A stretch of 55,732 bases of DNA from the IMG/VR virus record IMGVR_UViG_3300021959_000051, positions 1 to 55,732 of that record; one strand, 5' to 3'. Shown here piece after piece: positions 1 to 55,732 of the stretch (the stretch's first letter is position 1; each line of letters opens with the position of its first letter). The notes beneath the pieces were generated by a model. That model worked only from the letters and a program-made list of their open reading frames with translations, had not been told where the DNA came from and searched no databases. A program made the position numbers and the translations under genes. The DNA comes from a virus (lineage: Duplodnaviria; Caudoviricetes).

Positions 1-1156
1 CACGAACCATTGTTAATGGTACGTATGGGCAATAGAAGATACCTGCATCATATGCGTTTGTACCTTTGTATCCAACTGTGATATAATCAGCAGTTGCATA
101 TGGGTCGATGTATACTTTCATACGACCATTCAAAGTACCAGCAAATGTGTTACCTGTGTCATCTACATTCAGAGCTGTGTTCATGTTTGGAGTGTAATCC
201 AACATACCTGAAGCTGACAATGCTGTTGCAACATCTGAAGAACAGATAACAACGTTACCTTTGCCTCTACGAGTGTCTTTTGCAATTTGGTTAGCTTCAC
301 GGTCAAGCTGTACTACTAGACCTTTGAACTTCTCAGCTGACCAACGGCCATCTGCATCTGATGCCAAGTTAAAGATACCTGACTTAGTTGCGTTAGCAGT
401 TGTGAAACCAGTTTTCGCACGAGAGTTGATTGTACGAATAACTTCACGGTTAATTTCAGCCAAGATTTCTGTTGACAAGATGTTTGCCAATTCTGTCTCA
501 GCGTCAAGACCATGAATCGCTTTCAAGTCTTGTGCAAGCTCGAGTGTGTACTCTGCTTTCAATGCACGTGACTTGGCTGTCACAGTTGCTTTTTCAATGG
601 TGAAGCCCATTTCAGCGAATGCAGACTCGCCAGTTGTTCCCAACTGCTCTGCGTTTGCTGTAGTCATACCACCACCAAATGTTGGGATACGAGTTGCTGA
701 ATCAACATCAGCGAAACCTGCAAGACCTGTATCATCTGCAGATTGAGTAGCGCCTGAGTCACCTGAGAAGCCAGAGATAGCTTCGTTGTACAGTGCTTCG
801 TTGTTAGCTGTTGCACCAGCGCGAGTTGTTTTGTACTTGGACTTCATTGCGAAGATCAAGCCTGTTGGACCAGACATTGGCTGAACACCACATACATCAT
901 ATGCCATCATGTTTGGCATAGCGCGACGTACCAGTGAAATCAATACTGGGTTCCAGTTAGCAGCAACAGATGTGTTGTTTGCAGCTGCATCTTCCGTCAT
1001 CATTGAGGCTTGTTCGCCTTGCTCACGGATTGCTTTTTCTGTGTTCTCCAGAACGACAGCGGTAACAGCGCGCTTGTGGGCGTCTGCAATTGAACCGGCT
1101 GACTCTTCGTTCAATACCGGAGACCATTTCTCTACGAGACGATCATAAGTTTCCAT
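1..1156 (-). CDS. g23: Major capsid protein gp23 (3' end truncated by window; absent from ORF track)
   Basis: Manual translation from ATG at 1156: METYDRLVEKWSPVLNEESAG...ISLVRRAMPNMMAYDVCGVQPMSGPTGLIFAMKS...SRALKAEYTLELAQDLKAIHGLDAETELANILSTEILAEINRE; GGAG RBS upstream; follows g22. Confidence 0.98.
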   Translation of the reverse strand, partial: METYDRLVEKWSPVLNEESAGSIADAHKRAVTAVVLENTEKAIREQGEQASMMTEDAAANNTSVAANWNPVLISLVRRAMPNMMAYDVCGVQPMSGPTGLIFAMKSKYKTTRAGATANNEALYNEAISGFSGDSGATQSADDTGLAGFADVDSATRIPTFGGGMTTANAEQLGTTGESAFAEMGFTIEKATVTAKSRALKAEYTLELAQDLKAIHGLDAETELANILSTEILAEINREVIRTINSRAKTGFTTANATKSGIFNLASDADGRWSAEKFKGLVVQLDREANQIAKDTRRGKGNVVICSSDVATALSASGMLDYTPNMNTALNVDDTGNTFAGTLNGRMKVYIDPYATADYITVGYKGTNAYDAGIFYCPYVPLTMVR

Positions 1157-1171
1157 AATTGGATCTCCTAC

Positions 1172-2104
1172 TTACTTATTTGATTTGCGTAATGCATTAA
1201 GGTACTGTTCCATCATTGGAGACACTTCTACTTCATCAGAAGTATCATCTGTATCTTCTACAATGGACTCAGCTGTTTTAGTTTTGCTGAAGTATGATTC
1301 TTTCAACGTAGCAACTTTCTGAGCGAAAGCTTTTTCGTTTTCAAAATCAATTGATTCAGCTAGTGATGTTAGCTTTTCAACTTGTGTTTCTGCTAAGTCT
1401 TTTGACGCTTCACGGATAACCGCTGCACGCTTCAAAGATACTAGCTCTTCACTAATTTCCATAGCTTTAGCTGTTGCTTCGTTAACTTGAGCTTCAAGCT
1501 CTTCGTTAGCTTCTGCTAGCTCATCAACTAGGTCTACTTTGGATTCTGGAACTTCAATATAAGACTCTTGGAATACGTCTTTCAACTTCTCCATAAAGCC
1601 TTCTGCAATCTCGGTACGAAGACCTGTTTGGATTGCAATTTTGTTGTCGTCCATCCATTGCTCAACTACATAGTTGAGGTAGCTGTCTACCTTCTCTACA
1701 AGATCTGCTTTCGTTGCTTCAACTTCTTCTGCTAATTGCTCAGCATATTCAGTTTCCAAACGATCGATCTCTTCTGAGAGCTTCGACTTAACCGCTGCTT
1801 CAAAAATAACCGCTGTTTTGGCTTTAAAGTCTTCGGACAATGTTGCCTCAGATTCTACAAGCGCATTCAGGTCGTCACTAAAGTCTCCATCAAATTCTAC
1901 GTCTTCGGCCTTCATGGCCTTGCCAGCAGGTTTTAATTCAGACGGTTGGCTGTTGCTCTTATCACCCTTGCGTTTTGGCGCTTTAGGGCCTTTCTTTTCA
2001 GCTGCATCAACAGATGCAACCGACTGAGCTTCAGCGTTTTTAGGATCGTGAGCTTCTTCGATTTCCTCGTCGAGCTCTACATCCTGGTCTACTTGATCAG
2101 TCAT
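1172..2104 (-). CDS. g22: Prohead core scaffolding protein gp22
   Basis: Acidic coiled-coil protein with LSEDFKAKTAVIFEAAV and KVDSYLNYVVEQW motifs; lies between g21 and g23. Confidence 0.95.
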   Translation of the reverse strand: MTDQVDQDVELDEEIEEAHDPKNAEAQSVASVDAAEKKGPKAPKRKGDKSNSQPSELKPAGKAMKAEDVEFDGDFSDDLNALVESEATLSEDFKAKTAVIFEAAVKSKLSEEIDRLETEYAEQLAEEVEATKADLVEKVDSYLNYVVEQWMDDNKIAIQTGLRTEIAEGFMEKLKDVFQESYIEVPESKVDLVDELAEANEELEAQVNEATAKAMEISEELVSLKRAAVIREASKDLAETQVEKLTSLAESIDFENEKAFAQKVATLKESYFSKTKTAESIVEDTDDTSDEVEVSPMMEQYLNALRKSNK

Positions 2105-2114
2105 GTTTGACTCC

Positions 2115-2774
2115 TTACAATTTAGATTTCATTAACGAGAGGAAATTCTTAAACTCACGAGTCTGAGCCTCATAGAGGTCAGCGCGTGGAGCCTTCTTAA
2201 TTTCAGTCTCCATTTGTTCAATTACTTGAGGTTCAATAATACCATTGTTCCAAACCCACTCTACACCTTCCATTATACCATTTACGAAAGCTGTCGGTGC
2301 AGATGGATCTTGTACGATATCAACCGTATTAAGAACAAAGTCGTCTTTGACGTACATTGTACCATTTTTTTCCTCAAGGCTACCCATACCACGAGTTGAC
2401 ACTCCTAGTTGAACACCACCTTCTAGTAAACCTTTTACGATATTACCCATTGGAGTATCCAAAATTTGTGCCTTACCTACAACATCATTTCCCTTCCAAG
2501 AAAGTTCAGTGATCTTGTGAGATACCTTATCTAAGTTTACAGTCGGTCCTTCTGGATGATTTAACTCTCCAACCGCTCTGTTCTTAGAAACTTGTTCAGT
2601 AACATATGTATCTACAGCCTTTTCCATAATAGGCTTTGGGTAGATACGTCCGTTTCTATTCTTTGCTTCTGATTGCATGAATACGCCTTCGATAAAATGG
2701 TTCTTTGTACCATCTTCCTTAGCTTCTACAATACATTCAATATTTTGTTCGTTATATTCAGCAATCAGTTTCAT
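2115..2774 (-). CDS. g21: Prohead protease gp21
   Basis: IEGVFMQSEAKNRNGRIYP, GELNHP, GVSTRGMGSL, DIVQDPSAP motifs. Confidence 0.97.
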   Translation of the reverse strand: MKLIAEYNEQNIECIVEAKEDGTKNHFIEGVFMQSEAKNRNGRIYPKPIMEKAVDTYVTEQVSKNRAVGELNHPEGPTVNLDKVSHKITELSWKGNDVVGKAQILDTPMGNIVKGLLEGGVQLGVSTRGMGSLEEKNGTMYVKDDFVLNTVDIVQDPSAPTAFVNGIMEGVEWVWNNGIIEPQVIEQMETEIKKAPRADLYEAQTREFKNFLSLMKSKL

Positions 2775-2776
2775 GT

Positions 2777-3037
2777 TTAACCTCTTACTTCTACAGCTGC
2801 AAATAAAACTGTAGCAGCACCGGCAAACAATTTGTCTGTTTTAGCTTTGTAGATGTTAACAGACTCTCCTGCAGCAAGTGTCATTGTACCTAGTGCAGTA
2901 CCAGCTGCGTCTGTTTTTGTAACCAATGCAACAGCTGCAGCAGTATTGACTGCTCTAACTACGCTATGCTTACTAAAATCAGATGCAGCGCTACTGCCGT
3001 TAGCAGCCGCTTCTGTTGTTAGTGGACTTACTATCAT
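2777..3037 (-). CDS. Small Ala-rich hypothetical protein, probably head-associated
   Basis: 86-aa ORF tightly packed between g68-like and g21. Confidence 0.7.
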   Translation of the reverse strand: MIVSPLTTEAAANGSSAASDFSKHSVVRAVNTAAAVALVTKTDAAGTALGTMTLAAGESVNIYKAKTDKLFAGAATVLFAAVEVRG

Positions 3038-3040
3038 CTG

Positions 3041-3253
3041 TTATCCTTTATATGTTTTAACAAACTGTTGAGCCATTTTCTCAGCTTCTTTCTGAGTCTT
3101 ATAAGCGTCTAGTCTATCACCATCTATATATACCACAAATCCTGCCTTTTCTTTGTTGATCTTAACAGGAACGCGATCAATCTTTTTGTTAAAGACTTCT
3201 TGTCCTGAAGGACGTCTTTGCAGCTTTTCTCTAAGTTGTGTAAACGTTTTCAT
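3041..3253 (-). CDS. Small basic prohead core protein, gp68-like by position
   Basis: 70-aa basic ORF starting MKTFTQLRE, directly downstream of a late promoter. Confidence 0.6.
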   Translation of the reverse strand: MKTFTQLREKLQRRPSGQEVFNKKIDRVPVKINKEKAGFVVYIDGDRLDAYKTQKEAEKMAQQFVKTYKG

Positions 3254-3277
3254 TTCAACAGTCTCTTAATTATAGTT

Positions 3278-3285
3278 TATTTATA
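3278..3285 (-). promoter_or_regulatory. T4-type late promoter TATAAATA for the head-gene transcript
   Basis: Exact TATAAATA on minus strand, intergenic, 25 nt upstream of ATG at 3253. Confidence 0.85.
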
Positions 3286-3297
3286 TGAAAAGTTTTT

Positions 3298-3597
3298 TCA
3301 AGACTCTTCATCTTCTAATTCTTCATCTTCTAATTCTTCATCTTCAAGCTCTTCATCTTCGATATCTAAAGCTTCTTCTGCTCCTGCATCTAGTTCATCA
3401 TCATCTAGGTCATCAAGTCCGATTTCTGTTACATCTGGCTCTGTTTGAGCGCCATTGAACATTTGATCTGCTAGCTTTACCTTTTCTTGCTCAAGAGATT
3501 GATTCATTACATCTCCCATAATATCTTTAAAAGTTGGTGCTGCTGATGCAAAGTCCTGGTTAATTACTTGATCGATAAAATCTACTACTTCTGCCAT
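3298..3597 (-). CDS. Acidic prohead core protein, gp67-like
   Basis: Highly acidic 99-aa ORF directly after portal, the g67 position. Confidence 0.7.
   Translation of the reverse strand: MAEVVDFIDQVINQDFASAAPTFKDIMGDVMNQSLEQEKVKLADQMFNGAQTEPDVTEIGLDDLDDDELDAGAEEALDIEDEELEDEELEDEELEDEES
3305..3360. repeat. 15-nt tandem repeat encoding EDEEL x3-4
   Basis: tcttcatcttctaat repeated in the C-terminal coding region of the gp67-like gene. Confidence 0.85.
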
Positions 3598-3598
3598 A

Positions 3599-5173
3599 CT
3601 AATCTCCGTTATTCACATTAATATCTAAACTATGTTTTTGCCCTTGAGGTTCTTGTTGTGGAGCCTCTTGCTCTTCTTCATCATCATTATCTATCTCACC
3701 AGAATCTTGTTCGTCAGATATCTGATCTTTCATATCTTCAATTTGATCGTCATCCATAAACAGAACGTTTTTCATAACATATTCTTTTGAGAAGAACTCT
3801 CCAACATACTGTTGCATCATATCTAGAGTCTGGATTCTCTCTCTTAAGAGCTCTGCTTCCTTTAGTTCTGTAAAGTGACTATCACGAACATATTCAACAG
3901 TAATATCTTCTTTCCAGCTGTTCCAATCTTCTTCAGTAATAACACCTTTTAAGATGAGCTGCTTTTTAAGAATATTATAAAATAGATTATCAAAACGAGA
4001 GCGAAGTCTATCAATAAACTTCTGAAACTTTAACTCTTCTCTTGTTATTTCATTTGTCTTGCCGAGAGAGAATTGAGTTTCTTGCTCAAGTCTACTCATA
4101 GGAACGTTTAATGATCTGTAGAGTCGTTTTTGAAAATAGATGATGTCGTCGATTTGTCCAAGATTTTCACCGCCTGGAAGTGTAGAGATTTCTGTTCCAC
4201 GACCGCCTTCCCTACGAGGGAGCCAAAAGTCTTCAAGCATCGACATATGTTTACGATCATCTCTAATAGCTCCTGTGTTAGCATCGTATACGAGTTTATT
4301 ACGGTACTTAGCCATAATACCTTTCATATATTCTTCTGATTTACCTTTAGGTAAATTACCTACATCAATGTAGAATATACGACGCTCTGGAGCTCTAGCT
4401 AGTCTGTAAATGACTAGCGAGTCTTCCATCATACGTAATTGATTAATAGGCTTCAGAGCTTTATGAAGATGTGATACAACTTTCTTACGAGCTTCATCTA
4501 GTAAGCCAGAGGTAACATAAGAAATAGAATCAGGAGTAATCTTAATACCTTGATTAGTTGATCCAGGCTTTTCCTGATAGATATAGAACTCATCTACTCG
4601 CTCAACAAGAGTTGCTCCTGTCTCAGGGTCTTTCTTCTTTTTAATTTGTTTAACTTTTTTAATCTTAGAAGCATCAATAGGTCTTACTTCTTGAATACCA
4701 GCTTTAAGATTATTTTCATCGAGTACAAGATGATGAAACATTCTACCATCTACATACCAACGCTTAAACATATCATGACCTAAGTCACCGAAGTTAAGCA
4801 TAGATAATACACCATCAAACTCTTCGGTCATAGCTTTTTTAATCTGATCGCTAATACCATCTACATTATCAAGATTAAGCCTCACAGGAGCTTCGTTTGA
4901 GCCTGAGGTAATAGCTTCGTTAACAATATCTTCGACTGCTGCATCTACTTCAGGGTGATGTGAGACTGAACGATATTGCATAATAAGTTGTTTTTCGTCC
5001 TTGGTTTTCTCTCCATCCAAGTCGACATAAGTGCCATAGTGTGCACCTGCAGCTGTGACAAACCCTGCACCATCCTCATCAACAGGAGCCACAATTGATT
5101 GTAGCTTCTCTTGTTGTCTATTTCGAGCTCTTTTAATCTCGAATCCAAATAATTTAATACTGTCTTCAGCCAT
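3599..5173 (-). CDS. g20: Portal protein gp20
   Basis: LHKALKPINQLRMMEDSLVIYRLARAPERRIFYIDVGNLPK and MLEDFWLPRREGGRGTEISTLPGG motifs. Confidence 0.98.
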   Translation of the reverse strand: MAEDSIKLFGFEIKRARNRQQEKLQSIVAPVDEDGAGFVTAAGAHYGTYVDLDGEKTKDEKQLIMQYRSVSHHPEVDAAVEDIVNEAITSGSNEAPVRLNLDNVDGISDQIKKAMTEEFDGVLSMLNFGDLGHDMFKRWYVDGRMFHHLVLDENNLKAGIQEVRPIDASKIKKVKQIKKKKDPETGATLVERVDEFYIYQEKPGSTNQGIKITPDSISYVTSGLLDEARKKVVSHLHKALKPINQLRMMEDSLVIYRLARAPERRIFYIDVGNLPKGKSEEYMKGIMAKYRNKLVYDANTGAIRDDRKHMSMLEDFWLPRREGGRGTEISTLPGGENLGQIDDIIYFQKRLYRSLNVPMSRLEQETQFSLGKTNEITREELKFQKFIDRLRSRFDNLFYNILKKQLILKGVITEEDWNSWKEDITVEYVRDSHFTELKEAELLRERIQTLDMMQQYVGEFFSKEYVMKNVLFMDDDQIEDMKDQISDEQDSGEIDNDDEEEQEAPQQEPQGQKHSLDINVNNGD

Positions 5174-5192
5174 ATTAATTCCTAATTAGTTA

Positions 5193-5214
5193 AGAGGGGC
5201 CCTTAAGCCCCTCT
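5193..5214 (-). terminator. GC-rich hairpin between g19 and g20 (probable terminator)
   Basis: Perfect 8-bp inverted repeat AGAGGGGC-6nt-GCCCCTCT; U tail is weak. Confidence 0.65.
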
Positions 5215-5216
5215 GA

Positions 5217-5224
5217 TATTTATA
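5217..5224 (-). promoter_or_regulatory. Late promoter TATAAATA upstream of g20
   Basis: Exact motif in the g19-g20 intergenic space. Confidence 0.85.
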
Positions 5225-5228
5225 GGGC

Positions 5229-5756
5229 TTATGAGGTTGTGTTTGATTCCCAGTACTGGACTTGGAACTCAACAGTGAATCGTTCAATCTCATTTTCTGA
5301 AGCATAGCTCAGATCAATTGGAGATACAGCTGTTGGGAAACAACCACGGAAGTTGTATGTCTTAATTGTTGAGCCATCTTTGTCAAGTTGCTCTACCAGT
5401 AAGTCTGCTTCGTAATCAACAACGTTAGTTAGTCCAGTATTAGCACTATGTGCATTCATACCGTTCATCCAGCGTTCCATTGAATCACGAATTACAAAAT
5501 CCGTATCATTAATGATTGTCGGAGACCATACATCGAATGTACGATCACCAGCCATTTTTAATTGTCTACCTCTAAAAGGTACAATGATCGGTGAGATCGT
5601 TGAACCAGGTAGCTGTGCTGCCTCGCAGAGAAAGGATGATGCTTCCACATCTCCTCCTGCATAAGCTGGGAAGTTGATAGTCGCTTTGAACAGATTTGGT
5701 CTAGCGCCACCACCTCTCAACTTGGCTTTAAAGTCGTCTACTCCTAGAATAGCCAT
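5229..5756 (-). CDS. g19: Tail tube protein gp19
   Basis: GGGARPNLF, VPFRGRQLKMAGDRTF, IERFTVEFQVQYW motifs. Confidence 0.97.
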   Translation of the reverse strand: MAILGVDDFKAKLRGGGARPNLFKATINFPAYAGGDVEASSFLCEAAQLPGSTISPIIVPFRGRQLKMAGDRTFDVWSPTIINDTDFVIRDSMERWMNGMNAHSANTGLTNVVDYEADLLVEQLDKDGSTIKTYNFRGCFPTAVSPIDLSYASENEIERFTVEFQVQYWESNTTS

Positions 5757-5780
5757 TGTCTATTTACTCCTTTGACGCTA

Positions 5781-7505
5781 TTATACTGTGCCTACAACTT
5801 CACTAAAGTCTACACCAGTTCTAACAGCTACAAAATTAAGAGTAACGTAGTTAATTGAACGAGCAGGCTTAATGAAGATGTTCGCGATGAATTCATTACG
5901 ATCAATAACATTTGCTGTGTTATTAGTACTATCACAAACTACCTTAAAGTCTGTGATACCGCGGCGACCTTGAATCTCTCTCAGGAAAGGCTCTACAATA
6001 TTTACAAACTCAGCTCTTGTAAAGTCGTCGTTAAACTCAAACATTACGTTTCTAGCTGCAGCTGCAATAGCTCTTTCCATTACTAAGAACAATCTACGAA
6101 CATTAATTCGATCGAATGCGGATGGTCTGTTCAAGAATGTCTTATCACCGAATAGCAAAATACCTTGTCCAGGAATATTTGCAACAGGGTTAACACCAGC
6201 TTTATAAAGAGTATCTCTGTCTGCTTTAGTAGGTGAATAAGACAGTGCTGTTACTCCAAAATATTGACCTCTTCTCTGACCTGCAGGAGAGAACCATGGA
6301 GCTGCATTAGCATCAGTAGCTGCCATAATACCTGCTGTAGTCGAAGCAGCTGGAATAAAGACATATTGATCATTATACTTATCATACACCTTTAGATAGT
6401 TATTATCTACTACAAGGTAAGAAGATGTATTAAACCCTCCTACAGTAGTTGTAGTTGCCGTTACTGGTGTTGCATTATTAACAACGGCTGCAATATCTGG
6501 TGAAGTTACAACCACACAATCTTTTCTTAAATTACCAGCGATGCTTGTTAAGTTATTTACAACAGTTCGTTGGTCAGCTGCGTTAGCCATACCAGGTGCA
6601 ATCAAGAAGTCAACCTGAATATTATCAACATCGTTAAACAAGGCAAATCCACTAGCTATGTCTGAAGTAGCTTTTGATCCGCTATCAACTCCACCTGTTA
6701 GTGATTTACTAATCGCCCCAGATGGGTTACCAAATGCCTTACCTGATGTTGCGGCTGTACCTGCATGAGTTAAAGTGGCTAAGTCACCATCAAAATGAGC
6801 TAACCATACATACTCTGATGCAGAATTAATTACATCATACACGTAATTAGAGGAACCATCGCTATTTTTAGCATTAGATGCTAAAGATACAAATGCATAA
6901 CTCTCAAGAACAGTACCTACTGTGCCAGAGATGAAACCATCTTCATCGGATACTACTACGTGAACTTCATCAGCACTACTACCTCTAGCATCTGCATATG
7001 CAGAGGTACCTGGTGCTTCATCAAATAGACCTTTATGTGTCCAACCGGTAAATCCAGCTGCTGTACATATATCTACTTTAATGGAGTTACCTAATGCTCC
7101 GGCCCATTTAGCAATCCAAGCACCTACGTTAGTATCGCCTGAGTCTGCGCCAAATGAACTTTTTACTTCATCCCAATGAGAACTGTTGTTAACATTTGTT
7201 ACAACTGATGAGGATGAAGTTGCGTTTTTAGCTGCTGATGTAGCTTCTCTTACTACATACAGAGCTGAAGAATATCTTAAAAATTGTACTGCAGATAAAA
7301 AATCTACAGCGTTTGTTGCTGTGGGTGATCCAAATCTTTCGGCTAAGTCAGCCTCCGAACTAACTAGAGTAGCTACGTTGGTTGGACCCCAGCGAAAATC
7401 TCCGACATACGCACCAGTTGTTGACTGGACATTAGGAACAAACCCTGAAAGGTCTACTTCCTTAACCGTAATCGCAGGAGATTCAGAGGGACTAAATACT
7501 GCCAT
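5781..7505 (-). CDS. g18: Tail sheath protein gp18
   Basis: SPAITVKEVDLS, PWFSPAG, SAFDRINVRRLF, FIKPARSINYVTLNFVAVRTGVDF motifs. Confidence 0.98.
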   Translation of the reverse strand: MAVFSPSESPAITVKEVDLSGFVPNVQSTTGAYVGDFRWGPTNVATLVSSEADLAERFGSPTATNAVDFLSAVQFLRYSSALYVVREATSAAKNATSSSSVVTNVNNSSHWDEVKSSFGADSGDTNVGAWIAKWAGALGNSIKVDICTAAGFTGWTHKGLFDEAPGTSAYADARGSSADEVHVVVSDEDGFISGTVGTVLESYAFVSLASNAKNSDGSSNYVYDVINSASEYVWLAHFDGDLATLTHAGTAATSGKAFGNPSGAISKSLTGGVDSGSKATSDIASGFALFNDVDNIQVDFLIAPGMANAADQRTVVNNLTSIAGNLRKDCVVVTSPDIAAVVNNATPVTATTTTVGGFNTSSYLVVDNNYLKVYDKYNDQYVFIPAASTTAGIMAATDANAAPWFSPAGQRRGQYFGVTALSYSPTKADRDTLYKAGVNPVANIPGQGILLFGDKTFLNRPSAFDRINVRRLFLVMERAIAAAARNVMFEFNDDFTRAEFVNIVEPFLREIQGRRGITDFKVVCDSTNNTANVIDRNEFIANIFIKPARSINYVTLNFVAVRTGVDFSEVVGTV

Positions 7506-7563
7506 TTCTCTTTTCCTTTTGAGCTAATGATAAGATGTCATAATAAGAACATTCAATTACCGT

Positions 7564-7571
7564 TATTTATA
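7564..7571 (-). promoter_or_regulatory. Late promoter TATAAATA upstream of g18
   Basis: Exact motif in the g17-g18 intergenic space. Confidence 0.85.
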
Positions 7572-7583
7572 ATATTTTAATTC

Positions 7584-9182
7584 TTAATAAAATTCCTCTA
7601 CCCAAGGTTTACTTCCTTGAATATGCCATTCATCTGGCTCCGGTTCCAATATAGGTTCATTTAATCCATCATCATGGTATCCCCATTCAAACACATCAAG
7701 TTCTATTTCACTCATTCTTTGCTTAAACATAAGCTCTTTCATATTAATATCAGACATATCTAAAAATCTATCACCTAATGTAAAGTAACCAAACAACACA
7801 AGATTCATCATTAAATCGTCATGATTACCATCAGACGCTTCATAAGATTGACCTTTAGCTATAAATGTAGACATCTCAATAATAGTTTCTTGATCGTGAA
7901 TATTAAGTTTTCTATTTTCAACAATATCTTTTATAGTAGAGCATCCTAAACGCTTTACCTTTTTGTTCATCATAATACCAAGACCATTAGCTTTTAAAGC
8001 AGACTCTAGATGTAAATTCTCATACTCTAATTCATAATATAATCCATTACATACAATAGTACCTTGATCATTGTTTTCTATAACAACATATGCTTCATTA
8101 TAATTTTTACAATACTTGTATATAATATTAGGAAACAATATAGGTGACATCTTGTTATTACGATATACGCATACTTGCTCGAACGGAGTTGTAGATATAT
8201 CTATAATATTAAAAGTACTATAATCACCACCAACACCTTTAGCAACGTCCACAGTGCATATATACTGATGATCTTTTTCAGGTTCTTTGTATACAAGAAG
8301 AGTACCTCCTTCTAATACCCCGATAGGATTTCTCGCTCTTAATTCCATAAGAGTACTACCATCAATAAGTGTATCTCCAGTACCAAAAAATGTATTGCCA
8401 AACTCTTGATCAAACTGTAGCCTTGAAGTATTAGCTATTGTTTGTTCTTTCCAAGCCTCGTCTCTACCAGGCACATCCCACCAATCAACTCTAAATGGTT
8501 TGTATTCGTTTGTACCTTGAACAGCTCCTTCCCACAACTTATGAAACATATTACCCACTCCGTTAGCAGTAGATGTAATAATAACTTTAGTCTCTTTACC
8601 AGAAGAAATAACTGGATATGTAGAAGTATAGAATGTAGCAGCATCTTCAACGAATGCAAACTCGTCTAAGTATAGCAAATTAACAGACATACCACGAATA
8701 GAAGAACCTGATGTAGCTGCAGCAACAATACGAGAATTATTAGAAAACTCTATAGATTTTTTATTTAACGACTTACACCCAGGCTGTAGAAAAAACGGTA
8801 GATTCTCTAACATCAGCGTTACTCTCCCAAGCATCTCTTGAGATGTCGCTCCTTTGTTAGCAAGGATAGCTACAACCTTCTCAGGATGAAAGAGAGCAAA
8901 CCAAAGTAGATATGCAACTGAAGAAATAGACTTACCAGACTGTCGACACGCTAGTACAATGGAGAATCGTTGATTAGTAAAATGGTCAAACATCTTACTC
9001 TGATAATCGTATAGCTCGAAGTTTACAAGACCTAAATCTAGGTGAATAATCTTACAATACTTAGAAGCAAAGTAAGAAGAGTCATCCATACATTTTTTAT
9101 ATTCTTCTACTTCGAATATATTAAATTGTGTTACAACACCATCACGCTTAATATTTGGGTTACCGAGATATGTGTCATTCAT
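7584..9182 (-). CDS. g17: Terminase large subunit gp17 (ATG at 9182 preferred over 9194)
   Basis: YLGNPNIK, Walker A RQSGKS, Walker B LYLDEFAF, IITSTANG, nuclease DVAKGVGGDYS and HDDLMM motifs; no intein or intron. Confidence 0.98.
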   Translation of the reverse strand: MNDTYLGNPNIKRDGVVTQFNIFEVEEYKKCMDDSSYFASKYCKIIHLDLGLVNFELYDYQSKMFDHFTNQRFSIVLACRQSGKSISSVAYLLWFALFHPEKVVAILANKGATSQEMLGRVTLMLENLPFFLQPGCKSLNKKSIEFSNNSRIVAAATSGSSIRGMSVNLLYLDEFAFVEDAATFYTSTYPVISSGKETKVIITSTANGVGNMFHKLWEGAVQGTNEYKPFRVDWWDVPGRDEAWKEQTIANTSRLQFDQEFGNTFFGTGDTLIDGSTLMELRARNPIGVLEGGTLLVYKEPEKDHQYICTVDVAKGVGGDYSTFNIIDISTTPFEQVCVYRNNKMSPILFPNIIYKYCKNYNEAYVVIENNDQGTIVCNGLYYELEYENLHLESALKANGLGIMMNKKVKRLGCSTIKDIVENRKLNIHDQETIIEMSTFIAKGQSYEASDGNHDDLMMNLVLFGYFTLGDRFLDMSDINMKELMFKQRMSEIELDVFEWGYHDDGLNEPILEPEPDEWHIQGSKPWVEEFY

Positions 9183-9513
9183 CTGTCTGGTCAATTATAT
9201 CCACATCTTTCATCAACATACGTTGTAAGTCTGTTGTAGACCCAACGAAAACATTATTATTAGTAGTACTAGGAATAGCTGGAATATCTTTCTTTTCCAT
9301 ATCGTGCTTCTTCTTATGAATATCAATAAGAGAATCACCTGCATCTGATACGTTTTTTAACATACCAGAAAGAACCTCATAGGCTCTGGGATGTTCTGTT
9401 GCTCGGGCAACTTCAATCATATCTTCTAAAGCTTCTTCACCTTTGACTAGAAGACCATGTTTAATTCTTCTTACGAGTTCAAAATCGTTTTCTTTATTAT
9501 CATTAGTCATCAT
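9175..9513 (-). CDS. g16: Terminase small subunit gp16
   Basis: EHPRAYEVL and NNNVFVGSTTDLQRML motifs. Confidence 0.93.
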   Translation of the reverse strand: MMTNDNKENDFELVRRIKHGLLVKGEEALEDMIEVARATEHPRAYEVLSGMLKNVSDAGDSLIDIHKKKHDMEKKDIPAIPSTTNNNVFVGSTTDLQRMLMKDVDIIDQTDE

Positions 9514-10267
9514 AATCGTATGCTTCTAGGAACCCATAATCACTATCAGCACTCACTCCAGAAGGAGTAGGAGTAATAGTAATACTCAATAAATCACTGT
9601 CAGCAATATCCTTTGTTTCTGTATCAATCTTAGCAATTGATTTATTAATAATTTTACCATCATTAATCGGACCATAAAAGTTAACTTTCATATCAAATGT
9701 TAAAGTATATAGGATAGTTCTTCGTGAGGCAACTTCGCCTTCAAAATCATCATTAAAATCTACACTTGTAATAGTAATAGGTACATCTTCTACTACACTT
9801 GGATGATCTGCAAGAGGTTTAATTGAAACGTTGTACTGAGGAGAAAAATAAGGAATTATCTGCTCTACAATTTGTAAGGCATCATTCTGAGTTTTAGAAT
9901 AAATGTTAAGCTGAAAGTTTATTATATAAGGTACAAAGGCATTTATTTTAGATCTCTGAGATACTGTAGTTCCTGCTTGTTGAAAGTTAGTAGTCTTTTG
10001 TAGCTGTCTAGAAGGGTCATAGTTTATACCTATTATTTCAAAAGACATTCTAGGAAGCTTTACTGCTACTCTTTGACCGTCTTGCAAGTCAGCTTGCTCT
10101 CTTATACGGTCTAAGAATTTAGACCGAGGTGCATAGGTTAAAGGAACTTTAACATGATTATAAGAAGCTCCAGTCTCTAGTCGTCTGACTACGTATATAT
10201 CATTAAACAGCTTACCAAAAGTCGCAACCGATTTTCTAATTCTTTCGTGATAAAAATAACTAAACAT
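9503..10267 (-). CDS. g15: Tail sheath stabiliser/terminator gp15
   Basis: YFYHERIRK, VPLTYAP, LPRMSFEI, DALQIVEQIIPYFSP motifs. Confidence 0.95.
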   Translation of the reverse strand: MFSYFYHERIRKSVATFGKLFNDIYVVRRLETGASYNHVKVPLTYAPRSKFLDRIREQADLQDGQRVAVKLPRMSFEIIGINYDPSRQLQKTTNFQQAGTTVSQRSKINAFVPYIINFQLNIYSKTQNDALQIVEQIIPYFSPQYNVSIKPLADHPSVVEDVPITITSVDFNDDFEGEVASRRTILYTLTFDMKVNFYGPINDGKIINKSIAKIDTETKDIADSDLLSITITPTPSGVSADSDYGFLEAYDYDD

Positions 10268-11373
10268 TAAGGTTCTCCAAATGGGTTTGATTCAGAGAAG
10301 TCTAAGAAGTCAGTTAGAGTATCAAAGTATTCGTTTTGTTCATTAGAAGACGCTCCTATATTATCTGTCACACTAGTTACAATTGCTCCTTTATCTGTTG
10401 TTCTATCTCTAATAATAATACCAACCTCTGGTGTCTTATACTTACCATCATCAGAATAAAATTGAGAAACTGTAAGAGTGTTATTTGACTCGTTCCAGTT
10501 TTGTATAACTGATATTAGCCTATTACCATCAGCTTGTACTTGTATAGAATCTTCTCCGATCTCAAATAAGGCTGGAAGCGGCGGACTTATAGTCACAGTA
10601 GGAGCAGAAGAAAAGGGAGATCCAGCACTAGTGATTGTAATCCCTGTTAAAGCTCCTGCTGAACTAATCGTAGCCTCAACCACTGCGTTATTACTTGGAG
10701 AGAGTACAACTGTAGGAGGTACAGTATAACCAGCCCCAGGGTTAGTAACTGTAAACCCTGTTAACACACCAGATTCATTAATTGTAGAAGTAACAGCTGC
10801 TGTAGTTTTAGTGGTGTTTAAAACCATAGAATAGGTATAAGCATAGTCCGCTTGAATATCATCTATCTCATCATTACCTGTACTAATATTTTCATTTCCG
10901 TATTCAAATAGCTCACATCGCAATTTATAGGTTGGAAGGTTTTGTAACTGGTAAAATGGCTGTTCATGTTCTACATGGGTTATTTCAAAAAGCTTTTTAG
11001 AAAAGGGTATGTATAGCACATCCCCCTCTGCCGGTCTCTGTATTGTAATTTCATTATCGTATCGTTGTACAGTACTTTCCCACCTACGTCTTGAAACTAT
11101 AAAAGTAGCTTGATCTCTAATCTCTACTCCAAACTTAGTAAACAGATCTCCTTCACCGTCAAATCCGTCCACATTTTCAATATACATTTCAAGCTTATAG
11201 GAAGAGTTAAACCTGGATGGAATATCTTCTCCGAGTAATCTGTCCTCTGCTAGAATATCTCTTGGAAGGTAATAGATGTCTTGACCATACATTTTTAATG
11301 ACTCTATGACTATATCCTCAAAGAGTCTTTGTTCTGATCTTACTGATTGACTAAAGTATGGATTAGTTGCCAT
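10267..11373 (-). CDS. g14: Neck protein gp14 with an internal low-complexity beta-strand insertion
   Basis: ESLKMYGQDIYYLPR, FTKFGVEIRDQATF, DFSESNPFG motifs; insert with VTNPGAGYTVPPTV-type repeats. Confidence 0.94.
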   Translation of the reverse strand: MATNPYFSQSVRSEQRLFEDIVIESLKMYGQDIYYLPRDILAEDRLLGEDIPSRFNSSYKLEMYIENVDGFDGEGDLFTKFGVEIRDQATFIVSRRRWESTVQRYDNEITIQRPAEGDVLYIPFSKKLFEITHVEHEQPFYQLQNLPTYKLRCELFEYGNENISTGNDEIDDIQADYAYTYSMVLNTTKTTAAVTSTINESGVLTGFTVTNPGAGYTVPPTVVLSPSNNAVVEATISSAGALTGITITSAGSPFSSAPTVTISPPLPALFEIGEDSIQVQADGNRLISVIQNWNESNNTLTVSQFYSDDGKYKTPEVGIIIRDRTTDKGAIVTSVTDNIGASSNEQNEYFDTLTDFLDFSESNPFGEP

Positions 11374-11377
11374 TATT

Positions 11378-12130
11378 TTATCCTACAAAGAAGTCAGCTG
11401 GCATCTCGTGTTCAAGTCTAATAGACTCTCTTAAACGATCGATATCACCTGTTGCGTCATCGTATATCTGTCTACCATTTAGCATAACTCCTCCTGGAAG
11501 CTGCATACCTTCAAACTTCATAAGGTTAGCACCCCACTGTTGTTTAATAAGAGCAGTTGTATACTCCTTAAGCCATATATCATTATAAACTTTAGTATGT
11601 GTATTAGCATTTATTGCTTCGTATATTTCCGCTACAATGTAATCACCTTCTTTAAGATCACCATCTTGAAACTCACCATGAATATAAAGTCTATTCTGCT
11701 TTCTAGCAAAAGTAATCTGAGGGTTACCGTTTAATCTCATATCAAGTAGAGACAGATATTGCTGCATTTGTTCGTAATATGCAAGGTCGCCAATATAAGA
11801 ATGCATGTTAGCGATATCATTTAAGTGTAGCTGATATTTAACATCAAAGAAGTTTCTTGTAGACGCATCTCCGTGCACCTTAAACATTCTGGAAACAAAC
11901 TGCACACTATCACTTAAAGTAATATACTGGTTCGTTACATCTGTAGCTGTTACTTGATGCTTGAGAAATGTTCTTAGAGTAGCATCTGAATGAAACTCTT
12001 GATAGTATTGAATGGCTTCGTCCACACGGTCTTCCTGCTGGTCAGGATCTACATTAATCTCGATCACAGGGTCGCCTAATCTACGAAGACAATATTCTAT
12101 GAGTGTAGCTCTTGATGTTGGATTTGCCAT
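11378..12130 (-). CDS. g13: Neck protein gp13
   Basis: YCLRRLGDPVIEINV and KQQWGANLMKFEGMQLPGGVMLNG motifs. Confidence 0.96.
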   Translation of the reverse strand: MANPTSRATLIEYCLRRLGDPVIEINVDPDQQEDRVDEAIQYYQEFHSDATLRTFLKHQVTATDVTNQYITLSDSVQFVSRMFKVHGDASTRNFFDVKYQLHLNDIANMHSYIGDLAYYEQMQQYLSLLDMRLNGNPQITFARKQNRLYIHGEFQDGDLKEGDYIVAEIYEAINANTHTKVYNDIWLKEYTTALIKQQWGANLMKFEGMQLPGGVMLNGRQIYDDATGDIDRLRESIRLEHEMPADFFVG

Positions 12131-12157
12131 TTTGTTTTCCTCTAACTCCGTTAGATG

Positions 12158-12165
12158 TATTTATA
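12158..12165 (-). promoter_or_regulatory. Late promoter TATAAATA upstream of g13
   Basis: Exact motif, intergenic, 28 nt upstream of ATG. Confidence 0.85.
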
Positions 12166-12168
12166 AGG

Positions 12169-12528
12169 TTAAGATGCTACTATTATTTGACCTGCCATCG
12201 AGGAGTGATTTTCACAATTATAATAATAAGTTCCGGCTGATGTAGGAGCAAATAGAATATACCCATCAGTTTTACCAGTATTAGCAAATATAGTTGAGCC
12301 TGTTACAGCATTACTTGTCCCAGTAGAATTCGACGTTTTAATCCAAAATGGGTGTCCAGTGGTATTTTTTATAATAAACTTAATAATAGAGTTCGCAGCC
12401 ATATTAATAGTCTTATTATTTGTATCTCCAAAAGAGCCGTTAGTATCCCAACCTTTAAGTATATAAACACCTGACCCTGCTTTCACTTCTACATCGTACC
12501 CTTCATGTACAAGATTTTGAGTTGCCAT
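12169..12528 (-). CDS. Cupredoxin-like domain protein
   Basis: GHPFWI...GTYYYNCENHSSMAGQIIV gives H...C-x2-H-x2-M, a type-1 copper ligand pattern. Confidence 0.75.
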   Translation of the reverse strand: MATQNLVHEGYDVEVKAGSGVYILKGWDTNGSFGDTNNKTINMAANSIIKFIIKNTTGHPFWIKTSNSTGTSNAVTGSTIFANTGKTDGYILFAPTSAGTYYYNCENHSSMAGQIIVAS

Positions 12529-12923
12529 TATGATTGACTCCAGATTAAAGTACTGCCAACATAAACATGAGTAAACTGTGAGCTTCCTAAATAAATGCTA
12601 TCAATTGTTGTACTTCCTATTTTTAAATTACGAGTAGCAGATCCTCCTCCTCCTTGGCCTTGTTGAGGAGCAGCTCCGTGTTCTGCAGTAGCGCTAAATA
12701 AAGGCCGAATAAAACCCAGATTTGGTTTATCATCTCTTACAGCAGATAAATCTGACCAGTTTTTATTAGCACTACTATGCTTAGCATGAATTGCTTTTCT
12801 AGCTTGTACTCCTGCTTTAGTAACATCAGAAACATACATAAAACCGACATCAATGCCAATTAATGTACTATTGAATGGACGATTGCCGGTGCCGTTAAGA
12901 AAAGAATATGAAGGAACTGCCAT
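12528..12923 (-). CDS. Hypothetical tail/fibre-associated protein
   Basis: 131 aa; Gly linker then NLKIGSTTIDSIYLGSSQFTHVYVGSTLIW, a motif type common in phage tail proteins; coupled to neighbours. Confidence 0.6.
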   Translation of the reverse strand: MAVPSYSFLNGTGNRPFNSTLIGIDVGFMYVSDVTKAGVQARKAIHAKHSSANKNWSDLSAVRDDKPNLGFIRPLFSATAEHGAAPQQGQGGGGSATRNLKIGSTTIDSIYLGSSQFTHVYVGSTLIWSQS

Positions 12924-12924
12924 T

Positions 12925-14934
12925 TTAAGTTATTTGTGTTAAGTCTAACTGATTAAATATTACATTACCAACAGTATTATTTCCAGATGCTTTAATTACT
13001 TCACAAAAAGCCCACATGTATTTTGGAGAAATATCTACCAACGATGATGAAGAAATAGTTTGTGCAAAAACCGCTGTAGTGGATGTAGTAGTCGGTGATT
13101 CATATGGTCCTAATTTATAGTTATTACTGTAAGCATATGTATTCCCACTAGCACCTAATGCTTTATCTTGAATATAGTATAAAGTTATTCTAAACGTAAC
13201 ACCTAAACCAGAAGTATGACTAACATCCCAATTCAATCTTAAATCATTAGAAGAATAATCAGGAATTTGTAATGCATAATTATCTGAATATGTCTTACCA
13301 GCATTGTTATTAAAGAAATGCCATACTAATTTATTGCTATTTGATGGACTATTAAATTGAGCAATTGAAGGTCCTGCGTTACTTTCTGGACTGACTAAAG
13401 TTAATGGTCTACGATCTTTATTGTTTCGTAATACTGTTACTTTCCATGGTAATCTATCACCGGGATCTTGATTAAAATTAAGTGGATTTCCTTGAGCTAA
13501 CTCTAACGATGAATCAGCCAAGTCTAAGTTTGGAGAAAATGCTCTATAAGTTGTATCAGTGGTAGCTGCTGAAAAAATATTACTTGCATCCGATACAAGC
13601 TTGTATTGTTGATTGTTCAAATTGCTAAAGTTATAGTTGCTATTTGGATTATTTCCTAATCCACCATAACCAGTATTTTCTTCAACATACTGGTTATAAC
13701 TAAAAGAAGGAGCGTGTGTACTTACTGTTCCTTCAGTTATATTAATTGTTTTATAATTTGAATTGTAATTCTGCATCAAATGGCCTGTATCATATTTAGA
13801 ATGATGATAGCCATCTCTAAATGTTAAATTAAAAGTTCCTGGGTAATTACTGCCATTGTTTTGATCATGAAATCTCCAGCCATACTGCCCATCTGTATAT
13901 TTAATATAAGCATTCATAGTTCTTGTTGTTGTATTACTATAACTGTTTGTTTGGCTCTGAGTGGGCCAATAAGCATAATGGTTTTGACTGCTATAGCCCA
14001 TAGTCCATCTATTTAAGTCAAAGTTATAGGTGTGTTTATTTGTATCATTTTCGCCATCATTATTCATGTAATGATAAAAGTAACTATAACCACCTGTGCC
14101 AACATGGCCGATGTCAATATCACCGTTACTATATATGTAAACACCATATCCTGGCATGTAAGAAGCTCCTTTAAATGCTTCTAACTTTATATCTCCTCCG
14201 TAAATGTAAGGGTTTTGATATTGTGAAACAGCAATTATTAAAGTATTCCTACAATCCCAGTTAACACATCCCATTTCATTGTTTCCACTACCACCCCATC
14301 TCCATGTGTCCGAAGAGTCAGATCTATTAGAATTACTATGAATAATAGTCATACCCCCAGTTTGAGACGTTTCACTTACCCATCCAGCTGTTACAGTAAT
14401 ACCGTGGCGCCCGATCCCGCTGGTTCCTCCTGACATACTAGACGGTTTTAAAAAATACATATTTGTATTGTTTTGGTTTTCTGTATAAATTGTACTCTGT
14501 GAAATACTTTTATCTTCATCCATAACATAAATGCCACCAGTATCTAATAAAGGAAAATGCTCATTCCAAGTGCTTTGGCCTGGTGGAAATCGAAAATTAT
14601 TATATGAAGAATATTGAGCCTTATAATATTTCTCACCTGTGTTTTTTCTTAACGCATACATAAACCGTCTATTAAATGTTGCATGGCTGTATTGGGATGG
14701 ATTATTTGGCGTGCTTGTCCAAGCTTGCTGAGTTCCAAAAAAGTCGTTAAAAGGTAAACCTTTAAATCTTACCTCATCTCCAGATGCTAAAGTGCCTAAT
14801 TTGGTGGAAGAGCTATTATGTAACAAATGGGATAACTTCCATGGTGAAGCATATGTACCACTGCCGTTTCCAGTTGTTCCATGAATACCACCGCCTGATG
14901 ATTCTAAATAAGGATCTACCCAATAAACAGTCAT
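12925..14934 (-). CDS. Putative receptor-binding / tail-spike protein (N/S/Y-rich, beta-rich)
   Basis: 669 aa; N-terminus YWVDP...GSGTYASPWKL resembles the cap of right-handed beta-helix proteins. Confidence 0.55.
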   Translation of the reverse strand: MTVYWVDPYLESSGGGIHGTTGNGSGTYASPWKLSHLLHNSSSTKLGTLASGDEVRFKGLPFNDFFGTQQAWTSTPNNPSQYSHATFNRRFMYALRKNTGEKYYKAQYSSYNNFRFPPGQSTWNEHFPLLDTGGIYVMDEDKSISQSTIYTENQNNTNMYFLKPSSMSGGTSGIGRHGITVTAGWVSETSQTGGMTIIHSNSNRSDSSDTWRWGGSGNNEMGCVNWDCRNTLIIAVSQYQNPYIYGGDIKLEAFKGASYMPGYGVYIYSNGDIDIGHVGTGGYSYFYHYMNNDGENDTNKHTYNFDLNRWTMGYSSQNHYAYWPTQSQTNSYSNTTTRTMNAYIKYTDGQYGWRFHDQNNGSNYPGTFNLTFRDGYHHSKYDTGHLMQNYNSNYKTINITEGTVSTHAPSFSYNQYVEENTGYGGLGNNPNSNYNFSNLNNQQYKLVSDASNIFSAATTDTTYRAFSPNLDLADSSLELAQGNPLNFNQDPGDRLPWKVTVLRNNKDRRPLTLVSPESNAGPSIAQFNSPSNSNKLVWHFFNNNAGKTYSDNYALQIPDYSSNDLRLNWDVSHTSGLGVTFRITLYYIQDKALGASGNTYAYSNNYKLGPYESPTTTSTTAVFAQTISSSSLVDISPKYMWAFCEVIKASGNNTVGNVIFNQLDLTQIT

Positions 14935-15167
14935 TACGATATCTCCTCTATAATTGCATCGTTTACTTTAGCTTGTGTGATTGCCCAACGTTCGCCATCT
15001 TCTATTTCAACTGAAATTGTTCTTGTTACTGTTGTAGTTTCCCCATCACTATCGGTGTATTTCATAGGAACATAGACTTCCACACGATCATTCTCATCAG
15101 AAAAATATTGATGTTCATAAGCAGAGAAATTTTCAGGAATGTATTTAGAAAGTAATTTATACGGCAT
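14934..15167 (-). CDS. Hypothetical protein
   Basis: 77-aa ORF with TAATG coupling to the downstream gene. Confidence 0.7.
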   Translation of the reverse strand: MPYKLLSKYIPENFSAYEHQYFSDENDRVEVYVPMKYTDSDGETTTVTRTISVEIEDGERWAITQAKVNDAIIEEIS

Positions 15168-15171
15168 TTTA

Positions 15172-15753
15172 TTATCCTGTTACGAAATAGATTGTATTAG
15201 CATCTGGAGAGCCAGGCAAAGAGGCTACAACTTCAAGTGCATAGCCTTTAATAGCTTTACCAGTAACATATATGTTACCTACCATTGATGCGTGATTGGT
15301 ACATTGATATACTAGGGTGTCAGGTGCATCCATAGGTACAGTAAATGATACCTTAGCACTACTAGCTCCTGTTACTCCAGATGTATATGCTGAACCTCCA
15401 TTAGAGACTCTAATTGCTAATGGATGAGATGAATATGATGAGTTGTGGATACAATAGGTTTTACCTCTTTCAAAATACATATCAGGGTTGCTACCTGATT
15501 CCGAAGGAAACCCGTCTCCTGTAAATTTATATACATTGCTTCCTGCTGTACTTACAGTTATTACAGCATCTGGCATGCCAGTTTCGTCACCAAGCTTAGA
15601 AGTTAATTGAGCTTCCAACCCGGTAAGATTGGAAGCTTCCATTTGTGACACGCCTAGTTTTTTAAACTTTCGGCCATCCCATTTATAACCAACCCCATTA
15701 GTAGTAACAGACTGGTTTAATGATTTTGAACTTGGAAATTTTATCTTGGGCAT
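15172..15753 (-). CDS. Virion fibre-type protein with a cupredoxin-like domain
   Basis: N-terminal FPSS...GYKWDG fibre motif; SHPLAIR...LVYQCTNHASMVGNIYV; C-terminal LPGSPDANTIYFV; own late promoter. Confidence 0.7.
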   Translation of the reverse strand: MPKIKFPSSKSLNQSVTTNGVGYKWDGRKFKKLGVSQMEASNLTGLEAQLTSKLGDETGMPDAVITVSTAGSNVYKFTGDGFPSESGSNPDMYFERGKTYCIHNSSYSSHPLAIRVSNGGSAYTSGVTGASSAKVSFTVPMDAPDTLVYQCTNHASMVGNIYVTGKAIKGYALEVVASLPGSPDANTIYFVTG

Positions 15754-15776
15754 TGTAAAACCTTTCTAATTAACAG

Positions 15777-15784
15777 TATTTATA
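15777..15784 (-). promoter_or_regulatory. Late promoter TATAAATA overlapping the FkbM stop codon
   Basis: Exact motif 24 nt upstream of ATG 15753. Confidence 0.8.
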
Positions 15785-16388
15785 AGGTTTGGAATAGCCA
15801 ATCGCTCTGAATAAGTCGATCATTTACATATGAATTATCAATTAAATCAACCGGGACGAAATTAATTTTGTTCATATAGTTAAATACATCAGAAATTAAA
15901 GGTGCACCTTCGTTATAATGTACGTATGAGCACTCTAAAAGAATAAATCTAGGTTTTGTTTTTAACAAGTTTTTTGCACCATCAAGGATTAACAACTCTG
16001 ATCCCTGGGTATCTATTTTTATAAAATCAACTGGATCAGTAACAAAACTATCTAGTTGTTTCATTTGTCTAAGCTGTGGTTTAGAATCTCTATAAAACTC
16101 TGTATTTTCTTTAAACACAGAAGTCCCTGTGGTAGATCCCCATCCACTATCATCTATTGTAAAAAGCTCAACCGTTTTTTCAGTATCACCTAATACTTCA
16201 AAAACAGCATCTGATTGCAGATACTGTTCATTACGCTTATCAGCTTCAAATTGTTGAACATGACAAGAAGGCCAAACAGACTTTAGAATAGTAGTAAACT
16301 CACCTCTATAAGCACCAATATCTAAAGCCTGTTTAACTTCTACTCCGGTTCTTTTTAAATAAAAGAACCTTTCTATAAAGCCATGCAT
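15780..16388 (-). CDS. FkbM-family SAM-dependent methyltransferase
   Basis: LDIGAYRGEFT, QFEAD, FIKIDTQGSEL motifs. Confidence 0.9.
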   Translation of the reverse strand: MHGFIERFFYLKRTGVEVKQALDIGAYRGEFTTILKSVWPSCHVQQFEADKRNEQYLQSDAVFEVLGDTEKTVELFTIDDSGWGSTTGTSVFKENTEFYRDSKPQLRQMKQLDSFVTDPVDFIKIDTQGSELLILDGAKNLLKTKPRFILLECSYVHYNEGAPLISDVFNYMNKINFVPVDLIDNSYVNDRLIQSDWLFQTL

Positions 16389-16630
16389 TACTCTTCTGCG
16401 AGTTCTTCCGCTACATTATCATCTGAAGCTTCTAAAGAACCTGATAGACTATTAACAAAGAATTGCCGTGCTGCTTGAAGCTGAGCCATTTCCATATTTA
16501 AGTTACTAACCTTATTATCAAGATTGCCAATTTGCTGCAGCATACCCTTTTGCTCATCTGTCAGATCCTCAACAGCATATTCATTATCGTTGATTGTGAT
16601 CATTTGTTTTTGTGTCGGTTCTTCAGCCAT
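16388..16630 (-). CDS. Small coiled-coil protein (DUF6447-like)
   Basis: ITINDNEYAVEDLTDEQK followed by heptads. Confidence 0.6.
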   Translation of the reverse strand: MAEEPTQKQMITINDNEYAVEDLTDEQKGMLQQIGNLDNKVSNLNMEMAQLQAARQFFVNSLSGSLEASDDNVAEELAEE

Positions 16631-17525
16631 TTGTTGTTACCTCGTTTATTAGCTGTTGCCATTGATATTGTCTTGTTCCCCAAGACCAATGATTTAAATA
16701 ATACTTATACTGACTTTTACGCCAATTATAATTATCCCAATATGTGTCGATAGCATTATTCAATATCTTTGAATATCTATCAACGATGTTATTACAAAGT
16801 GGGACGTAGTCCGCCCACGTCCCACAGGTTTCATAAAGCGCTCCGTAGTTAGTAGTAACTACCTTACATCCACTAGATAATGCTTCTATTGCCGAAAGGC
16901 AACTAGTTTCTTCAAAAACTGATGGGTAAGCAAGTATATGAGCGTCTTGAACTGCTTCCCTAACTATATTGTTAGGTGCATATTCGACATGGTTGTATCC
17001 AAGTTCTTTTATTGTGTTATATATCTGATCAAATTGACCCTTTGTTTGCTCTGCAAAGCTAGGACCGTATATAGATGTACCAGAGTATATATCTACTTCA
17101 ATGTCAGATCTATTAATATTTTTTAGAACTTCTAATAGTAAATGTAGACCTCTCCATGGAGTTGACGTATAAATTAATTTAATTTTATCTTTTGGCTTAT
17201 CTTTCCACTCAAACTCTGGCACTGCGTTTTGAATAACATAACAATCTATATCATCTAAAGGAAAGTTTTTTCTAAATTGTTCATGTTGCCAATGAGAAAC
17301 AAACACTATAGCGTCTAGTCTTTTCGTATATTCAGGCTCTTTAAGACCTTTAGCATTCTCTTCATTAATATTTAAATGCTGCCATAGTACATTAGGTTTA
17401 GTATCTGATAAAAGGTCTGGATGACAGATAGACAATATAAGATTAATATCAGAAAAGTCAACTCTTTTTGATAGATTATTATAAAGTAATTCAGTACCGC
17501 CGATCGGACTACTTGGTTTCTGCAT
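16623..17525 (-). CDS. Glycosyltransferase, GT-B fold (GT4-like)
   Basis: GGTE, FVSHWQ, IYTSTPWRGL, YPSVFEETSCLSAIEALSSG (E-x7-E) motifs. Confidence 0.9.
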   Translation of the reverse strand: MQKPSSPIGGTELLYNNLSKRVDFSDINLILSICHPDLLSDTKPNVLWQHLNINEENAKGLKEPEYTKRLDAIVFVSHWQHEQFRKNFPLDDIDCYVIQNAVPEFEWKDKPKDKIKLIYTSTPWRGLHLLLEVLKNINRSDIEVDIYSGTSIYGPSFAEQTKGQFDQIYNTIKELGYNHVEYAPNNIVREAVQDAHILAYPSVFEETSCLSAIEALSSGCKVVTTNYGALYETCGTWADYVPLCNNIVDRYSKILNNAIDTYWDNYNWRKSQYKYYLNHWSWGTRQYQWQQLINEVTTNG

Positions 17526-18351
17526 ATAAGAACCTACACTTCTTCAAAGGACTATCCTTTTGTTTCCAAAAGTCATACTCTGCATACATATTAAATAAGT
17601 CAGCAGGAAGGATTGTTTCTCTCTGCTCAAATGTTACATCTTTCCGTACTTTATGTAACCCATCTATTTTAGCATCTGTATCGTAGTTATCGTAAGAAGC
17701 TTCTGTATCATTAAAGTCATGTTCATACCACTCTTCTTCAATAAACTCATATATGTGTTTCATAACCTCTTTTGGATGAGAAGCTAAAACATCATACTCA
17801 ATAAACATAATATTTTCTTGCTCTTCACATGCTGCAGCCTGTTTAACAAAATCTAAAGGACCTTTTACTCTGGCATTTTTATCTGGATATTGTCCCATAA
17901 GCATATGACAACGCTCATAAACAGATGCCCAGTCAATGTGATCATATAATGGTTTTATTTTTAGAGGGTTCTTTCTATGAAGCTTTTCAAAAGAATCTAA
18001 AATCCAAGGTATGCTTCGAACTGTAATAATCATTTTAAAGTCAGGGTATAATTGTTTTAGTAAATGAGTGTCAGCAGCCCACCCTCTACCAGTATTAAAA
18101 CAAACTTCTGTATCATCTTTATAGAAAGCATCGAAGTCTGCTCTCATAAGATCATATAACCTCTCGTCTGGAACTACGTCTGCCATTCCTACATTCATAT
18201 TTACAGCTGTTATCTTACTCTTCACAAAGTCTGCAAGAGGATCTGATATCCCTGCTGTAAATCTAGGATTCTGGTTTAAGATAGTAGAGAGCAGTGTAGA
18301 GCCAGATCGAGGTAACCCCGAAATAAAATTATATTTTTTAGTATTGTTCAT
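17509..18351 (-). CDS. Sulfotransferase-family protein (ATG at 18351 preferred)
   Basis: FISGLPRSGSTLLSTILNQNP 5'-PSB loop; R-x7-S motif (VRSIPWILDSFE). Confidence 0.88.
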   Translation of the reverse strand: MNNTKKYNFISGLPRSGSTLLSTILNQNPRFTAGISDPLADFVKSKITAVNMNVGMADVVPDERLYDLMRADFDAFYKDDTEVCFNTGRGWAADTHLLKQLYPDFKMIITVRSIPWILDSFEKLHRKNPLKIKPLYDHIDWASVYERCHMLMGQYPDKNARVKGPLDFVKQAAACEEQENIMFIEYDVLASHPKEVMKHIYEFIEEEWYEHDFNDTEASYDNYDTDAKIDGLHKVRKDVTFEQRETILPADLFNMYAEYDFWKQKDSPLKKCRFLYAETK

Positions 18352-18718
18352 ATGATTTTTCTTCAACTAAGTCAGATCCAACCTTTAGATTGATATCTTT
18401 TTTTACTTTAGCTCTTTTATCGTTAGTAATATATACTGACCGAGCAAGCTCAATAAACTCTTGATCAAACTCTTTCTTTGATTCCTTTACTCGAATCTTG
18501 TCCTCAATATCCCAGAGCTCTGCATTTATATTTTCAAGAGATTGAAACTCTAATAGAATATCCGGAGCTCCTGCTTTAGAAAGAACACCACTTAGCAACA
18601 CTAACTCTTTCTGTACATTCTCTAGCTTAAGAGGATCTGTTATGTTACGATTCTTAATTCTAAGAATAGTAATCTTATCCACAAGCTCTCCAAGGCTGAT
18701 AGGTGCTTCTACAATCAT
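18338..18718 (-). CDS. DUF6165-like protein
   Basis: PISLGELVDKITILRIK...LWDIEDKIR...LARSVYITNDKRAKVK...EEKSY. Confidence 0.8.
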   Translation of the reverse strand: MIVEAPISLGELVDKITILRIKNRNITDPLKLENVQKELVLLSGVLSKAGAPDILLEFQSLENINAELWDIEDKIRVKESKKEFDQEFIELARSVYITNDKRAKVKKDINLKVGSDLVEEKSYEQY

Positions 18719-19626
18719 TTGTGTGCAAACCTTATTTTATCTTCTTCAGGTCTGCGTCCATGAACTTTATTTACATATGTATCATAAACATCTTGGGCGT
18801 CTACCATAAGATTACGAGGGTCAGCTATATCCATTTTATAGTATGTGTTATATTTCTTCTTATCATGAAATGACATATTATAGTTTTGCATATAACCAAA
18901 CTGTGTCCATCGCGTATTACCCCAAATTACAACTCCGGGAGTTCCTGTAGATGCTGCAAAATGCTGAACACAAGAATCAATACCGATAAATCCCTTTGCA
19001 TTTTTTAACAGCTCATGCAATACAGGAAATGATTTATCACACTTAATAGATCCAGCATAGCCTGGCTCGTTAGGCATACTAGTATCGATGACGGTATGAT
19101 CTGGAAATTTTTCGTTCAATACATTAACTATACTCTGAGAGAAATAAGGATGGTAGTTGCGGCCTGCATTAGAACTAACATATTGATTATTAGGATCCCA
19201 CCCGATAGGGGTTTGACCTCCAGTAAACTGAATCATAATATAATTTTTAATATTATTATCTGACAACCATTTTTGTGTATCTTCCTTTGCCCAGTCAGTA
19301 TACATTCTAGGACGCATACCAGGATCATATTCAATATCGTGTAGCTTACAATATGCTTGTACTAAGTGCCAATCACCTTTAACAAAATTACTTTTGTAAG
19401 GCTCTGAGTAGTAGATATTATCTGATTCTAAAATTCTTGGATCATCTAATGGAATAGATGACTCATCAAAACACATCTTGACAAGAGGATTATCTCTAAA
19501 CACATCAACATAAGGCGTTACAATTTGTACTGGCTCACCAGCTCTTTCAGCTAGTTTAGGTAGAAGCGCTGTAAACATGACGCATTTACCAATACCACCC
19601 TCAACTACATAAGTATCTAAAGACAT
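18715..19626 (-). CDS. GT9-like (heptosyltransferase-like) glycosyltransferase
   Basis: N-terminal GGIGK; C-terminal FIGIDSCVQHFAASTGTPGVVIWG matches the GT9 D-S/T-G-x-x-H-x-A-A pattern. Confidence 0.8.
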   Translation of the reverse strand: MSLDTYVVEGGIGKCVMFTALLPKLAERAGEPVQIVTPYVDVFRDNPLVKMCFDESSIPLDDPRILESDNIYYSEPYKSNFVKGDWHLVQAYCKLHDIEYDPGMRPRMYTDWAKEDTQKWLSDNNIKNYIMIQFTGGQTPIGWDPNNQYVSSNAGRNYHPYFSQSIVNVLNEKFPDHTVIDTSMPNEPGYAGSIKCDKSFPVLHELLKNAKGFIGIDSCVQHFAASTGTPGVVIWGNTRWTQFGYMQNYNMSFHDKKKYNTYYKMDIADPRNLMVDAQDVYDTYVNKVHGRRPEEDKIRFAHK

Positions 19627-19651
19627 AATTTCTCCATTATCAATTCATTCT

Positions 19652-19680
19652 ATTATACTATACCATTATATATAGGTCAA
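19652..19680 (-). promoter_or_regulatory. Sigma70-type promoter TTGACC-N17-TATAAT upstream of enzyme cluster 19626-15780
   Basis: 5/6 -35 (19675-19680), 6/6 -10 (19652-19657), 17-nt spacer, intergenic, followed by GGAG RBS. Confidence 0.8.
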
Positions 19681-19683
19681 GCT

Positions 19684-20115
19684 TTATTCCGGTTTAGTTG
19701 GCCAAGTTACGTTAAATGGGAATTCCTCTTGGCTTGGGATATCTTTTAGGGCTTGACGGTATGTAGACATCTCTGCAGATAATTTATTCTCCGGTAAGGT
19801 AAGATGATCTGTTTCAGCTAATATACAATCCCGATAAACTATTACATTAGACTCAGCTTCATCTTCCGACTTGTTAGATATAGAGTAATTTACCTGCCAC
19901 TCATCACCGTTTAATACAGGAGTTCCTGGTACTATATCCTGTACTTTAGAATCATATGATGGAGCTTCTAACTCTATTACCTGATAAACCCCATATGTTC
20001 CTAATACAGTATCAGATATCTCTTCTGGAAAAGATGTATCCGGATTATCTCGACGAAATTGAGCTATTGTGTACGGATATTGAACAGACAGTCCGTTTAC
20101 TGTTTTTGCATACAT
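19684..20115 (-). CDS. Tail fibre assembly chaperone-like protein
   Basis: YPYTIAQFRRDNPDTSFP and C-terminal YRQALKDIPSQEEFPFNVTWPTKP. Confidence 0.8.
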   Translation of the reverse strand: MYAKTVNGLSVQYPYTIAQFRRDNPDTSFPEEISDTVLGTYGVYQVIELEAPSYDSKVQDIVPGTPVLNGDEWQVNYSISNKSEDEAESNVIVYRDCILAETDHLTLPENKLSAEMSTYRQALKDIPSQEEFPFNVTWPTKPE

Positions 20116-20124
20116 ATTCTTTCC

Positions 20125-21006
20125 TTATGATGCTTCTAATGTTTCATTGCCGTTAGAGTCAGACAGGCTTGTTAATGTAGATGGAAAGCTTCTGCCAGTC
20201 CCCCAGATAATACGAACTGCACCGGTTTGCGCTGCCGTTGGAGTGCCACTCATCGCTGCAGATCCTGCTCCAAACTGACCTCCATATGGATTACCTCCGT
20301 CTGCTCCACCCGAGCCTCCACGTCCCCCGTGGCTAGCTTGATTAGCAGTAGCTGCAGCGCCATTTGAACCCTGACCGAACAATCCTACACCGCCCCCTCC
20401 CGTTCCGAGCCCTGGATAACTACTAGGACCAACAGCACCTCCACCACCAGCGCCACCAGATCCGGAAGTTCCAGCTGCTGGACCCTTACCTGCTGTTCCT
20501 CCATCTCCATTATATCCACCAGCGCCTCCGCCAGCGCCCTCTCTGTAAGCATTCCCTCCTTCAGGAACCGCCCCATAAAAATCAGATGATGCTAGACCTC
20601 CGCGGCCTCCACCATCATAATTCGATCCTATAGATTTATATTGAGACGAGCTGGAACCAGAATACCCCCCTTGGCCTCCTGTAGCTGTAGTACCTAGTGC
20701 CGTACTATCCTCAGCTGCGTGGTTGTATGGAGCAACAGCGCCTGTTATACTATTGGTAGCTCCCACTACAATTGTATATGATTGACCAGGAACAACAGTA
20801 ATGTTATTCTTATAAGCTAATGATCCTCCACTTCCTCCATAAGCTCCTCCACTTCCCCCTGCCCCAACACAGACTACGCAAACACTAGTAACTCCTGTAG
20901 GACAAGTCCAAGTATATGAACCAGCAGTTTCCCATCTTGCGCCTCCAGGGTCAATAACCTCTTCTGCAGACACACTGCTTAAAAGAGCTAGCATCAAACC
21001 AGACAT
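20125..21006 (-). CDS. Glycine-rich tail fibre adhesin-like protein
   Basis: WTCPTGVTSVCVVCVGAGGSGG, many GGGG runs, GAVRIIWGTGRSFPST. Confidence 0.75.
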   Translation of the reverse strand: MSGLMLALLSSVSAEEVIDPGGARWETAGSYTWTCPTGVTSVCVVCVGAGGSGGAYGGSGGSLAYKNNITVVPGQSYTIVVGATNSITGAVAPYNHAAEDSTALGTTATGGQGGYSGSSSSQYKSIGSNYDGGGRGGLASSDFYGAVPEGGNAYREGAGGGAGGYNGDGGTAGKGPAAGTSGSGGAGGGGAVGPSSYPGLGTGGGGVGLFGQGSNGAAATANQASHGGRGGSGGADGGNPYGGQFGAGSAAMSGTPTAAQTGAVRIIWGTGRSFPSTLTSLSDSNGNETLEAS

Positions 21007-21377
21007 TAGCTAACGCTCCCTGCAATAACACAAACAGTACCACTAATAAACAGTATTGTTGCAATCCCCCTTGTAGCAAGTGTTACTGACGCTTTATCTG
21101 TATTAGTACCACTTATATATGCGGTTGTAATTGAACAAGTAATAGTTACGTTGCCTGTAGTGTTGTTAAATACACTTACAATATCTCCTTCGGAAAAGGT
21201 CGAGTTAGGTATAGTAATACTACCTCCCGAACCTACCTGTATATACTTTCCTACGTCACCAGTAGCTAAAGTATAACTAGACGTCTTGGTACCCACAGGA
21301 GAAATACTAGCAGCAGCAGTTAATGATCCACTACTAACAGAAATATCATTGGTTTGATGATTTATATTTATTGACAT
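21006..21377 (-). CDS. Fibre-associated virion protein
   Basis: KTSSYTLATGDVGK...TIPNSTFSEGDIVSVFN; TAATG-coupled to the Gly-rich gene. Confidence 0.65.
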   Translation of the reverse strand: MSININHQTNDISVSSGSLTAAASISPVGTKTSSYTLATGDVGKYIQVGSGGSITIPNSTFSEGDIVSVFNNTTGNVTITCSITTAYISGTNTDKASVTLATRGIATILFISGTVCVIAGSVS

Positions 21378-21395
21378 AAGTGATTCCTTAATTAT

Positions 21396-21704
21396 TTATG
21401 CAGCCGTAGATCCCGCCATGTCATCTTGATCCATTACCCAAGCATAACACTTAGCTAAGAATGTATCACCTGTTTTAGCTTCAACATCTGTTAAGTTTGC
21501 GTTAAAACGCTTGGAATCTACATCTCGAGTTTCATCGTTAGGTGAGTTAGTCGCATAAGCACAAAGATCAATCATTACCATAAATTTAGCATCTATTATG
21601 CTAGGCTGCCGTATAATAACAGCTGATACAATTCGATAGTATGCATCGTTGAAAGCTATACCGAATTGGCTGTTTTCAGCAATAATGTTATTTAAAATAG
21701 CCAT
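21396..21704 (-). CDS. Hypothetical protein (possible fibre chaperone)
   Basis: 102-aa ORF with RBS directly after the giant fibre gene. Confidence 0.65.
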   Translation of the reverse strand: MAILNNIIAENSQFGIAFNDAYYRIVSAVIIRQPSIIDAKFMVMIDLCAYATNSPNDETRDVDSKRFNANLTDVEAKTGDTFLAKCYAWVMDQDDMAGSTAA

Positions 21705-21719
21705 GAGTTTATTTCCTTT

Positions 21720-24700
21720 TTAATCATATCTTACTTCAGTTGTGTTAATCGAAGCTACCCAACGAATATTAGTTGATGCAGCACCTGTTACAGTGATTGC
21801 CAATCCTCCGTTTGTAGTGTCAGCGGATAGTACCATGCCCCAGTTAGGTGTGTTGTCTAAAACAGTAGTTGCACTATTAACTAGGGTAGTAGTGCCAGCC
21901 GAACCCTCTCTACGAATTAAACCTTCAATCTTCCAAGCTGCACATTCAGTACCTTCGGATGCTTTTTCTCTTGCTACAATAGTGCCGTGAAATGCGTAAG
22001 CATGATTGTTAGCTAGAATTAATTGGTTGTTTGTTGTTGCAGTGCTATTATTAGTAGTAAGAGCAGTAGCAGTTGCGTTTGTAGTGGCTTGGCGAAAAAT
22101 TGTTAATGCACTTTGACTGTCTCCAGTACTAGAAAATTCTCCGTTACCAAAAGCCATTTTACCCACATACGCAGATTTAGCTTTAGTCCCAATAGCAGTA
22201 CCATTAGTGCACCATGCATAATTTGAAAACCCAAGTGTAGTCGAATACTGTCCACTAGATTGTGAGTAAGCCCCAACACTAGTGGCATATGAAGCATTAG
22301 CCACACCTGAAACAGCAACAGAGTTAGTCTGTGTCGCACAAGAGACAGAAAAATATCCCCCTATTGCAAGAGCGCCACAGCCTTGAGCTTTAGCTAGATA
22401 TCCTATCGCTACACTACGAGGACTCATAGCACCGAAGGATGAAGTGTTGTTAGATATAGCTGCTGCAAAGCCGTCTTGGGCAGCTGCCCTAGAGCATCCT
22501 AAGGCTATTGCTCCTGTACCAGAACTTGTAACCTGTGCATCATATCCAATTGCTATTGATCTAATTGCTGCTGCACAGGTCATTTGCCCTATAGCTATAG
22601 CACATACACCATAAGCTCTTGGACCGAAGCCAGTACCCCCATAACCACCACCAATTGCAATTGAAAGCTGCGCAGTAGCTTTAGGACCGACAGAAGTAGA
22701 ATTAGATGAACCTACAGCTGTAGCATAAGCTCCAGTAGCAACAGAAGAGGCTCCAATAGCAAGAGAACGGTCTGCTGTCGCGCAGGATTGAGGCCCAAGC
22801 GCTACAGATGTGTCTCCTGAAGCTCTCATATTTCTACCAATGGCTATTGATTGACTTCCACAAGCGCAAGCTCCATCCCCGAACGCTTGAGCAGAAAACC
22901 CTGTCGCCTCAGAATTACTACCAATTGCAACTCCATTACTACCTGTTGCAGATGGGGTTGTAGAGCTCGATGGATTTTCAGCATAGAGAGTCGTACCTCC
23001 TCCGCCGCCTCCTGATGCTGCTGCAAGCACAAGACCACCACTAGAAGTGCTGTATGTTAATACATGACCATCAGTAGACCCAAGACCTGGGATACGTAGC
23101 AGGTTGTTGTTAGCGTTACCAAGAGTAATTTCATTAGACACGGTAGCTGATGACGCATCTGCACAACAACCCAAAACAATATTGTTTGATCCAGTTGTTA
23201 AAGAAACGCCAGCACTTCTACCAATAGCTGTGTTGTGTGTGCCAGTAGTTAGATTGCATAACGCAAAACTACCAACAGCAGTATTACCTTGAGATGTTGT
23301 AACAGAGCCCATTGATAAGTAACCGACGGCTACGTTACAGCAAGAAGTAGTAGCGCTTTGCATTGCACTTGATCCGACTATAGTATTACCATGTCGTTTA
23401 ATTGTTTTACCAGCACAATGACCGATAGCAACGTTATTAACCCCACAGAAATATGCTGAATGAGTACCAATAGAAACGTTGCATCCGCAGTTACCAAAAG
23501 TACCTGCAAACGCACCTAATGCAACGTTGCATGAAGCAGTTGTGGTAGTGTAACCTGCACCATCACCAAAATATGCATGATACTGCCCTGTAGTGGTGTT
23601 TAATCCCGCATCTCTACCTACAGCTGTATTGCAACTAGCACTAGTAGTACATGCCAGAGCTCTGCATCCAACCGCAGTATTATTATTACCAATAACTTTA
23701 CATATTAAAGCCTTAAAACCAATAGCAGTATTACCATAACCAGTTGTGTTGGAACACAAAGAGCAGTTACCTATTGATGTGTTGTAACAACCAAATGTAT
23801 TTGATTTTAATGCTTTATACCCTACTGCTGTATTACACATCCCAGAGGTGTTGCCGCATAACCCATAAGTACCCATAGCAGTGTTCTGTGCGCCAATAGT
23901 ATTATTGCGCATCGCAAACATACCAAACGCATTATTATATGCACCTGATGTGTTTTGTTGTAGAGAGTATGCACCAAATGCAGTTGTATATGCACTTGTG
24001 TTGTTTTCAGCTGCATTTGAACCAACAGCTGTTATAAAGTGCGCTGTTGTATTTGTCTTACCTGCGCTTTGACCCATATAGGTGTTTTGATAACCAGAAG
24101 TATTAGCACAACCTGCTTTATCACCAATTGCGTTGTTAGACGAACCCGAAGCTGATCTCAGACCATAACTACCAATAGAAATATTATAATTACCACCAGC
24201 TAACTGTTGCGAGTTCATACCCAACGCAATAGCATGCTGAGGCTGAGAACCTAGGTTGCACATCGCAGATTCACCAATTGCTATACTATTACGACCGGCT
24301 GCGGTTGTCCCTAAGTTTTTACCTGCTGAGTGGCCTACAGCAACGTTGCTATAACCAACTGTGGCTTGGCACATCGCACAAGCACCAACAGCTGTGTTAT
24401 TATATCCTGTTGTGCTTGAATTTAGAGTACTAAATCCTACTGCTACTGTATTACATCCTGTTGTGTTAGCATGCATTACAGAGTTACCAATGGCAACGTT
24501 TTTTCTACCAATTGTGGTGTTGTATGAAGCAGCGTAACCTATAGCAACGTTGGAATCACCGCCAGTGCCTTGCCTCATAGCAGATGTGCCAATAACAACG
24601 TTATAACCGCCAGTAATATTACTTCTCATAGCAGAGGAACCAATAGCTACGTTATACTGACCTGTTGTATTACAATATAAGGCTTCGTTACCTACCGCAG

Positions 24701-27700
24701 TATGACCACCTGTACATGATTTAAACAGAGCTCTATATCCAACAGCTGTACCATAGCTATTAGTTGTATTACATCTCATAGCACAAACGCCAATAGCAAC
24801 GTTTTTGCCTGCACAAGTGTTGGCCATCAATGACATAGAGCCAATAGCAATGTTCTCTTGACCTGTTGTATTAGCAATCATCGCCTCTGTTCCAATTGCT
24901 ACGTTGCACGACCCGGTCGTATTAAAAAATAGAGATTGATGGCCAACAGCTGTATTACAAGTTGCCCCAAGGCTGCAGGCCATTGATTGGTTACCAAGCG
25001 CTGTGTTGCACCCAGCTGTAATTTTTGACATAGCTTTCGAGCCAATAGCAACATTGTTAAACATTGGAGAACTACCTGCAGCACACATTGCGCCATAACC
25101 AATAGCAACTTGGTGATCTGCTGAACCAAGTGTCTTACCTGCATGTGCACCAATCAGAATATTTTGATCACCAGATGAATTTAAGCTACAGCCTGCAGAA
25201 AAACCGACAGTTACGTTACCAGTGCCCCCGGTACCTGCATTTGTTCCCAAACCTAAATTATTTGTTCCAGTAGTAGAAGCATCGCTTAGATCATCAATAG
25301 CTGATGCACCACCACCACCGCCTCCTCCTGATGCAGCTGCAAGTACTAATGAGGTGCCATTATAACATAATACATGACCTGATGAAGCGCCTGCTTGCAA
25401 TCCTGGCAATCTAAGCACTGTGTTAGATGTATTGCCAATTACTATTTCATTTGATGTAGTTGCTGATGTTGCTTGCGCGCCATGTCCAATTATAATATTA
25501 TTACCACCAGTTGTAATTGTATTACCTGAGGCTCTTCCTAGGAAAGTATTACACACCCCTGATGTTACATTCTGACCAGATCCTGAACCTATTGCTGTGT
25601 TAAATTCCCCTGTTACTTTACATAAAGCCCAGCTACCAATAGCAGTGTTATACATTACATAACCTGTGTGGTCCATCATGGCTTTGTAACCAATAGCAGT
25701 AGAACCATAAGCTCCTGTGGCACTTTTCATTGCACAGTTACCTACAGCAACGTTAGCTCTTACTGTAGTACCCGCGCACATTGTATTACAACCAATAGCA
25801 ACATTATCAATTCCAGTGGTAATACACGAACCTGCAAAGTACCCCAGTGCTTGATTGCCATTTCCAGTAGCACATTTTAAAACACAGTAACCTACACCGA
25901 CAGAATTTTGAACTGGTTTTCTAGATCCTGAGTTACCTATTAATACGTTTCTGCATGCTGCCGGTCCTAGATCAGTGAATCTACCCATAACTACATTGTC
26001 GCTACCTGTAGTAATACAAGCACCTGCATTCTGTCCAAACAAGCTATTAGAAGCACCTGATGTGATAGCTACACCAGTGCAATACCCTACAGCTGTGTTA
26101 CAACCTGAACCTGTTTGCGATTTAAGAGAATTATTACCAACAGCTGTACTGTAAAAACTACCATTACCGTTACCGGTATCTGAGCACATTGCATTAGTAC
26201 CAATGGCTATTACCCCTTGAAACGCATTTACACAAACTCTATTTTTTAAAGCGTTAGTACCAATTGCAATGTTATTTTGGTCTTTAGTATTACTAAAGTT
26301 TGCACATCGGCCAATAGCTATGTTACTGTAAGCACCGGCTGAATTATGACATTGCATAGCTTGCGTACCTATAGCAATATTATTACTACCTATAGCTGCG
26401 TTACCATAACCAGCTTTCCAACCTATAAACACGTTACAATCACCACAAGTAACAGATCTCATAGCATCTTTACCGATAACTACGTTATATTTTCCTGCAG
26501 TGTTTTGATACATTGCCATCGAACCAACAGCAACGTTAGAGTGTCCAAGAGAGGTAGTTTGCATACTGCGTATAGCATTAAACCCGATTGCAACTGTGTC
26601 ATATGTATTAACCGCTTGCTTTAAGGCCTCTGTACCTATAGCTACGTTCATTACTCCTGTAGTATTTGCTGCCAGGGCGCATATACCTACTGCAGTAACA
26701 CTCCTATCTGTTGCGGTTAATGCAGCTAATGCATTAGTACCTAATCCAACGCTTGTGGCATTAGTCTTAGCATCACTTAGATCATTAATGGCTGATGCAC
26801 CTCCTCCACCACCACCTGATGCAGCCGCTAAGACCAATGAAGTACCATTGTAACACATGATGTGCCCTGACGATGCACCGGATTGCAAACCAGGAATCCT
26901 AAACGCTGTGATATTAGCATCACCAAGTGTGATTTCGTTATTGACGGTTGCAGAGCTTGCAGAAGCTCCTCTACCCAAAAGAAGATTACAAGATCCTGTT
27001 GTAAGACTTAAACCTGCCTGTTCACCAATTGCTGTGTTACATACACCGGTTGTTAAAGATCTTAAACTTAATCTACCCATTGCAATGTTGCAACCGCCGG
27101 TAGTAGTTGAACATAAAGTTTCTAGTCCAATACCAATATTTAAACAAGCAGTAGTGTTAACTTTACCTGAGCGTATACCAACGTAAATATTGCAGTTGCC
27201 AGCAGTAGAATTACACGCAGCTCCATAACCAACAGCTATGTTATAATTACCAGTTAAATTGTTGCGAAAGCTGCTAGAGCCAAGGGCAACATTACCATTG
27301 CCAGTATTGCAAGCCATACCATATCTACCAACTGCAGTCTGTTGATTACCTCCCTTTGAGTTGGCATAATAACCTATACTAACCGCCGATCCTGATGTAT
27401 TTTTCCAACCAGCTGCGTAACCAATTAACACAGATTGTTCTATATTTGTCGCACACTTACCAGCCGATGCACCTAATACTGTAGCGAAGCATCCAGTAAC
27501 ATTACAGCACATAGCCTGTTCACCAATAGCTGTATTCCATCTCACAGCAGTTGCTTTATAACCAGCGTTTCTACCTACATATGTATTTGCATATCCAGTC
27601 GTAGTACTATAACCTGCGAATGCGCCAATAGCCGTCATACACCCACCGGTTGTTAAATTAGTAAATGCATGATTACCAACAGCAACGTTTTGATTGGAAG

Positions 27701-28724
27701 ATGTTTGTGTCTTTAAAGCGTTTGAGCCGATAGCGACATTCCAATAACCAGTAACTACAGAACATAAAGTATTTGAACCTATAGCAACACTTTCTGTACC
27801 TGTGGTTAAAAGCTTTAACGCATTGAGACCAATAGCTACATTACAATTGGATGACCCATCATCATTAGCTAGTGCATTAGTACCTAGACCCAGTGAAGTT
27901 GTATCTGGAGACTTACCATCAGATAGACCATTAATATTAGAAGCTCCACCCCCAGTAGTAGCCCAAGATACAGTTCCACTACCGTTTGTTGTGAGAACTT
28001 GATTTGCAGATCCGTCTGCAGCAGGTAAAGTAAAAGCATTATTGAATGTTACGGTACCTAAAGCGTTTATAGTTAAAGGGTTGCAATGAGCTGATGGGTT
28101 ATGGCAATAAGTACAAAACTTAATTGTATTACCAGAACTATTAGTCTTCAATTCAAACCCTTGGCCTCCAACATGTTGAAGATGACCAGCTACGCCTGAG
28201 GTTCCACTGTTAAATTCAATTTTACTAGTACCAAAGTTACCAGTACCATCACCAAAAGTTAGCGTTGGGTTACCAGATGCTACACTTGTTGAAATATCAG
28301 CAACATTAGTAATTGTATTACCCTGGCCATCAAGATTTCCTCCAAGTTGTGGAGTTGTATCTTCTACAATATCACTCAGACCTGACCCTGCTGCAGCTGT
28401 TGAAGCTGCAACGTTGACAAAAACGGGTGTTTCTGCGCTGTCTTGATAATAAACGTTTAGAGTACCATCTTGCTTATCATACCATAAATCACCAGGTTTA
28501 ACGGTTGTTGGTACATCACTATCGATGAGTGCTCCAATTTGATGAAGCCTGACATAATCAGAATCTACTAGATTTGAAACTGCAGCTGAATCTAATCCAC
28601 CGCCTCCACCACCACCACCGACAGCAGAAGAGATTGTTGCACTAGTTGTGGCATCAAGAGATGCAATATTTTGTAATTGCCTACTATCATTAACGACTGT
28701 AGTACCTGTAATCTTGATGGCCAT
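21720..28724 (-). CDS. Giant Cys-rich tail fibre/adhesin, 2334 aa (three 17-aa-repeat modules plus a YadA-head-like module)
   Basis: N[TV]A[VI]GxxALxxNTTGxx repeats; fibre motifs DTTPQLGGNLD and LPAADGSANQVLTTNGSG; about 84 Cys by manual count. Confidence 0.85.
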   Translation of the reverse strand: MAIKITGTTVVNDSRQLQNIASLDATTSATISSAVGGGGGGGGLDSAAVSNLVDSDYVRLHQIGALIDSDVPTTVKPGDLWYDKQDGTLNVYYQDSAETPVFVNVAASTAAAGSGLSDIVEDTTPQLGGNLDGQGNTITNVADISTSVASGNPTLTFGDGTGNFGTSKIEFNSGTSGVAGHLQHVGGQGFELKTNSSGNTIKFCTYCHNPSAHCNPLTINALGTVTFNNAFTLPAADGSANQVLTTNGSGTVSWATTGGGASNINGLSDGKSPDTTSLGLGTNALANDDGSSNCNVAIGLNALKLLTTGTESVAIGSNTLCSVVTGYWNVAIGSNALKTQTSSNQNVAVGNHAFTNLTTGGCMTAIGAFAGYSTTTGYANTYVGRNAGYKATAVRWNTAIGEQAMCCNVTGCFATVLGASAGKCATNIEQSVLIGYAAGWKNTSGSAVSIGYYANSKGGNQQTAVGRYGMACNTGNGNVALGSSSFRNNLTGNYNIAVGYGAACNSTAGNCNIYVGIRSGKVNTTACLNIGIGLETLCSTTTGGCNIAMGRLSLRSLTTGVCNTAIGEQAGLSLTTGSCNLLLGRGASASSATVNNEITLGDANITAFRIPGLQSGASSGHIMCYNGTSLVLAAASGGGGGGASAINDLSDAKTNATSVGLGTNALAALTATDRSVTAVGICALAANTTGVMNVAIGTEALKQAVNTYDTVAIGFNAIRSMQTTSLGHSNVAVGSMAMYQNTAGKYNVVIGKDAMRSVTCGDCNVFIGWKAGYGNAAIGSNNIAIGTQAMQCHNSAGAYSNIAIGRCANFSNTKDQNNIAIGTNALKNRVCVNAFQGVIAIGTNAMCSDTGNGNGSFYSTAVGNNSLKSQTGSGCNTAVGYCTGVAITSGASNSLFGQNAGACITTGSDNVVMGRFTDLGPAACRNVLIGNSGSRKPVQNSVGVGYCVLKCATGNGNQALGYFAGSCITTGIDNVAIGCNTMCAGTTVRANVAVGNCAMKSATGAYGSTAIGYKAMMDHTGYVMYNTAIGSWALCKVTGEFNTAIGSGSGQNVTSGVCNTFLGRASGNTITTGGNNIIIGHGAQATSATTSNEIVIGNTSNTVLRLPGLQAGASSGHVLCYNGTSLVLAAASGGGGGGGASAIDDLSDASTTGTNNLGLGTNAGTGGTGNVTVGFSAGCSLNSSGDQNILIGAHAGKTLGSADHQVAIGYGAMCAAGSSPMFNNVAIGSKAMSKITAGCNTALGNQSMACSLGATCNTAVGHQSLFFNTTGSCNVAIGTEAMIANTTGQENIAIGSMSLMANTCAGKNVAIGVCAMRCNTTNSYGTAVGYRALFKSCTGGHTAVGNEALYCNTTGQYNVAIGSSAMRSNITGGYNVVIGTSAMRQGTGGDSNVAIGYAASYNTTIGRKNVAIGNSVMHANTTGCNTVAVGFSTLNSSTTGYNNTAVGACAMCQATVGYSNVAVGHSAGKNLGTTAAGRNSIAIGESAMCNLGSQPQHAIALGMNSQQLAGGNYNISIGSYGLRSASGSSNNAIGDKAGCANTSGYQNTYMGQSAGKTNTTAHFITAVGSNAAENNTSAYTTAFGAYSLQQNTSGAYNNAFGMFAMRNNTIGAQNTAMGTYGLCGNTSGMCNTAVGYKALKSNTFGCYNTSIGNCSLCSNTTGYGNTAIGFKALICKVIGNNNTAVGCRALACTTSASCNTAVGRDAGLNTTTGQYHAYFGDGAGYTTTTASCNVALGAFAGTFGNCGCNVSIGTHSAYFCGVNNVAIGHCAGKTIKRHGNTIVGSSAMQSATTSCCNVAVGYLSMGSVTTSQGNTAVGSFALCNLTTGTHNTAIGRSAGVSLTTGSNNIVLGCCADASSATVSNEITLGNANNNLLRIPGLGSTDGHVLTYSTSSGGLVLAAASGGGGGGTTLYAENPSSSTTPSATGSNGVAIGSNSEATGFSAQAFGDGACACGSQSIAIGRNMRASGDTSVALGPQSCATADRSLAIGASSVATGAYATAVGSSNSTSVGPKATAQLSIAIGGGYGGTGFGPRAYGVCAIAIGQMTCAAAIRSIAIGYDAQVTSSGTGAIALGCSRAAAQDGFAAAISNNTSSFGAMSPRSVAIGYLAKAQGCGALAIGGYFSVSCATQTNSVAVSGVANASYATSVGAYSQSSGQYSTTLGFSNYAWCTNGTAIGTKAKSAYVGKMAFGNGEFSSTGDSQSALTIFRQATTNATATALTTNNSTATTNNQLILANNHAYAFHGTIVAREKASEGTECAAWKIEGLIRREGSAGTTTLVNSATTVLDNTPNWGMVLSADTTNGGLAITVTGAASTNIRWVASINTTEVRYD

Positions 28725-28734
28725 GGATTAATCC

Positions 28735-29394
28735 TTATTTTTTTATTTTATTTAACCAGCTCATAAAATCACCATTCCAACGTTTTGTCCCGACATGCGA
28801 AAGTTTAATAGATGGGTCAAGCCATACCTTACCGCCCAACTTTCTCCACTTCCTACAAAATACAATATCCTCAGATATTAGTTCACCTTTTTCATCTACT
28901 ACTATATCAAAAATCATTTTAATTGGTTTAGGTTTATGTGATTCGGTATATTCTATACTATCATCTGAAACTGTTTGCAACGCTTTTCTTGTTAATCTTA
29001 AAAAACCTGTTGCAATACCTTCAACTTCTACCAAACCACTCTCTTCAAATTTCATATTCCCATCTAATACTTTGACGGGATAATCTTCTTCATCGCCCTT
29101 TTTAGGGTAAATTCCTCCAACAACATCAGCATCATGCTCTAGTAGCTTGAAGAAATCTTCGGGGTTCCAATCAACGTCACAATCAATGAAAACTAAATCA
29201 TCGACTTCTTGATCTAAAGCTAATTTGGCAATATCATTTCTAGCACGTTGTACTAACGAATCATATGACATGTAAATGCAATAAACGTTTATGTCCTTTG
29301 CAAGACCTGCTTTGCAAGTCTCGCTAAGAGCCGATGCATGCCATACGGTTATAGTACCGTCGTAAGACGGCGCTGCAATCATAACATTTCTCAT
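28735..29394 (-). CDS. Glycosyltransferase, GT-A fold (GT2-like)
   Basis: SLVQRARN, FIDCDVDW (DxD), ATGFLRL, SEDIVFC, LSHVG motifs. Confidence 0.85.
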   Translation of the reverse strand: MRNVMIAAPSYDGTITVWHASALSETCKAGLAKDINVYCIYMSYDSLVQRARNDIAKLALDQEVDDLVFIDCDVDWNPEDFFKLLEHDADVVGGIYPKKGDEEDYPVKVLDGNMKFEESGLVEVEGIATGFLRLTRKALQTVSDDSIEYTESHKPKPIKMIFDIVVDEKGELISEDIVFCRKWRKLGGKVWLDPSIKLSHVGTKRWNGDFMSWLNKIKK

Positions 29395-29409
29395 TATATA
29401 AGATCCCTA

Positions 29410-29757
29410 TTAACCTAGTGTGTCTAGATCAAAGTCATCTACAGCAGACTCTTCAGGTTCTGCGGGTGCTAGATTGAACGCCTCGTAATGTGCGTGAAAT
29501 ACGTGATCATCGATAACAGCAGGCATCATTGCGATGAGTTCTGCTTTTGTGTAGTCAGTTGCTACTTTTGATGGTGTTTCGATTTCAACTGATTCAGAGT
29601 AATCTGAATTCCATGCTGGCTGTACTGGATCTGCGTCTGCATCTCCTGCGTAAGCATAGTTTACTTCGATTTCCCACCGAGTTACTTTATTATCGGACGC
29701 ACGTTTAGTTGGTACCGCTTTTGCAAGCGTTTTAGTTACCGGTGAATATGTAGCCAT
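29410..29757 (-). CDS. Hypothetical protein heading the GT-fibre transcript
   Basis: 115-aa ORF with AAGGAG RBS and late promoter upstream. Confidence 0.75.
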   Translation of the reverse strand: MATYSPVTKTLAKAVPTKRASDNKVTRWEIEVNYAYAGDADADPVQPAWNSDYSESVEIETPSKVATDYTKAELIAMMPAVIDDHVFHAHYEAFNLAPAEPEESAVDDFDLDTLG

Positions 29758-29787
29758 TTTCGACTCCTTTAAGGTTACTAGGCATGA

Positions 29788-30603
29788 TTATTTCATACCA
29801 TTATTTATAATAGTTCTACGTTCTATATCTTCTTCAATACATTTATTTCCATACTGTACTTCAAGTATATGACATGGTTTGTCATAAGGATTGTAAGCTC
29901 TATGCCAATCTTCCTTATGTATAACATAAGTCTGATGTTCTTTTAAAGCTATTGTTTCATCTCTGCCAGCATTAGTTTGGATAATATCCCCATGCTCAAT
30001 ATCTATCTTTAACATTCCTTCAAGAACGTACCAATGTTCGCTTCTATGAAAATGTTTTTGATCTGAAAGAGACTTGCCAGGATTAATTACTAGCTCCTTA
30101 GCTTTGACAGTACCTTTATCATCAAGTACTCGCCAATACCCCCATTCTCGTTCTGTCTTTTGAGTCTTCCACTCATCAAGAATCCAACTACTAGAATTCT
30201 TTTTATTGTTTCCACCAACACCAAATACAAATCCTATACTGCCTTGATCAGCCAAAGATCTAGCGTACTCTACTTCTGGAGTCGACCCCTTATGTCTATC
30301 TCCTCCGTTAGCAAATATAATTTGTGAACCTTTTGGAAAGTTTTCTCTAATATGGTTAATAGCATTTACTGCATGATCTTCGCTATCATCAAAAGCAAAA
30401 GACATACCAACACCTTTAATATTGTTGACTATATCTAATCTTTCTTCAATAGGCATGAACGGTCTACCTTTTTTTCGAGTTAGCCACTCATCACTATTTA
30501 CTCCTACACATAGGATATCTCCAAGCTTTTTAGCTTCTTGAAAATACTTTACATGTCCAGAGTGAAGGGGATCAAAGCCCCCTGTCACTAAAACAACTTT
30601 CAT
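29788..30603 (-). CDS. Cytidylyl/adenylyltransferase (TagD/RfaE-II family) fused to a mannose-6-phosphate-isomerase-type cupin
   Basis: TGGFDPLHSGH (HxGH), GVNSDEWLTRKKGRPF, FANGGDR; C-terminal REWGYW...SDQKHFHRSEHW...LEVQYG...EEDIER. Confidence 0.9.
   Translation of the reverse strand: MKVVLVTGGFDPLHSGHVKYFQEAKKLGDILCVGVNSDEWLTRKKGRPFMPIEERLDIVNNIKGVGMSFAFDDSEDHAVNAINHIRENFPKGSQIIFANGGDRHKGSTPEVEYARSLADQGSIGFVFGVGGNNKKNSSSWILDEWKTQKTEREWGYWRVLDDKGTVKAKELVINPGKSLSDQKHFHRSEHWYVLEGMLKIDIEHGDIIQTNAGRDETIALKEHQTYVIHKEDWHRAYNPYDKPCHILEVQYGNKCIEEDIERRTIINNGMK
29802..29809 (-). promoter_or_regulatory. Late promoter TATAAATA inside the 3' end of the nucleotidyltransferase gene
   Basis: Exact motif 45 nt upstream of ATG 29757. 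Confidence 0.75.
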
Positions 30604-30613
30604 AATTACTCCA

Positions 30614-33600
30614 TTATATTTTAGATTTCAACTCATTAATTTGATGCTGTTGATCTTGAACTGCTTGTACAAGGAAGGCAATAATCTGTGAATAATTAAC
30701 AACCTTCTTACCTTCTATATTAGTCGATACTGCTTCAGGAATCAACTGTTCTAGTTCCTGAGCGATGACACCGTAAGACTTTTTACCATCTTTCTTCCAA
30801 GTAAAGCTAACAGGATTAATACTATTAACAATATCTAAACCATCATCAATTGTTTCAATGTTTTCTTTGAGTGTTACATCTGATGTAGCATTAAAGTCAA
30901 CTGCACTTACTTGTCCACCACTATTTATACTATAGCTTAGAGCTGGTATTCTCATTGCCGTGATATTAGCATCACCTAATGTAATTTCATTTGATACTGT
31001 AGCTGATGATGGTTGAGCATTATAACCAAGTGCTATAATATTTGACCCTGTTGTGAGAGTACAGCCAGCATTAGTTCCTAAGGATGTGTTGTTAAGACCT
31101 GTAGTAGTATTATATAATGCGAATCTACCAACAGCTGTGTTACAGCAACCAGAAGTTGACATATTTAAAGCAAAATTACCAACTGCTGTAGATTGCCTTT
31201 GATAAGTAGCGTTATACATCGCACTAACGCCTACAGCAACGTTATTACTACCGTTTCCTGTACCAGCTTTACCGGCATTTACTCCTACAAATATATTATT
31301 ATCACCAGCACTTAATCCACACCCTGCAAGATAACCAATAGCTGTATTACACTGCCCATAACGTGATTGATTACGTAATGCACATGTACCTATAGCAATA
31401 GAAGCGTTTTGAACTGGATAGTCTGTTATTGCTCCTAGTGCATCTGTACCAATAGCAATTCCACCAACACCAGTTGTAACAGAGCCTAGAGCTCCTCCAC
31501 CTACAGCAATATTACTAGTACCAGTAGTGAGAGCATCAAGAGTAGAAGACCCTATAGCTATGTTTAAATTACCAGAAGATCCACAGCGCATAGCTCTATG
31601 ACCGATAGCAATGTTTTGTGAACCGGGTTGATTACCTTCATGAGCCTGCCAACCAATTGCAACACCGTATTTTGTTGTAGTGCCTAGACGGTTATATTGA
31701 CCGAGAGTGGAGTTACCATACCCTGTAGTTACTCTACATGCTGCTTGAGTACCTATAGTAGTGCTTGGAGCTGTATTAGTGCTGTTATATCCTGCTTGGC
31801 ATCCAATAGATACTTGATATCTAGTATTAGTACCACATTTGTTAGCTTCATAACCTATAGATATGTTACCATATCCTTGTGCATTAGATTCTAATGCACT
31901 CATTCCTATAGCAATGTTCCGGATACCAGTAGTATTAGAAAGTAAAGAATATACACCCACTGCAACATTACTATGACCAGATGTATTAAGTTCTAATGCC
32001 CGAGTACCAACTGCTACGTTACTGCAACCTGTAATGTTGCTGCGCATTGCACAAGAACCAACAGCAGTGTTTTGCTTGTTTAGAGTTCCAACTCCTAATT
32101 GTAGAGTACATGCACCTACAGCAACGTTATCTTTACCATCTGTATTGGCACATAAGGCGTTTCTACCAACCGCAACATTATCTAGACCTACTGTATTAGC
32201 TCTTAGACTGTAGTATCCAACTGCAGTATTATACCCTCCTGTAGTATTAAAGTACATGGATTGATAACCAACCGCTGTATTACCAGCAGCAGTAATAGAA
32301 TTATTTAAAGTACTGGTACCCAAAGCAGTATTGTAGTTACCGCAAATATTATAACCTGCATAATGTCCAACTGCTGTGTTACCATTACCTCCAATATTAT
32401 CCACTAGAGCACCTGAACCGATAGCTACATTGTATGCGCCAGTAGTTGCATTTGCTAGAGATAACCATCCAACTGATGTATTCATACCATATGATGTTGT
32501 AACCGCTGCTTGTGATTTCCTACCAACAGCAGTTGAATAAGATGCGCCATTTAGGTTACGCATTGCCCATTGACCAACTGCTACGTTACCTGCACCTGTT
32601 GTGTTTGTATATAGTGCACACTCACCTAAAGCAGTGTTTTCATTATTAGTACCATCATCATTAGCTAATGCATTAGATCCAAGACCGATTGTATGAGTAC
32701 CATGAGTAACTCCATCACTTAGATCATCAACAGCAGATGCGCCGCCACCACTAGAAGCGGCAGCTAGTACGAGCGATGTACCGTTGTAACACATTATATG
32801 ACCTGATGAAGCACCAGATTGTAGTCCAGGAATCCTAAACGCTGTAATGTTAGCATCACCTAGCGTGATTTCATTAGAAGTTGTAGCCGATGTTGCTTGA
32901 GCATTATAACCTAAAGTTAGATTATTACATCCACTAGAAATGGTCCTACCAGCCTCTGCACCAACCGCTGTATTGCACCTACCAGTTGTTACAACACACA
33001 AAGTTGCATACCCAAAACCAGTATTTAGTTGACATTTTGATTGTCTCAGAGAGCCATACCCTACAGCAGTATTACAAGAACCAGTTATATTAGCACCCAA
33101 GGTTTGCATACCAACAGCTACGTTTAACCAACCTGTAGTATTTGCTGACAGCGCAGTATCACCAACCGCAGTATTCCTAGCACCACACACGTTTGATTTT
33201 AATGCGTTATATCCTACAGCTGTACCGTAGTTTGCTTGGTTAGAATTTAAAGAACAATGTCCTAGTGCAGTGTTTCTTTTACCAACAGTGATTAATTGTA
33301 ATGATTTAAACCCTACAGCGGTATTGCAAGAGCCTGTTGTATTTGAAACTAATGCAGAAGAGCCAACGGCAGTGTTAAAACAGCCAGTAGTGTTAGCTTG
33401 CATAGCAAAAGTACCAAGAGCAGTATTGCATGAACCATGAGTTGTAAACAATAAAGCATTAGTTCCAACAGCTACGTTTTCATGCCCTGTTACGCTATTT
33501 TTAAGTGCGAAAGAACCTACAGAGGTATTATAATTTCCGGTGGTGTTAGCACACCCGGCATTGTAACCTACTGCTACGTTATCTGTACCAATAGTATTAT

Positions 33601-36600
33601 TACGCGAGCCATACATACCAATTGCAGTATTACGTTGACCTGTTGTATTGTTACGAAGTGTGCCATGGCCAACAGCCATAGATCCATAACCAGTTGTAGT
33701 ATTCAGCATTGAATACATACCAATAGCTATATTATTATTGTGAACTGAATTACTTGCATATGAACCTATTTTGTGTAATGCATAATATCCTATAGCAACG
33801 TGACTAATACCGGCACCGCATGATGCCCCCATTGCTCCAGATCCAAGAATAACATTATAGTTAGATCCGTTAGATCCAGATAACTTACACCCTGCATTAT
33901 GACCTAAAACAACGTTATGAGTACCAGTGGAAATACTGCATAGAGCTGAGTGGCCTGCAACGACATTATTCGTACCAGTAACACTGCTGTTTAGAGCTGA
34001 ATGTCCAATAGCAACATTACAATTTGTAGTTCCATCATCATTTGCTAGAGCGTTGGTACCTAGACCTAATGATGATACATCAGGTGATTTACCATCAGAT
34101 AGACCATCAATGTTTGATGCTCCGCCGCTGCTTGCAGCTGCTAGAACCAATGAAGTGCCATTGTAGCACATTACGTGCCCTGACGATGCTCCTGCTTGTA
34201 GTCCGGGAAGACGAAATACTGTGTGCGCTGTTGAACCTAGAGTAATCTCATTAGATGTAGTAGACGATGTAGCTTGTGCGTCTTTTCCTAAAACAATATT
34301 GTTGGCACCAGTTGTTAGTGTACACCCAGCTTTATAACCTAAAAGAGCATTATTGCCCCCACTTGTGATTGCACACCCAGCCAGAGCGCCAACAGCAACG
34401 TTAACATCGCCATTACCCACAGTCTTTAAGGTGTATGGACCAATTGCTACGTTACAGCTTGTATAATTACTATTACCCACACCCATTGCACATAAGCCAA
34501 TAGCAACATTTTCTAGAGGACTTGTATGAGTTTTTAATGCATCTTTACCAATAGCAACGTTACCGGTACATATACAGTTACCCATAAGAGCTTGATGACC
34601 TACAGCCGTATTATCATTTCCTGTAGTTTGCTTACATGCTGCTCTATAACCAACTGCTGTAGTTCGACTACCACCTGAATTTTGATGTAATCCATAAACA
34701 CCGACTGCTACGTTATTACATCCAGTAGTTGTAGAAATAGCCGATTGCCAACCGAGAGCAGTGTTCATTCCACCTGTTGTAATATTAGTTAATGATGTAT
34801 CACCAACTGCTGTATTATATGAACCTGTAGTAGTATCATATAAAGCTTTATAACCAATAGCTGTGTTTGACTGACCACCGGTGCCGGTTTGCAAAGCAGA
34901 ACCACCTACAGCTGTATTAAATCTACCAGTAGTATTACCATACAGCGCTGCGTCACCAATAGCAATGTTTTGACACCCTGTAGTATTTTTACGTAGTGCG
35001 TATGAACCAACAGCAACGTTACATTTGCCTATAGTATTAAGCTGTAAAGCACAAGCACCTAGGGCAGTATTTCTTTCACCGGTTGTATTAGAGCATAATG
35101 ATTGATAACCAACACTAGTATTATAGTCAGCTCCTGTGTTTGCATACATAGAACACATACCAACTGCAGTATTATAATTTCCTGTAGTACTGGTATGAAG
35201 AGCATATGAGCCAACTGCAGTATTATTAGTTCCAGTTCTGTTTGAAAATAAAGCTCTGTGTCCCACTGCGACTATATTATTAATATTGCGAATGTTAAAC
35301 GCTGCTTCTTTACCTACTATAGTGTTATTGCTGCCCGAGACATATTTTCCTGCTGACAATCCTACTGCAACGTTGCCAGTACCAGCTGTACCTCCGTTCG
35401 CAGCAGAATACCCAATTATAGTATTACATTGACCACCGGCATTGAGTTTCATGGCTCCGGTACCAACCGCAACATTAAATCTTGCAGTTATTGCATCACA
35501 CATTGCTTCATTACCTATAACGGTATTATGAGTACCTGTAGTGTTACCATGTAGAGCGTGGGTACCTACAGCTGTGTTCTGTACACCAGTTGTAGTATCT
35601 TTCATTGCGCAATAGCCGACAGCAGTATTACACTCACCAATAGTATTAGAATGTAATGAATTAGCACCAAAAGCAGCGTTAAACATACCACAAGTATTTG
35701 CATACATAGAACATTTACCAACAGCAGTATTTGAATTTGATGATCCATCATCATTTGCTAGAGCACTAGATCCCAATCCTATCGATGAAGCATCTGGAGA
35801 TTTACCATCTGATAAGCCATCGATGTTTGTTGCACCACCGCCAGCATCTGCGAAGCTAGTTACACCAGAGCCATTTGTCGTAAGTACTTGTCCATTAGTA
35901 CCATCAGATGTAGGAAGATCATAAGTTTCTGAAATTCGCACAGTAGCAGTTGCATCGCCAATAACAACTTGGTTTGACGTAGTTGTAGTTGCGTTATAAC
36001 CTATAGCGGTTGAAGCTGTATGTGAAGCGGAAGCACTTCTACCAAGAGCAACTGAACTAGTTCCCGCAGCAACTGTAGAGTGTCCTACAGACGTACTACC
36101 AAAACCACTTGCATAAGCACCCCTACCAAGTGCGGTTGCATAAGTATTTCTAGCCTCTGAATTATAACCTAGTGCTGTAGCGGATTCAGTGTTAGCAATA
36201 GAAATATGACCTATTGCTATACTATTCGACGCTGATGCTACTGCCCCACTGCCAATAGCTAATGCATCTAAATTTGATGCTACTGCACTATCCCCAATAG
36301 CAACAGCGTTGGCGCCACTCGCTAAAGGAGTAGTAGCACTTGAAGGATTATCTCGGTAGAGGGCTGGTTCTGCAGAAACCCAATCGTAATCAGATCCATT
36401 CCAGCTTAGAACTTCTCCTGAAGCTGCTGTACTTTGATTTAAATGTGTATTAACTGATGCATCGTTATAACTACCAGCTGCAGTAATAGCAGCGTTAATC
36501 TGAGTCTGAACATTGTCAGAATCAGCAAAGCTCTTAATTACATTTGAGGAGTTTTTATAGTAGAGATTACCATCAGCATAGTTAATGGCTAACTCACCAT

Positions 36601-36670
36601 AATCAAGATCACTAGTCCCAGGAGCATTACTCGAAACGGAGGACTTCTTTAGTTTAATCGTAGCTGTCAT
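30614..36670 (-). CDS. Giant Cys-rich tail fibre, 2018 aa, with C-terminal intramolecular chaperone (peptidase S74-like)
   Basis: N-terminal IKLKKSS...GELAINYADG; 17-aa repeats; C-terminal TSDVTLKENIETI...YGVIAQELE...VNYSQIIAFLVQAVQD; about 52 Cys by manual count. Confidence 0.88.
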   Translation of the reverse strand: MTATIKLKKSSVSSNAPGTSDLDYGELAINYADGNLYYKNSSNVIKSFADSDNVQTQINAAITAAGSYNDASVNTHLNQSTAASGEVLSWNGSDYDWVSAEPALYRDNPSSATTPLASGANAVAIGDSAVASNLDALAIGSGAVASASNSIAIGHISIANTESATALGYNSEARNTYATALGRGAYASGFGSTSVGHSTVAAGTSSVALGRSASASHTASTAIGYNATTTTSNQVVIGDATATVRISETYDLPTSDGTNGQVLTTNGSGVTSFADAGGGATNIDGLSDGKSPDASSIGLGSSALANDDGSSNSNTAVGKCSMYANTCGMFNAAFGANSLHSNTIGECNTAVGYCAMKDTTTGVQNTAVGTHALHGNTTGTHNTVIGNEAMCDAITARFNVAVGTGAMKLNAGGQCNTIIGYSAANGGTAGTGNVAVGLSAGKYVSGSNNTIVGKEAAFNIRNINNIVAVGHRALFSNRTGTNNTAVGSYALHTSTTGNYNTAVGMCSMYANTGADYNTSVGYQSLCSNTTGERNTALGACALQLNTIGKCNVAVGSYALRKNTTGCQNIAIGDAALYGNTTGRFNTAVGGSALQTGTGGQSNTAIGYKALYDTTTGSYNTAVGDTSLTNITTGGMNTALGWQSAISTTTGCNNVAVGVYGLHQNSGGSRTTAVGYRAACKQTTGNDNTAVGHQALMGNCICTGNVAIGKDALKTHTSPLENVAIGLCAMGVGNSNYTSCNVAIGPYTLKTVGNGDVNVAVGALAGCAITSGGNNALLGYKAGCTLTTGANNIVLGKDAQATSSTTSNEITLGSTAHTVFRLPGLQAGASSGHVMCYNGTSLVLAAASSGGASNIDGLSDGKSPDVSSLGLGTNALANDDGTTNCNVAIGHSALNSSVTGTNNVVAGHSALCSISTGTHNVVLGHNAGCKLSGSNGSNYNVILGSGAMGASCGAGISHVAIGYYALHKIGSYASNSVHNNNIAIGMYSMLNTTTGYGSMAVGHGTLRNNTTGQRNTAIGMYGSRNNTIGTDNVAVGYNAGCANTTGNYNTSVGSFALKNSVTGHENVAVGTNALLFTTHGSCNTALGTFAMQANTTGCFNTAVGSSALVSNTTGSCNTAVGFKSLQLITVGKRNTALGHCSLNSNQANYGTAVGYNALKSNVCGARNTAVGDTALSANTTGWLNVAVGMQTLGANITGSCNTAVGYGSLRQSKCQLNTGFGYATLCVVTTGRCNTAVGAEAGRTISSGCNNLTLGYNAQATSATTSNEITLGDANITAFRIPGLQSGASSGHIMCYNGTSLVLAAASSGGGASAVDDLSDGVTHGTHTIGLGSNALANDDGTNNENTALGECALYTNTTGAGNVAVGQWAMRNLNGASYSTAVGRKSQAAVTTSYGMNTSVGWLSLANATTGAYNVAIGSGALVDNIGGNGNTAVGHYAGYNICGNYNTALGTSTLNNSITAAGNTAVGYQSMYFNTTGGYNTAVGYYSLRANTVGLDNVAVGRNALCANTDGKDNVAVGACTLQLGVGTLNKQNTAVGSCAMRSNITGCSNVAVGTRALELNTSGHSNVAVGVYSLLSNTTGIRNIAIGMSALESNAQGYGNISIGYEANKCGTNTRYQVSIGCQAGYNSTNTAPSTTIGTQAACRVTTGYGNSTLGQYNRLGTTTKYGVAIGWQAHEGNQPGSQNIAIGHRAMRCGSSGNLNIAIGSSTLDALTTGTSNIAVGGGALGSVTTGVGGIAIGTDALGAITDYPVQNASIAIGTCALRNQSRYGQCNTAIGYLAGCGLSAGDNNIFVGVNAGKAGTGNGSNNVAVGVSAMYNATYQRQSTAVGNFALNMSTSGCCNTAVGRFALYNTTTGLNNTSLGTNAGCTLTTGSNIIALGYNAQPSSATVSNEITLGDANITAMRIPALSYSINSGGQVSAVDFNATSDVTLKENIETIDDGLDIVNSINPVSFTWKKDGKKSYGVIAQELEQLIPEAVSTNIEGKKVVNYSQIIAFLVQAVQDQQHQINELKSKI

Positions 36671-36697
36671 TTTAGATCCTTAAAAAAGGTGAGTTAA

Positions 36698-36723
36698 AGT
36701 CCAGGTATAAAAATACCCAGACT
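36698..36723 (-). terminator. Intergenic hairpin (terminator or attenuator) upstream of the 2018-aa fibre
   Basis: Minus strand AGTCTGGGTAT-TTTT-ATACCTGGACT, 11-bp stem with two G.U pairs. Confidence 0.55.
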
Positions 36724-36729
36724 GTTTTA

Positions 36730-38172
36730 TTAGAATGTGCCGCCGTCAACTACAGCAAGAGATACTGCGCCAGAGGATACACTGAACTCAGTAGCATTAA
36801 AAGAAGCAACACCTTTGTTAGATGATGTAGCAAGCTCGGCCGCGACTGTCATTTGATTTGAGCCATCAACGTAAGTAAGATCAATACCTTCACCTGCTAA
36901 GAAGAAGTTAGTGGTCAAATGATCTTCAATGGCTTCCATAATTTTTACATCGTTAAATGTAATTGTGTTAGCATCGTTGATACCAGCTTCAATATTAACG
37001 CCGTAGTTAAAGTCCCAAGCTGTATTTGAGTTATCCCATATAATAGTTGGTTTAGTACCTGAGAATTGAGCTCCACCTACTGTAATACCAGCACCATCTG
37101 CTGCAGCTCCACCAGTAGCAGAATCAGCAAGTACAAGATTTAGGTCATTAACAGACATCGTAGTTGAGTTAATGATTGTCTGAGTACCTTGAACCTGAAG
37201 GTTACCACGAACAATTAAATTACCACCATCTGAATCTTCCGGAGCTGGATCGATGTATAGAGTATTTGATCCATCAGTAGAGCTTAGAGTGTTGCCATTT
37301 AACTTTAAGTTATCTACTGTAAGAGATGTTAGTCCTAGAACGTCACCATCTAGATCAACAGTAATAGTCTGACCAGAAGCAGCTGCAGTTAGGTTAGTAC
37401 CACCTGAAACTGTAAGAGATTGAGAGGCAAGCGCTACTGATCCAGATCCAGAGTTACCAGCTGTACTCAAAGTAGTCGTAATTGAAGCTGTTGAAGCAGA
37501 AGTCAATCGACCTTGTGCATCAACTGTAATAACTGGAATAGCAGTTGTACTACCATATGACCCAGCAGTTACCGCGGTATTGTCTAGGTTAAAAGTAGCA
37601 GTATTTGATGTAACAGCAGAGGTTATTCCAGTACCGCCAGCTAATGTAAGAGTTTCAGTAGCCGTTTCAATATTAGTCGTGCCAGTATCACCAGCAACAT
37701 CTAGATCGTTGTTAGCAGCAATAGTTGTATCAACATAAGCTTTTGTAGCAGCGTCTTGAGCACCTGAAGGATCAGTAACATTTATAATACGAGATGTACT
37801 AACATTAACTACACCTGTACCGTTAGGGTCCAGAATAACATTGCCGTTTGTGTCTGTTGAGCTAATAGTATTACCATTAATTGTAATATTATCAACATTA
37901 AGTACATCTATCTTGCTTGAAGCATCTACTAGTAGTGCAGAAGAAGCTGTAAGAGTACCAGGAGTATGATCGAGTAGATTAGCAAAATACTCACCACCAA
38001 TTGATACAATCGATGTTGCAACTCCGTTGCCGTCATCTCCTTTACCGAAGAATAGTCTATCTCCGAGATTTGCGCTAGTACCTGTACCAGCTGAGTATGC
38101 TATTTCACCAGTGGCGAGGGACGATGGAGCCGCGACACCTGTGGATCTTTTTATTCTTATTGTAGCGGCCAT
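36730..38172 (-). CDS. Tail fibre / virion structural protein, 480 aa
   Basis: TIRIKRSTG...LATGEIAYS; VTDPSGAQDAATKAYVD; VTAGSYGS...ITVDAQGRLTSAS; C-terminal DGGTF. Confidence 0.8.
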   Translation of the reverse strand: MAATIRIKRSTGVAAPSSLATGEIAYSAGTGTSANLGDRLFFGKGDDGNGVATSIVSIGGEYFANLLDHTPGTLTASSALLVDASSKIDVLNVDNITINGNTISSTDTNGNVILDPNGTGVVNVSTSRIINVTDPSGAQDAATKAYVDTTIAANNDLDVAGDTGTTNIETATETLTLAGGTGITSAVTSNTATFNLDNTAVTAGSYGSTTAIPVITVDAQGRLTSASTASITTTLSTAGNSGSGSVALASQSLTVSGGTNLTAAASGQTITVDLDGDVLGLTSLTVDNLKLNGNTLSSTDGSNTLYIDPAPEDSDGGNLIVRGNLQVQGTQTIINSTTMSVNDLNLVLADSATGGAAADGAGITVGGAQFSGTKPTIIWDNSNTAWDFNYGVNIEAGINDANTITFNDVKIMEAIEDHLTTNFFLAGEGIDLTYVDGSNQMTVAAELATSSNKGVASFNATEFSVSSGAVSLAVVDGGTF

Positions 38173-38399
38173 TAGAAGCTACCTCCATTTACGTTTTGTT
38201 GTTCTAAATCTAAAGTAGCTTCCCAAAGTGAATTAGATGCATTGTATACTAGTACACTACCGTTTACCTTTGCTGATGTATTAATACCAGTTAATTGATT
38301 AATATTTGAGGTTGCCTCTGTAACATTGCGCACCGGAGTACCAACAACTATTTTTTTTATTAAAGTTGTATTACCAGGAGAGACTGTAATTGATGACAT
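38172..38399 (-). CDS. Small virion protein
   Basis: NGSVLVYNASNSLW and C-terminal NGGSF; TAATG-coupled. Confidence 0.7.
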   Translation of the reverse strand: MSSITVSPGNTTLIKKIVVGTPVRNVTEATSNINQLTGINTSAKVNGSVLVYNASNSLWEATLDLEQQNVNGGSF

Positions 38400-38402
38400 G
38401 CT

Positions 38403-38756
38403 TTACCTCGTTACCGATGGAGTAACCTGAATTCTGCCTTCAAGTACTCTTTCAATTATTGTGTTAGAATCACTATCATTAAATGCTAACTCAACATCAT
38501 ACACATAGCGACCTGCTTTTAGGGCATCTGTTTGAGCATTTGTAAGGGAGATAGTAATTATTCCATCAGTAGCAGGACTAGCAATTACAGAGGCAAATGA
38601 AACTGTGTCGTCACTATCACTAGCATAAGTTTTTTTCAACTTTGAAGTAACGGTGTGACCGGTGAGATCCTTTTTAGATGTATCCTTGTTGATACAATGT
38701 ATCTCTAGTGCTACATCGGCACCTTGGTCGATGGTAAATTCTTCATACTGGGCCAT
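38403..38756 (-). CDS. Conserved T4-like virion protein (probable fibre adaptor)
   Basis: IDQGAD...ISLTNAQTDALKAGRYVYDVE...RVLEGRIQVTPSVTR. Confidence 0.75.
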   Translation of the reverse strand: MAQYEEFTIDQGADVALEIHCINKDTSKKDLTGHTVTSKLKKTYASDSDDTVSFASVIASPATDGIITISLTNAQTDALKAGRYVYDVELAFNDSDSNTIIERVLEGRIQVTPSVTR

Positions 38757-38809
38757 GAAATTCCTCTGATTTCTTTGTCGGACGTTGCCGCCCCTGCTCC
38801 TATTTAGGT

Positions 38810-38817
38810 TATTTATA
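38810..38817 (-). promoter_or_regulatory. Late promoter TATAAATA for the 117/75/480/2018-aa fibre genes
   Basis: Exact motif, intergenic, followed by a CTAAATA variant at 38801-38807. Confidence 0.85.
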
Positions 38818-38864
38818 AGAAAAAAACACTCTACAATTGAGCAGCAATAACTTTCCTTTGTATA

Positions 38865-39824
38865 TCATATTCTATATTGATCCATTGTAAATGTTGATCC
38901 AGTCAAGCGGTTATAATCAGCGTTAAAGTTAGACCAGACTAATGCTTCTGGTGCATCATATAACATATCACAGTTCTTACAATAATCTATAGAATCAAAG
39001 TCGTGCATCTCATGCGCTTTCCTTAGTTTATTGTATTCATCTCCATACCAGATTTCCTCTACAGTTTGATGTGACAGATGACCTAAAACCGCTTTACTGT
39101 CTTGTCCAAGAACCATACAACATGGAACGACAGCCCCTTCTCTTCTTCCAGTCCCTCCAGCCCTTACAATTAGATCTGGAGAGAATGGTCTACCACAACT
39201 ACGTTTCTTCTTACCTATTCTCCAATCAACGTCAAGCTGTCCTGACCAGTTATGCATTTTCCAAATTGAAGCTTTTATTCCAGGAACATGATCAATCCAA
39301 TTTCTTCTATAAGATGCTACTTCATAATTAACTCTATTGTTATCTAATATAAGATGATATGATCCTATACTTCCTCCATATTCAATTGCTGCATTAGCAT
39401 TATCCATAACATTAAAGAAAGCATCTTTGCTCATTTGTTCTTTATACAGTTTAGGGGTATATCCAGTTACCGATATACGTGCAAAGTGCATACCAGCATC
39501 AATTGTTCTTTTCATAATGTCATCCTTAAACCAAAATCCATTGGTAATAAATGACATTTTAAACCCTTTATCTGTACCTGCTTTAACAAAGTCGGGCAAC
39601 TTCTTATTCATTGTAGGTTCACCAGATCCTTCTAAGTATATTTCTTGAACTTCTGAATCTTGAAGTTGATCTAATATATTTAAGAACATCTGATAATTCA
39701 TCATTCTTTTAAATGATTTTTCTCTGCCATCATCAAAAGAATGTGGGCAAAACTGACAGCTATAGTTACACGATCCACATATCTCTATAACTGCTTTGCT
39801 TATTGGTAATTTTACCGTTGCCAT
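38865..39824 (-). CDS. Radical SAM protein with SPASM/twitch domain
   Basis: CNYSCQFC (CxxxCxxC), GSGEP, ITNG; C-terminal CGRPF...VVPCC...CKNC. Confidence 0.92.
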   Translation of the reverse strand: MATVKLPISKAVIEICGSCNYSCQFCPHSFDDGREKSFKRMMNYQMFLNILDQLQDSEVQEIYLEGSGEPTMNKKLPDFVKAGTDKGFKMSFITNGFWFKDDIMKRTIDAGMHFARISVTGYTPKLYKEQMSKDAFFNVMDNANAAIEYGGSIGSYHLILDNNRVNYEVASYRRNWIDHVPGIKASIWKMHNWSGQLDVDWRIGKKKRSCGRPFSPDLIVRAGGTGRREGAVVPCCMVLGQDSKAVLGHLSHQTVEEIWYGDEYNKLRKAHEMHDFDSIDYCKNCDMLYDAPEALVWSNFNADYNRLTGSTFTMDQYRI

Positions 39825-40330
39825 ATCTGTACTCCTGGTTTATCATAAAGACGTGCAATATGATACCAAGATGTATCAGACCCCACATACAACTTACATC
39901 TCTGTATTTGTCTAACTTTACTTATAACTTGTGCCGCGCTTTCAAAGTTTCTGGAATCCCCAAGATCAATTACATTCTCCATTTCAACTTCAACATCAAG
40001 AATTTTTATCTGATGATGGGGTTTATCTGATGAGAATCTTGATCCTAGTATCCAAGAAGATACAACATGTTTTTCTTGATTATCACACGGAGCAAGATAA
40101 TCTTTCATTAGATGTCTTATCTGATGATTGGTAAGTCCAGGATCAAAGTCTTCTTCTCCGTTGTCTCCAACGTAAAGAGGGTTTACATTATTAAACATAA
40201 AATTGTACACAGGCATATATTCATACACTTCATTAATCAGACCTTGTGGTAAGTAAGAAAGATCACCTTCAAAGAAAGCATCTGCATAGATAGTTCTTTT
40301 TAAATTTAACCAAACTGCTCCTTTAAACAT
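39812..40330 (-). CDS. Short GT9-like glycosyltransferase domain protein (ATG at 40330 preferred)
   Basis: C-terminal CKLYVGSDTSWYHIARLY matches the GT9 nucleotide-sugar-binding motif; start overlaps the upstream stop. Confidence 0.55.
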   Translation of the reverse strand: MFKGAVWLNLKRTIYADAFFEGDLSYLPQGLINEVYEYMPVYNFMFNNVNPLYVGDNGEEDFDPGLTNHQIRHLMKDYLAPCDNQEKHVVSSWILGSRFSSDKPHHQIKILDVEVEMENVIDLGDSRNFESAAQVISKVRQIQRCKLYVGSDTSWYHIARLYDKPGVQIWQR

Positions 40331-40835
40331 TTTTCCATTCCTTTTCAAAAACACTAGCTGCCTCTTGTAATGACATGTCATACAACTCTAACCACTTCAA
40401 TCCAAGCAATTCGTTCTTATACCAGTTGTATGCATCTTCTCTGGATCCTAACGTGACATAGTCATCCCAATCAATTAAGTATGGTTTGTTATCACTTGTT
40501 TGATAAATTATATTGTAGTGTTGAAGATCCCGCTTTGACCAATCATATCCTAACGAATCAATTAATGTCAAATAGTTAGATATGTTTTCATTATAACCTT
40601 TAAGGTTTACAGGTTTATGATCAATGTATCGTTGAGTGACGACATAACAATTATCTCTTGATTCTTCTGAAACAAAAAGTTCTGGTTGCGCTATCTTCAT
40701 AAGTCGTGTGGCAAACTTTACATCTTCAATGAAATCTTTAGTAAAGTAATGTTTTTCAACATAAAGATTATTTCTATTAATAATCAGATGAGATCTACCC
40801 AGTAAGTTCTCACCCTCCTCTAGTATTAATTTCAT
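40323..40835 (-). CDS. Protein-kinase-like fold enzyme (small-molecule/sugar kinase-like)
   Basis: VEK, RDLQHYNII (D-x4-N catalytic loop), YLIDWD (DFG-equivalent). Confidence 0.65.
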   Translation of the reverse strand: MKLILEEGENLLGRSHLIINRNNLYVEKHYFTKDFIEDVKFATRLMKIAQPELFVSEESRDNCYVVTQRYIDHKPVNLKGYNENISNYLTLIDSLGYDWSKRDLQHYNIIYQTSDNKPYLIDWDDYVTLGSREDAYNWYKNELLGLKWLELYDMSLQEAASVFEKEWKNV

Positions 40836-40919
40836 TCTTCATTCTCATAAATAAATGTGTGCTCCCGTTGCTCTTTCTTTTTAAAGAGAGACTTAACGCG
40901 ATATAAAAAAAACTTTATT

Positions 40920-41699
40920 CTATACTTTATATTCTTTGTAATTCTCATTAAACATCTCCGCTAATTTTATGTGTCCTTGTTTGTTTGGATGAGCATCCCC
41001 ATTGCCTACTCTCTCTTCAGCTGTAAGATTTTTATCAAAGAAATATCCCCCTAGGCTAGGTACAAACGGCCATCCAATAAGATCTATGTCATTCAAACTG
41101 TCCATAATATCAAAGTAGTCACTATTTAACAATTCGTTTGTTATTGCGTTTCTTGTTGACTTATTGAACCCAGACAACGGTTGAAGCATTTGAAACACAT
41201 GCAACTTGATTCCACGTTGTTTGCAAAGCTGTTGTAGAATGTAGATATCTCTTAATGTATCGTCAATCATTGTTTTTATTGATAGAGGAGTGTTGAAGAT
41301 AGCTTTTATTTGAGATTCTTCGTTACCAGTTAGTCTTTCGAGTGCTTGAATATCCTGCTGGCTTATCTTTGTTTCTCTTTTACCGTAAAGAGTGTCTTTA
41401 ATTTTATCAGGTGCACCATTAAATATTTGAGGATTGAACGCTCTACCTCTAATAGAAAACCTTACCCATTGACTCAATGCTATAATTATTCTACTAACAT
41501 TGGAGTTTTTTAATAATGCATCAATAGCATTTCTGATTATCAAATCGTTGCCTATCCCTGATTCCGAAACATTAATAACTTTGTCGTCAAACGATAACTG
41601 ATCAGCCCATATTTTCCATGGAGCTTGGATTGGTATTCCTGGTTCAATTAAAACTCTTAGATTGTTTTTACTAAAACTGTCACCTGATATAATTATCAT
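40920..41699 (-). CDS. SGNH/GDSL-fold protein
   Basis: GDSFS, SGIGN, DAHPNKQGH motifs. Confidence 0.8.
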   Translation of the reverse strand: MIIISGDSFSKNNLRVLIEPGIPIQAPWKIWADQLSFDDKVINVSESGIGNDLIIRNAIDALLKNSNVSRIIIALSQWVRFSIRGRAFNPQIFNGAPDKIKDTLYGKRETKISQQDIQALERLTGNEESQIKAIFNTPLSIKTMIDDTLRDIYILQQLCKQRGIKLHVFQMLQPLSGFNKSTRNAITNELLNSDYFDIMDSLNDIDLIGWPFVPSLGGYFFDKNLTAEERVGNGDAHPNKQGHIKLAEMFNENYKEYKV

Positions 41700-42471
41700 A
41701 ATACGCCTCGTATATTTTGTTAGCTATCATTTCGTGACCTTTATCGTTGGGGTGACTGTCTTCTGGTCCAAATGATTTATCAGTTTCCCTAATAAGATCA
41801 TCTATTGTATTGCCTCCTATTGATTTAAGTGTAGGCCAATCCACAAAGGTTTCATTGTCAATGTGATTAAAAAGATTTTCATCTAGTAAAGTTTGAACAA
41901 TCTCCTTAATAGGAGATTTATTTTTATGTTTTGAAACAATATATTCTATAGGACTAATTGCTTGAATAAAGATATGATTAATATTATTAGAGTTGCAGTA
42001 GTTTTGTATAACAAATATATTTGTCAACCAATCGTTTATTGATTTACTCATATATCTGCTCCACATGTGTTGCTTAACAATATACTCTCCTAAAGCAATT
42101 GCTGGCTCAATCATTATTTTATATCTGTTGACTTTATGAACAGAATTGTTGTAGTGCCCAATAGGATCAATGCTGATATCCTTAGTGAATCCAGTTTTGT
42201 TTATTGTAGATTCCCAGTGAGACACTCTACCAGCATTAGTCCAAGCTATGCAAACACAATCAGGATCACCATTAACAGCAATGTAATTAAAAAAATCTCT
42301 TAGTATAAAGTTGTTACTAGCACCGACATAAGCACCATTGTACAGCAGCCAATCGTCTCCTAGTTTCTTCTTTACAATTTCTGGCCAACACGTTGTTAAT
42401 CCTGTTTGATATTTTTTAGACCAATAATCCTTATCTGTAAAACTATCACCACAACAATACAATTTCTTCAA
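41680..42471 (-). CDS. SGNH/GDSL-fold protein (paralog of neighbour)
   Basis: GDSFT, GASN, DSHPNDKGH motifs. Confidence 0.8.
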   Translation of the reverse strand: MKKLYCCGDSFTDKDYWSKKYQTGLTTCWPEIVKKKLGDDWLLYNGAYVGASNNFILRDFFNYIAVNGDPDCVCIAWTNAGRVSHWESTINKTGFTKDISIDPIGHYNNSVHKVNRYKIMIEPAIALGEYIVKQHMWSRYMSKSINDWLTNIFVIQNYCNSNNINHIFIQAISPIEYIVSKHKNKSPIKEIVQTLLDENLFNHIDNETFVDWPTLKSIGGNTIDDLIRETDKSFGPEDSHPNDKGHEMIANKIYEAYYDNYIR

Positions 42472-43784
42472 AACACTTTTACTCCATATAGCTTTTCAAA
42501 ACCTTTTGCATGCTTTATATTATCAACCATAGGTTTACCCTTTACATTCAAAGAAGTATTCAGTAGCATTGGACATTGAGTTTGTTCATACCATTCTTCG
42601 AGTATAGGTCTTAACACAGACTTACAATCCTTCTTTACAACTTGAACTCTAGCTGTGCCATCAACATGAGTTACTGAACGATGGTCATGTTTTGCCACCG
42701 CCACATACTGCATATATTCGTTCATAGGACCAGTAAAGTATTCATCTGCATATTCTTCCAATATGGCTGGAGCAAATGGTCTGAATCTTTGACGTTGCTT
42801 TATGTCATTGACTGTATCTTTAATATCCAAACGAGGATCGGCTAGAAGACTTCTATTGCCTAATGCTCGTGGTCCAAATTCAGCCTTACCATTCGCCACC
42901 CCACAAACAGAGTTATCTAATAAGTACTTAACTACTTCTTTTGGGTTTACTTCTCTGTCTATGTTGGTACCAAGATAAGGACTAACCCAGTTAAGTTGTT
43001 TGTCAAGATAAGCAGCTGCAGCTCCTAATGATGATCCAGCATCACCTGGATTTGGAAATATCCACACATCATTAAATAGTGGTCTTATCTTAGTATTTGC
43101 AACACAATTAAGAGCTACCCCTCCACCATAGCATAAATAAGCAGAGTATGATCTCGCCTTTGTCATAATATTAATTATTTCTTTTTCGAGATATTTTTGA
43201 GCACTAGCAGCCAAAGTATTTTTATCTACCGCAGGCATATGCAGCCCCCTACAACCCCTATGTAGATTGTACTCAGAAAGATACGAAAGGTCAACAGGTA
43301 AAGACCCATATGCAGCCATCCCCATTAAGATATATTCATCTTCCATAGGCTTCAAACCAACATAATCTGTGATTGCCGAATAAAATAATCCTAAAGATTT
43401 AGGATATCGCATTGACCATTTCTTCTTTTTATTATACCATATAGAAGCCGTATCCCATTCACCTATAGCATCAATTACGACACAAACAGGTTCTTCTTTG
43501 AATGGTCTGGTATAGTAGGCAGCAGCGGCGTGCGACCAGTGGTGATCAACATAGGCGTTATGCTTATCTCTAGTGACCCAACTCTGGCCATATAATAGTC
43601 TTCTTATGTTCTTTTTAAATGGTTTTTCATAGAAGACTGTAAAGCCATTGATATCGACATGAAGTTTACGATCATTCTTTTTTCTTGAGTGTCGCTCACT
43701 GTGATGAGCTTCAATAATATCCTGCCCCTCTAAATAACAATAAGCAGCATCGTGAAACCCATAAGACAATCCAATTGTAGTCAT
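42468..43784 (-). CDS. Carbamoyltransferase (NodU/CmcH/TobZ family)
   Basis: HDAA, HHWSHAA, IDAIGE, MGMAAYG, GGVALNC, EFGPRALGNRSLLADP, RFRPFAP, HVDGTARVQ, LLNTSLN motifs. Confidence 0.95.
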   Translation of the reverse strand: MTTIGLSYGFHDAAYCYLEGQDIIEAHHSERHSRKKNDRKLHVDINGFTVFYEKPFKKNIRRLLYGQSWVTRDKHNAYVDHHWSHAAAAYYTRPFKEEPVCVVIDAIGEWDTASIWYNKKKKWSMRYPKSLGLFYSAITDYVGLKPMEDEYILMGMAAYGSLPVDLSYLSEYNLHRGCRGLHMPAVDKNTLAASAQKYLEKEIINIMTKARSYSAYLCYGGGVALNCVANTKIRPLFNDVWIFPNPGDAGSSLGAAAAYLDKQLNWVSPYLGTNIDREVNPKEVVKYLLDNSVCGVANGKAEFGPRALGNRSLLADPRLDIKDTVNDIKQRQRFRPFAPAILEEYADEYFTGPMNEYMQYVAVAKHDHRSVTHVDGTARVQVVKKDCKSVLRPILEEWYEQTQCPMLLNTSLNVKGKPMVDNIKHAKGFEKLYGVKVF

Positions 43785-43794
43785 AGTATATCCA

Positions 43795-44700
43795 ATGAAA
43801 AGATTAATTTACAGTATTTATATCGACATTCCCAAAGAGCTATTAGACCCTCAGCCTCCTCATCACGGAGAGACAGAGGATAAAAATATCAAAGCAAAAC
43901 GTCAGTTTGCTGAACACTACCCTTGGCTGTTACAAAAGCAGATAGATTATGCAGCTACCATTGGAGCTGAGTATAAGCACTTTACATACGATGACAAATA
44001 TCAAAAGTTAAGAGAATGGTATAATGAGACTTATCCATTCATAACAGAATACAACATTGTAAACTTCTATAAGATTCATCTAATGTATGAACTAGCAGAA
44101 CAATATGATGAGATACTTTACCTTGATCTAGATGTGTTACCAGTGACAGAAGAGAACTTCTTTGAAGCTCATGATTTATCTAAAGGAATAGCAATCAAGA
44201 AAAATTCTCATGGAATGCATATGAACAAAGATTTTATAAAGCATAGAGAAGATCTTTATGAAAGGAAAGGCATGGCTGGGGGAAGTATAAGAAGCCCAAT
44301 GGCTAAGTGGTGGAATTCAAAAGCTCTGTGTTTGGAATATGGTAAGCCTATAGAAGATATTCCAGTTTACAATACTGGTATTGTGGGTTTCAACAAATAC
44401 TGGCTAGACAAACTAGAATTCTTTGAAGATTTTGAAGAAACGCTTTATGAGATGAAAGAGCTATGTGAAGATGAACACACTATGTATCCAAAGTTTGCAC
44501 AGGCTCTATTTGGATACGACAATGAGACTATCTGGGGATTCAAGGCTCATATGAATGATGTTCCATCTGTATGGTTGGATGGTAGATGGCATACGTTTCT
44601 TGACAAGATGACAATCATTCCCAGTAAGTCTAAATTGGTTCATATTATCAACAAGAGCTTTGACGAAGTGAGAGATTGGTATGAAAAGAATAATATTTAG
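43795..44700 (+). CDS. Glycosyltransferase, GT-A fold (GT8/GT34-like)
   Basis: YDEILYLDLDV (DxD), YNTGIV, DNETIW, LVHIINK motifs. Confidence 0.75.
   Translation: MKRLIYSIYIDIPKELLDPQPPHHGETEDKNIKAKRQFAEHYPWLLQKQIDYAATIGAEYKHFTYDDKYQKLREWYNETYPFITEYNIVNFYKIHLMYELAEQYDEILYLDLDVLPVTEENFFEAHDLSKGIAIKKNSHGMHMNKDFIKHREDLYERKGMAGGSIRSPMAKWWNSKALCLEYGKPIEDIPVYNTGIVGFNKYWLDKLEFFEDFEETLYEMKELCEDEHTMYPKFAQALFGYDNETIWGFKAHMNDVPSVWLDGRWHTFLDKMTIIPSKSKLVHIINKSFDEVRDWYEKNNI
43815..43822 (-). promoter_or_regulatory. Late promoter TATAAATA for the carbamoyltransferase operon, embedded in the opposite-strand gene
   Basis: Exact motif 31 nt upstream of ATG 43784. Confidence 0.7.
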
Positions 44701-45475
44701 CATATATGGTGACAATGTTAACAATGTTGGTGAAAGTGTAACAGATTATAAATCAAATAACTTTCGCGCATATAAAGATCAGTTAGTTAAGTGTAAACAA
44801 GTGTATGCAAATAAGTGCAAAGCTGACTTTGTTTTGATAGACACTTCTCTAAACAACTTTGTGGATATACAATTTGAAAAGATAAGACTGTTAGAAGAGT
44901 TTGCGCGTTCGTATGATGAGGTTCTGTACTTAGACTTTGATGTTATTCCTAATTATTCAGCAAGAAGCATCTTTGATAGTGTTGATACTTCGAAGTTAAG
45001 TATGCACCCTCTCAATAGACCTCTCAATGGGATTTATTTAAGAGGCGCGTTACTATCAGATTGGCTAGACTCTCAAAGCATGTACGTTAAGACATGCTCT
45101 AAAAGATCTATGCTACTACTAGAAGGAATAAACGGTAATAATTTAACATATAACACTGGAGTAGTGTTAGGCAATTCCGAGATTATAAAACAAGTTAATT
45201 TTACAGAACAGCTAGATGATATGCATGAGTTGTTAGAAGAAGCATGTGAAGACAATCTTTACCCACCAGAGATATCAAGGCATTTTGTTCCCAACAATGA
45301 AGTTTACATTAGCTATTTGATTGAGAAGAACAACATTCCTCATCACGATCTATCAATGAACTGGAATTTTATTCTTGATGATGTTAAAGAGTATGCAACA
45401 GCGTCTGCTGAATTAATTCATGCAGTAAATAAAAACTTTGATATGTTTAAAATGCTTCTGGATTACAATGCTTAG
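44681..45475 (+). CDS. Glycosyltransferase, GT-A fold (paralog of upstream gene)
   Basis: YDEVLYLDFDV, YNTGVV, NNEVYIS, LIHAVNK motifs. Confidence 0.75.
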   Translation: MKRIIFSIYGDNVNNVGESVTDYKSNNFRAYKDQLVKCKQVYANKCKADFVLIDTSLNNFVDIQFEKIRLLEEFARSYDEVLYLDFDVIPNYSARSIFDSVDTSKLSMHPLNRPLNGIYLRGALLSDWLDSQSMYVKTCSKRSMLLLEGINGNNLTYNTGVVLGNSEIIKQVNFTEQLDDMHELLEEACEDNLYPPEISRHFVPNNEVYISYLIEKNNIPHHDLSMNWNFILDDVKEYATASAELIHAVNKNFDMFKMLLDYNA

Positions 45476-46043
45476 AGTCATTTGTGTGTGCACCGGAAAT
45501 AAATTTAAACAGTGGTATGTCGACAACTTGAAATACCAAGTAGACAAGTACTCTAAGTTACAGTATGATGAATTTGTAGTTATAACAGATGATAACTATG
45601 ATGGTGTCTTCAACAAACTACAAATGTTTGATAGGTATAGAGACGGACAGAACATCTATTTTGACTTGGATGTTCTGATAAAAGGAGATTGTAACAGCTT
45701 TCTTAAAAAAGATTTCACACTATGTTTTGCTCATTGGAGAGATGAATATCATACAAGAATTAATAGCTCTATCATATCTTGGTATGGAGACGTATCACAC
45801 ATCTATGAGATGTTTCAACAAGATCCTGATTATTACATGACAAAATACTATCGTGGTATTGATCAAATGTTATATGAAAATATTGAATATAAAGTCTATC
45901 CCAATACTGATACATACTGCTCTTATCAAACAGTTACAGAAGAATTACCTTTTAACGTATATCTTTTTAATCAGAGACATCAGAAGATGCTTGAGCCTGG
46001 CTGGCATCAAAAATTTCAATTGCCGCTCTCAGAGCATCGATAG
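45468..46043 (+). CDS. Glycosyltransferase-like protein, GT-A fold (ATG at 45468 preferred)
   Basis: ICVCTGNKF...YVDNL, NKLQMF, IYFDLDV, INSSIISW, GIDQ motifs. Confidence 0.72.
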   Translation: MLRVICVCTGNKFKQWYVDNLKYQVDKYSKLQYDEFVVITDDNYDGVFNKLQMFDRYRDGQNIYFDLDVLIKGDCNSFLKKDFTLCFAHWRDEYHTRINSSIISWYGDVSHIYEMFQQDPDYYMTKYYRGIDQMLYENIEYKVYPNTDTYCSYQTVTEELPFNVYLFNQRHQKMLEPGWHQKFQLPLSEHR

Positions 46044-46491
46044 GAGTATTGGACCTACGGATTTTCTTCTTTAGATCTTTGTCCTTACATTGCTTAACAA
46101 ACTCTTTTTCAAACAATTGAAGTTTAAAGAAGAACAGTTTTTCCTTATGAAGTTTTTCATTATAAGGGTCAAAGATTAAATCAATAAGGATCTTATGAAA
46201 GTCGCTAGTGCCCCCATCATCTAAGTTAACTAACCATCCTTTTTCTTTAGCAATTTCAATAACCTGATCCTTAAATGCTTGTTCAGATTCCTTTGTATAT
46301 GTCCAAGTGTTTTCATGAATCTCATCTACAGTAACATGCTCGAGTAGTTCCTTCCACTGAGGATCTTCATCTTTTGTTTCCATAATGATTTCTACTAGTG
46401 CACCTGGATTATCAGGATCTTCCCAATAACTCATTACTGAATCTCTTTGTTCATTTCTAAAGTATGCATTGATGTATCTAAAATTATTCAT
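45967..46491 (-). CDS. Hypothetical protein
   Basis: 174-aa ORF coupled to the SPASM gene; overlaps the convergent gene by 77 nt. Confidence 0.7.
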   Translation of the reverse strand: MNNFRYINAYFRNEQRDSVMSYWEDPDNPGALVEIIMETKDEDPQWKELLEHVTVDEIHENTWTYTKESEQAFKDQVIEIAKEKGWLVNLDDGGTSDFHKILIDLIFDPYNEKLHKEKLFFFKLQLFEKEFVKQCKDKDLKKKIRRSNTPIDALRAAIEIFDASQAQASSDVSD

Positions 46492-46795
46492 TTGATTCTT
46501 CCTCTACTGTGCACCACCGTTTACATTGCCTAAGCGCTTTATCATTAGACCAAGATTCAATTAACTCATCCCACCACGGATGTTCATTAATTGAATCAAA
46601 GTCATTCTTAAAAATATTTAGGTCATCTTTATAATGATCGTACTGATGCATTATGTGTTGGTTTTCTCTGTACCCTGATTTTTCTCCTGAAGCTCGACTT
46701 TGATAATCATTGTTTACTAAGTAGCAACAAGGATACACTTGACCATCAATATTGATTACCATTTGATTAAGCTCACGCCACTTACATTTAATCAT
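46484..46795 (-). CDS. Stand-alone SPASM/twitch Fe-S domain protein
   Basis: IKC...INIDGQVYPCCY...CKRWC. Confidence 0.78.
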   Translation of the reverse strand: MIKCKWRELNQMVINIDGQVYPCCYLVNNDYQSRASGEKSGYRENQHIMHQYDHYKDDLNIFKNDFDSINEHPWWDELIESWSNDKALRQCKRWCTVEEESNE

Positions 46796-47528
46796 TTAAG
46801 TACACAACTCCAGATGGCATTTTTTTTCTATATATTTCTTCAACAGAGTGTTTGGTTACCATATCAGTAACAGTAGCAGCTTCTAATATGTCCTGCTGTC
46901 CACGCTCGTTTATAAAACTGAAGCTGTCGTTTGTAAATGTGGGAGCTGAATAAAATCTATCAGTAACAAGCCACTTGTGAGCATATGCTCCATATGATTT
47001 AACTAAGTCAGATATTTCTGCAATATGCTTTTCGTTATGTTTGAAGACAATAGTCAGAGCCCATGCTTCAGCAGGCGTGCTTGAGAGTTCTTTCATATGA
47101 TTTAAGACTTTACTAAGCTCTGTTTTCCGTCTATATTTAGCATGCATTTCTTGTGTACTTCCATCAACCGCAAACACAACTGTAAGTTGATCTTTTCCAG
47201 CACAACCCAGTTCCCACCAAAACTCTTCATCTCTCATAGCCCCGTTAGTGTCAATAACAATCTTAGACTTACTGTTAACAGTTATATATTGAACTATGGG
47301 AAGAATGTCTTTATTCATAGCAGGGTCGCCCCAAGTCCCACAAAAATTATATTGTCTATGCCGAGAGGGGTGAGGGAATACCTTTTTAAAAGTTTCTAAA
47401 TTCCATTGTAGAAGTGGTAGCCAGTCTGCTTTGCCAAGTCCGTTGGGGTTGGTTCGATGACACTGAGGGCAAGCTGCATTACAATACGTCGAAACGTCTA
47501 GCCACACATTAGGATCTCTTAACCACAT
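46788..47528 (-). CDS. Radical SAM protein (core domain only)
   Basis: CNAACPQC, FCGTWGDP, DTNG, FAVDG, VFKHNE motifs. Confidence 0.9.
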   Translation of the reverse strand: MWLRDPNVWLDVSTYCNAACPQCHRTNPNGLGKADWLPLLQWNLETFKKVFPHPSRHRQYNFCGTWGDPAMNKDILPIVQYITVNSKSKIVIDTNGAMRDEEFWWELGCAGKDQLTVVFAVDGSTQEMHAKYRRKTELSKVLNHMKELSSTPAEAWALTIVFKHNEKHIAEISDLVKSYGAYAHKWLVTDRFYSAPTFTNDSFSFINERGQQDILEAATVTDMVTKHSVEEIYRKKMPSGVVYLND

Positions 47529-48127
47529 TAAATAACTCCAATCACCATATATCTATCATGATTTTCGAATGGCATTGTACCACTATAGTAGATGTTAGAT
47601 AAAGGTGTCTTCATCATAAACTCTTCAAGACTATCTACACAATTTACATGATCCTCAACAGAGTAGTAATTATTAGATTGAACAGCTACTATTGTTTCTT
47701 GTTTTAACGATCTGTAGATATGCTCAACATATTTCTGTTCAATATGTTCTATACTGGTGTTAATATAAACTTTACAATCAGGAACATTCAAAGTTGTATC
47801 TCTAGTTTCAAAGTTTATATTATAATCATCGAACAAGTATTCACCCATGATTTTACATCCTGGATCGATATCAGAATTGACTATTATATTGTCTGGAAAT
47901 TCTTTTCTAAGAAGATATGATGTTAGTCCTAACCAACCAGCAGCAACATGTATGTCTTCCATGCCAATGTAATCTGAAAGACAGTCTACCAACCACTGCT
48001 TACCAGACCAGTGCTTGGGTCCTAGTCCGTTACCTACTTCTTTTATTCTATTGAGATTTAGTTCGTCGGGATTGTCATAAATATATTCAACGAGCTTGAA
48101 ACCTCGTTTCAAGATTTGATTATCCAT
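47528..48127 (-). CDS. Class I SAM-dependent methyltransferase-like protein
   Basis: GKQWL, AAGWLG, SDIDP, INTSIEH, QSNNY...HVNCV, RYMVIG motifs. Confidence 0.7.
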   Translation of the reverse strand: MDNQILKRGFKLVEYIYDNPDELNLNRIKEVGNGLGPKHWSGKQWLVDCLSDYIGMEDIHVAAGWLGLTSYLLRKEFPDNIIVNSDIDPGCKIMGEYLFDDYNINFETRDTTLNVPDCKVYINTSIEHIEQKYVEHIYRSLKQETIVAVQSNNYYSVEDHVNCVDSLEEFMMKTPLSNIYYSGTMPFENHDRYMVIGVI

Positions 48128-48855
48128 TATATAATCTTATTAAGTATTCCGACAACTGTCTTTGCAGTTGTTTTTTTATCAGACATTTTCTTTAACATCT
48201 CAACAACATTTTCTTGATTATTGATAACCGTAAGAAATTCCACAACGTCTTTTACTGACTTCTCTAAGTCTTCAGTTGACACACCAGAGATTATGAAAGA
48301 GTTAATCTTGGCAATTTGCTCATTGATTTGCCCGTCTCTTTTTTTAGAAAGAGCTTCGTGCATGACTACTTTCTTTTGTAACTCTTTAATCACATTATCA
48401 GTGTGTAACTGAGCTGCAATTGCTTTCTTCTTCCAATCTTTAATCACACTTTCAGTGTGCAACTGAGCTGCGATTGCCTTTTTCTTCCAATCTTCCATTC
48501 TTTCTCGCTCACGCGCTGCATGAACTCTAGCTTCTAAAGAATGTTTTTGCCACCTATCAACTTCCGCTTGATACCTTTCAACTTCTGCTTGACACCTATC
48601 TACTTCACCTTGATATAGATCCGCTGCAGCAGTTTTAGCAACCTCTACAACACTAGCCATTTGTTGTCTCTTAAATTCAGCTGTAGTATCTAAAATTTTC
48701 TCGTTAGTCCAGCCTAGATCTTTTAGCGCTTTGTGCTGCACTGTGTCTGGTTGAATATATTCTTCAATGATACCATCTTCTTCAGATTGATGCAACACCA
48801 GAATAGTGTCTTGTTGATCATTTGTATATCTTGCTTCTATGATATCTTTATACAT
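48127..48855 (-). CDS. Coiled-coil hypothetical protein with internal tandem repeats
   Basis: 242 aa; (QAEVDR.)x3 and (DWKKKAIAAQLHT..VIK)x2. Confidence 0.7.
   Translation of the reverse strand: MYKDIIEARYTNDQQDTILVLHQSEEDGIIEEYIQPDTVQHKALKDLGWTNEKILDTTAEFKRQQMASVVEVAKTAAADLYQGEVDRCQAEVERYQAEVDRWQKHSLEARVHAARERERMEDWKKKAIAAQLHTESVIKDWKKKAIAAQLHTDNVIKELQKKVVMHEALSKKRDGQINEQIAKINSFIISGVSTEDLEKSVKDVVEFLTVINNQENVVEMLKKMSDKKTTAKTVVGILNKII
48383..48494. repeat. 54-nt tandem duplication (2 copies)
   Basis: tctttaatcaca...tcagtgtg.aactgagctgc.attgc.tt.ttcttccaatctt repeated with period 54. Confidence 0.9.
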
Positions 48856-48863
48856 AATTTTTC

Positions 48864-49817
48864 CTACGTTTGTTCAATTCTTAGATAGTAAGTGTTAGCT
48901 GTAATAGCGGTACCGTTGGGAAACTCCTGAGCTCTATAATCATCAGCGCTTACAAATCTTGTTTGATAATTACCTGAACCATTAAGAATAGTATCTGACA
49001 TACCAGTTCCTCTGTTATTTCCCGAGCCATTAATATTATATCTAATTCTAGATCCTTCTACACTAGCCGCTACATGTTTAACACAGTTCTTAAGAATATC
49101 ATCAAAGCTAGCTGTAGTGTATTCTTGTAAATCATTATCAGATCTAATAAAAATAGGCGATGAGTATGATATAGCCGATCCAGCATTTACTCTGAATAGA
49201 TAATAGTTAGCTATTGTATCAGGAGTACCGTCCATATTACTACCAATATTACCTGAGGTATAATCAGATAGATCAGCTCTTGTATCGGTAAAGACAGGAG
49301 TTGAGCTTATAAGAGTAGAGCCAGTTAGAGTGTTAGCTGAATGTATTCTGTACGTACCAGGTTGATCTGTACCATCTGTAATATTATCAATTGCAGGATA
49401 TATAAACGTGTCGTACATATCCGTAAGCGTCATAGCTTTTATATTACCACTATCACTGTAAACAGGAAACGCTATATTGTTAGTATCTGCAGTCTCGGTT
49501 GTACTAGCTGCCGTTTGATTTATTCGAGAGTAGTTAACAGACACAGTTCCTGGCTCTGCTGTGGTAGATTCCGGTGCATACTCCGCTGCACCATCATCAT
49601 CAGCATCTTGATTACCTGTTGTTGTAGATACAGCTCCAGCTATTTTTCTAGTATCAGTTATAGTTCCTAACCCACCTCCAGATGTAACGAAGGTAAGATT
49701 TACTGACGGGTCAGTAGAATAAAGATATCTTACTTGAGATTTTATCTCGTTTATCTGGGTAGTCGTCATCTCTTGGAGATTGCTTCCATTGAGACGAAGC
49801 GGAGTTCTCACTGCCAT
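48864..49817 (-). CDS. Virion structural protein (T/S/N-rich)
   Basis: 317 aa; three LQEM/IKAMT/LQEYT-type repeats; follows the fibre gene. Confidence 0.65.
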   Translation of the reverse strand: MAVRTPLRLNGSNLQEMTTTQINEIKSQVRYLYSTDPSVNLTFVTSGGGLGTITDTRKIAGAVSTTTGNQDADDDGAAEYAPESTTAEPGTVSVNYSRINQTAASTTETADTNNIAFPVYSDSGNIKAMTLTDMYDTFIYPAIDNITDGTDQPGTYRIHSANTLTGSTLISSTPVFTDTRADLSDYTSGNIGSNMDGTPDTIANYYLFRVNAGSAISYSSPIFIRSDNDLQEYTTASFDDILKNCVKHVAASVEGSRIRYNINGSGNNRGTGMSDTILNGSGNYQTRFVSADDYRAQEFPNGTAITANTYYLRIEQT

Positions 49818-49819
49818 TA

Positions 49820-52618
49820 TTAACTTCCTGCGCCATAGAGTGTCTTTATAGCTGATCCAGCTGAGTTATAAATTATTAAAGATACAGCAGATTTTAGTTC
49901 AGAGCTACCAACAGCATCAGCTGCAATCATTGCTGTTGAGACTTGTGCTTGAGATACAACTCCGGAGGTGTTTGTTGTTAAAACTCTATCAGCGGTAGTC
50001 ATACCTCCAAGTTTAATAGGTACATGAGAAGCTAACCCAAGAGTAACTCCGTCACTTGCAGCCTTTAAGAATTCTCTAAGTGATCCTGCTTTCATGTATT
50101 GGTATGAAACTGTAGCGCCTTCAGATCCATCAGTCAAGATAGAAGATGCTGATGAAACAGTATGATACATAAGTTCTTCACCGGCGTCATTGTGCCCCGA
50201 CATACTCAACATAGCTGAAGTTACAACAGATGGACTCTTATCTGCATTTCTAATATTAAAATTTGCAATGGTATCAGAATCACTAACTTGAACTGAGCTG
50301 GTTGGTCTAAAATATATACGAGGTGAGTTGTTATACCCTTGAATAGATTTAACATCTGTAATATCAGAATCTAAATGAAAAGTAGTACCACTTAAGTTAA
50401 TATTATTACCAGCAGCATATGTTGTGTCTGTAGAAGTAATGGTAATATCATCACCAGATCTAGTTATAGTGCTTGCACCAGCGCCTGTAAATGTTACAGT
50501 TTGATTTGAATATACTGGAGCAGAACCTCCTGTACCACTTGCAGCGATATTCCAGCTAGCATAATTATCATAAGTATTTTTAATAGATACGGCACCACTT
50601 GATACTGTAAAGTCATTTGTATTAAATGAGGCAATACCTTTGTTAGTGGTTGAGGCATCTTCTCCTTTGATAGTTGAGCCATCAAAGTCAATACCTTGAC
50701 CAGCAGTCATTGCTGTTAGAATAGATGTCGCTGTAGGACCTGTGTATGTTATTAATCCAGAAGTATTATTATATGAAACACTTCCTAAGTTAGAGGAAGA
50801 TACAGAAAGCTGTCCAGGAACATCTGTTAGTCTTGCAATCGTGCCTGCATTAACTCCAGAGAATTCCCATTTATCATTAAGCTCGTTAAATTGTAAAATA
50901 GCATTAGCTTGATCACCTCGCTCTATTTCGATTCCAGATCTAAGCGAAGTTGCTGGGGTGCCTGTTTGACCGCTATTGAGAACCATAATGTTATCTTCAA
51001 TAGTCATTTCAGCAGTATTTAAAGTAGTAGTGGTTCCACTAACAGTTAGGTTACCCGTTACAACCAGGTTTTGAGGAACAGTAATATCGTCCGCCAGTAC
51101 AACATCTAATGTACCGTCTACATCTTGATAGGCAACAGAAACTCCTGTCTCAGTGTTGCCAGTAAACATTGCTCCGACTACGTCTTGAATCTTTTCCGGG
51201 TTTAGTCTAATAATACCATTTGAACTGTCACCTAAAAATGAGCTATCAGTTAGATCACTAAACACCACTGCTCTGCTCATATTACCAAGAGTACCTAGCT
51301 GCCAGTAATCTAGATCTTCTCTCCACAGAAGCTGTGCACTATCTGCAGTACCACGATCTACAATAAAACCAGCATTACTGACTGGATTACCAGTTGTACC
51401 TGATAGAACTTCTAAGAACTGAGCTGCGTTAGTAGTTGTACCACTTACAGTAAAGTTACCAGTAACTGTAAAGTTACCTCCAGCTGAAATATCATTTGTT
51501 ACTGTTAGATCATTTCCAATAGTAACATCATTAGGAAGTCCAATAGTAGCAGAAGATCCTTCGCCTGGAGTGTGAGTAACCTCTACTTCATTAGAGGTAC
51601 CAGTGATACCTGACATATAGTTACCAGCAGTCTCTGTTCCAAGAATAACACCGTTGTCTTTAATTGTTACATTACCACCAGTAACTAAGAAATTAGATGT
51701 ATCAAATTTAGCAACACCTAGACTTGAACTAGTCGCAGTTTCTGCTGCTATGGCTATTTGATTATTAGTTACTGTAGTATCGATAGCAGAACCAGCTGCA
51801 AAGGTAATTGTATCGCCTAACGTTACATCATCTGTAACTCCAGCAGACGCTGCAATCTTAAACGCTCTACCAGTTGATGTTACGATGCCACCTATGTTAA
51901 CATCACCATCTACTACAACATTATCTCTAAACTCTGCACTATCTGTGACTGTTAACAGACCATCAATAGTAGTATTGTCTAGTGTTGTAACACCATCTAC
52001 ATCGAGATTACCAGTAATAGATGCACTATCAGCTGCTAACCTATCTACAAAGGCTGTACCGTCTAGATATAGATGCTGCCATTGTTGAGTTGTACTACCA
52101 AGATTATATGTATCGTCTGTATTAGGAATAATATGAGAATTAACATCAGCATTGAATACAACATTGTCAGTACTAGCATCACCTAGATTAATATTAGAGT
52201 TTGTACCAGCTTTAAATGTTACTTCACCGTCTACAATAAGAGTACCACCCATTGTGGTATTTCCTGTGACGTTTAGGTTGGTGTTAATATTTACAGAACC
52301 ATCAACAACTATATTGCTTTTAAATTCAGCACTATCGGTTACAGTTAATTCATCTCCTAGAAAGGTATGAGAGTTAACTTTAAGGTTGCCTTTAATAACA
52401 TTACTAGCTGCAGAGTCTCTCATATGAAGCTTAGCAGAGTTTATTAATGTATTATTAATAGAGTCTAATCTAGTATCTACTTCGTTAATAGCTCCAACTA
52501 TATCTGAGTCTTGAGTAGTGGATAAAGCTCCTCTCCACCCTACGTCACGAGAGATGATATTAACCTTTTCTTGAAAGGTCTTTACTGTATCGCTAATATT
52601 TACAATCTGCTTTGGCAT
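49820..52618 (-). CDS. Long tail fibre-like virion protein, 932 aa
   Basis: N-terminal DTVKTFQEKVN; IIPNTDDTYNLGS, GNLTVSGTTTTLN, GIEIERG, KGIASF fibre motifs; no Cys seen. Confidence 0.8.
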   Translation of the reverse strand: MPKQIVNISDTVKTFQEKVNIISRDVGWRGALSTTQDSDIVGAINEVDTRLDSINNTLINSAKLHMRDSAASNVIKGNLKVNSHTFLGDELTVTDSAEFKSNIVVDGSVNINTNLNVTGNTTMGGTLIVDGEVTFKAGTNSNINLGDASTDNVVFNADVNSHIIPNTDDTYNLGSTTQQWQHLYLDGTAFVDRLAADSASITGNLDVDGVTTLDNTTIDGLLTVTDSAEFRDNVVVDGDVNIGGIVTSTGRAFKIAASAGVTDDVTLGDTITFAAGSAIDTTVTNNQIAIAAETATSSSLGVAKFDTSNFLVTGGNVTIKDNGVILGTETAGNYMSGITGTSNEVEVTHTPGEGSSATIGLPNDVTIGNDLTVTNDISAGGNFTVTGNFTVSGTTTNAAQFLEVLSGTTGNPVSNAGFIVDRGTADSAQLLWREDLDYWQLGTLGNMSRAVVFSDLTDSSFLGDSSNGIIRLNPEKIQDVVGAMFTGNTETGVSVAYQDVDGTLDVVLADDITVPQNLVVTGNLTVSGTTTTLNTAEMTIEDNIMVLNSGQTGTPATSLRSGIEIERGDQANAILQFNELNDKWEFSGVNAGTIARLTDVPGQLSVSSSNLGSVSYNNTSGLITYTGPTATSILTAMTAGQGIDFDGSTIKGEDASTTNKGIASFNTNDFTVSSGAVSIKNTYDNYASWNIAASGTGGSAPVYSNQTVTFTGAGASTITRSGDDITITSTDTTYAAGNNINLSGTTFHLDSDITDVKSIQGYNNSPRIYFRPTSSVQVSDSDTIANFNIRNADKSPSVVTSAMLSMSGHNDAGEELMYHTVSSASSILTDGSEGATVSYQYMKAGSLREFLKAASDGVTLGLASHVPIKLGGMTTADRVLTTNTSGVVSQAQVSTAMIAADAVGSSELKSAVSLIIYNSAGSAIKTLYGAGS

Positions 52619-52620
52619 CT

Positions 52621-52842
52621 CTATTTCTCTACTAGTTTGGTCAGTAAATCTTTTATATCACTCATATCATTCTTTAATTGATCTACATCAGATTTTAGTT
52701 GTTGTTGCTCCTGCTGCTGCAATCGCCAATTATATTTTCGAGTTCTAGCTAAGTCACTCTCAGATCTATTTATATTAATAACAGCACCAGTTTTTTTATC
52801 TCTTATAAGATCTGTATGCCCTTCAACTTTTAAATGATTCAT
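52621..52842 (-). CDS. Conserved small coiled-coil protein of T4-like marine phages
   Basis: KVEGHTDLIRDKKTGAVIN...DMSDIKDLL. Confidence 0.78.
   Translation of the reverse strand: MNHLKVEGHTDLIRDKKTGAVININRSESDLARTRKYNWRLQQQEQQQLKSDVDQLKNDMSDIKDLLTKLVEK
52767..52774 (-). promoter_or_regulatory. Possible late promoter TATAAATA inside the 73-aa gene
   Basis: Exact motif about 150 nt upstream of ATG 52618; intragenic. Confidence 0.5.
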
Positions 52843-52843
52843 A

Positions 52844-55732
52844 TTAAACCGTTAATGCTATAATTCTTAAATCGCCAAAGCGAGTAGTCTTTGCGCTATT
52901 GGTAGATTTCATAACTATTTTAACTTGGAATTGATCGAAGTCATCTAAATGACCTCCTATTCCTCCAGGTAAGAATCTATAATCTCTATAGATAGTTGGA
53001 TTATCATCTGAAGGCATATCTGTTTCCGGAGCAATCAAAACAAAGTCATTATCAAGTAATCTACCACCGCTATTAGTTCTATAGTAAACATCGAAAGATG
53101 CAGCTGATGGCTTGTTAGCAGCTAACATAATTTTTAGACCCTTAGCTTTTTCAGCTAGAGTAACCGGTCTTGTAAGATGTTTAGCTAATGTAGACCCTCC
53201 TCGAGCACTTGTTTCTACAACAGTATTCAATGCATTGTTATTATCAATTCTATTGTGTATTGTAGCTACAGATGTTCTTTGAAGATCAATTACTGGGGAT
53301 ACCTTATCGGATACAGAAGTAAAGTCTAGTTTAAATGTACCAGACCTTTCTCCGGCTGATAATTTAACTGTATCATTAGCTTTAGTAGCAAGTATCTTAG
53401 GAGTTTGGAAGTAAATATTTCTGTTGATTGGATAAGAAGTATAAGATGTCTCTTTTTGATAAGCTGTTTGATTACTTGAACCAAGAGATTTTCCAGACGT
53501 TAGCTTTGCACTTAAAGATATGTTAGTAAGAGGTGGTAGTATATTTTCTACTTTTACCATCATAGTCTCAAACATGTTCTGCCGTTCAATAGTAAAGTTA
53601 CCTCCTCCAATAGTAGAAGAAGTAGCAGTTGATCCTGCTGTAAATGTAAAGTTATCACCGTCAATAGCTACTACTGTTCTTCTAGTAGGAGTCGACCCTT
53701 GGAAGTTAATACTATCCGCTGGAATACCACCTGTAGAAGCAGCACCTAAGATTTTTACAACATCTCCGATCTGCAGTCCATGATCTGGAAGATGTACAGA
53801 AACTGTAGCACTATTATTTGTAGTTGTAAGAGCATTAGATACATTAACCATAGCAGGAGAACTATTCTCAATAATAGCTGAACCAGTTGTATTAAACTGT
53901 GCTCTCATCAGTTCGAAAGTAAGATCTTTTGTTTGATCCGGCTCCCAAGTTCTAGCGTTTTGAGATTTAAATAATGAACCCAAAGTAGCCTGTTTAGTTA
54001 ATCTTCTCTCTGTAGATCCTAATAAGAATTCTCCAGCTTCTGCTACGAACACTTCATACTCATTAGAATCAGAAAGAAGTACTATAGCGTACTCTTCATT
54101 ACCTGATAAGTAGACAGGCTCTTCTAATGTAAAAGTAGTAACCGCTGTACCATCATCAGATACTGTAATAGCAGAAGGAGATTTGAATAAGGTAGATCCT
54201 GGTACAATTGCATCTGCAGATGGGTGACCGTTTACCATAGGTCTAAGTTGAGCTACAACTGGTACTGCTCCGGTTAAAGGTTTAGATTTAAATCTAACTT
54301 TAATAGATGTGATAAACACCCCTTCAAGATCTTCTACAAGGAAGGACTGAGCTAGAGGATCTTTACCTCTTCTTCGAGTCTCAACTGAAACTCCGGTAGA
54401 TACTCGAGTTGTTGAAACACCAAGGTCTACAATCCTAGTAGAGAGTACTGTTTGCTGTCTATGTATAGTAATACCTTGAGCAAAGTATTTAGCATCTGCA
54501 ATAGAAGTACAAGCGTCTTCATCATTTATTGATATGTCAAGAAGACTAAAAGTACGATCACCTGCAGCAAATTTAATTGCATCTGTGTGAGGTAAGAAGA
54601 AAGATCCAGCTAAAGATCCATCTGCTTCTGTAACCAGTGATGCTGTAGGTCCATCTGGATGCTCTGTTATATTGTTGTAACCTGTAGAATAATCTGAATC
54701 AAGAGTAGATATGCGTCTGAAAGTTTCTTTCTTTACCCAGCTAGCTACACTTTTATTAGAGAAGAATGGAAAATGTCTTGTACTTGGTTTTAGTCCTTGA
54801 GCTTTGAAAAAGATCTTTCTAGTGCGCATGAAAGGAATAAAGGTACGGTTGACTTCTACACCTTCTTCATCAATAAATTCTGTCTTAGTTCTTAGCCCTT
54901 CAACCTTAACGGATGTATCATTTCTAAACAAAGGAGTAGTAGTTGTGTTACCGTCTCTTACAGCATTAGCTGTATCTCGTTGAGTAGCTCCTACTAAAGT
55001 ATCTCCTAATTGATCTCCAAGCGAAATATTTTCAGCACCTGACCAGTTAAAACTCCAATCATCCCAAACTTGTCCGCGAATATTACCCTGCTCAAATCCT
55101 CCGTCTACTACAATAGGATCTGTAAATGCTGTTTCAAACCATTCATCAGATGCAGGTGAAAGCTCCATAAAGCCTCTTTTCTGAACAACAGCAAATGGGT
55201 TAACATTTTCAAAACCTGTTACATAATCATTTTTTAGATAACTGATCTCATCATGCTTTAGAATTATGTTGTCCCCAAATCTCCTTACGTTTGAGTTACC
55301 TGAATTGTCACTATCATAATAGAGTTTAACATTTCTGTTAGTGAAAGAAGGACGTAGCTGTTTGCGGGATGGGTCAATAGCTGCTCTATAATCTAGAGAG
55401 TTAACAAAGGATCTAGATTGGTCTTTAAAGTTATCTACAAAGAAACCAGACTTACTTCTACTTAATCCAGCAGAATCAAACACATCCATTTGAGATGTTT
55501 CTAACTCAAGTAGGGTTAGGGCTGTAGTTTCTTCTAAGCTAGATACTCGCTGCTCTAGCTTACCAATGTCTGCCATTGTAAAGCGCTTATATCTGAGCAT
55601 CTCAGACTGTAAATCATTGTCATCAACAACATATGGATTCATTGTTACGTTAAATAAATCCAGAGAATTTTCAGGTGATTTAGGAAGCTTAGGTTGTACT
55701 GCAGCTGCACCTAATTCTACAGAAATATTACT
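52844..55732 (-). CDS. Large baseplate/virion structural protein (DUF4815-type), 5' end outside window
   Basis: KRFTMADIGKLEQRV, KSGFFVDNF, ENVNPF, DPLAQSF, GSLFKSQNARTW, SPVIDL motifs; frame stays open from 55642 to the window end. Confidence 0.88.
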   Translation of the reverse strand, partial: SNISVELGAAAVQPKLPKSPENSLDLFNVTMNPYVVDDNDLQSEMLRYKRFTMADIGKLEQRVSSLEETTALTLLELETSQMDVFDSAGLSRSKSGFFVDNFKDQSRSFVNSLDYRAAIDPSRKQLRPSFTNRNVKLYYDSDNSGNSNVRRFGDNIILKHDEISYLKNDYVTGFENVNPFAVVQKRGFMELSPASDEWFETAFTDPIVVDGGFEQGNIRGQVWDDWSFNWSGAENISLGDQLGDTLVGATQRDTANAVRDGNTTTTPLFRNDTSVKVEGLRTKTEFIDEEGVEVNRTFIPFMRTRKIFFKAQGLKPSTRHFPFFSNKSVASWVKKETFRRISTLDSDYSTGYNNITEHPDGPTASLVTEADGSLAGSFFLPHTDAIKFAAGDRTFSLLDISINDEDACTSIADAKYFAQGITIHRQQTVLSTRIVDLGVSTTRVSTGVSVETRRRGKDPLAQSFLVEDLEGVFITSIKVRFKSKPLTGAVPVVAQLRPMVNGHPSADAIVPGSTLFKSPSAITVSDDGTAVTTFTLEEPVYLSGNEEYAIVLLSDSNEYEVFVAEAGEFLLGSTERRLTKQATLGSLFKSQNARTWEPDQTKDLTFELMRAQFNTTGSAIIENSSPAMVNVSNALTTTNNSATVSVHLPDHGLQIGDVVKILGAASTGGIPADSINFQGSTPTRRTVVAIDGDNFTFTAGSTATSSTIGGGNFTIERQNMFETMMVKVENILPPLTNISLSAKLTSGKSLGSSNQTAYQKETSYTSYPINRNIYFQTPKILATKANDTVKLSAGERSGTFKLDFTSVSDKVSPVIDLQRTSVATIHNRIDNNNALNTVVETSARGGSTLAKHLTRPVTLAEKAKGLKIMLAANKPSAASFDVYYRTNSGGRLLDNDFVLIAPETDMPSDDNPTIYRDYRFLPGGIGGHLDDFDQFQVKIVMKSTNSAKTTRFGDLRIIALTV

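Follow-up and report, generated by a model that had tools for sequence, protein, structure and literature searches.

Cysteine-rich repeat fibres of an uncultured T4-like marine phage and their possible decoration by phage-encoded sugar transferases

A gene for a GT9-fold enzyme that adjoins the gene of a long, repetitive beta-helical adhesin is the arrangement known from the BAHT family (TibC with TibA, Aah with AIDA-I), whose hallmarks are an iron-finger motif, dodecameric assembly, ADP-heptose as donor and serine as acceptor, serine being the residue modified by the known autotransporter heptosyltransferases. Sugars are attached to cysteine sulfur by bacteria in glycocins such as sublancin, by the enzymes SunS and ThuS; unlike the fibres described here, these substrates are small peptides modified at no more than two sites, by enzymes of family GT2. 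We know of no S-glycosylated protein of the glycocin kind on a virus, and of no precedent for heptose on cysteine. Virion glycosylation in mycobacteriophages, reportedly the subject of a 2023 study by Freeman et al. in Cell Host Microbe, is said to affect proteins of the capsid and tail tube through O-linkage, and to our knowledge no cysteine link has been described there. TibC is the heptosyltransferase that modifies the beta-helical adhesin TibA. Glycosylation of TibA is the subject of one report (PMC3835316). In the cyanophage Pam3, a myovirus, tail-fibre cysteines have a proposed redox role, a single one per fibre chain (Cys28) being paired to defined baseplate wedge cysteines (PMC9942802).

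We have analyzed a stretch of 55,732 nucleotides (the window) from an uncultured T4-like marine phage. As in the BAHT systems, a GT9-like enzyme is encoded here beside long repeat proteins, and a gene for a putative, rfaE-like heptose-nucleotide enzyme adjoins the fibre genes. Unlike those systems, in which serine is the acceptor, the trait that covaries with the GT9-like enzyme is cysteine, and there are additional genes for a sulfotransferase, a GT4 and a methyltransferase. The locus also resembles the mycobacteriophage case in that phage glycosyltransferases are encoded beside structural genes and decoration of virion proteins is, here, proposed.

The fibre proteins and the place of cysteine in their repeat

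Fibre protein A (21720..28724, minus strand) has 2334 aa, of which 84 are Cys (3.6%), and fibre protein B (30614..36670, minus strand) has 2018 aa with 52 Cys (2.6%). In the rest of the window, Cys makes up 0-2% of most ORFs. Each protein has three blocks of a 17-aa repeat. In A these are separated by junction modules, and the C-terminal part carries 14-aa repeats of YadA_head type. In B the C-terminal region holds a Peptidase_S74 intramolecular chaperone domain (aa 1930-1981, E 1.6e-15); a domain search detected no such C-terminal domain in A, and PF13884 is present in many of the fibre homologues. The well-formed repeats fall at aa 295-579, 677-1075, 1170-1715 and 1780-1847 of A and at aa 314-773, 885-918, 980-1249, 1345-1601 and 1686-1877 of B.

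When both proteins were tiled with a circular 17-column profile in which Cys was scored as neutral, 118 well-formed repeats were obtained, 60 in A (23184..27842, minus strand, containing 51 Cys) and 58 in B (31040..35731, minus strand, containing 34). The core of the repeat, of the form N-x-[AS]-[IVL]-G, is marked by N at column 1 in 101 of 111 cases and by G at column 5 in all 118. Of the 85 Cys in these repeats, 77 occupy six variable columns, with 2 at column 6, 13 at column 7, 22 at column 10, 9 at column 11, 10 at column 16 and 21 at column 17. The other eight are at columns 13-15, and none (0/85) is at columns 1-5, 8, 9 or 12. Cys is the most frequent residue both at column 10 (22/117) and at column 17 (21/115). 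Its density is about 0.6-0.85 per rung, and 52 of the 118 repeats have none. Partial repeats contribute 20 more, every one at a variable column, and a further 31 lie outside the repeats. With partial repeats included, the six variable columns account for 97 of 105 Cys and the core columns for none, in agreement with a preliminary description of this DNA, which had placed them mostly at the variable positions. That description had also counted four junctions with Cys and a fifth with Thr, correctly: GHIMCY occurs twice (A aa 620, 26850..26867; B aa 1290, 32786-32803), GHVLCY once (A aa 1116, 25362-25379), GHVMCY, a spelling that had gone unlisted, once (B aa 831, 34163-34180) and GHVLTY once (A aa 1886, 23052-23069), all on the minus strand.

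An AF2 monomer model of a folded module of B (aa 838-1300; 32771..34159, minus strand) is a solenoid with one strand per 17 residues (pLDDT 83.2, pTM 0.85). Its best PDB matches by Foldseek are trimeric autotransporter heads, BpaC (7o23; E 6.7e-5, TMq 0.36, TMt 0.47) first and then CbpF and BoaA. The similarity is moderate, and a phmmer search against the PDB returned no hits. Pfam YadA_head matches are confined to A 1982-2007 and B 201-227, with none inside the 17-aa blocks, where the period is 17 and not 14. The last 304 residues of the module were modelled as a homotrimer, which came out as a YadA-head-like beta-roll. The predicted trimer has an ipSAE of 0.95, the best control reaching 0.00. 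Of proteins with solved structures, 20 of 30 that are pairs of one chain attained this mark, as did 1 of 23 that are single chains; at least 89% of contacts agreed among runs, with a partner pLDDT of at least 90. This pass may, however, reflect the likeness of the model to solved adhesin heads and is then not independent evidence.

We compare A and B with the YadA-like heads (BpaC 7o23, BoaA 3s6l, CbpF) as a fold class. They share a left-handed beta-roll, short repeats of the N-x-A-[IV]-G type and, in the trimer model, three chains side by side, and true YadA_head repeats stand at the ends of A and B. A and B differ in period, 17 residues instead of 14, and in being virion proteins; unlike the autotransporters, A and B have no membrane anchor domain that we could find, and B ends in a phage Peptidase_S74. 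A and B would be the shafts of two trimeric tail fibres, in which one 17-residue repeat would make one rung of the roll. Columns 2, 4, 5 and 17/1 would pack against neighboring chains, with column 3 and the A-L pair turned towards the core of their own chain and columns 10, 11 and 16 pointing outwards. In the trimer model the interface falls cleanly on columns 17, 1, 2, 4 and 4-7. Contact with a neighboring chain is made by column 17 in 13 of 13 rungs, by column 6 in 12 of 13 and by column 7 in about half, and by columns 10, 11 and 13-16 in none of the 13, except column 16 once. By these contacts 49 of the 85 Cys belong to off-interface columns and 36 to the subunit seam. The proposal that the cysteines face outwards is thus supported by the model only in part.

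Cysteine richness in the fibre family and the genes that accompany it

The family of these fibres is bimodal. Among the best 120 homologues, 103 have fewer than 0.2 Cys per repeat. Taken over their 3539 repeats, no variable column has a Cys share that rounds to more than 0%, and the load of A and B has no counterpart there. Another ten carry 0.56-1.1 for each repeat, always in those columns. In a set of 15 Cys-rich proteins (569 repeats), Cys accounts for 12-17% of residues at columns 7, 10, 11, 16 and 17, which exceeds what chance would give. In blocks that have diverged from those of a syntenic relative (L049), Cys is kept at 25 of 53 sites, as against 88 of 450 for other residues at variable columns (Fisher p = 3e-5). 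The bimodality and this conservation support the earlier suggestion that the cysteines are selected. They appear to be a surface trait under selection, placed only where the fold tolerates any residue.

A run of genes on the minus strand lies downstream of fibre A. Going away from the fibre, it encodes a phage tail assembly chaperone (Phage_tail_APC; 19684..20115, 143 aa), a GT9 heptosyltransferase-like glycosyltransferase about 2 kb downstream of the fibre (18715..19626, 303 aa), a DUF6165 protein in the same tightly packed run (18338..18718, 126 aa), a sulfotransferase with Sulfotransfer_3 and Sulfotransfer_1 matches (17509..18366, 285 aa), a GT1/GT4-type glycosyltransferase (16623..17525, 300 aa) and an FkbM-family methyltransferase (15780..16388, 202 aa). 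The GT9-like protein matches Pfam Glyco_transf_9 (E 1.2e-6), and its relatives in other phages are a marker of Cys-rich virion proteins. The model of the window's enzyme (pLDDT 86.5) is closest by Foldseek to the GT9 enzyme 3tov (E 1.5e-9), next to TibC (4rb4/4rap; E ~1e-7, TMq 0.55-0.63, 14-16% identity in the structural alignment) and then to WaaF and WaaC. Between the fibre genes, on the same strand, is a fusion of a heptose-1-phosphate adenylyltransferase-like domain (rfaE domain II-like) with a cupin/mannose-6-P-isomerase C-terminal domain (29788..30603). Its best match is rfaE domain II at E 5.6e-19, but with 68 bits against an NCBIfam cut-off of 181.5; the gene is also kept in L049. A NodU-type carbamoyltransferase (438 aa) is encoded at 42468..43784, minus strand, and in both loci that were checked with Pfam (L207, L130) a longer relative, of 565-575 aa, comes after the GT9-like gene.

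The distribution of these genes was compared with that of the Cys-rich fibres, by tallies that overstate the number of independent events because related phages share the cassettes by descent. Of 8 records with Cys-rich 17-aa fibres, 6 have a sulfotransferase gene, at most about 14 kb and mostly at most about 4 kb downstream of the fibres; none of 26 records with Cys-poor fibres has one, nor does any of 5 with the radical SAM gene only. The GT9-like gene is found in the same 6 of 8, and in 2 of the 26, in both of which it adjoins other proteins with 10% Cys. The two Cys-rich-fibre records that lack both enzymes are 12% (G002) and 29% (G034) complete. Among 30 control records only P-SSM5 has a GT9-like gene; P-SSM2 has one too, adjoining two 10%-Cys proteins. 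In 81 IMG/VR loci with GT9-like relatives, every one of the 13 fibres in which the 17-aa repeat was detectable is Cys-rich, at 0.69-1.24 per repeat. Among ORFs of at least 450 aa, a Cys content of at least 4% was found in 36 of 192 in the GT9-like loci; radical SAM loci (82 such ORFs) and the loci of fibre-B relatives (212) had none. At a threshold of 2.5%, 46 of the 81 GT9 loci have no Cys-rich large ORF in the sequence available, many of these loci being short fragments or weak matches. The preliminary description made no mention of the enzyme set, GT9-like plus sulfotransferase just downstream of fibre A, that covaries with Cys.

Cysteine neighbors and other roles for the thiols

The distance from one Cys to its nearest neighbor ranges from 1 to 99 residues with no favored value, as the lack of a fixed spacing noted earlier had implied. 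Another Cys one rung away is available to 25 of 81, and at most 10 pairs can be formed (10.9 +/- 2.3 in shuffles). For column 17, 5 of 21 Cys could find a partner on the other side of the subunit seam, and shuffles give 4.9. In the 15 Cys-rich proteins there are 110 pairs within a repeat, compared with 128.6 +/- 9.8 after shuffling, and 202 on successive rungs, compared with 230.3 +/- 15.0. A disulfide ladder, known in beta-solenoids from insect antifreeze proteins, was considered and rejected: the cysteines are spread over six columns, the Cys-free repeats number 52 of 118 and the pair counts are close to those of shuffles. The earlier contention that these are not structural disulfides is therefore upheld.

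Since Cys-Cys neighbors occur at or below the chance level, the layout seems to avoid self-pairing, and this bears on the possibility that the thiols are simply free. Unmodified Cys could give the virion a redox-sensitive surface after lysis into oxic water, either by forming sporadic disulfides (inside one fibre, from fibre to fibre or with other parts of the virion) or by scavenging oxidants sacrificially, and the sugar cassette would then have another target. The surface or seam position of the cysteines suits this reading, as does their conservation above that of other surface residues, and Lys or Arg neighbors at column 10 would raise thiol reactivity. In Pam3 the fibres are disulfide-bound to the baseplate, partly sporadically, and are freed by DTT (PMC9942802). 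A and B differ in carrying 84 and 52 Cys along the shaft with no partner pattern. Avoidance of self-pairing argues against free or opportunistically oxidised thiols, which also leave unexplained why, in proteins of unrelated types, Cys richness goes with a single family of glycosyltransferases. We regard this explanation as rather unlikely, though it deserves to be taken seriously.

In 12 of 125 rung pairs a column-10 Cys has Lys stacked after it, at column 10 of the next rung; shuffles give a mean of 3.5 and none of 5000 reached 12. The 12 units differ at other variable positions and are therefore not recent duplicates. Taken as a sequence proxy, these stacks could represent Lys-Cys N-O-S bridges or related non-disulfide staples that join successive rungs in oxygen and stiffen the shaft. 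Such bridges are reported to be widespread (PMC8964421; for Arg-Cys, PMC12075730). They would, however, account for only about 12-20 of 136 Cys; the signal is weak in the closest relative (5 stacks, 2.7 expected), and among ten other Cys-rich proteins there is one stack in each of two and none elsewhere. Bridging of this kind is improbable.

It is similarly hard to favor capture of soft metals or iron by the surface thiols together with the junction His (GH..CY) and a C-x2-C-H-x5-H-C motif near the N-terminus of A. His and Cys do occur together in 4 of 5 junctions, and column-17 His is enriched on rungs with a column-10 Cys (9/87, compared with 10/409). Against this, no multi-ligand geometry recurs: the Cys are dispersed, their mean number per rung is below one, and no pairing of columns, Cys-Cys or Cys-His, is strongly prominent. 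The glycosyltransferase link would also go unexplained.

A radical SAM + SPASM protein (38865..39824, minus strand, 319 aa; Radical_SAM 6.8e-15, SPASM 4.8e-11) is encoded 2.2 kb upstream of fibre B, with a second, split pair at 46484-47528, and thioether cross-links, which would be of the sactionine or ranthionine type, had been offered as one alternative. The idea can be set aside with little hesitation, because enzyme and Cys-rich fibres do not co-occur across genomes: none of 45 loci with relatives of the enzyme (35-86% identical) holds a 17-aa-repeat fibre, the fibres downstream in them have 0-0.9% Cys and those adjoining orthologues 72-86% identical are Cys-free, two genomes with an orthologue (G007, 91% complete; G008, 100%, with terminal repeats) give no match to a fibre profile that detects 4 of 4 positive controls and have at most 0.9% Cys in ORFs of at least 900 aa, the 30.5 kb of G001, the closest Cys-rich relative and a syntenic one, give no Radical_SAM match, and no peptide-maturase family of NCBIfam matches the enzyme with a score above its cut-off.

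Possible decoration of the fibres through cysteine

The reading that we prefer, though tentatively and with somewhat less than even confidence, is that the fibre cysteines are acceptor sites for enzymatic decoration encoded by the phage. The GT9-like enzyme could act instead on Ser and Thr, which are abundant in the repeats, or on sugars of the host surface. A literature search found no report of cysteine S-glycosylation on a bacteriophage virion. For the column-17 Cys (21 of 85), which lie on the seam of the model, a sugar would fit only if it were attached before trimerisation. The Lys that typically caps a column-10 Cys from the next rung fits the notion that the thiolate is kept reactive.

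The analysis shows the pattern of the cysteines, the fold class, the absence of pairing and the association of genes; from these we infer that the fibre is the enzyme substrate and that the cysteine carries the modified atom. According to this scheme, the heptose-1-phosphate adenylyltransferase-like enzyme (29788-30603) would supply the GT9-like enzyme (18715-19626), which would put a sugar on the fibre, plausibly via the thiolate as an S-linked sugar, after which this sugar would be lengthened and further modified by the nearby GT4, the sulfotransferase and the methyltransferase. As a whole, the presence of GT9-like and sulfotransferase genes alongside Cys-rich fibres suggests that this phage may well decorate its fibres, and do so through their cysteines.

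Cysteine positions in the two fibre proteins

The window is an IMG/VR phage record of 55.7 kb with an estimated completeness of 31%. It carries a T4-like gene set (major capsid protein, neck protein, gp15 and large terminase), and nearly all of its genes are on the minus strand. Two giant fibre proteins are encoded there: A (21720-28724, minus strand; 2334 aa), with 84 Cys (3.6%), and B (30614-36670, minus strand; 2018 aa), with 52 Cys (2.6%). They are separated by three small genes. At its C-terminus B has a Peptidase_S74 domain, an intramolecular chaperone by which trimeric phage fibres are typically recognised. The other large structural ORFs in the vicinity (36730-38172, 49820-52618 and 52844-55642) contain 0 or 1 Cys. 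The last two of these are adjoining 932-aa ORFs, the first free of Cys and the second with one; neither matches Pfam, and both probably encode more structural proteins. Elsewhere in the window, a 119-aa ORF (12169-12528) weakly resembles plastocyanin/cupredoxin (E 0.003, below the cut-off), which would fit a cyanophage. Outside its repeats, A also has a C-x2-C-H-x5-H-C motif in the N-terminal domain (residues 204-214; window 28083-28115), an 11-residue stretch with three Cys and two His that could be a metal site; the domain is almost identical in a syntenic relative, L049.

A circular 17-column profile, derived from the A and B sequences themselves, was used to tile both proteins, and the tiling was redone with Cys scored zero in all columns to guard against circularity. 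The Cys-neutral tiling places 85 Cys in 118 well-formed repeats of A and B. The variable columns 6, 7, 10, 11, 16 and 17 hold 77 of these, columns 13-15 hold the other 8, and none falls in columns 1-5, 8, 9 or 12. At columns 10 and 17 Cys is the most frequent residue, and the partial repeats contribute 20 further Cys, every one at a variable column. The preliminary description had reported a junction motif with Cys in four copies and Thr in a fifth, as well as a lack of fixed spacing between Cys. The motif was recovered as described in all five copies, and no Cys-Cys spacing is favoured in A or B.

The fibre module has more than 4200 homologues at E ≤ 1e-3 (7999 candidates scored). Among the best 120 of these, 103 proteins with 15 or more repeats are Cys-poor, averaging below 0.2 Cys for each repeat. 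Ten others are Cys-rich (0.56-1.1 per repeat), with their Cys in the six columns used in A and B. These ten differ in their N- and C-terminal domains. Further Cys-rich fibres, often two or three in tandem, were obtained from IMG/VR, one source being a complete 354-kb phage. In diverged blocks of L049, which is 57-58% identical to A and B, variable-column Cys are conserved in 25 of 53 cases and other residues in 88 of 450, a comparison in which the scoring matrix favours Cys-Cys matches. The Cys load is a selected and recurrent trait of this family. The repeats of 15 Cys-rich proteins also differ from those of the 103 Cys-poor homologues in charge: Arg occupies column 10 in 17% versus 7%, and Asp is scarcer at columns 6, 7, 10, 16 and 17, so that the Cys-rich repeat surface is more basic. 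In the complete phage, the jumbo phage G005 (354,680 bp), at least six ORFs match the fibre profile in a 40-kb stretch (about 166-206 kb); for two of them, Cys densities of 0.93 and 1.05 per repeat were measured. A glycosyltransferase gene of the GT9-like type and a sulfotransferase gene lie 1-3 kb past the last of these ORFs, and a radical SAM gene cluster is about 60 kb away.

Shaft fold and pairing of the cysteines

For the fold, a module of B comprising 463 residues was modelled from an alignment in which paralogous and related modules made up 44 rows. The model is a solenoid with a short strand per 17 residues (pLDDT 83.2, pTM 0.85), and its top solved look-alikes are the heads of trimeric autotransporter adhesins, with BpaC (7o23, E 6.7e-5) ahead of CbpF and BoaA. 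Left-handed beta-helix enzymes rank below them, and by sequence the module has no match in the PDB at E ≤ 1. Three copies of its last 304 residues, modelled together, gave a trimer score of 0.95, compared with 0.00 for the best of three controls; the runs share at least 89% of contacts, and partner pLDDT is at least 90. Among proteins of solved structure, 20 of the 30 that are pairs of one chain reach the mark applied to this score, compared with 1 of the 23 single-chain cases. Because trimeric adhesin heads have already been solved, the pass signifies likeness to those heads rather than proof. In these models the shaft is adhesin-head-like and trimeric.

The interface residues of the trimer model were mapped onto the repeat columns as a basis for judging Cys exposure. 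Columns 17, 1, 2 and 4 of one chain meet columns 4-7 of its neighbour; these contacts recur in 12-13 of the 13 rungs, except for those of column 7, which occur in 6-7. Columns 3 and 8-16 make no interface contact, save columns 8 and 16 in one or two rungs. The Cys are restricted to the surface. Since columns 10, 11 and 13-16 are off the modelled interface, 49 of the 85 Cys are off it as well; the remaining 36, in columns 17, 6 and 7, are placed on the subunit seam. The earlier view that the Cys face outward is partly supported by the model.

The same columns stack in successive rungs of the solenoid, and disulfide staples would therefore appear as Cys co-occurring in adjacent rungs. Of 81 Cys in the window, 25 have another Cys one rung off and within one column, and the disjoint next-rung pairs number at most 10, versus 10.9 ± 2.3 when residues are shuffled within columns. 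For column 17, a column-6 or column-7 Cys lies within one rung across the seam from 5 of 21 Cys, where 4.9 are expected. When the 15 Cys-rich proteins are pooled, same-repeat pairs (110 observed versus 128.6 ± 9.8 by chance) and next-rung pairs (202 versus 230.3 ± 15.0) are both rarer than chance. Pair counts at or below those of the shuffles, in the window and in the pooled proteins, agree with the original proposal that the Cys are mostly unpaired; judged from the sequences, they are spread out along the fibres and unpaired. Cys that stay unmodified as redox-active thiols are the highest-ranked rival to the reading preferred below, although we consider it unlikely.

A scan of 779 column-residue combinations around Cys revealed one strong partner: where column 10 holds Cys, the same column one rung on tends to hold Lys (p = 2.3e-7). 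Thr or Ser at a fixed column near Cys, as a lanthionine-type link would need, gave no signal in these tests. This arrangement occurs in 12 of 125 rung pairs in the window, with 3.5 expected, and 12 was reached in none of 5000 shuffles. Lys-then-Cys (6) and Arg-then-Cys (7) are also frequent at this column, and Cys-on-Cys (2) is rare. The preference might be taken to indicate Lys-Cys bridges. The 12 Cys-Lys units are unlike one another at the remaining variable positions. In the closest relative the signal drops to 5 versus 2.7, and it is nearly absent from other lineages. We regard such bridges as quite improbable. Metal binding by the Cys appears no more probable.

Genes that accompany the cysteine-rich fibres

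A radical SAM gene with a SPASM domain (38865-39824, minus strand) lies 2.2 kb upstream of B, and enzymes of this type had been put forward as a possible source of thioethers on the fibres. Relatives of this gene occur in 45 loci, none of which contains a fibre with 17-aa repeats; downstream of its closest orthologues, fibres have 0-0.9% Cys. Two near-complete genomes with an orthologue (91% and 100% complete) lack both a fibre-profile match, the profile detecting 4 of 4 positive controls, and a Cys-rich large ORF, and 30.5 kb of the Cys-rich relative G001 contain no radical SAM gene. Tested from the enzyme side and from the fibre side, the radical SAM link to the Cys-rich fibres was rejected, and thioethers made by this enzyme are highly improbable. 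The window has a second, split radical SAM gene, whose Radical_SAM part (46788-47528) and SPASM-domain start (46484-46795) overlap by 8 nt, so that either a frameshift or a genuine division of the gene may be involved. NCBIfam provides no specific subfamily name for either radical SAM protein of the window.

Just downstream of A is a tight run of genes for a tail assembly chaperone, the GT9-like enzyme (18715-19626, minus strand), DUF6165, a sulfotransferase (17509-18366, minus strand), GT4 and an FkbM methyltransferase. In 6 of 8 records with Cys-rich 17-aa fibres (the window, G001, G003, G004, G005 and GenBank MH319754), a member of the sulfotransferase family lies a few kb downstream of the fibres, although this count, like those for the GT9-like gene, does not represent independent events, because the cassettes are common to related phages by descent. 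Both Cys-rich records that lack it are fragmentary, at 12% and 29% completeness. The family is absent from all 22 IMG/VR records with Cys-poor relatives, from four large GenBank phages with Cys-poor fibres (P-SSM2, P-SSM5, LR756500 and MH319732) and from five radical-SAM-only records. MH319754 provided a blind test: among the five GenBank records it was the sole Cys-rich one (0.53 per repeat) and the sole sulfotransferase carrier. The GT9-like gene is present in the same six records and, by a family-specific profile, in 1 of 30 control records, P-SSM5. P-SSM2 also carries a GT9-like gene, PSSM2_307, beside two 355-aa proteins with 36 Cys each. These proteins (10.1% Cys) are PSSM2_304 (20088-21158 of the P-SSM2 locus) and PSSM2_306 (21887-22954); PSSM2_307 (23110-24222), a strong relative of the window enzyme (E 9e-68), comes directly after them, and a carbamoyltransferase gene also follows. 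The phage's own 17-aa fibre is Cys-poor.

A single-protein query for GT9-like relatives returned 5 loci and an alignment query 79, and 81 loci were examined in all. A 17-aa fibre is detectable in 13 of them, and all 13 fibres are Cys-rich (0.69-1.24 per repeat). In many other loci the enzyme gene is closely preceded by that of a different large protein with 4-11.8% Cys, in one case a gpJ-like tail tip protein. ORFs of at least 450 aa with at least 4% Cys amount to 36/192 in the GT9-like loci, 0/82 in radical SAM loci and 0/212 in loci of fibre-B relatives. The fibres thus have a specific genomic tie to this enzyme and the sulfotransferase cassette and, despite shared descent, the link between GT9-like genes and Cys spans unrelated protein types. 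Proteins of about 520-1050 aa with 8-12% Cys were seen just upstream of the enzyme in L207 (6340-8829), L205, L208, L209, L217, L220, L231-L235, L237, L239 and L245; those of L207 and L217, the two checked, have no Pfam match. A carbamoyltransferase follows the glycosyltransferase in L207, and ORFs of like size are found there in the others.

The GT9-like protein was folded with 20 relatives (pLDDT 86.5). The model matches the GT9 enzyme 3tov (E 1.5e-9), TibC (E about 1e-7), WaaF and WaaC, and is in this sense heptosyltransferase-like: TibC is the heptosyltransferase that glycosylates the beta-helical adhesin TibA, and WaaF and WaaC are LPS heptosyltransferases. By sequence, its PDB matches are all non-significant, as are those of the sulfotransferase, for which the best are protein-tyrosine sulfotransferases (E 0.05-0.2) in the PAPS loop only. 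For a gene between A and B (29788-30603, minus strand), the top match is heptose-1-phosphate adenylyltransferase (rfaE domain II; E 5.6e-19, which is below the cut-off), here fused to a cupin domain.

Possible modification of the fibres

The reading that we rank first, and hold tentatively, is that the fibres are the substrate of the cassette and that the Cys are its acceptor sites, with Lys at column 10 serving to keep the thiols reactive. That they are S-linked glycoproteins, with heptose on about 100 thiolates per chain and the sugars then tailored, and that other Cys-rich virion proteins are treated likewise, is a more doubtful proposal. In such a scheme the phage's own rfaE-like enzyme would activate heptose, and the GT9-type enzyme would move heptose onto about 100 lysine-activated surface thiolates per fibre chain. 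The heptose would next be extended, sulfated and methylated, and the outcome would be a sulfated, glycosidase-resistant sugar coat on the tail fibres. The GT9-like family would likewise modify Cys-rich virion proteins of unrelated kinds, such as the 10%-Cys neighbours of PSSM2_307 in P-SSM2. No description of the combined pattern of Cys-rich fibre and cassette was found in the literature searched on cyanophage Cys-rich fibres, fibre sulfotransferases, free Cys in fibres and virion S-glycosylation; for Cys-rich cyanophage tail fibres this literature yielded only Pam3 (PMC9942802). If true, the scheme would be the first case of S-glycosylation in a viral structural protein and of S-heptosylation in any protein.

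A sugar on sulfur would be a protein modification new to virology, and the fibre would then offer a bioconjugation scaffold, a natural rigid rod with addressable thiols at regular spacing. Since P-SSM2 is cultured and has the same enzyme beside two 10%-Cys proteins, the idea is directly testable there. Tail fibres set host choice and the survival time of the particle. Marine and freshwater fibres that combine about one reactive Cys per turn with a sugar-transferase and sulfotransferase set point to an undescribed chemistry for dressing virions, and a sugar coat of this kind could alter host range, stickiness and resistance to proteases or sunlight.
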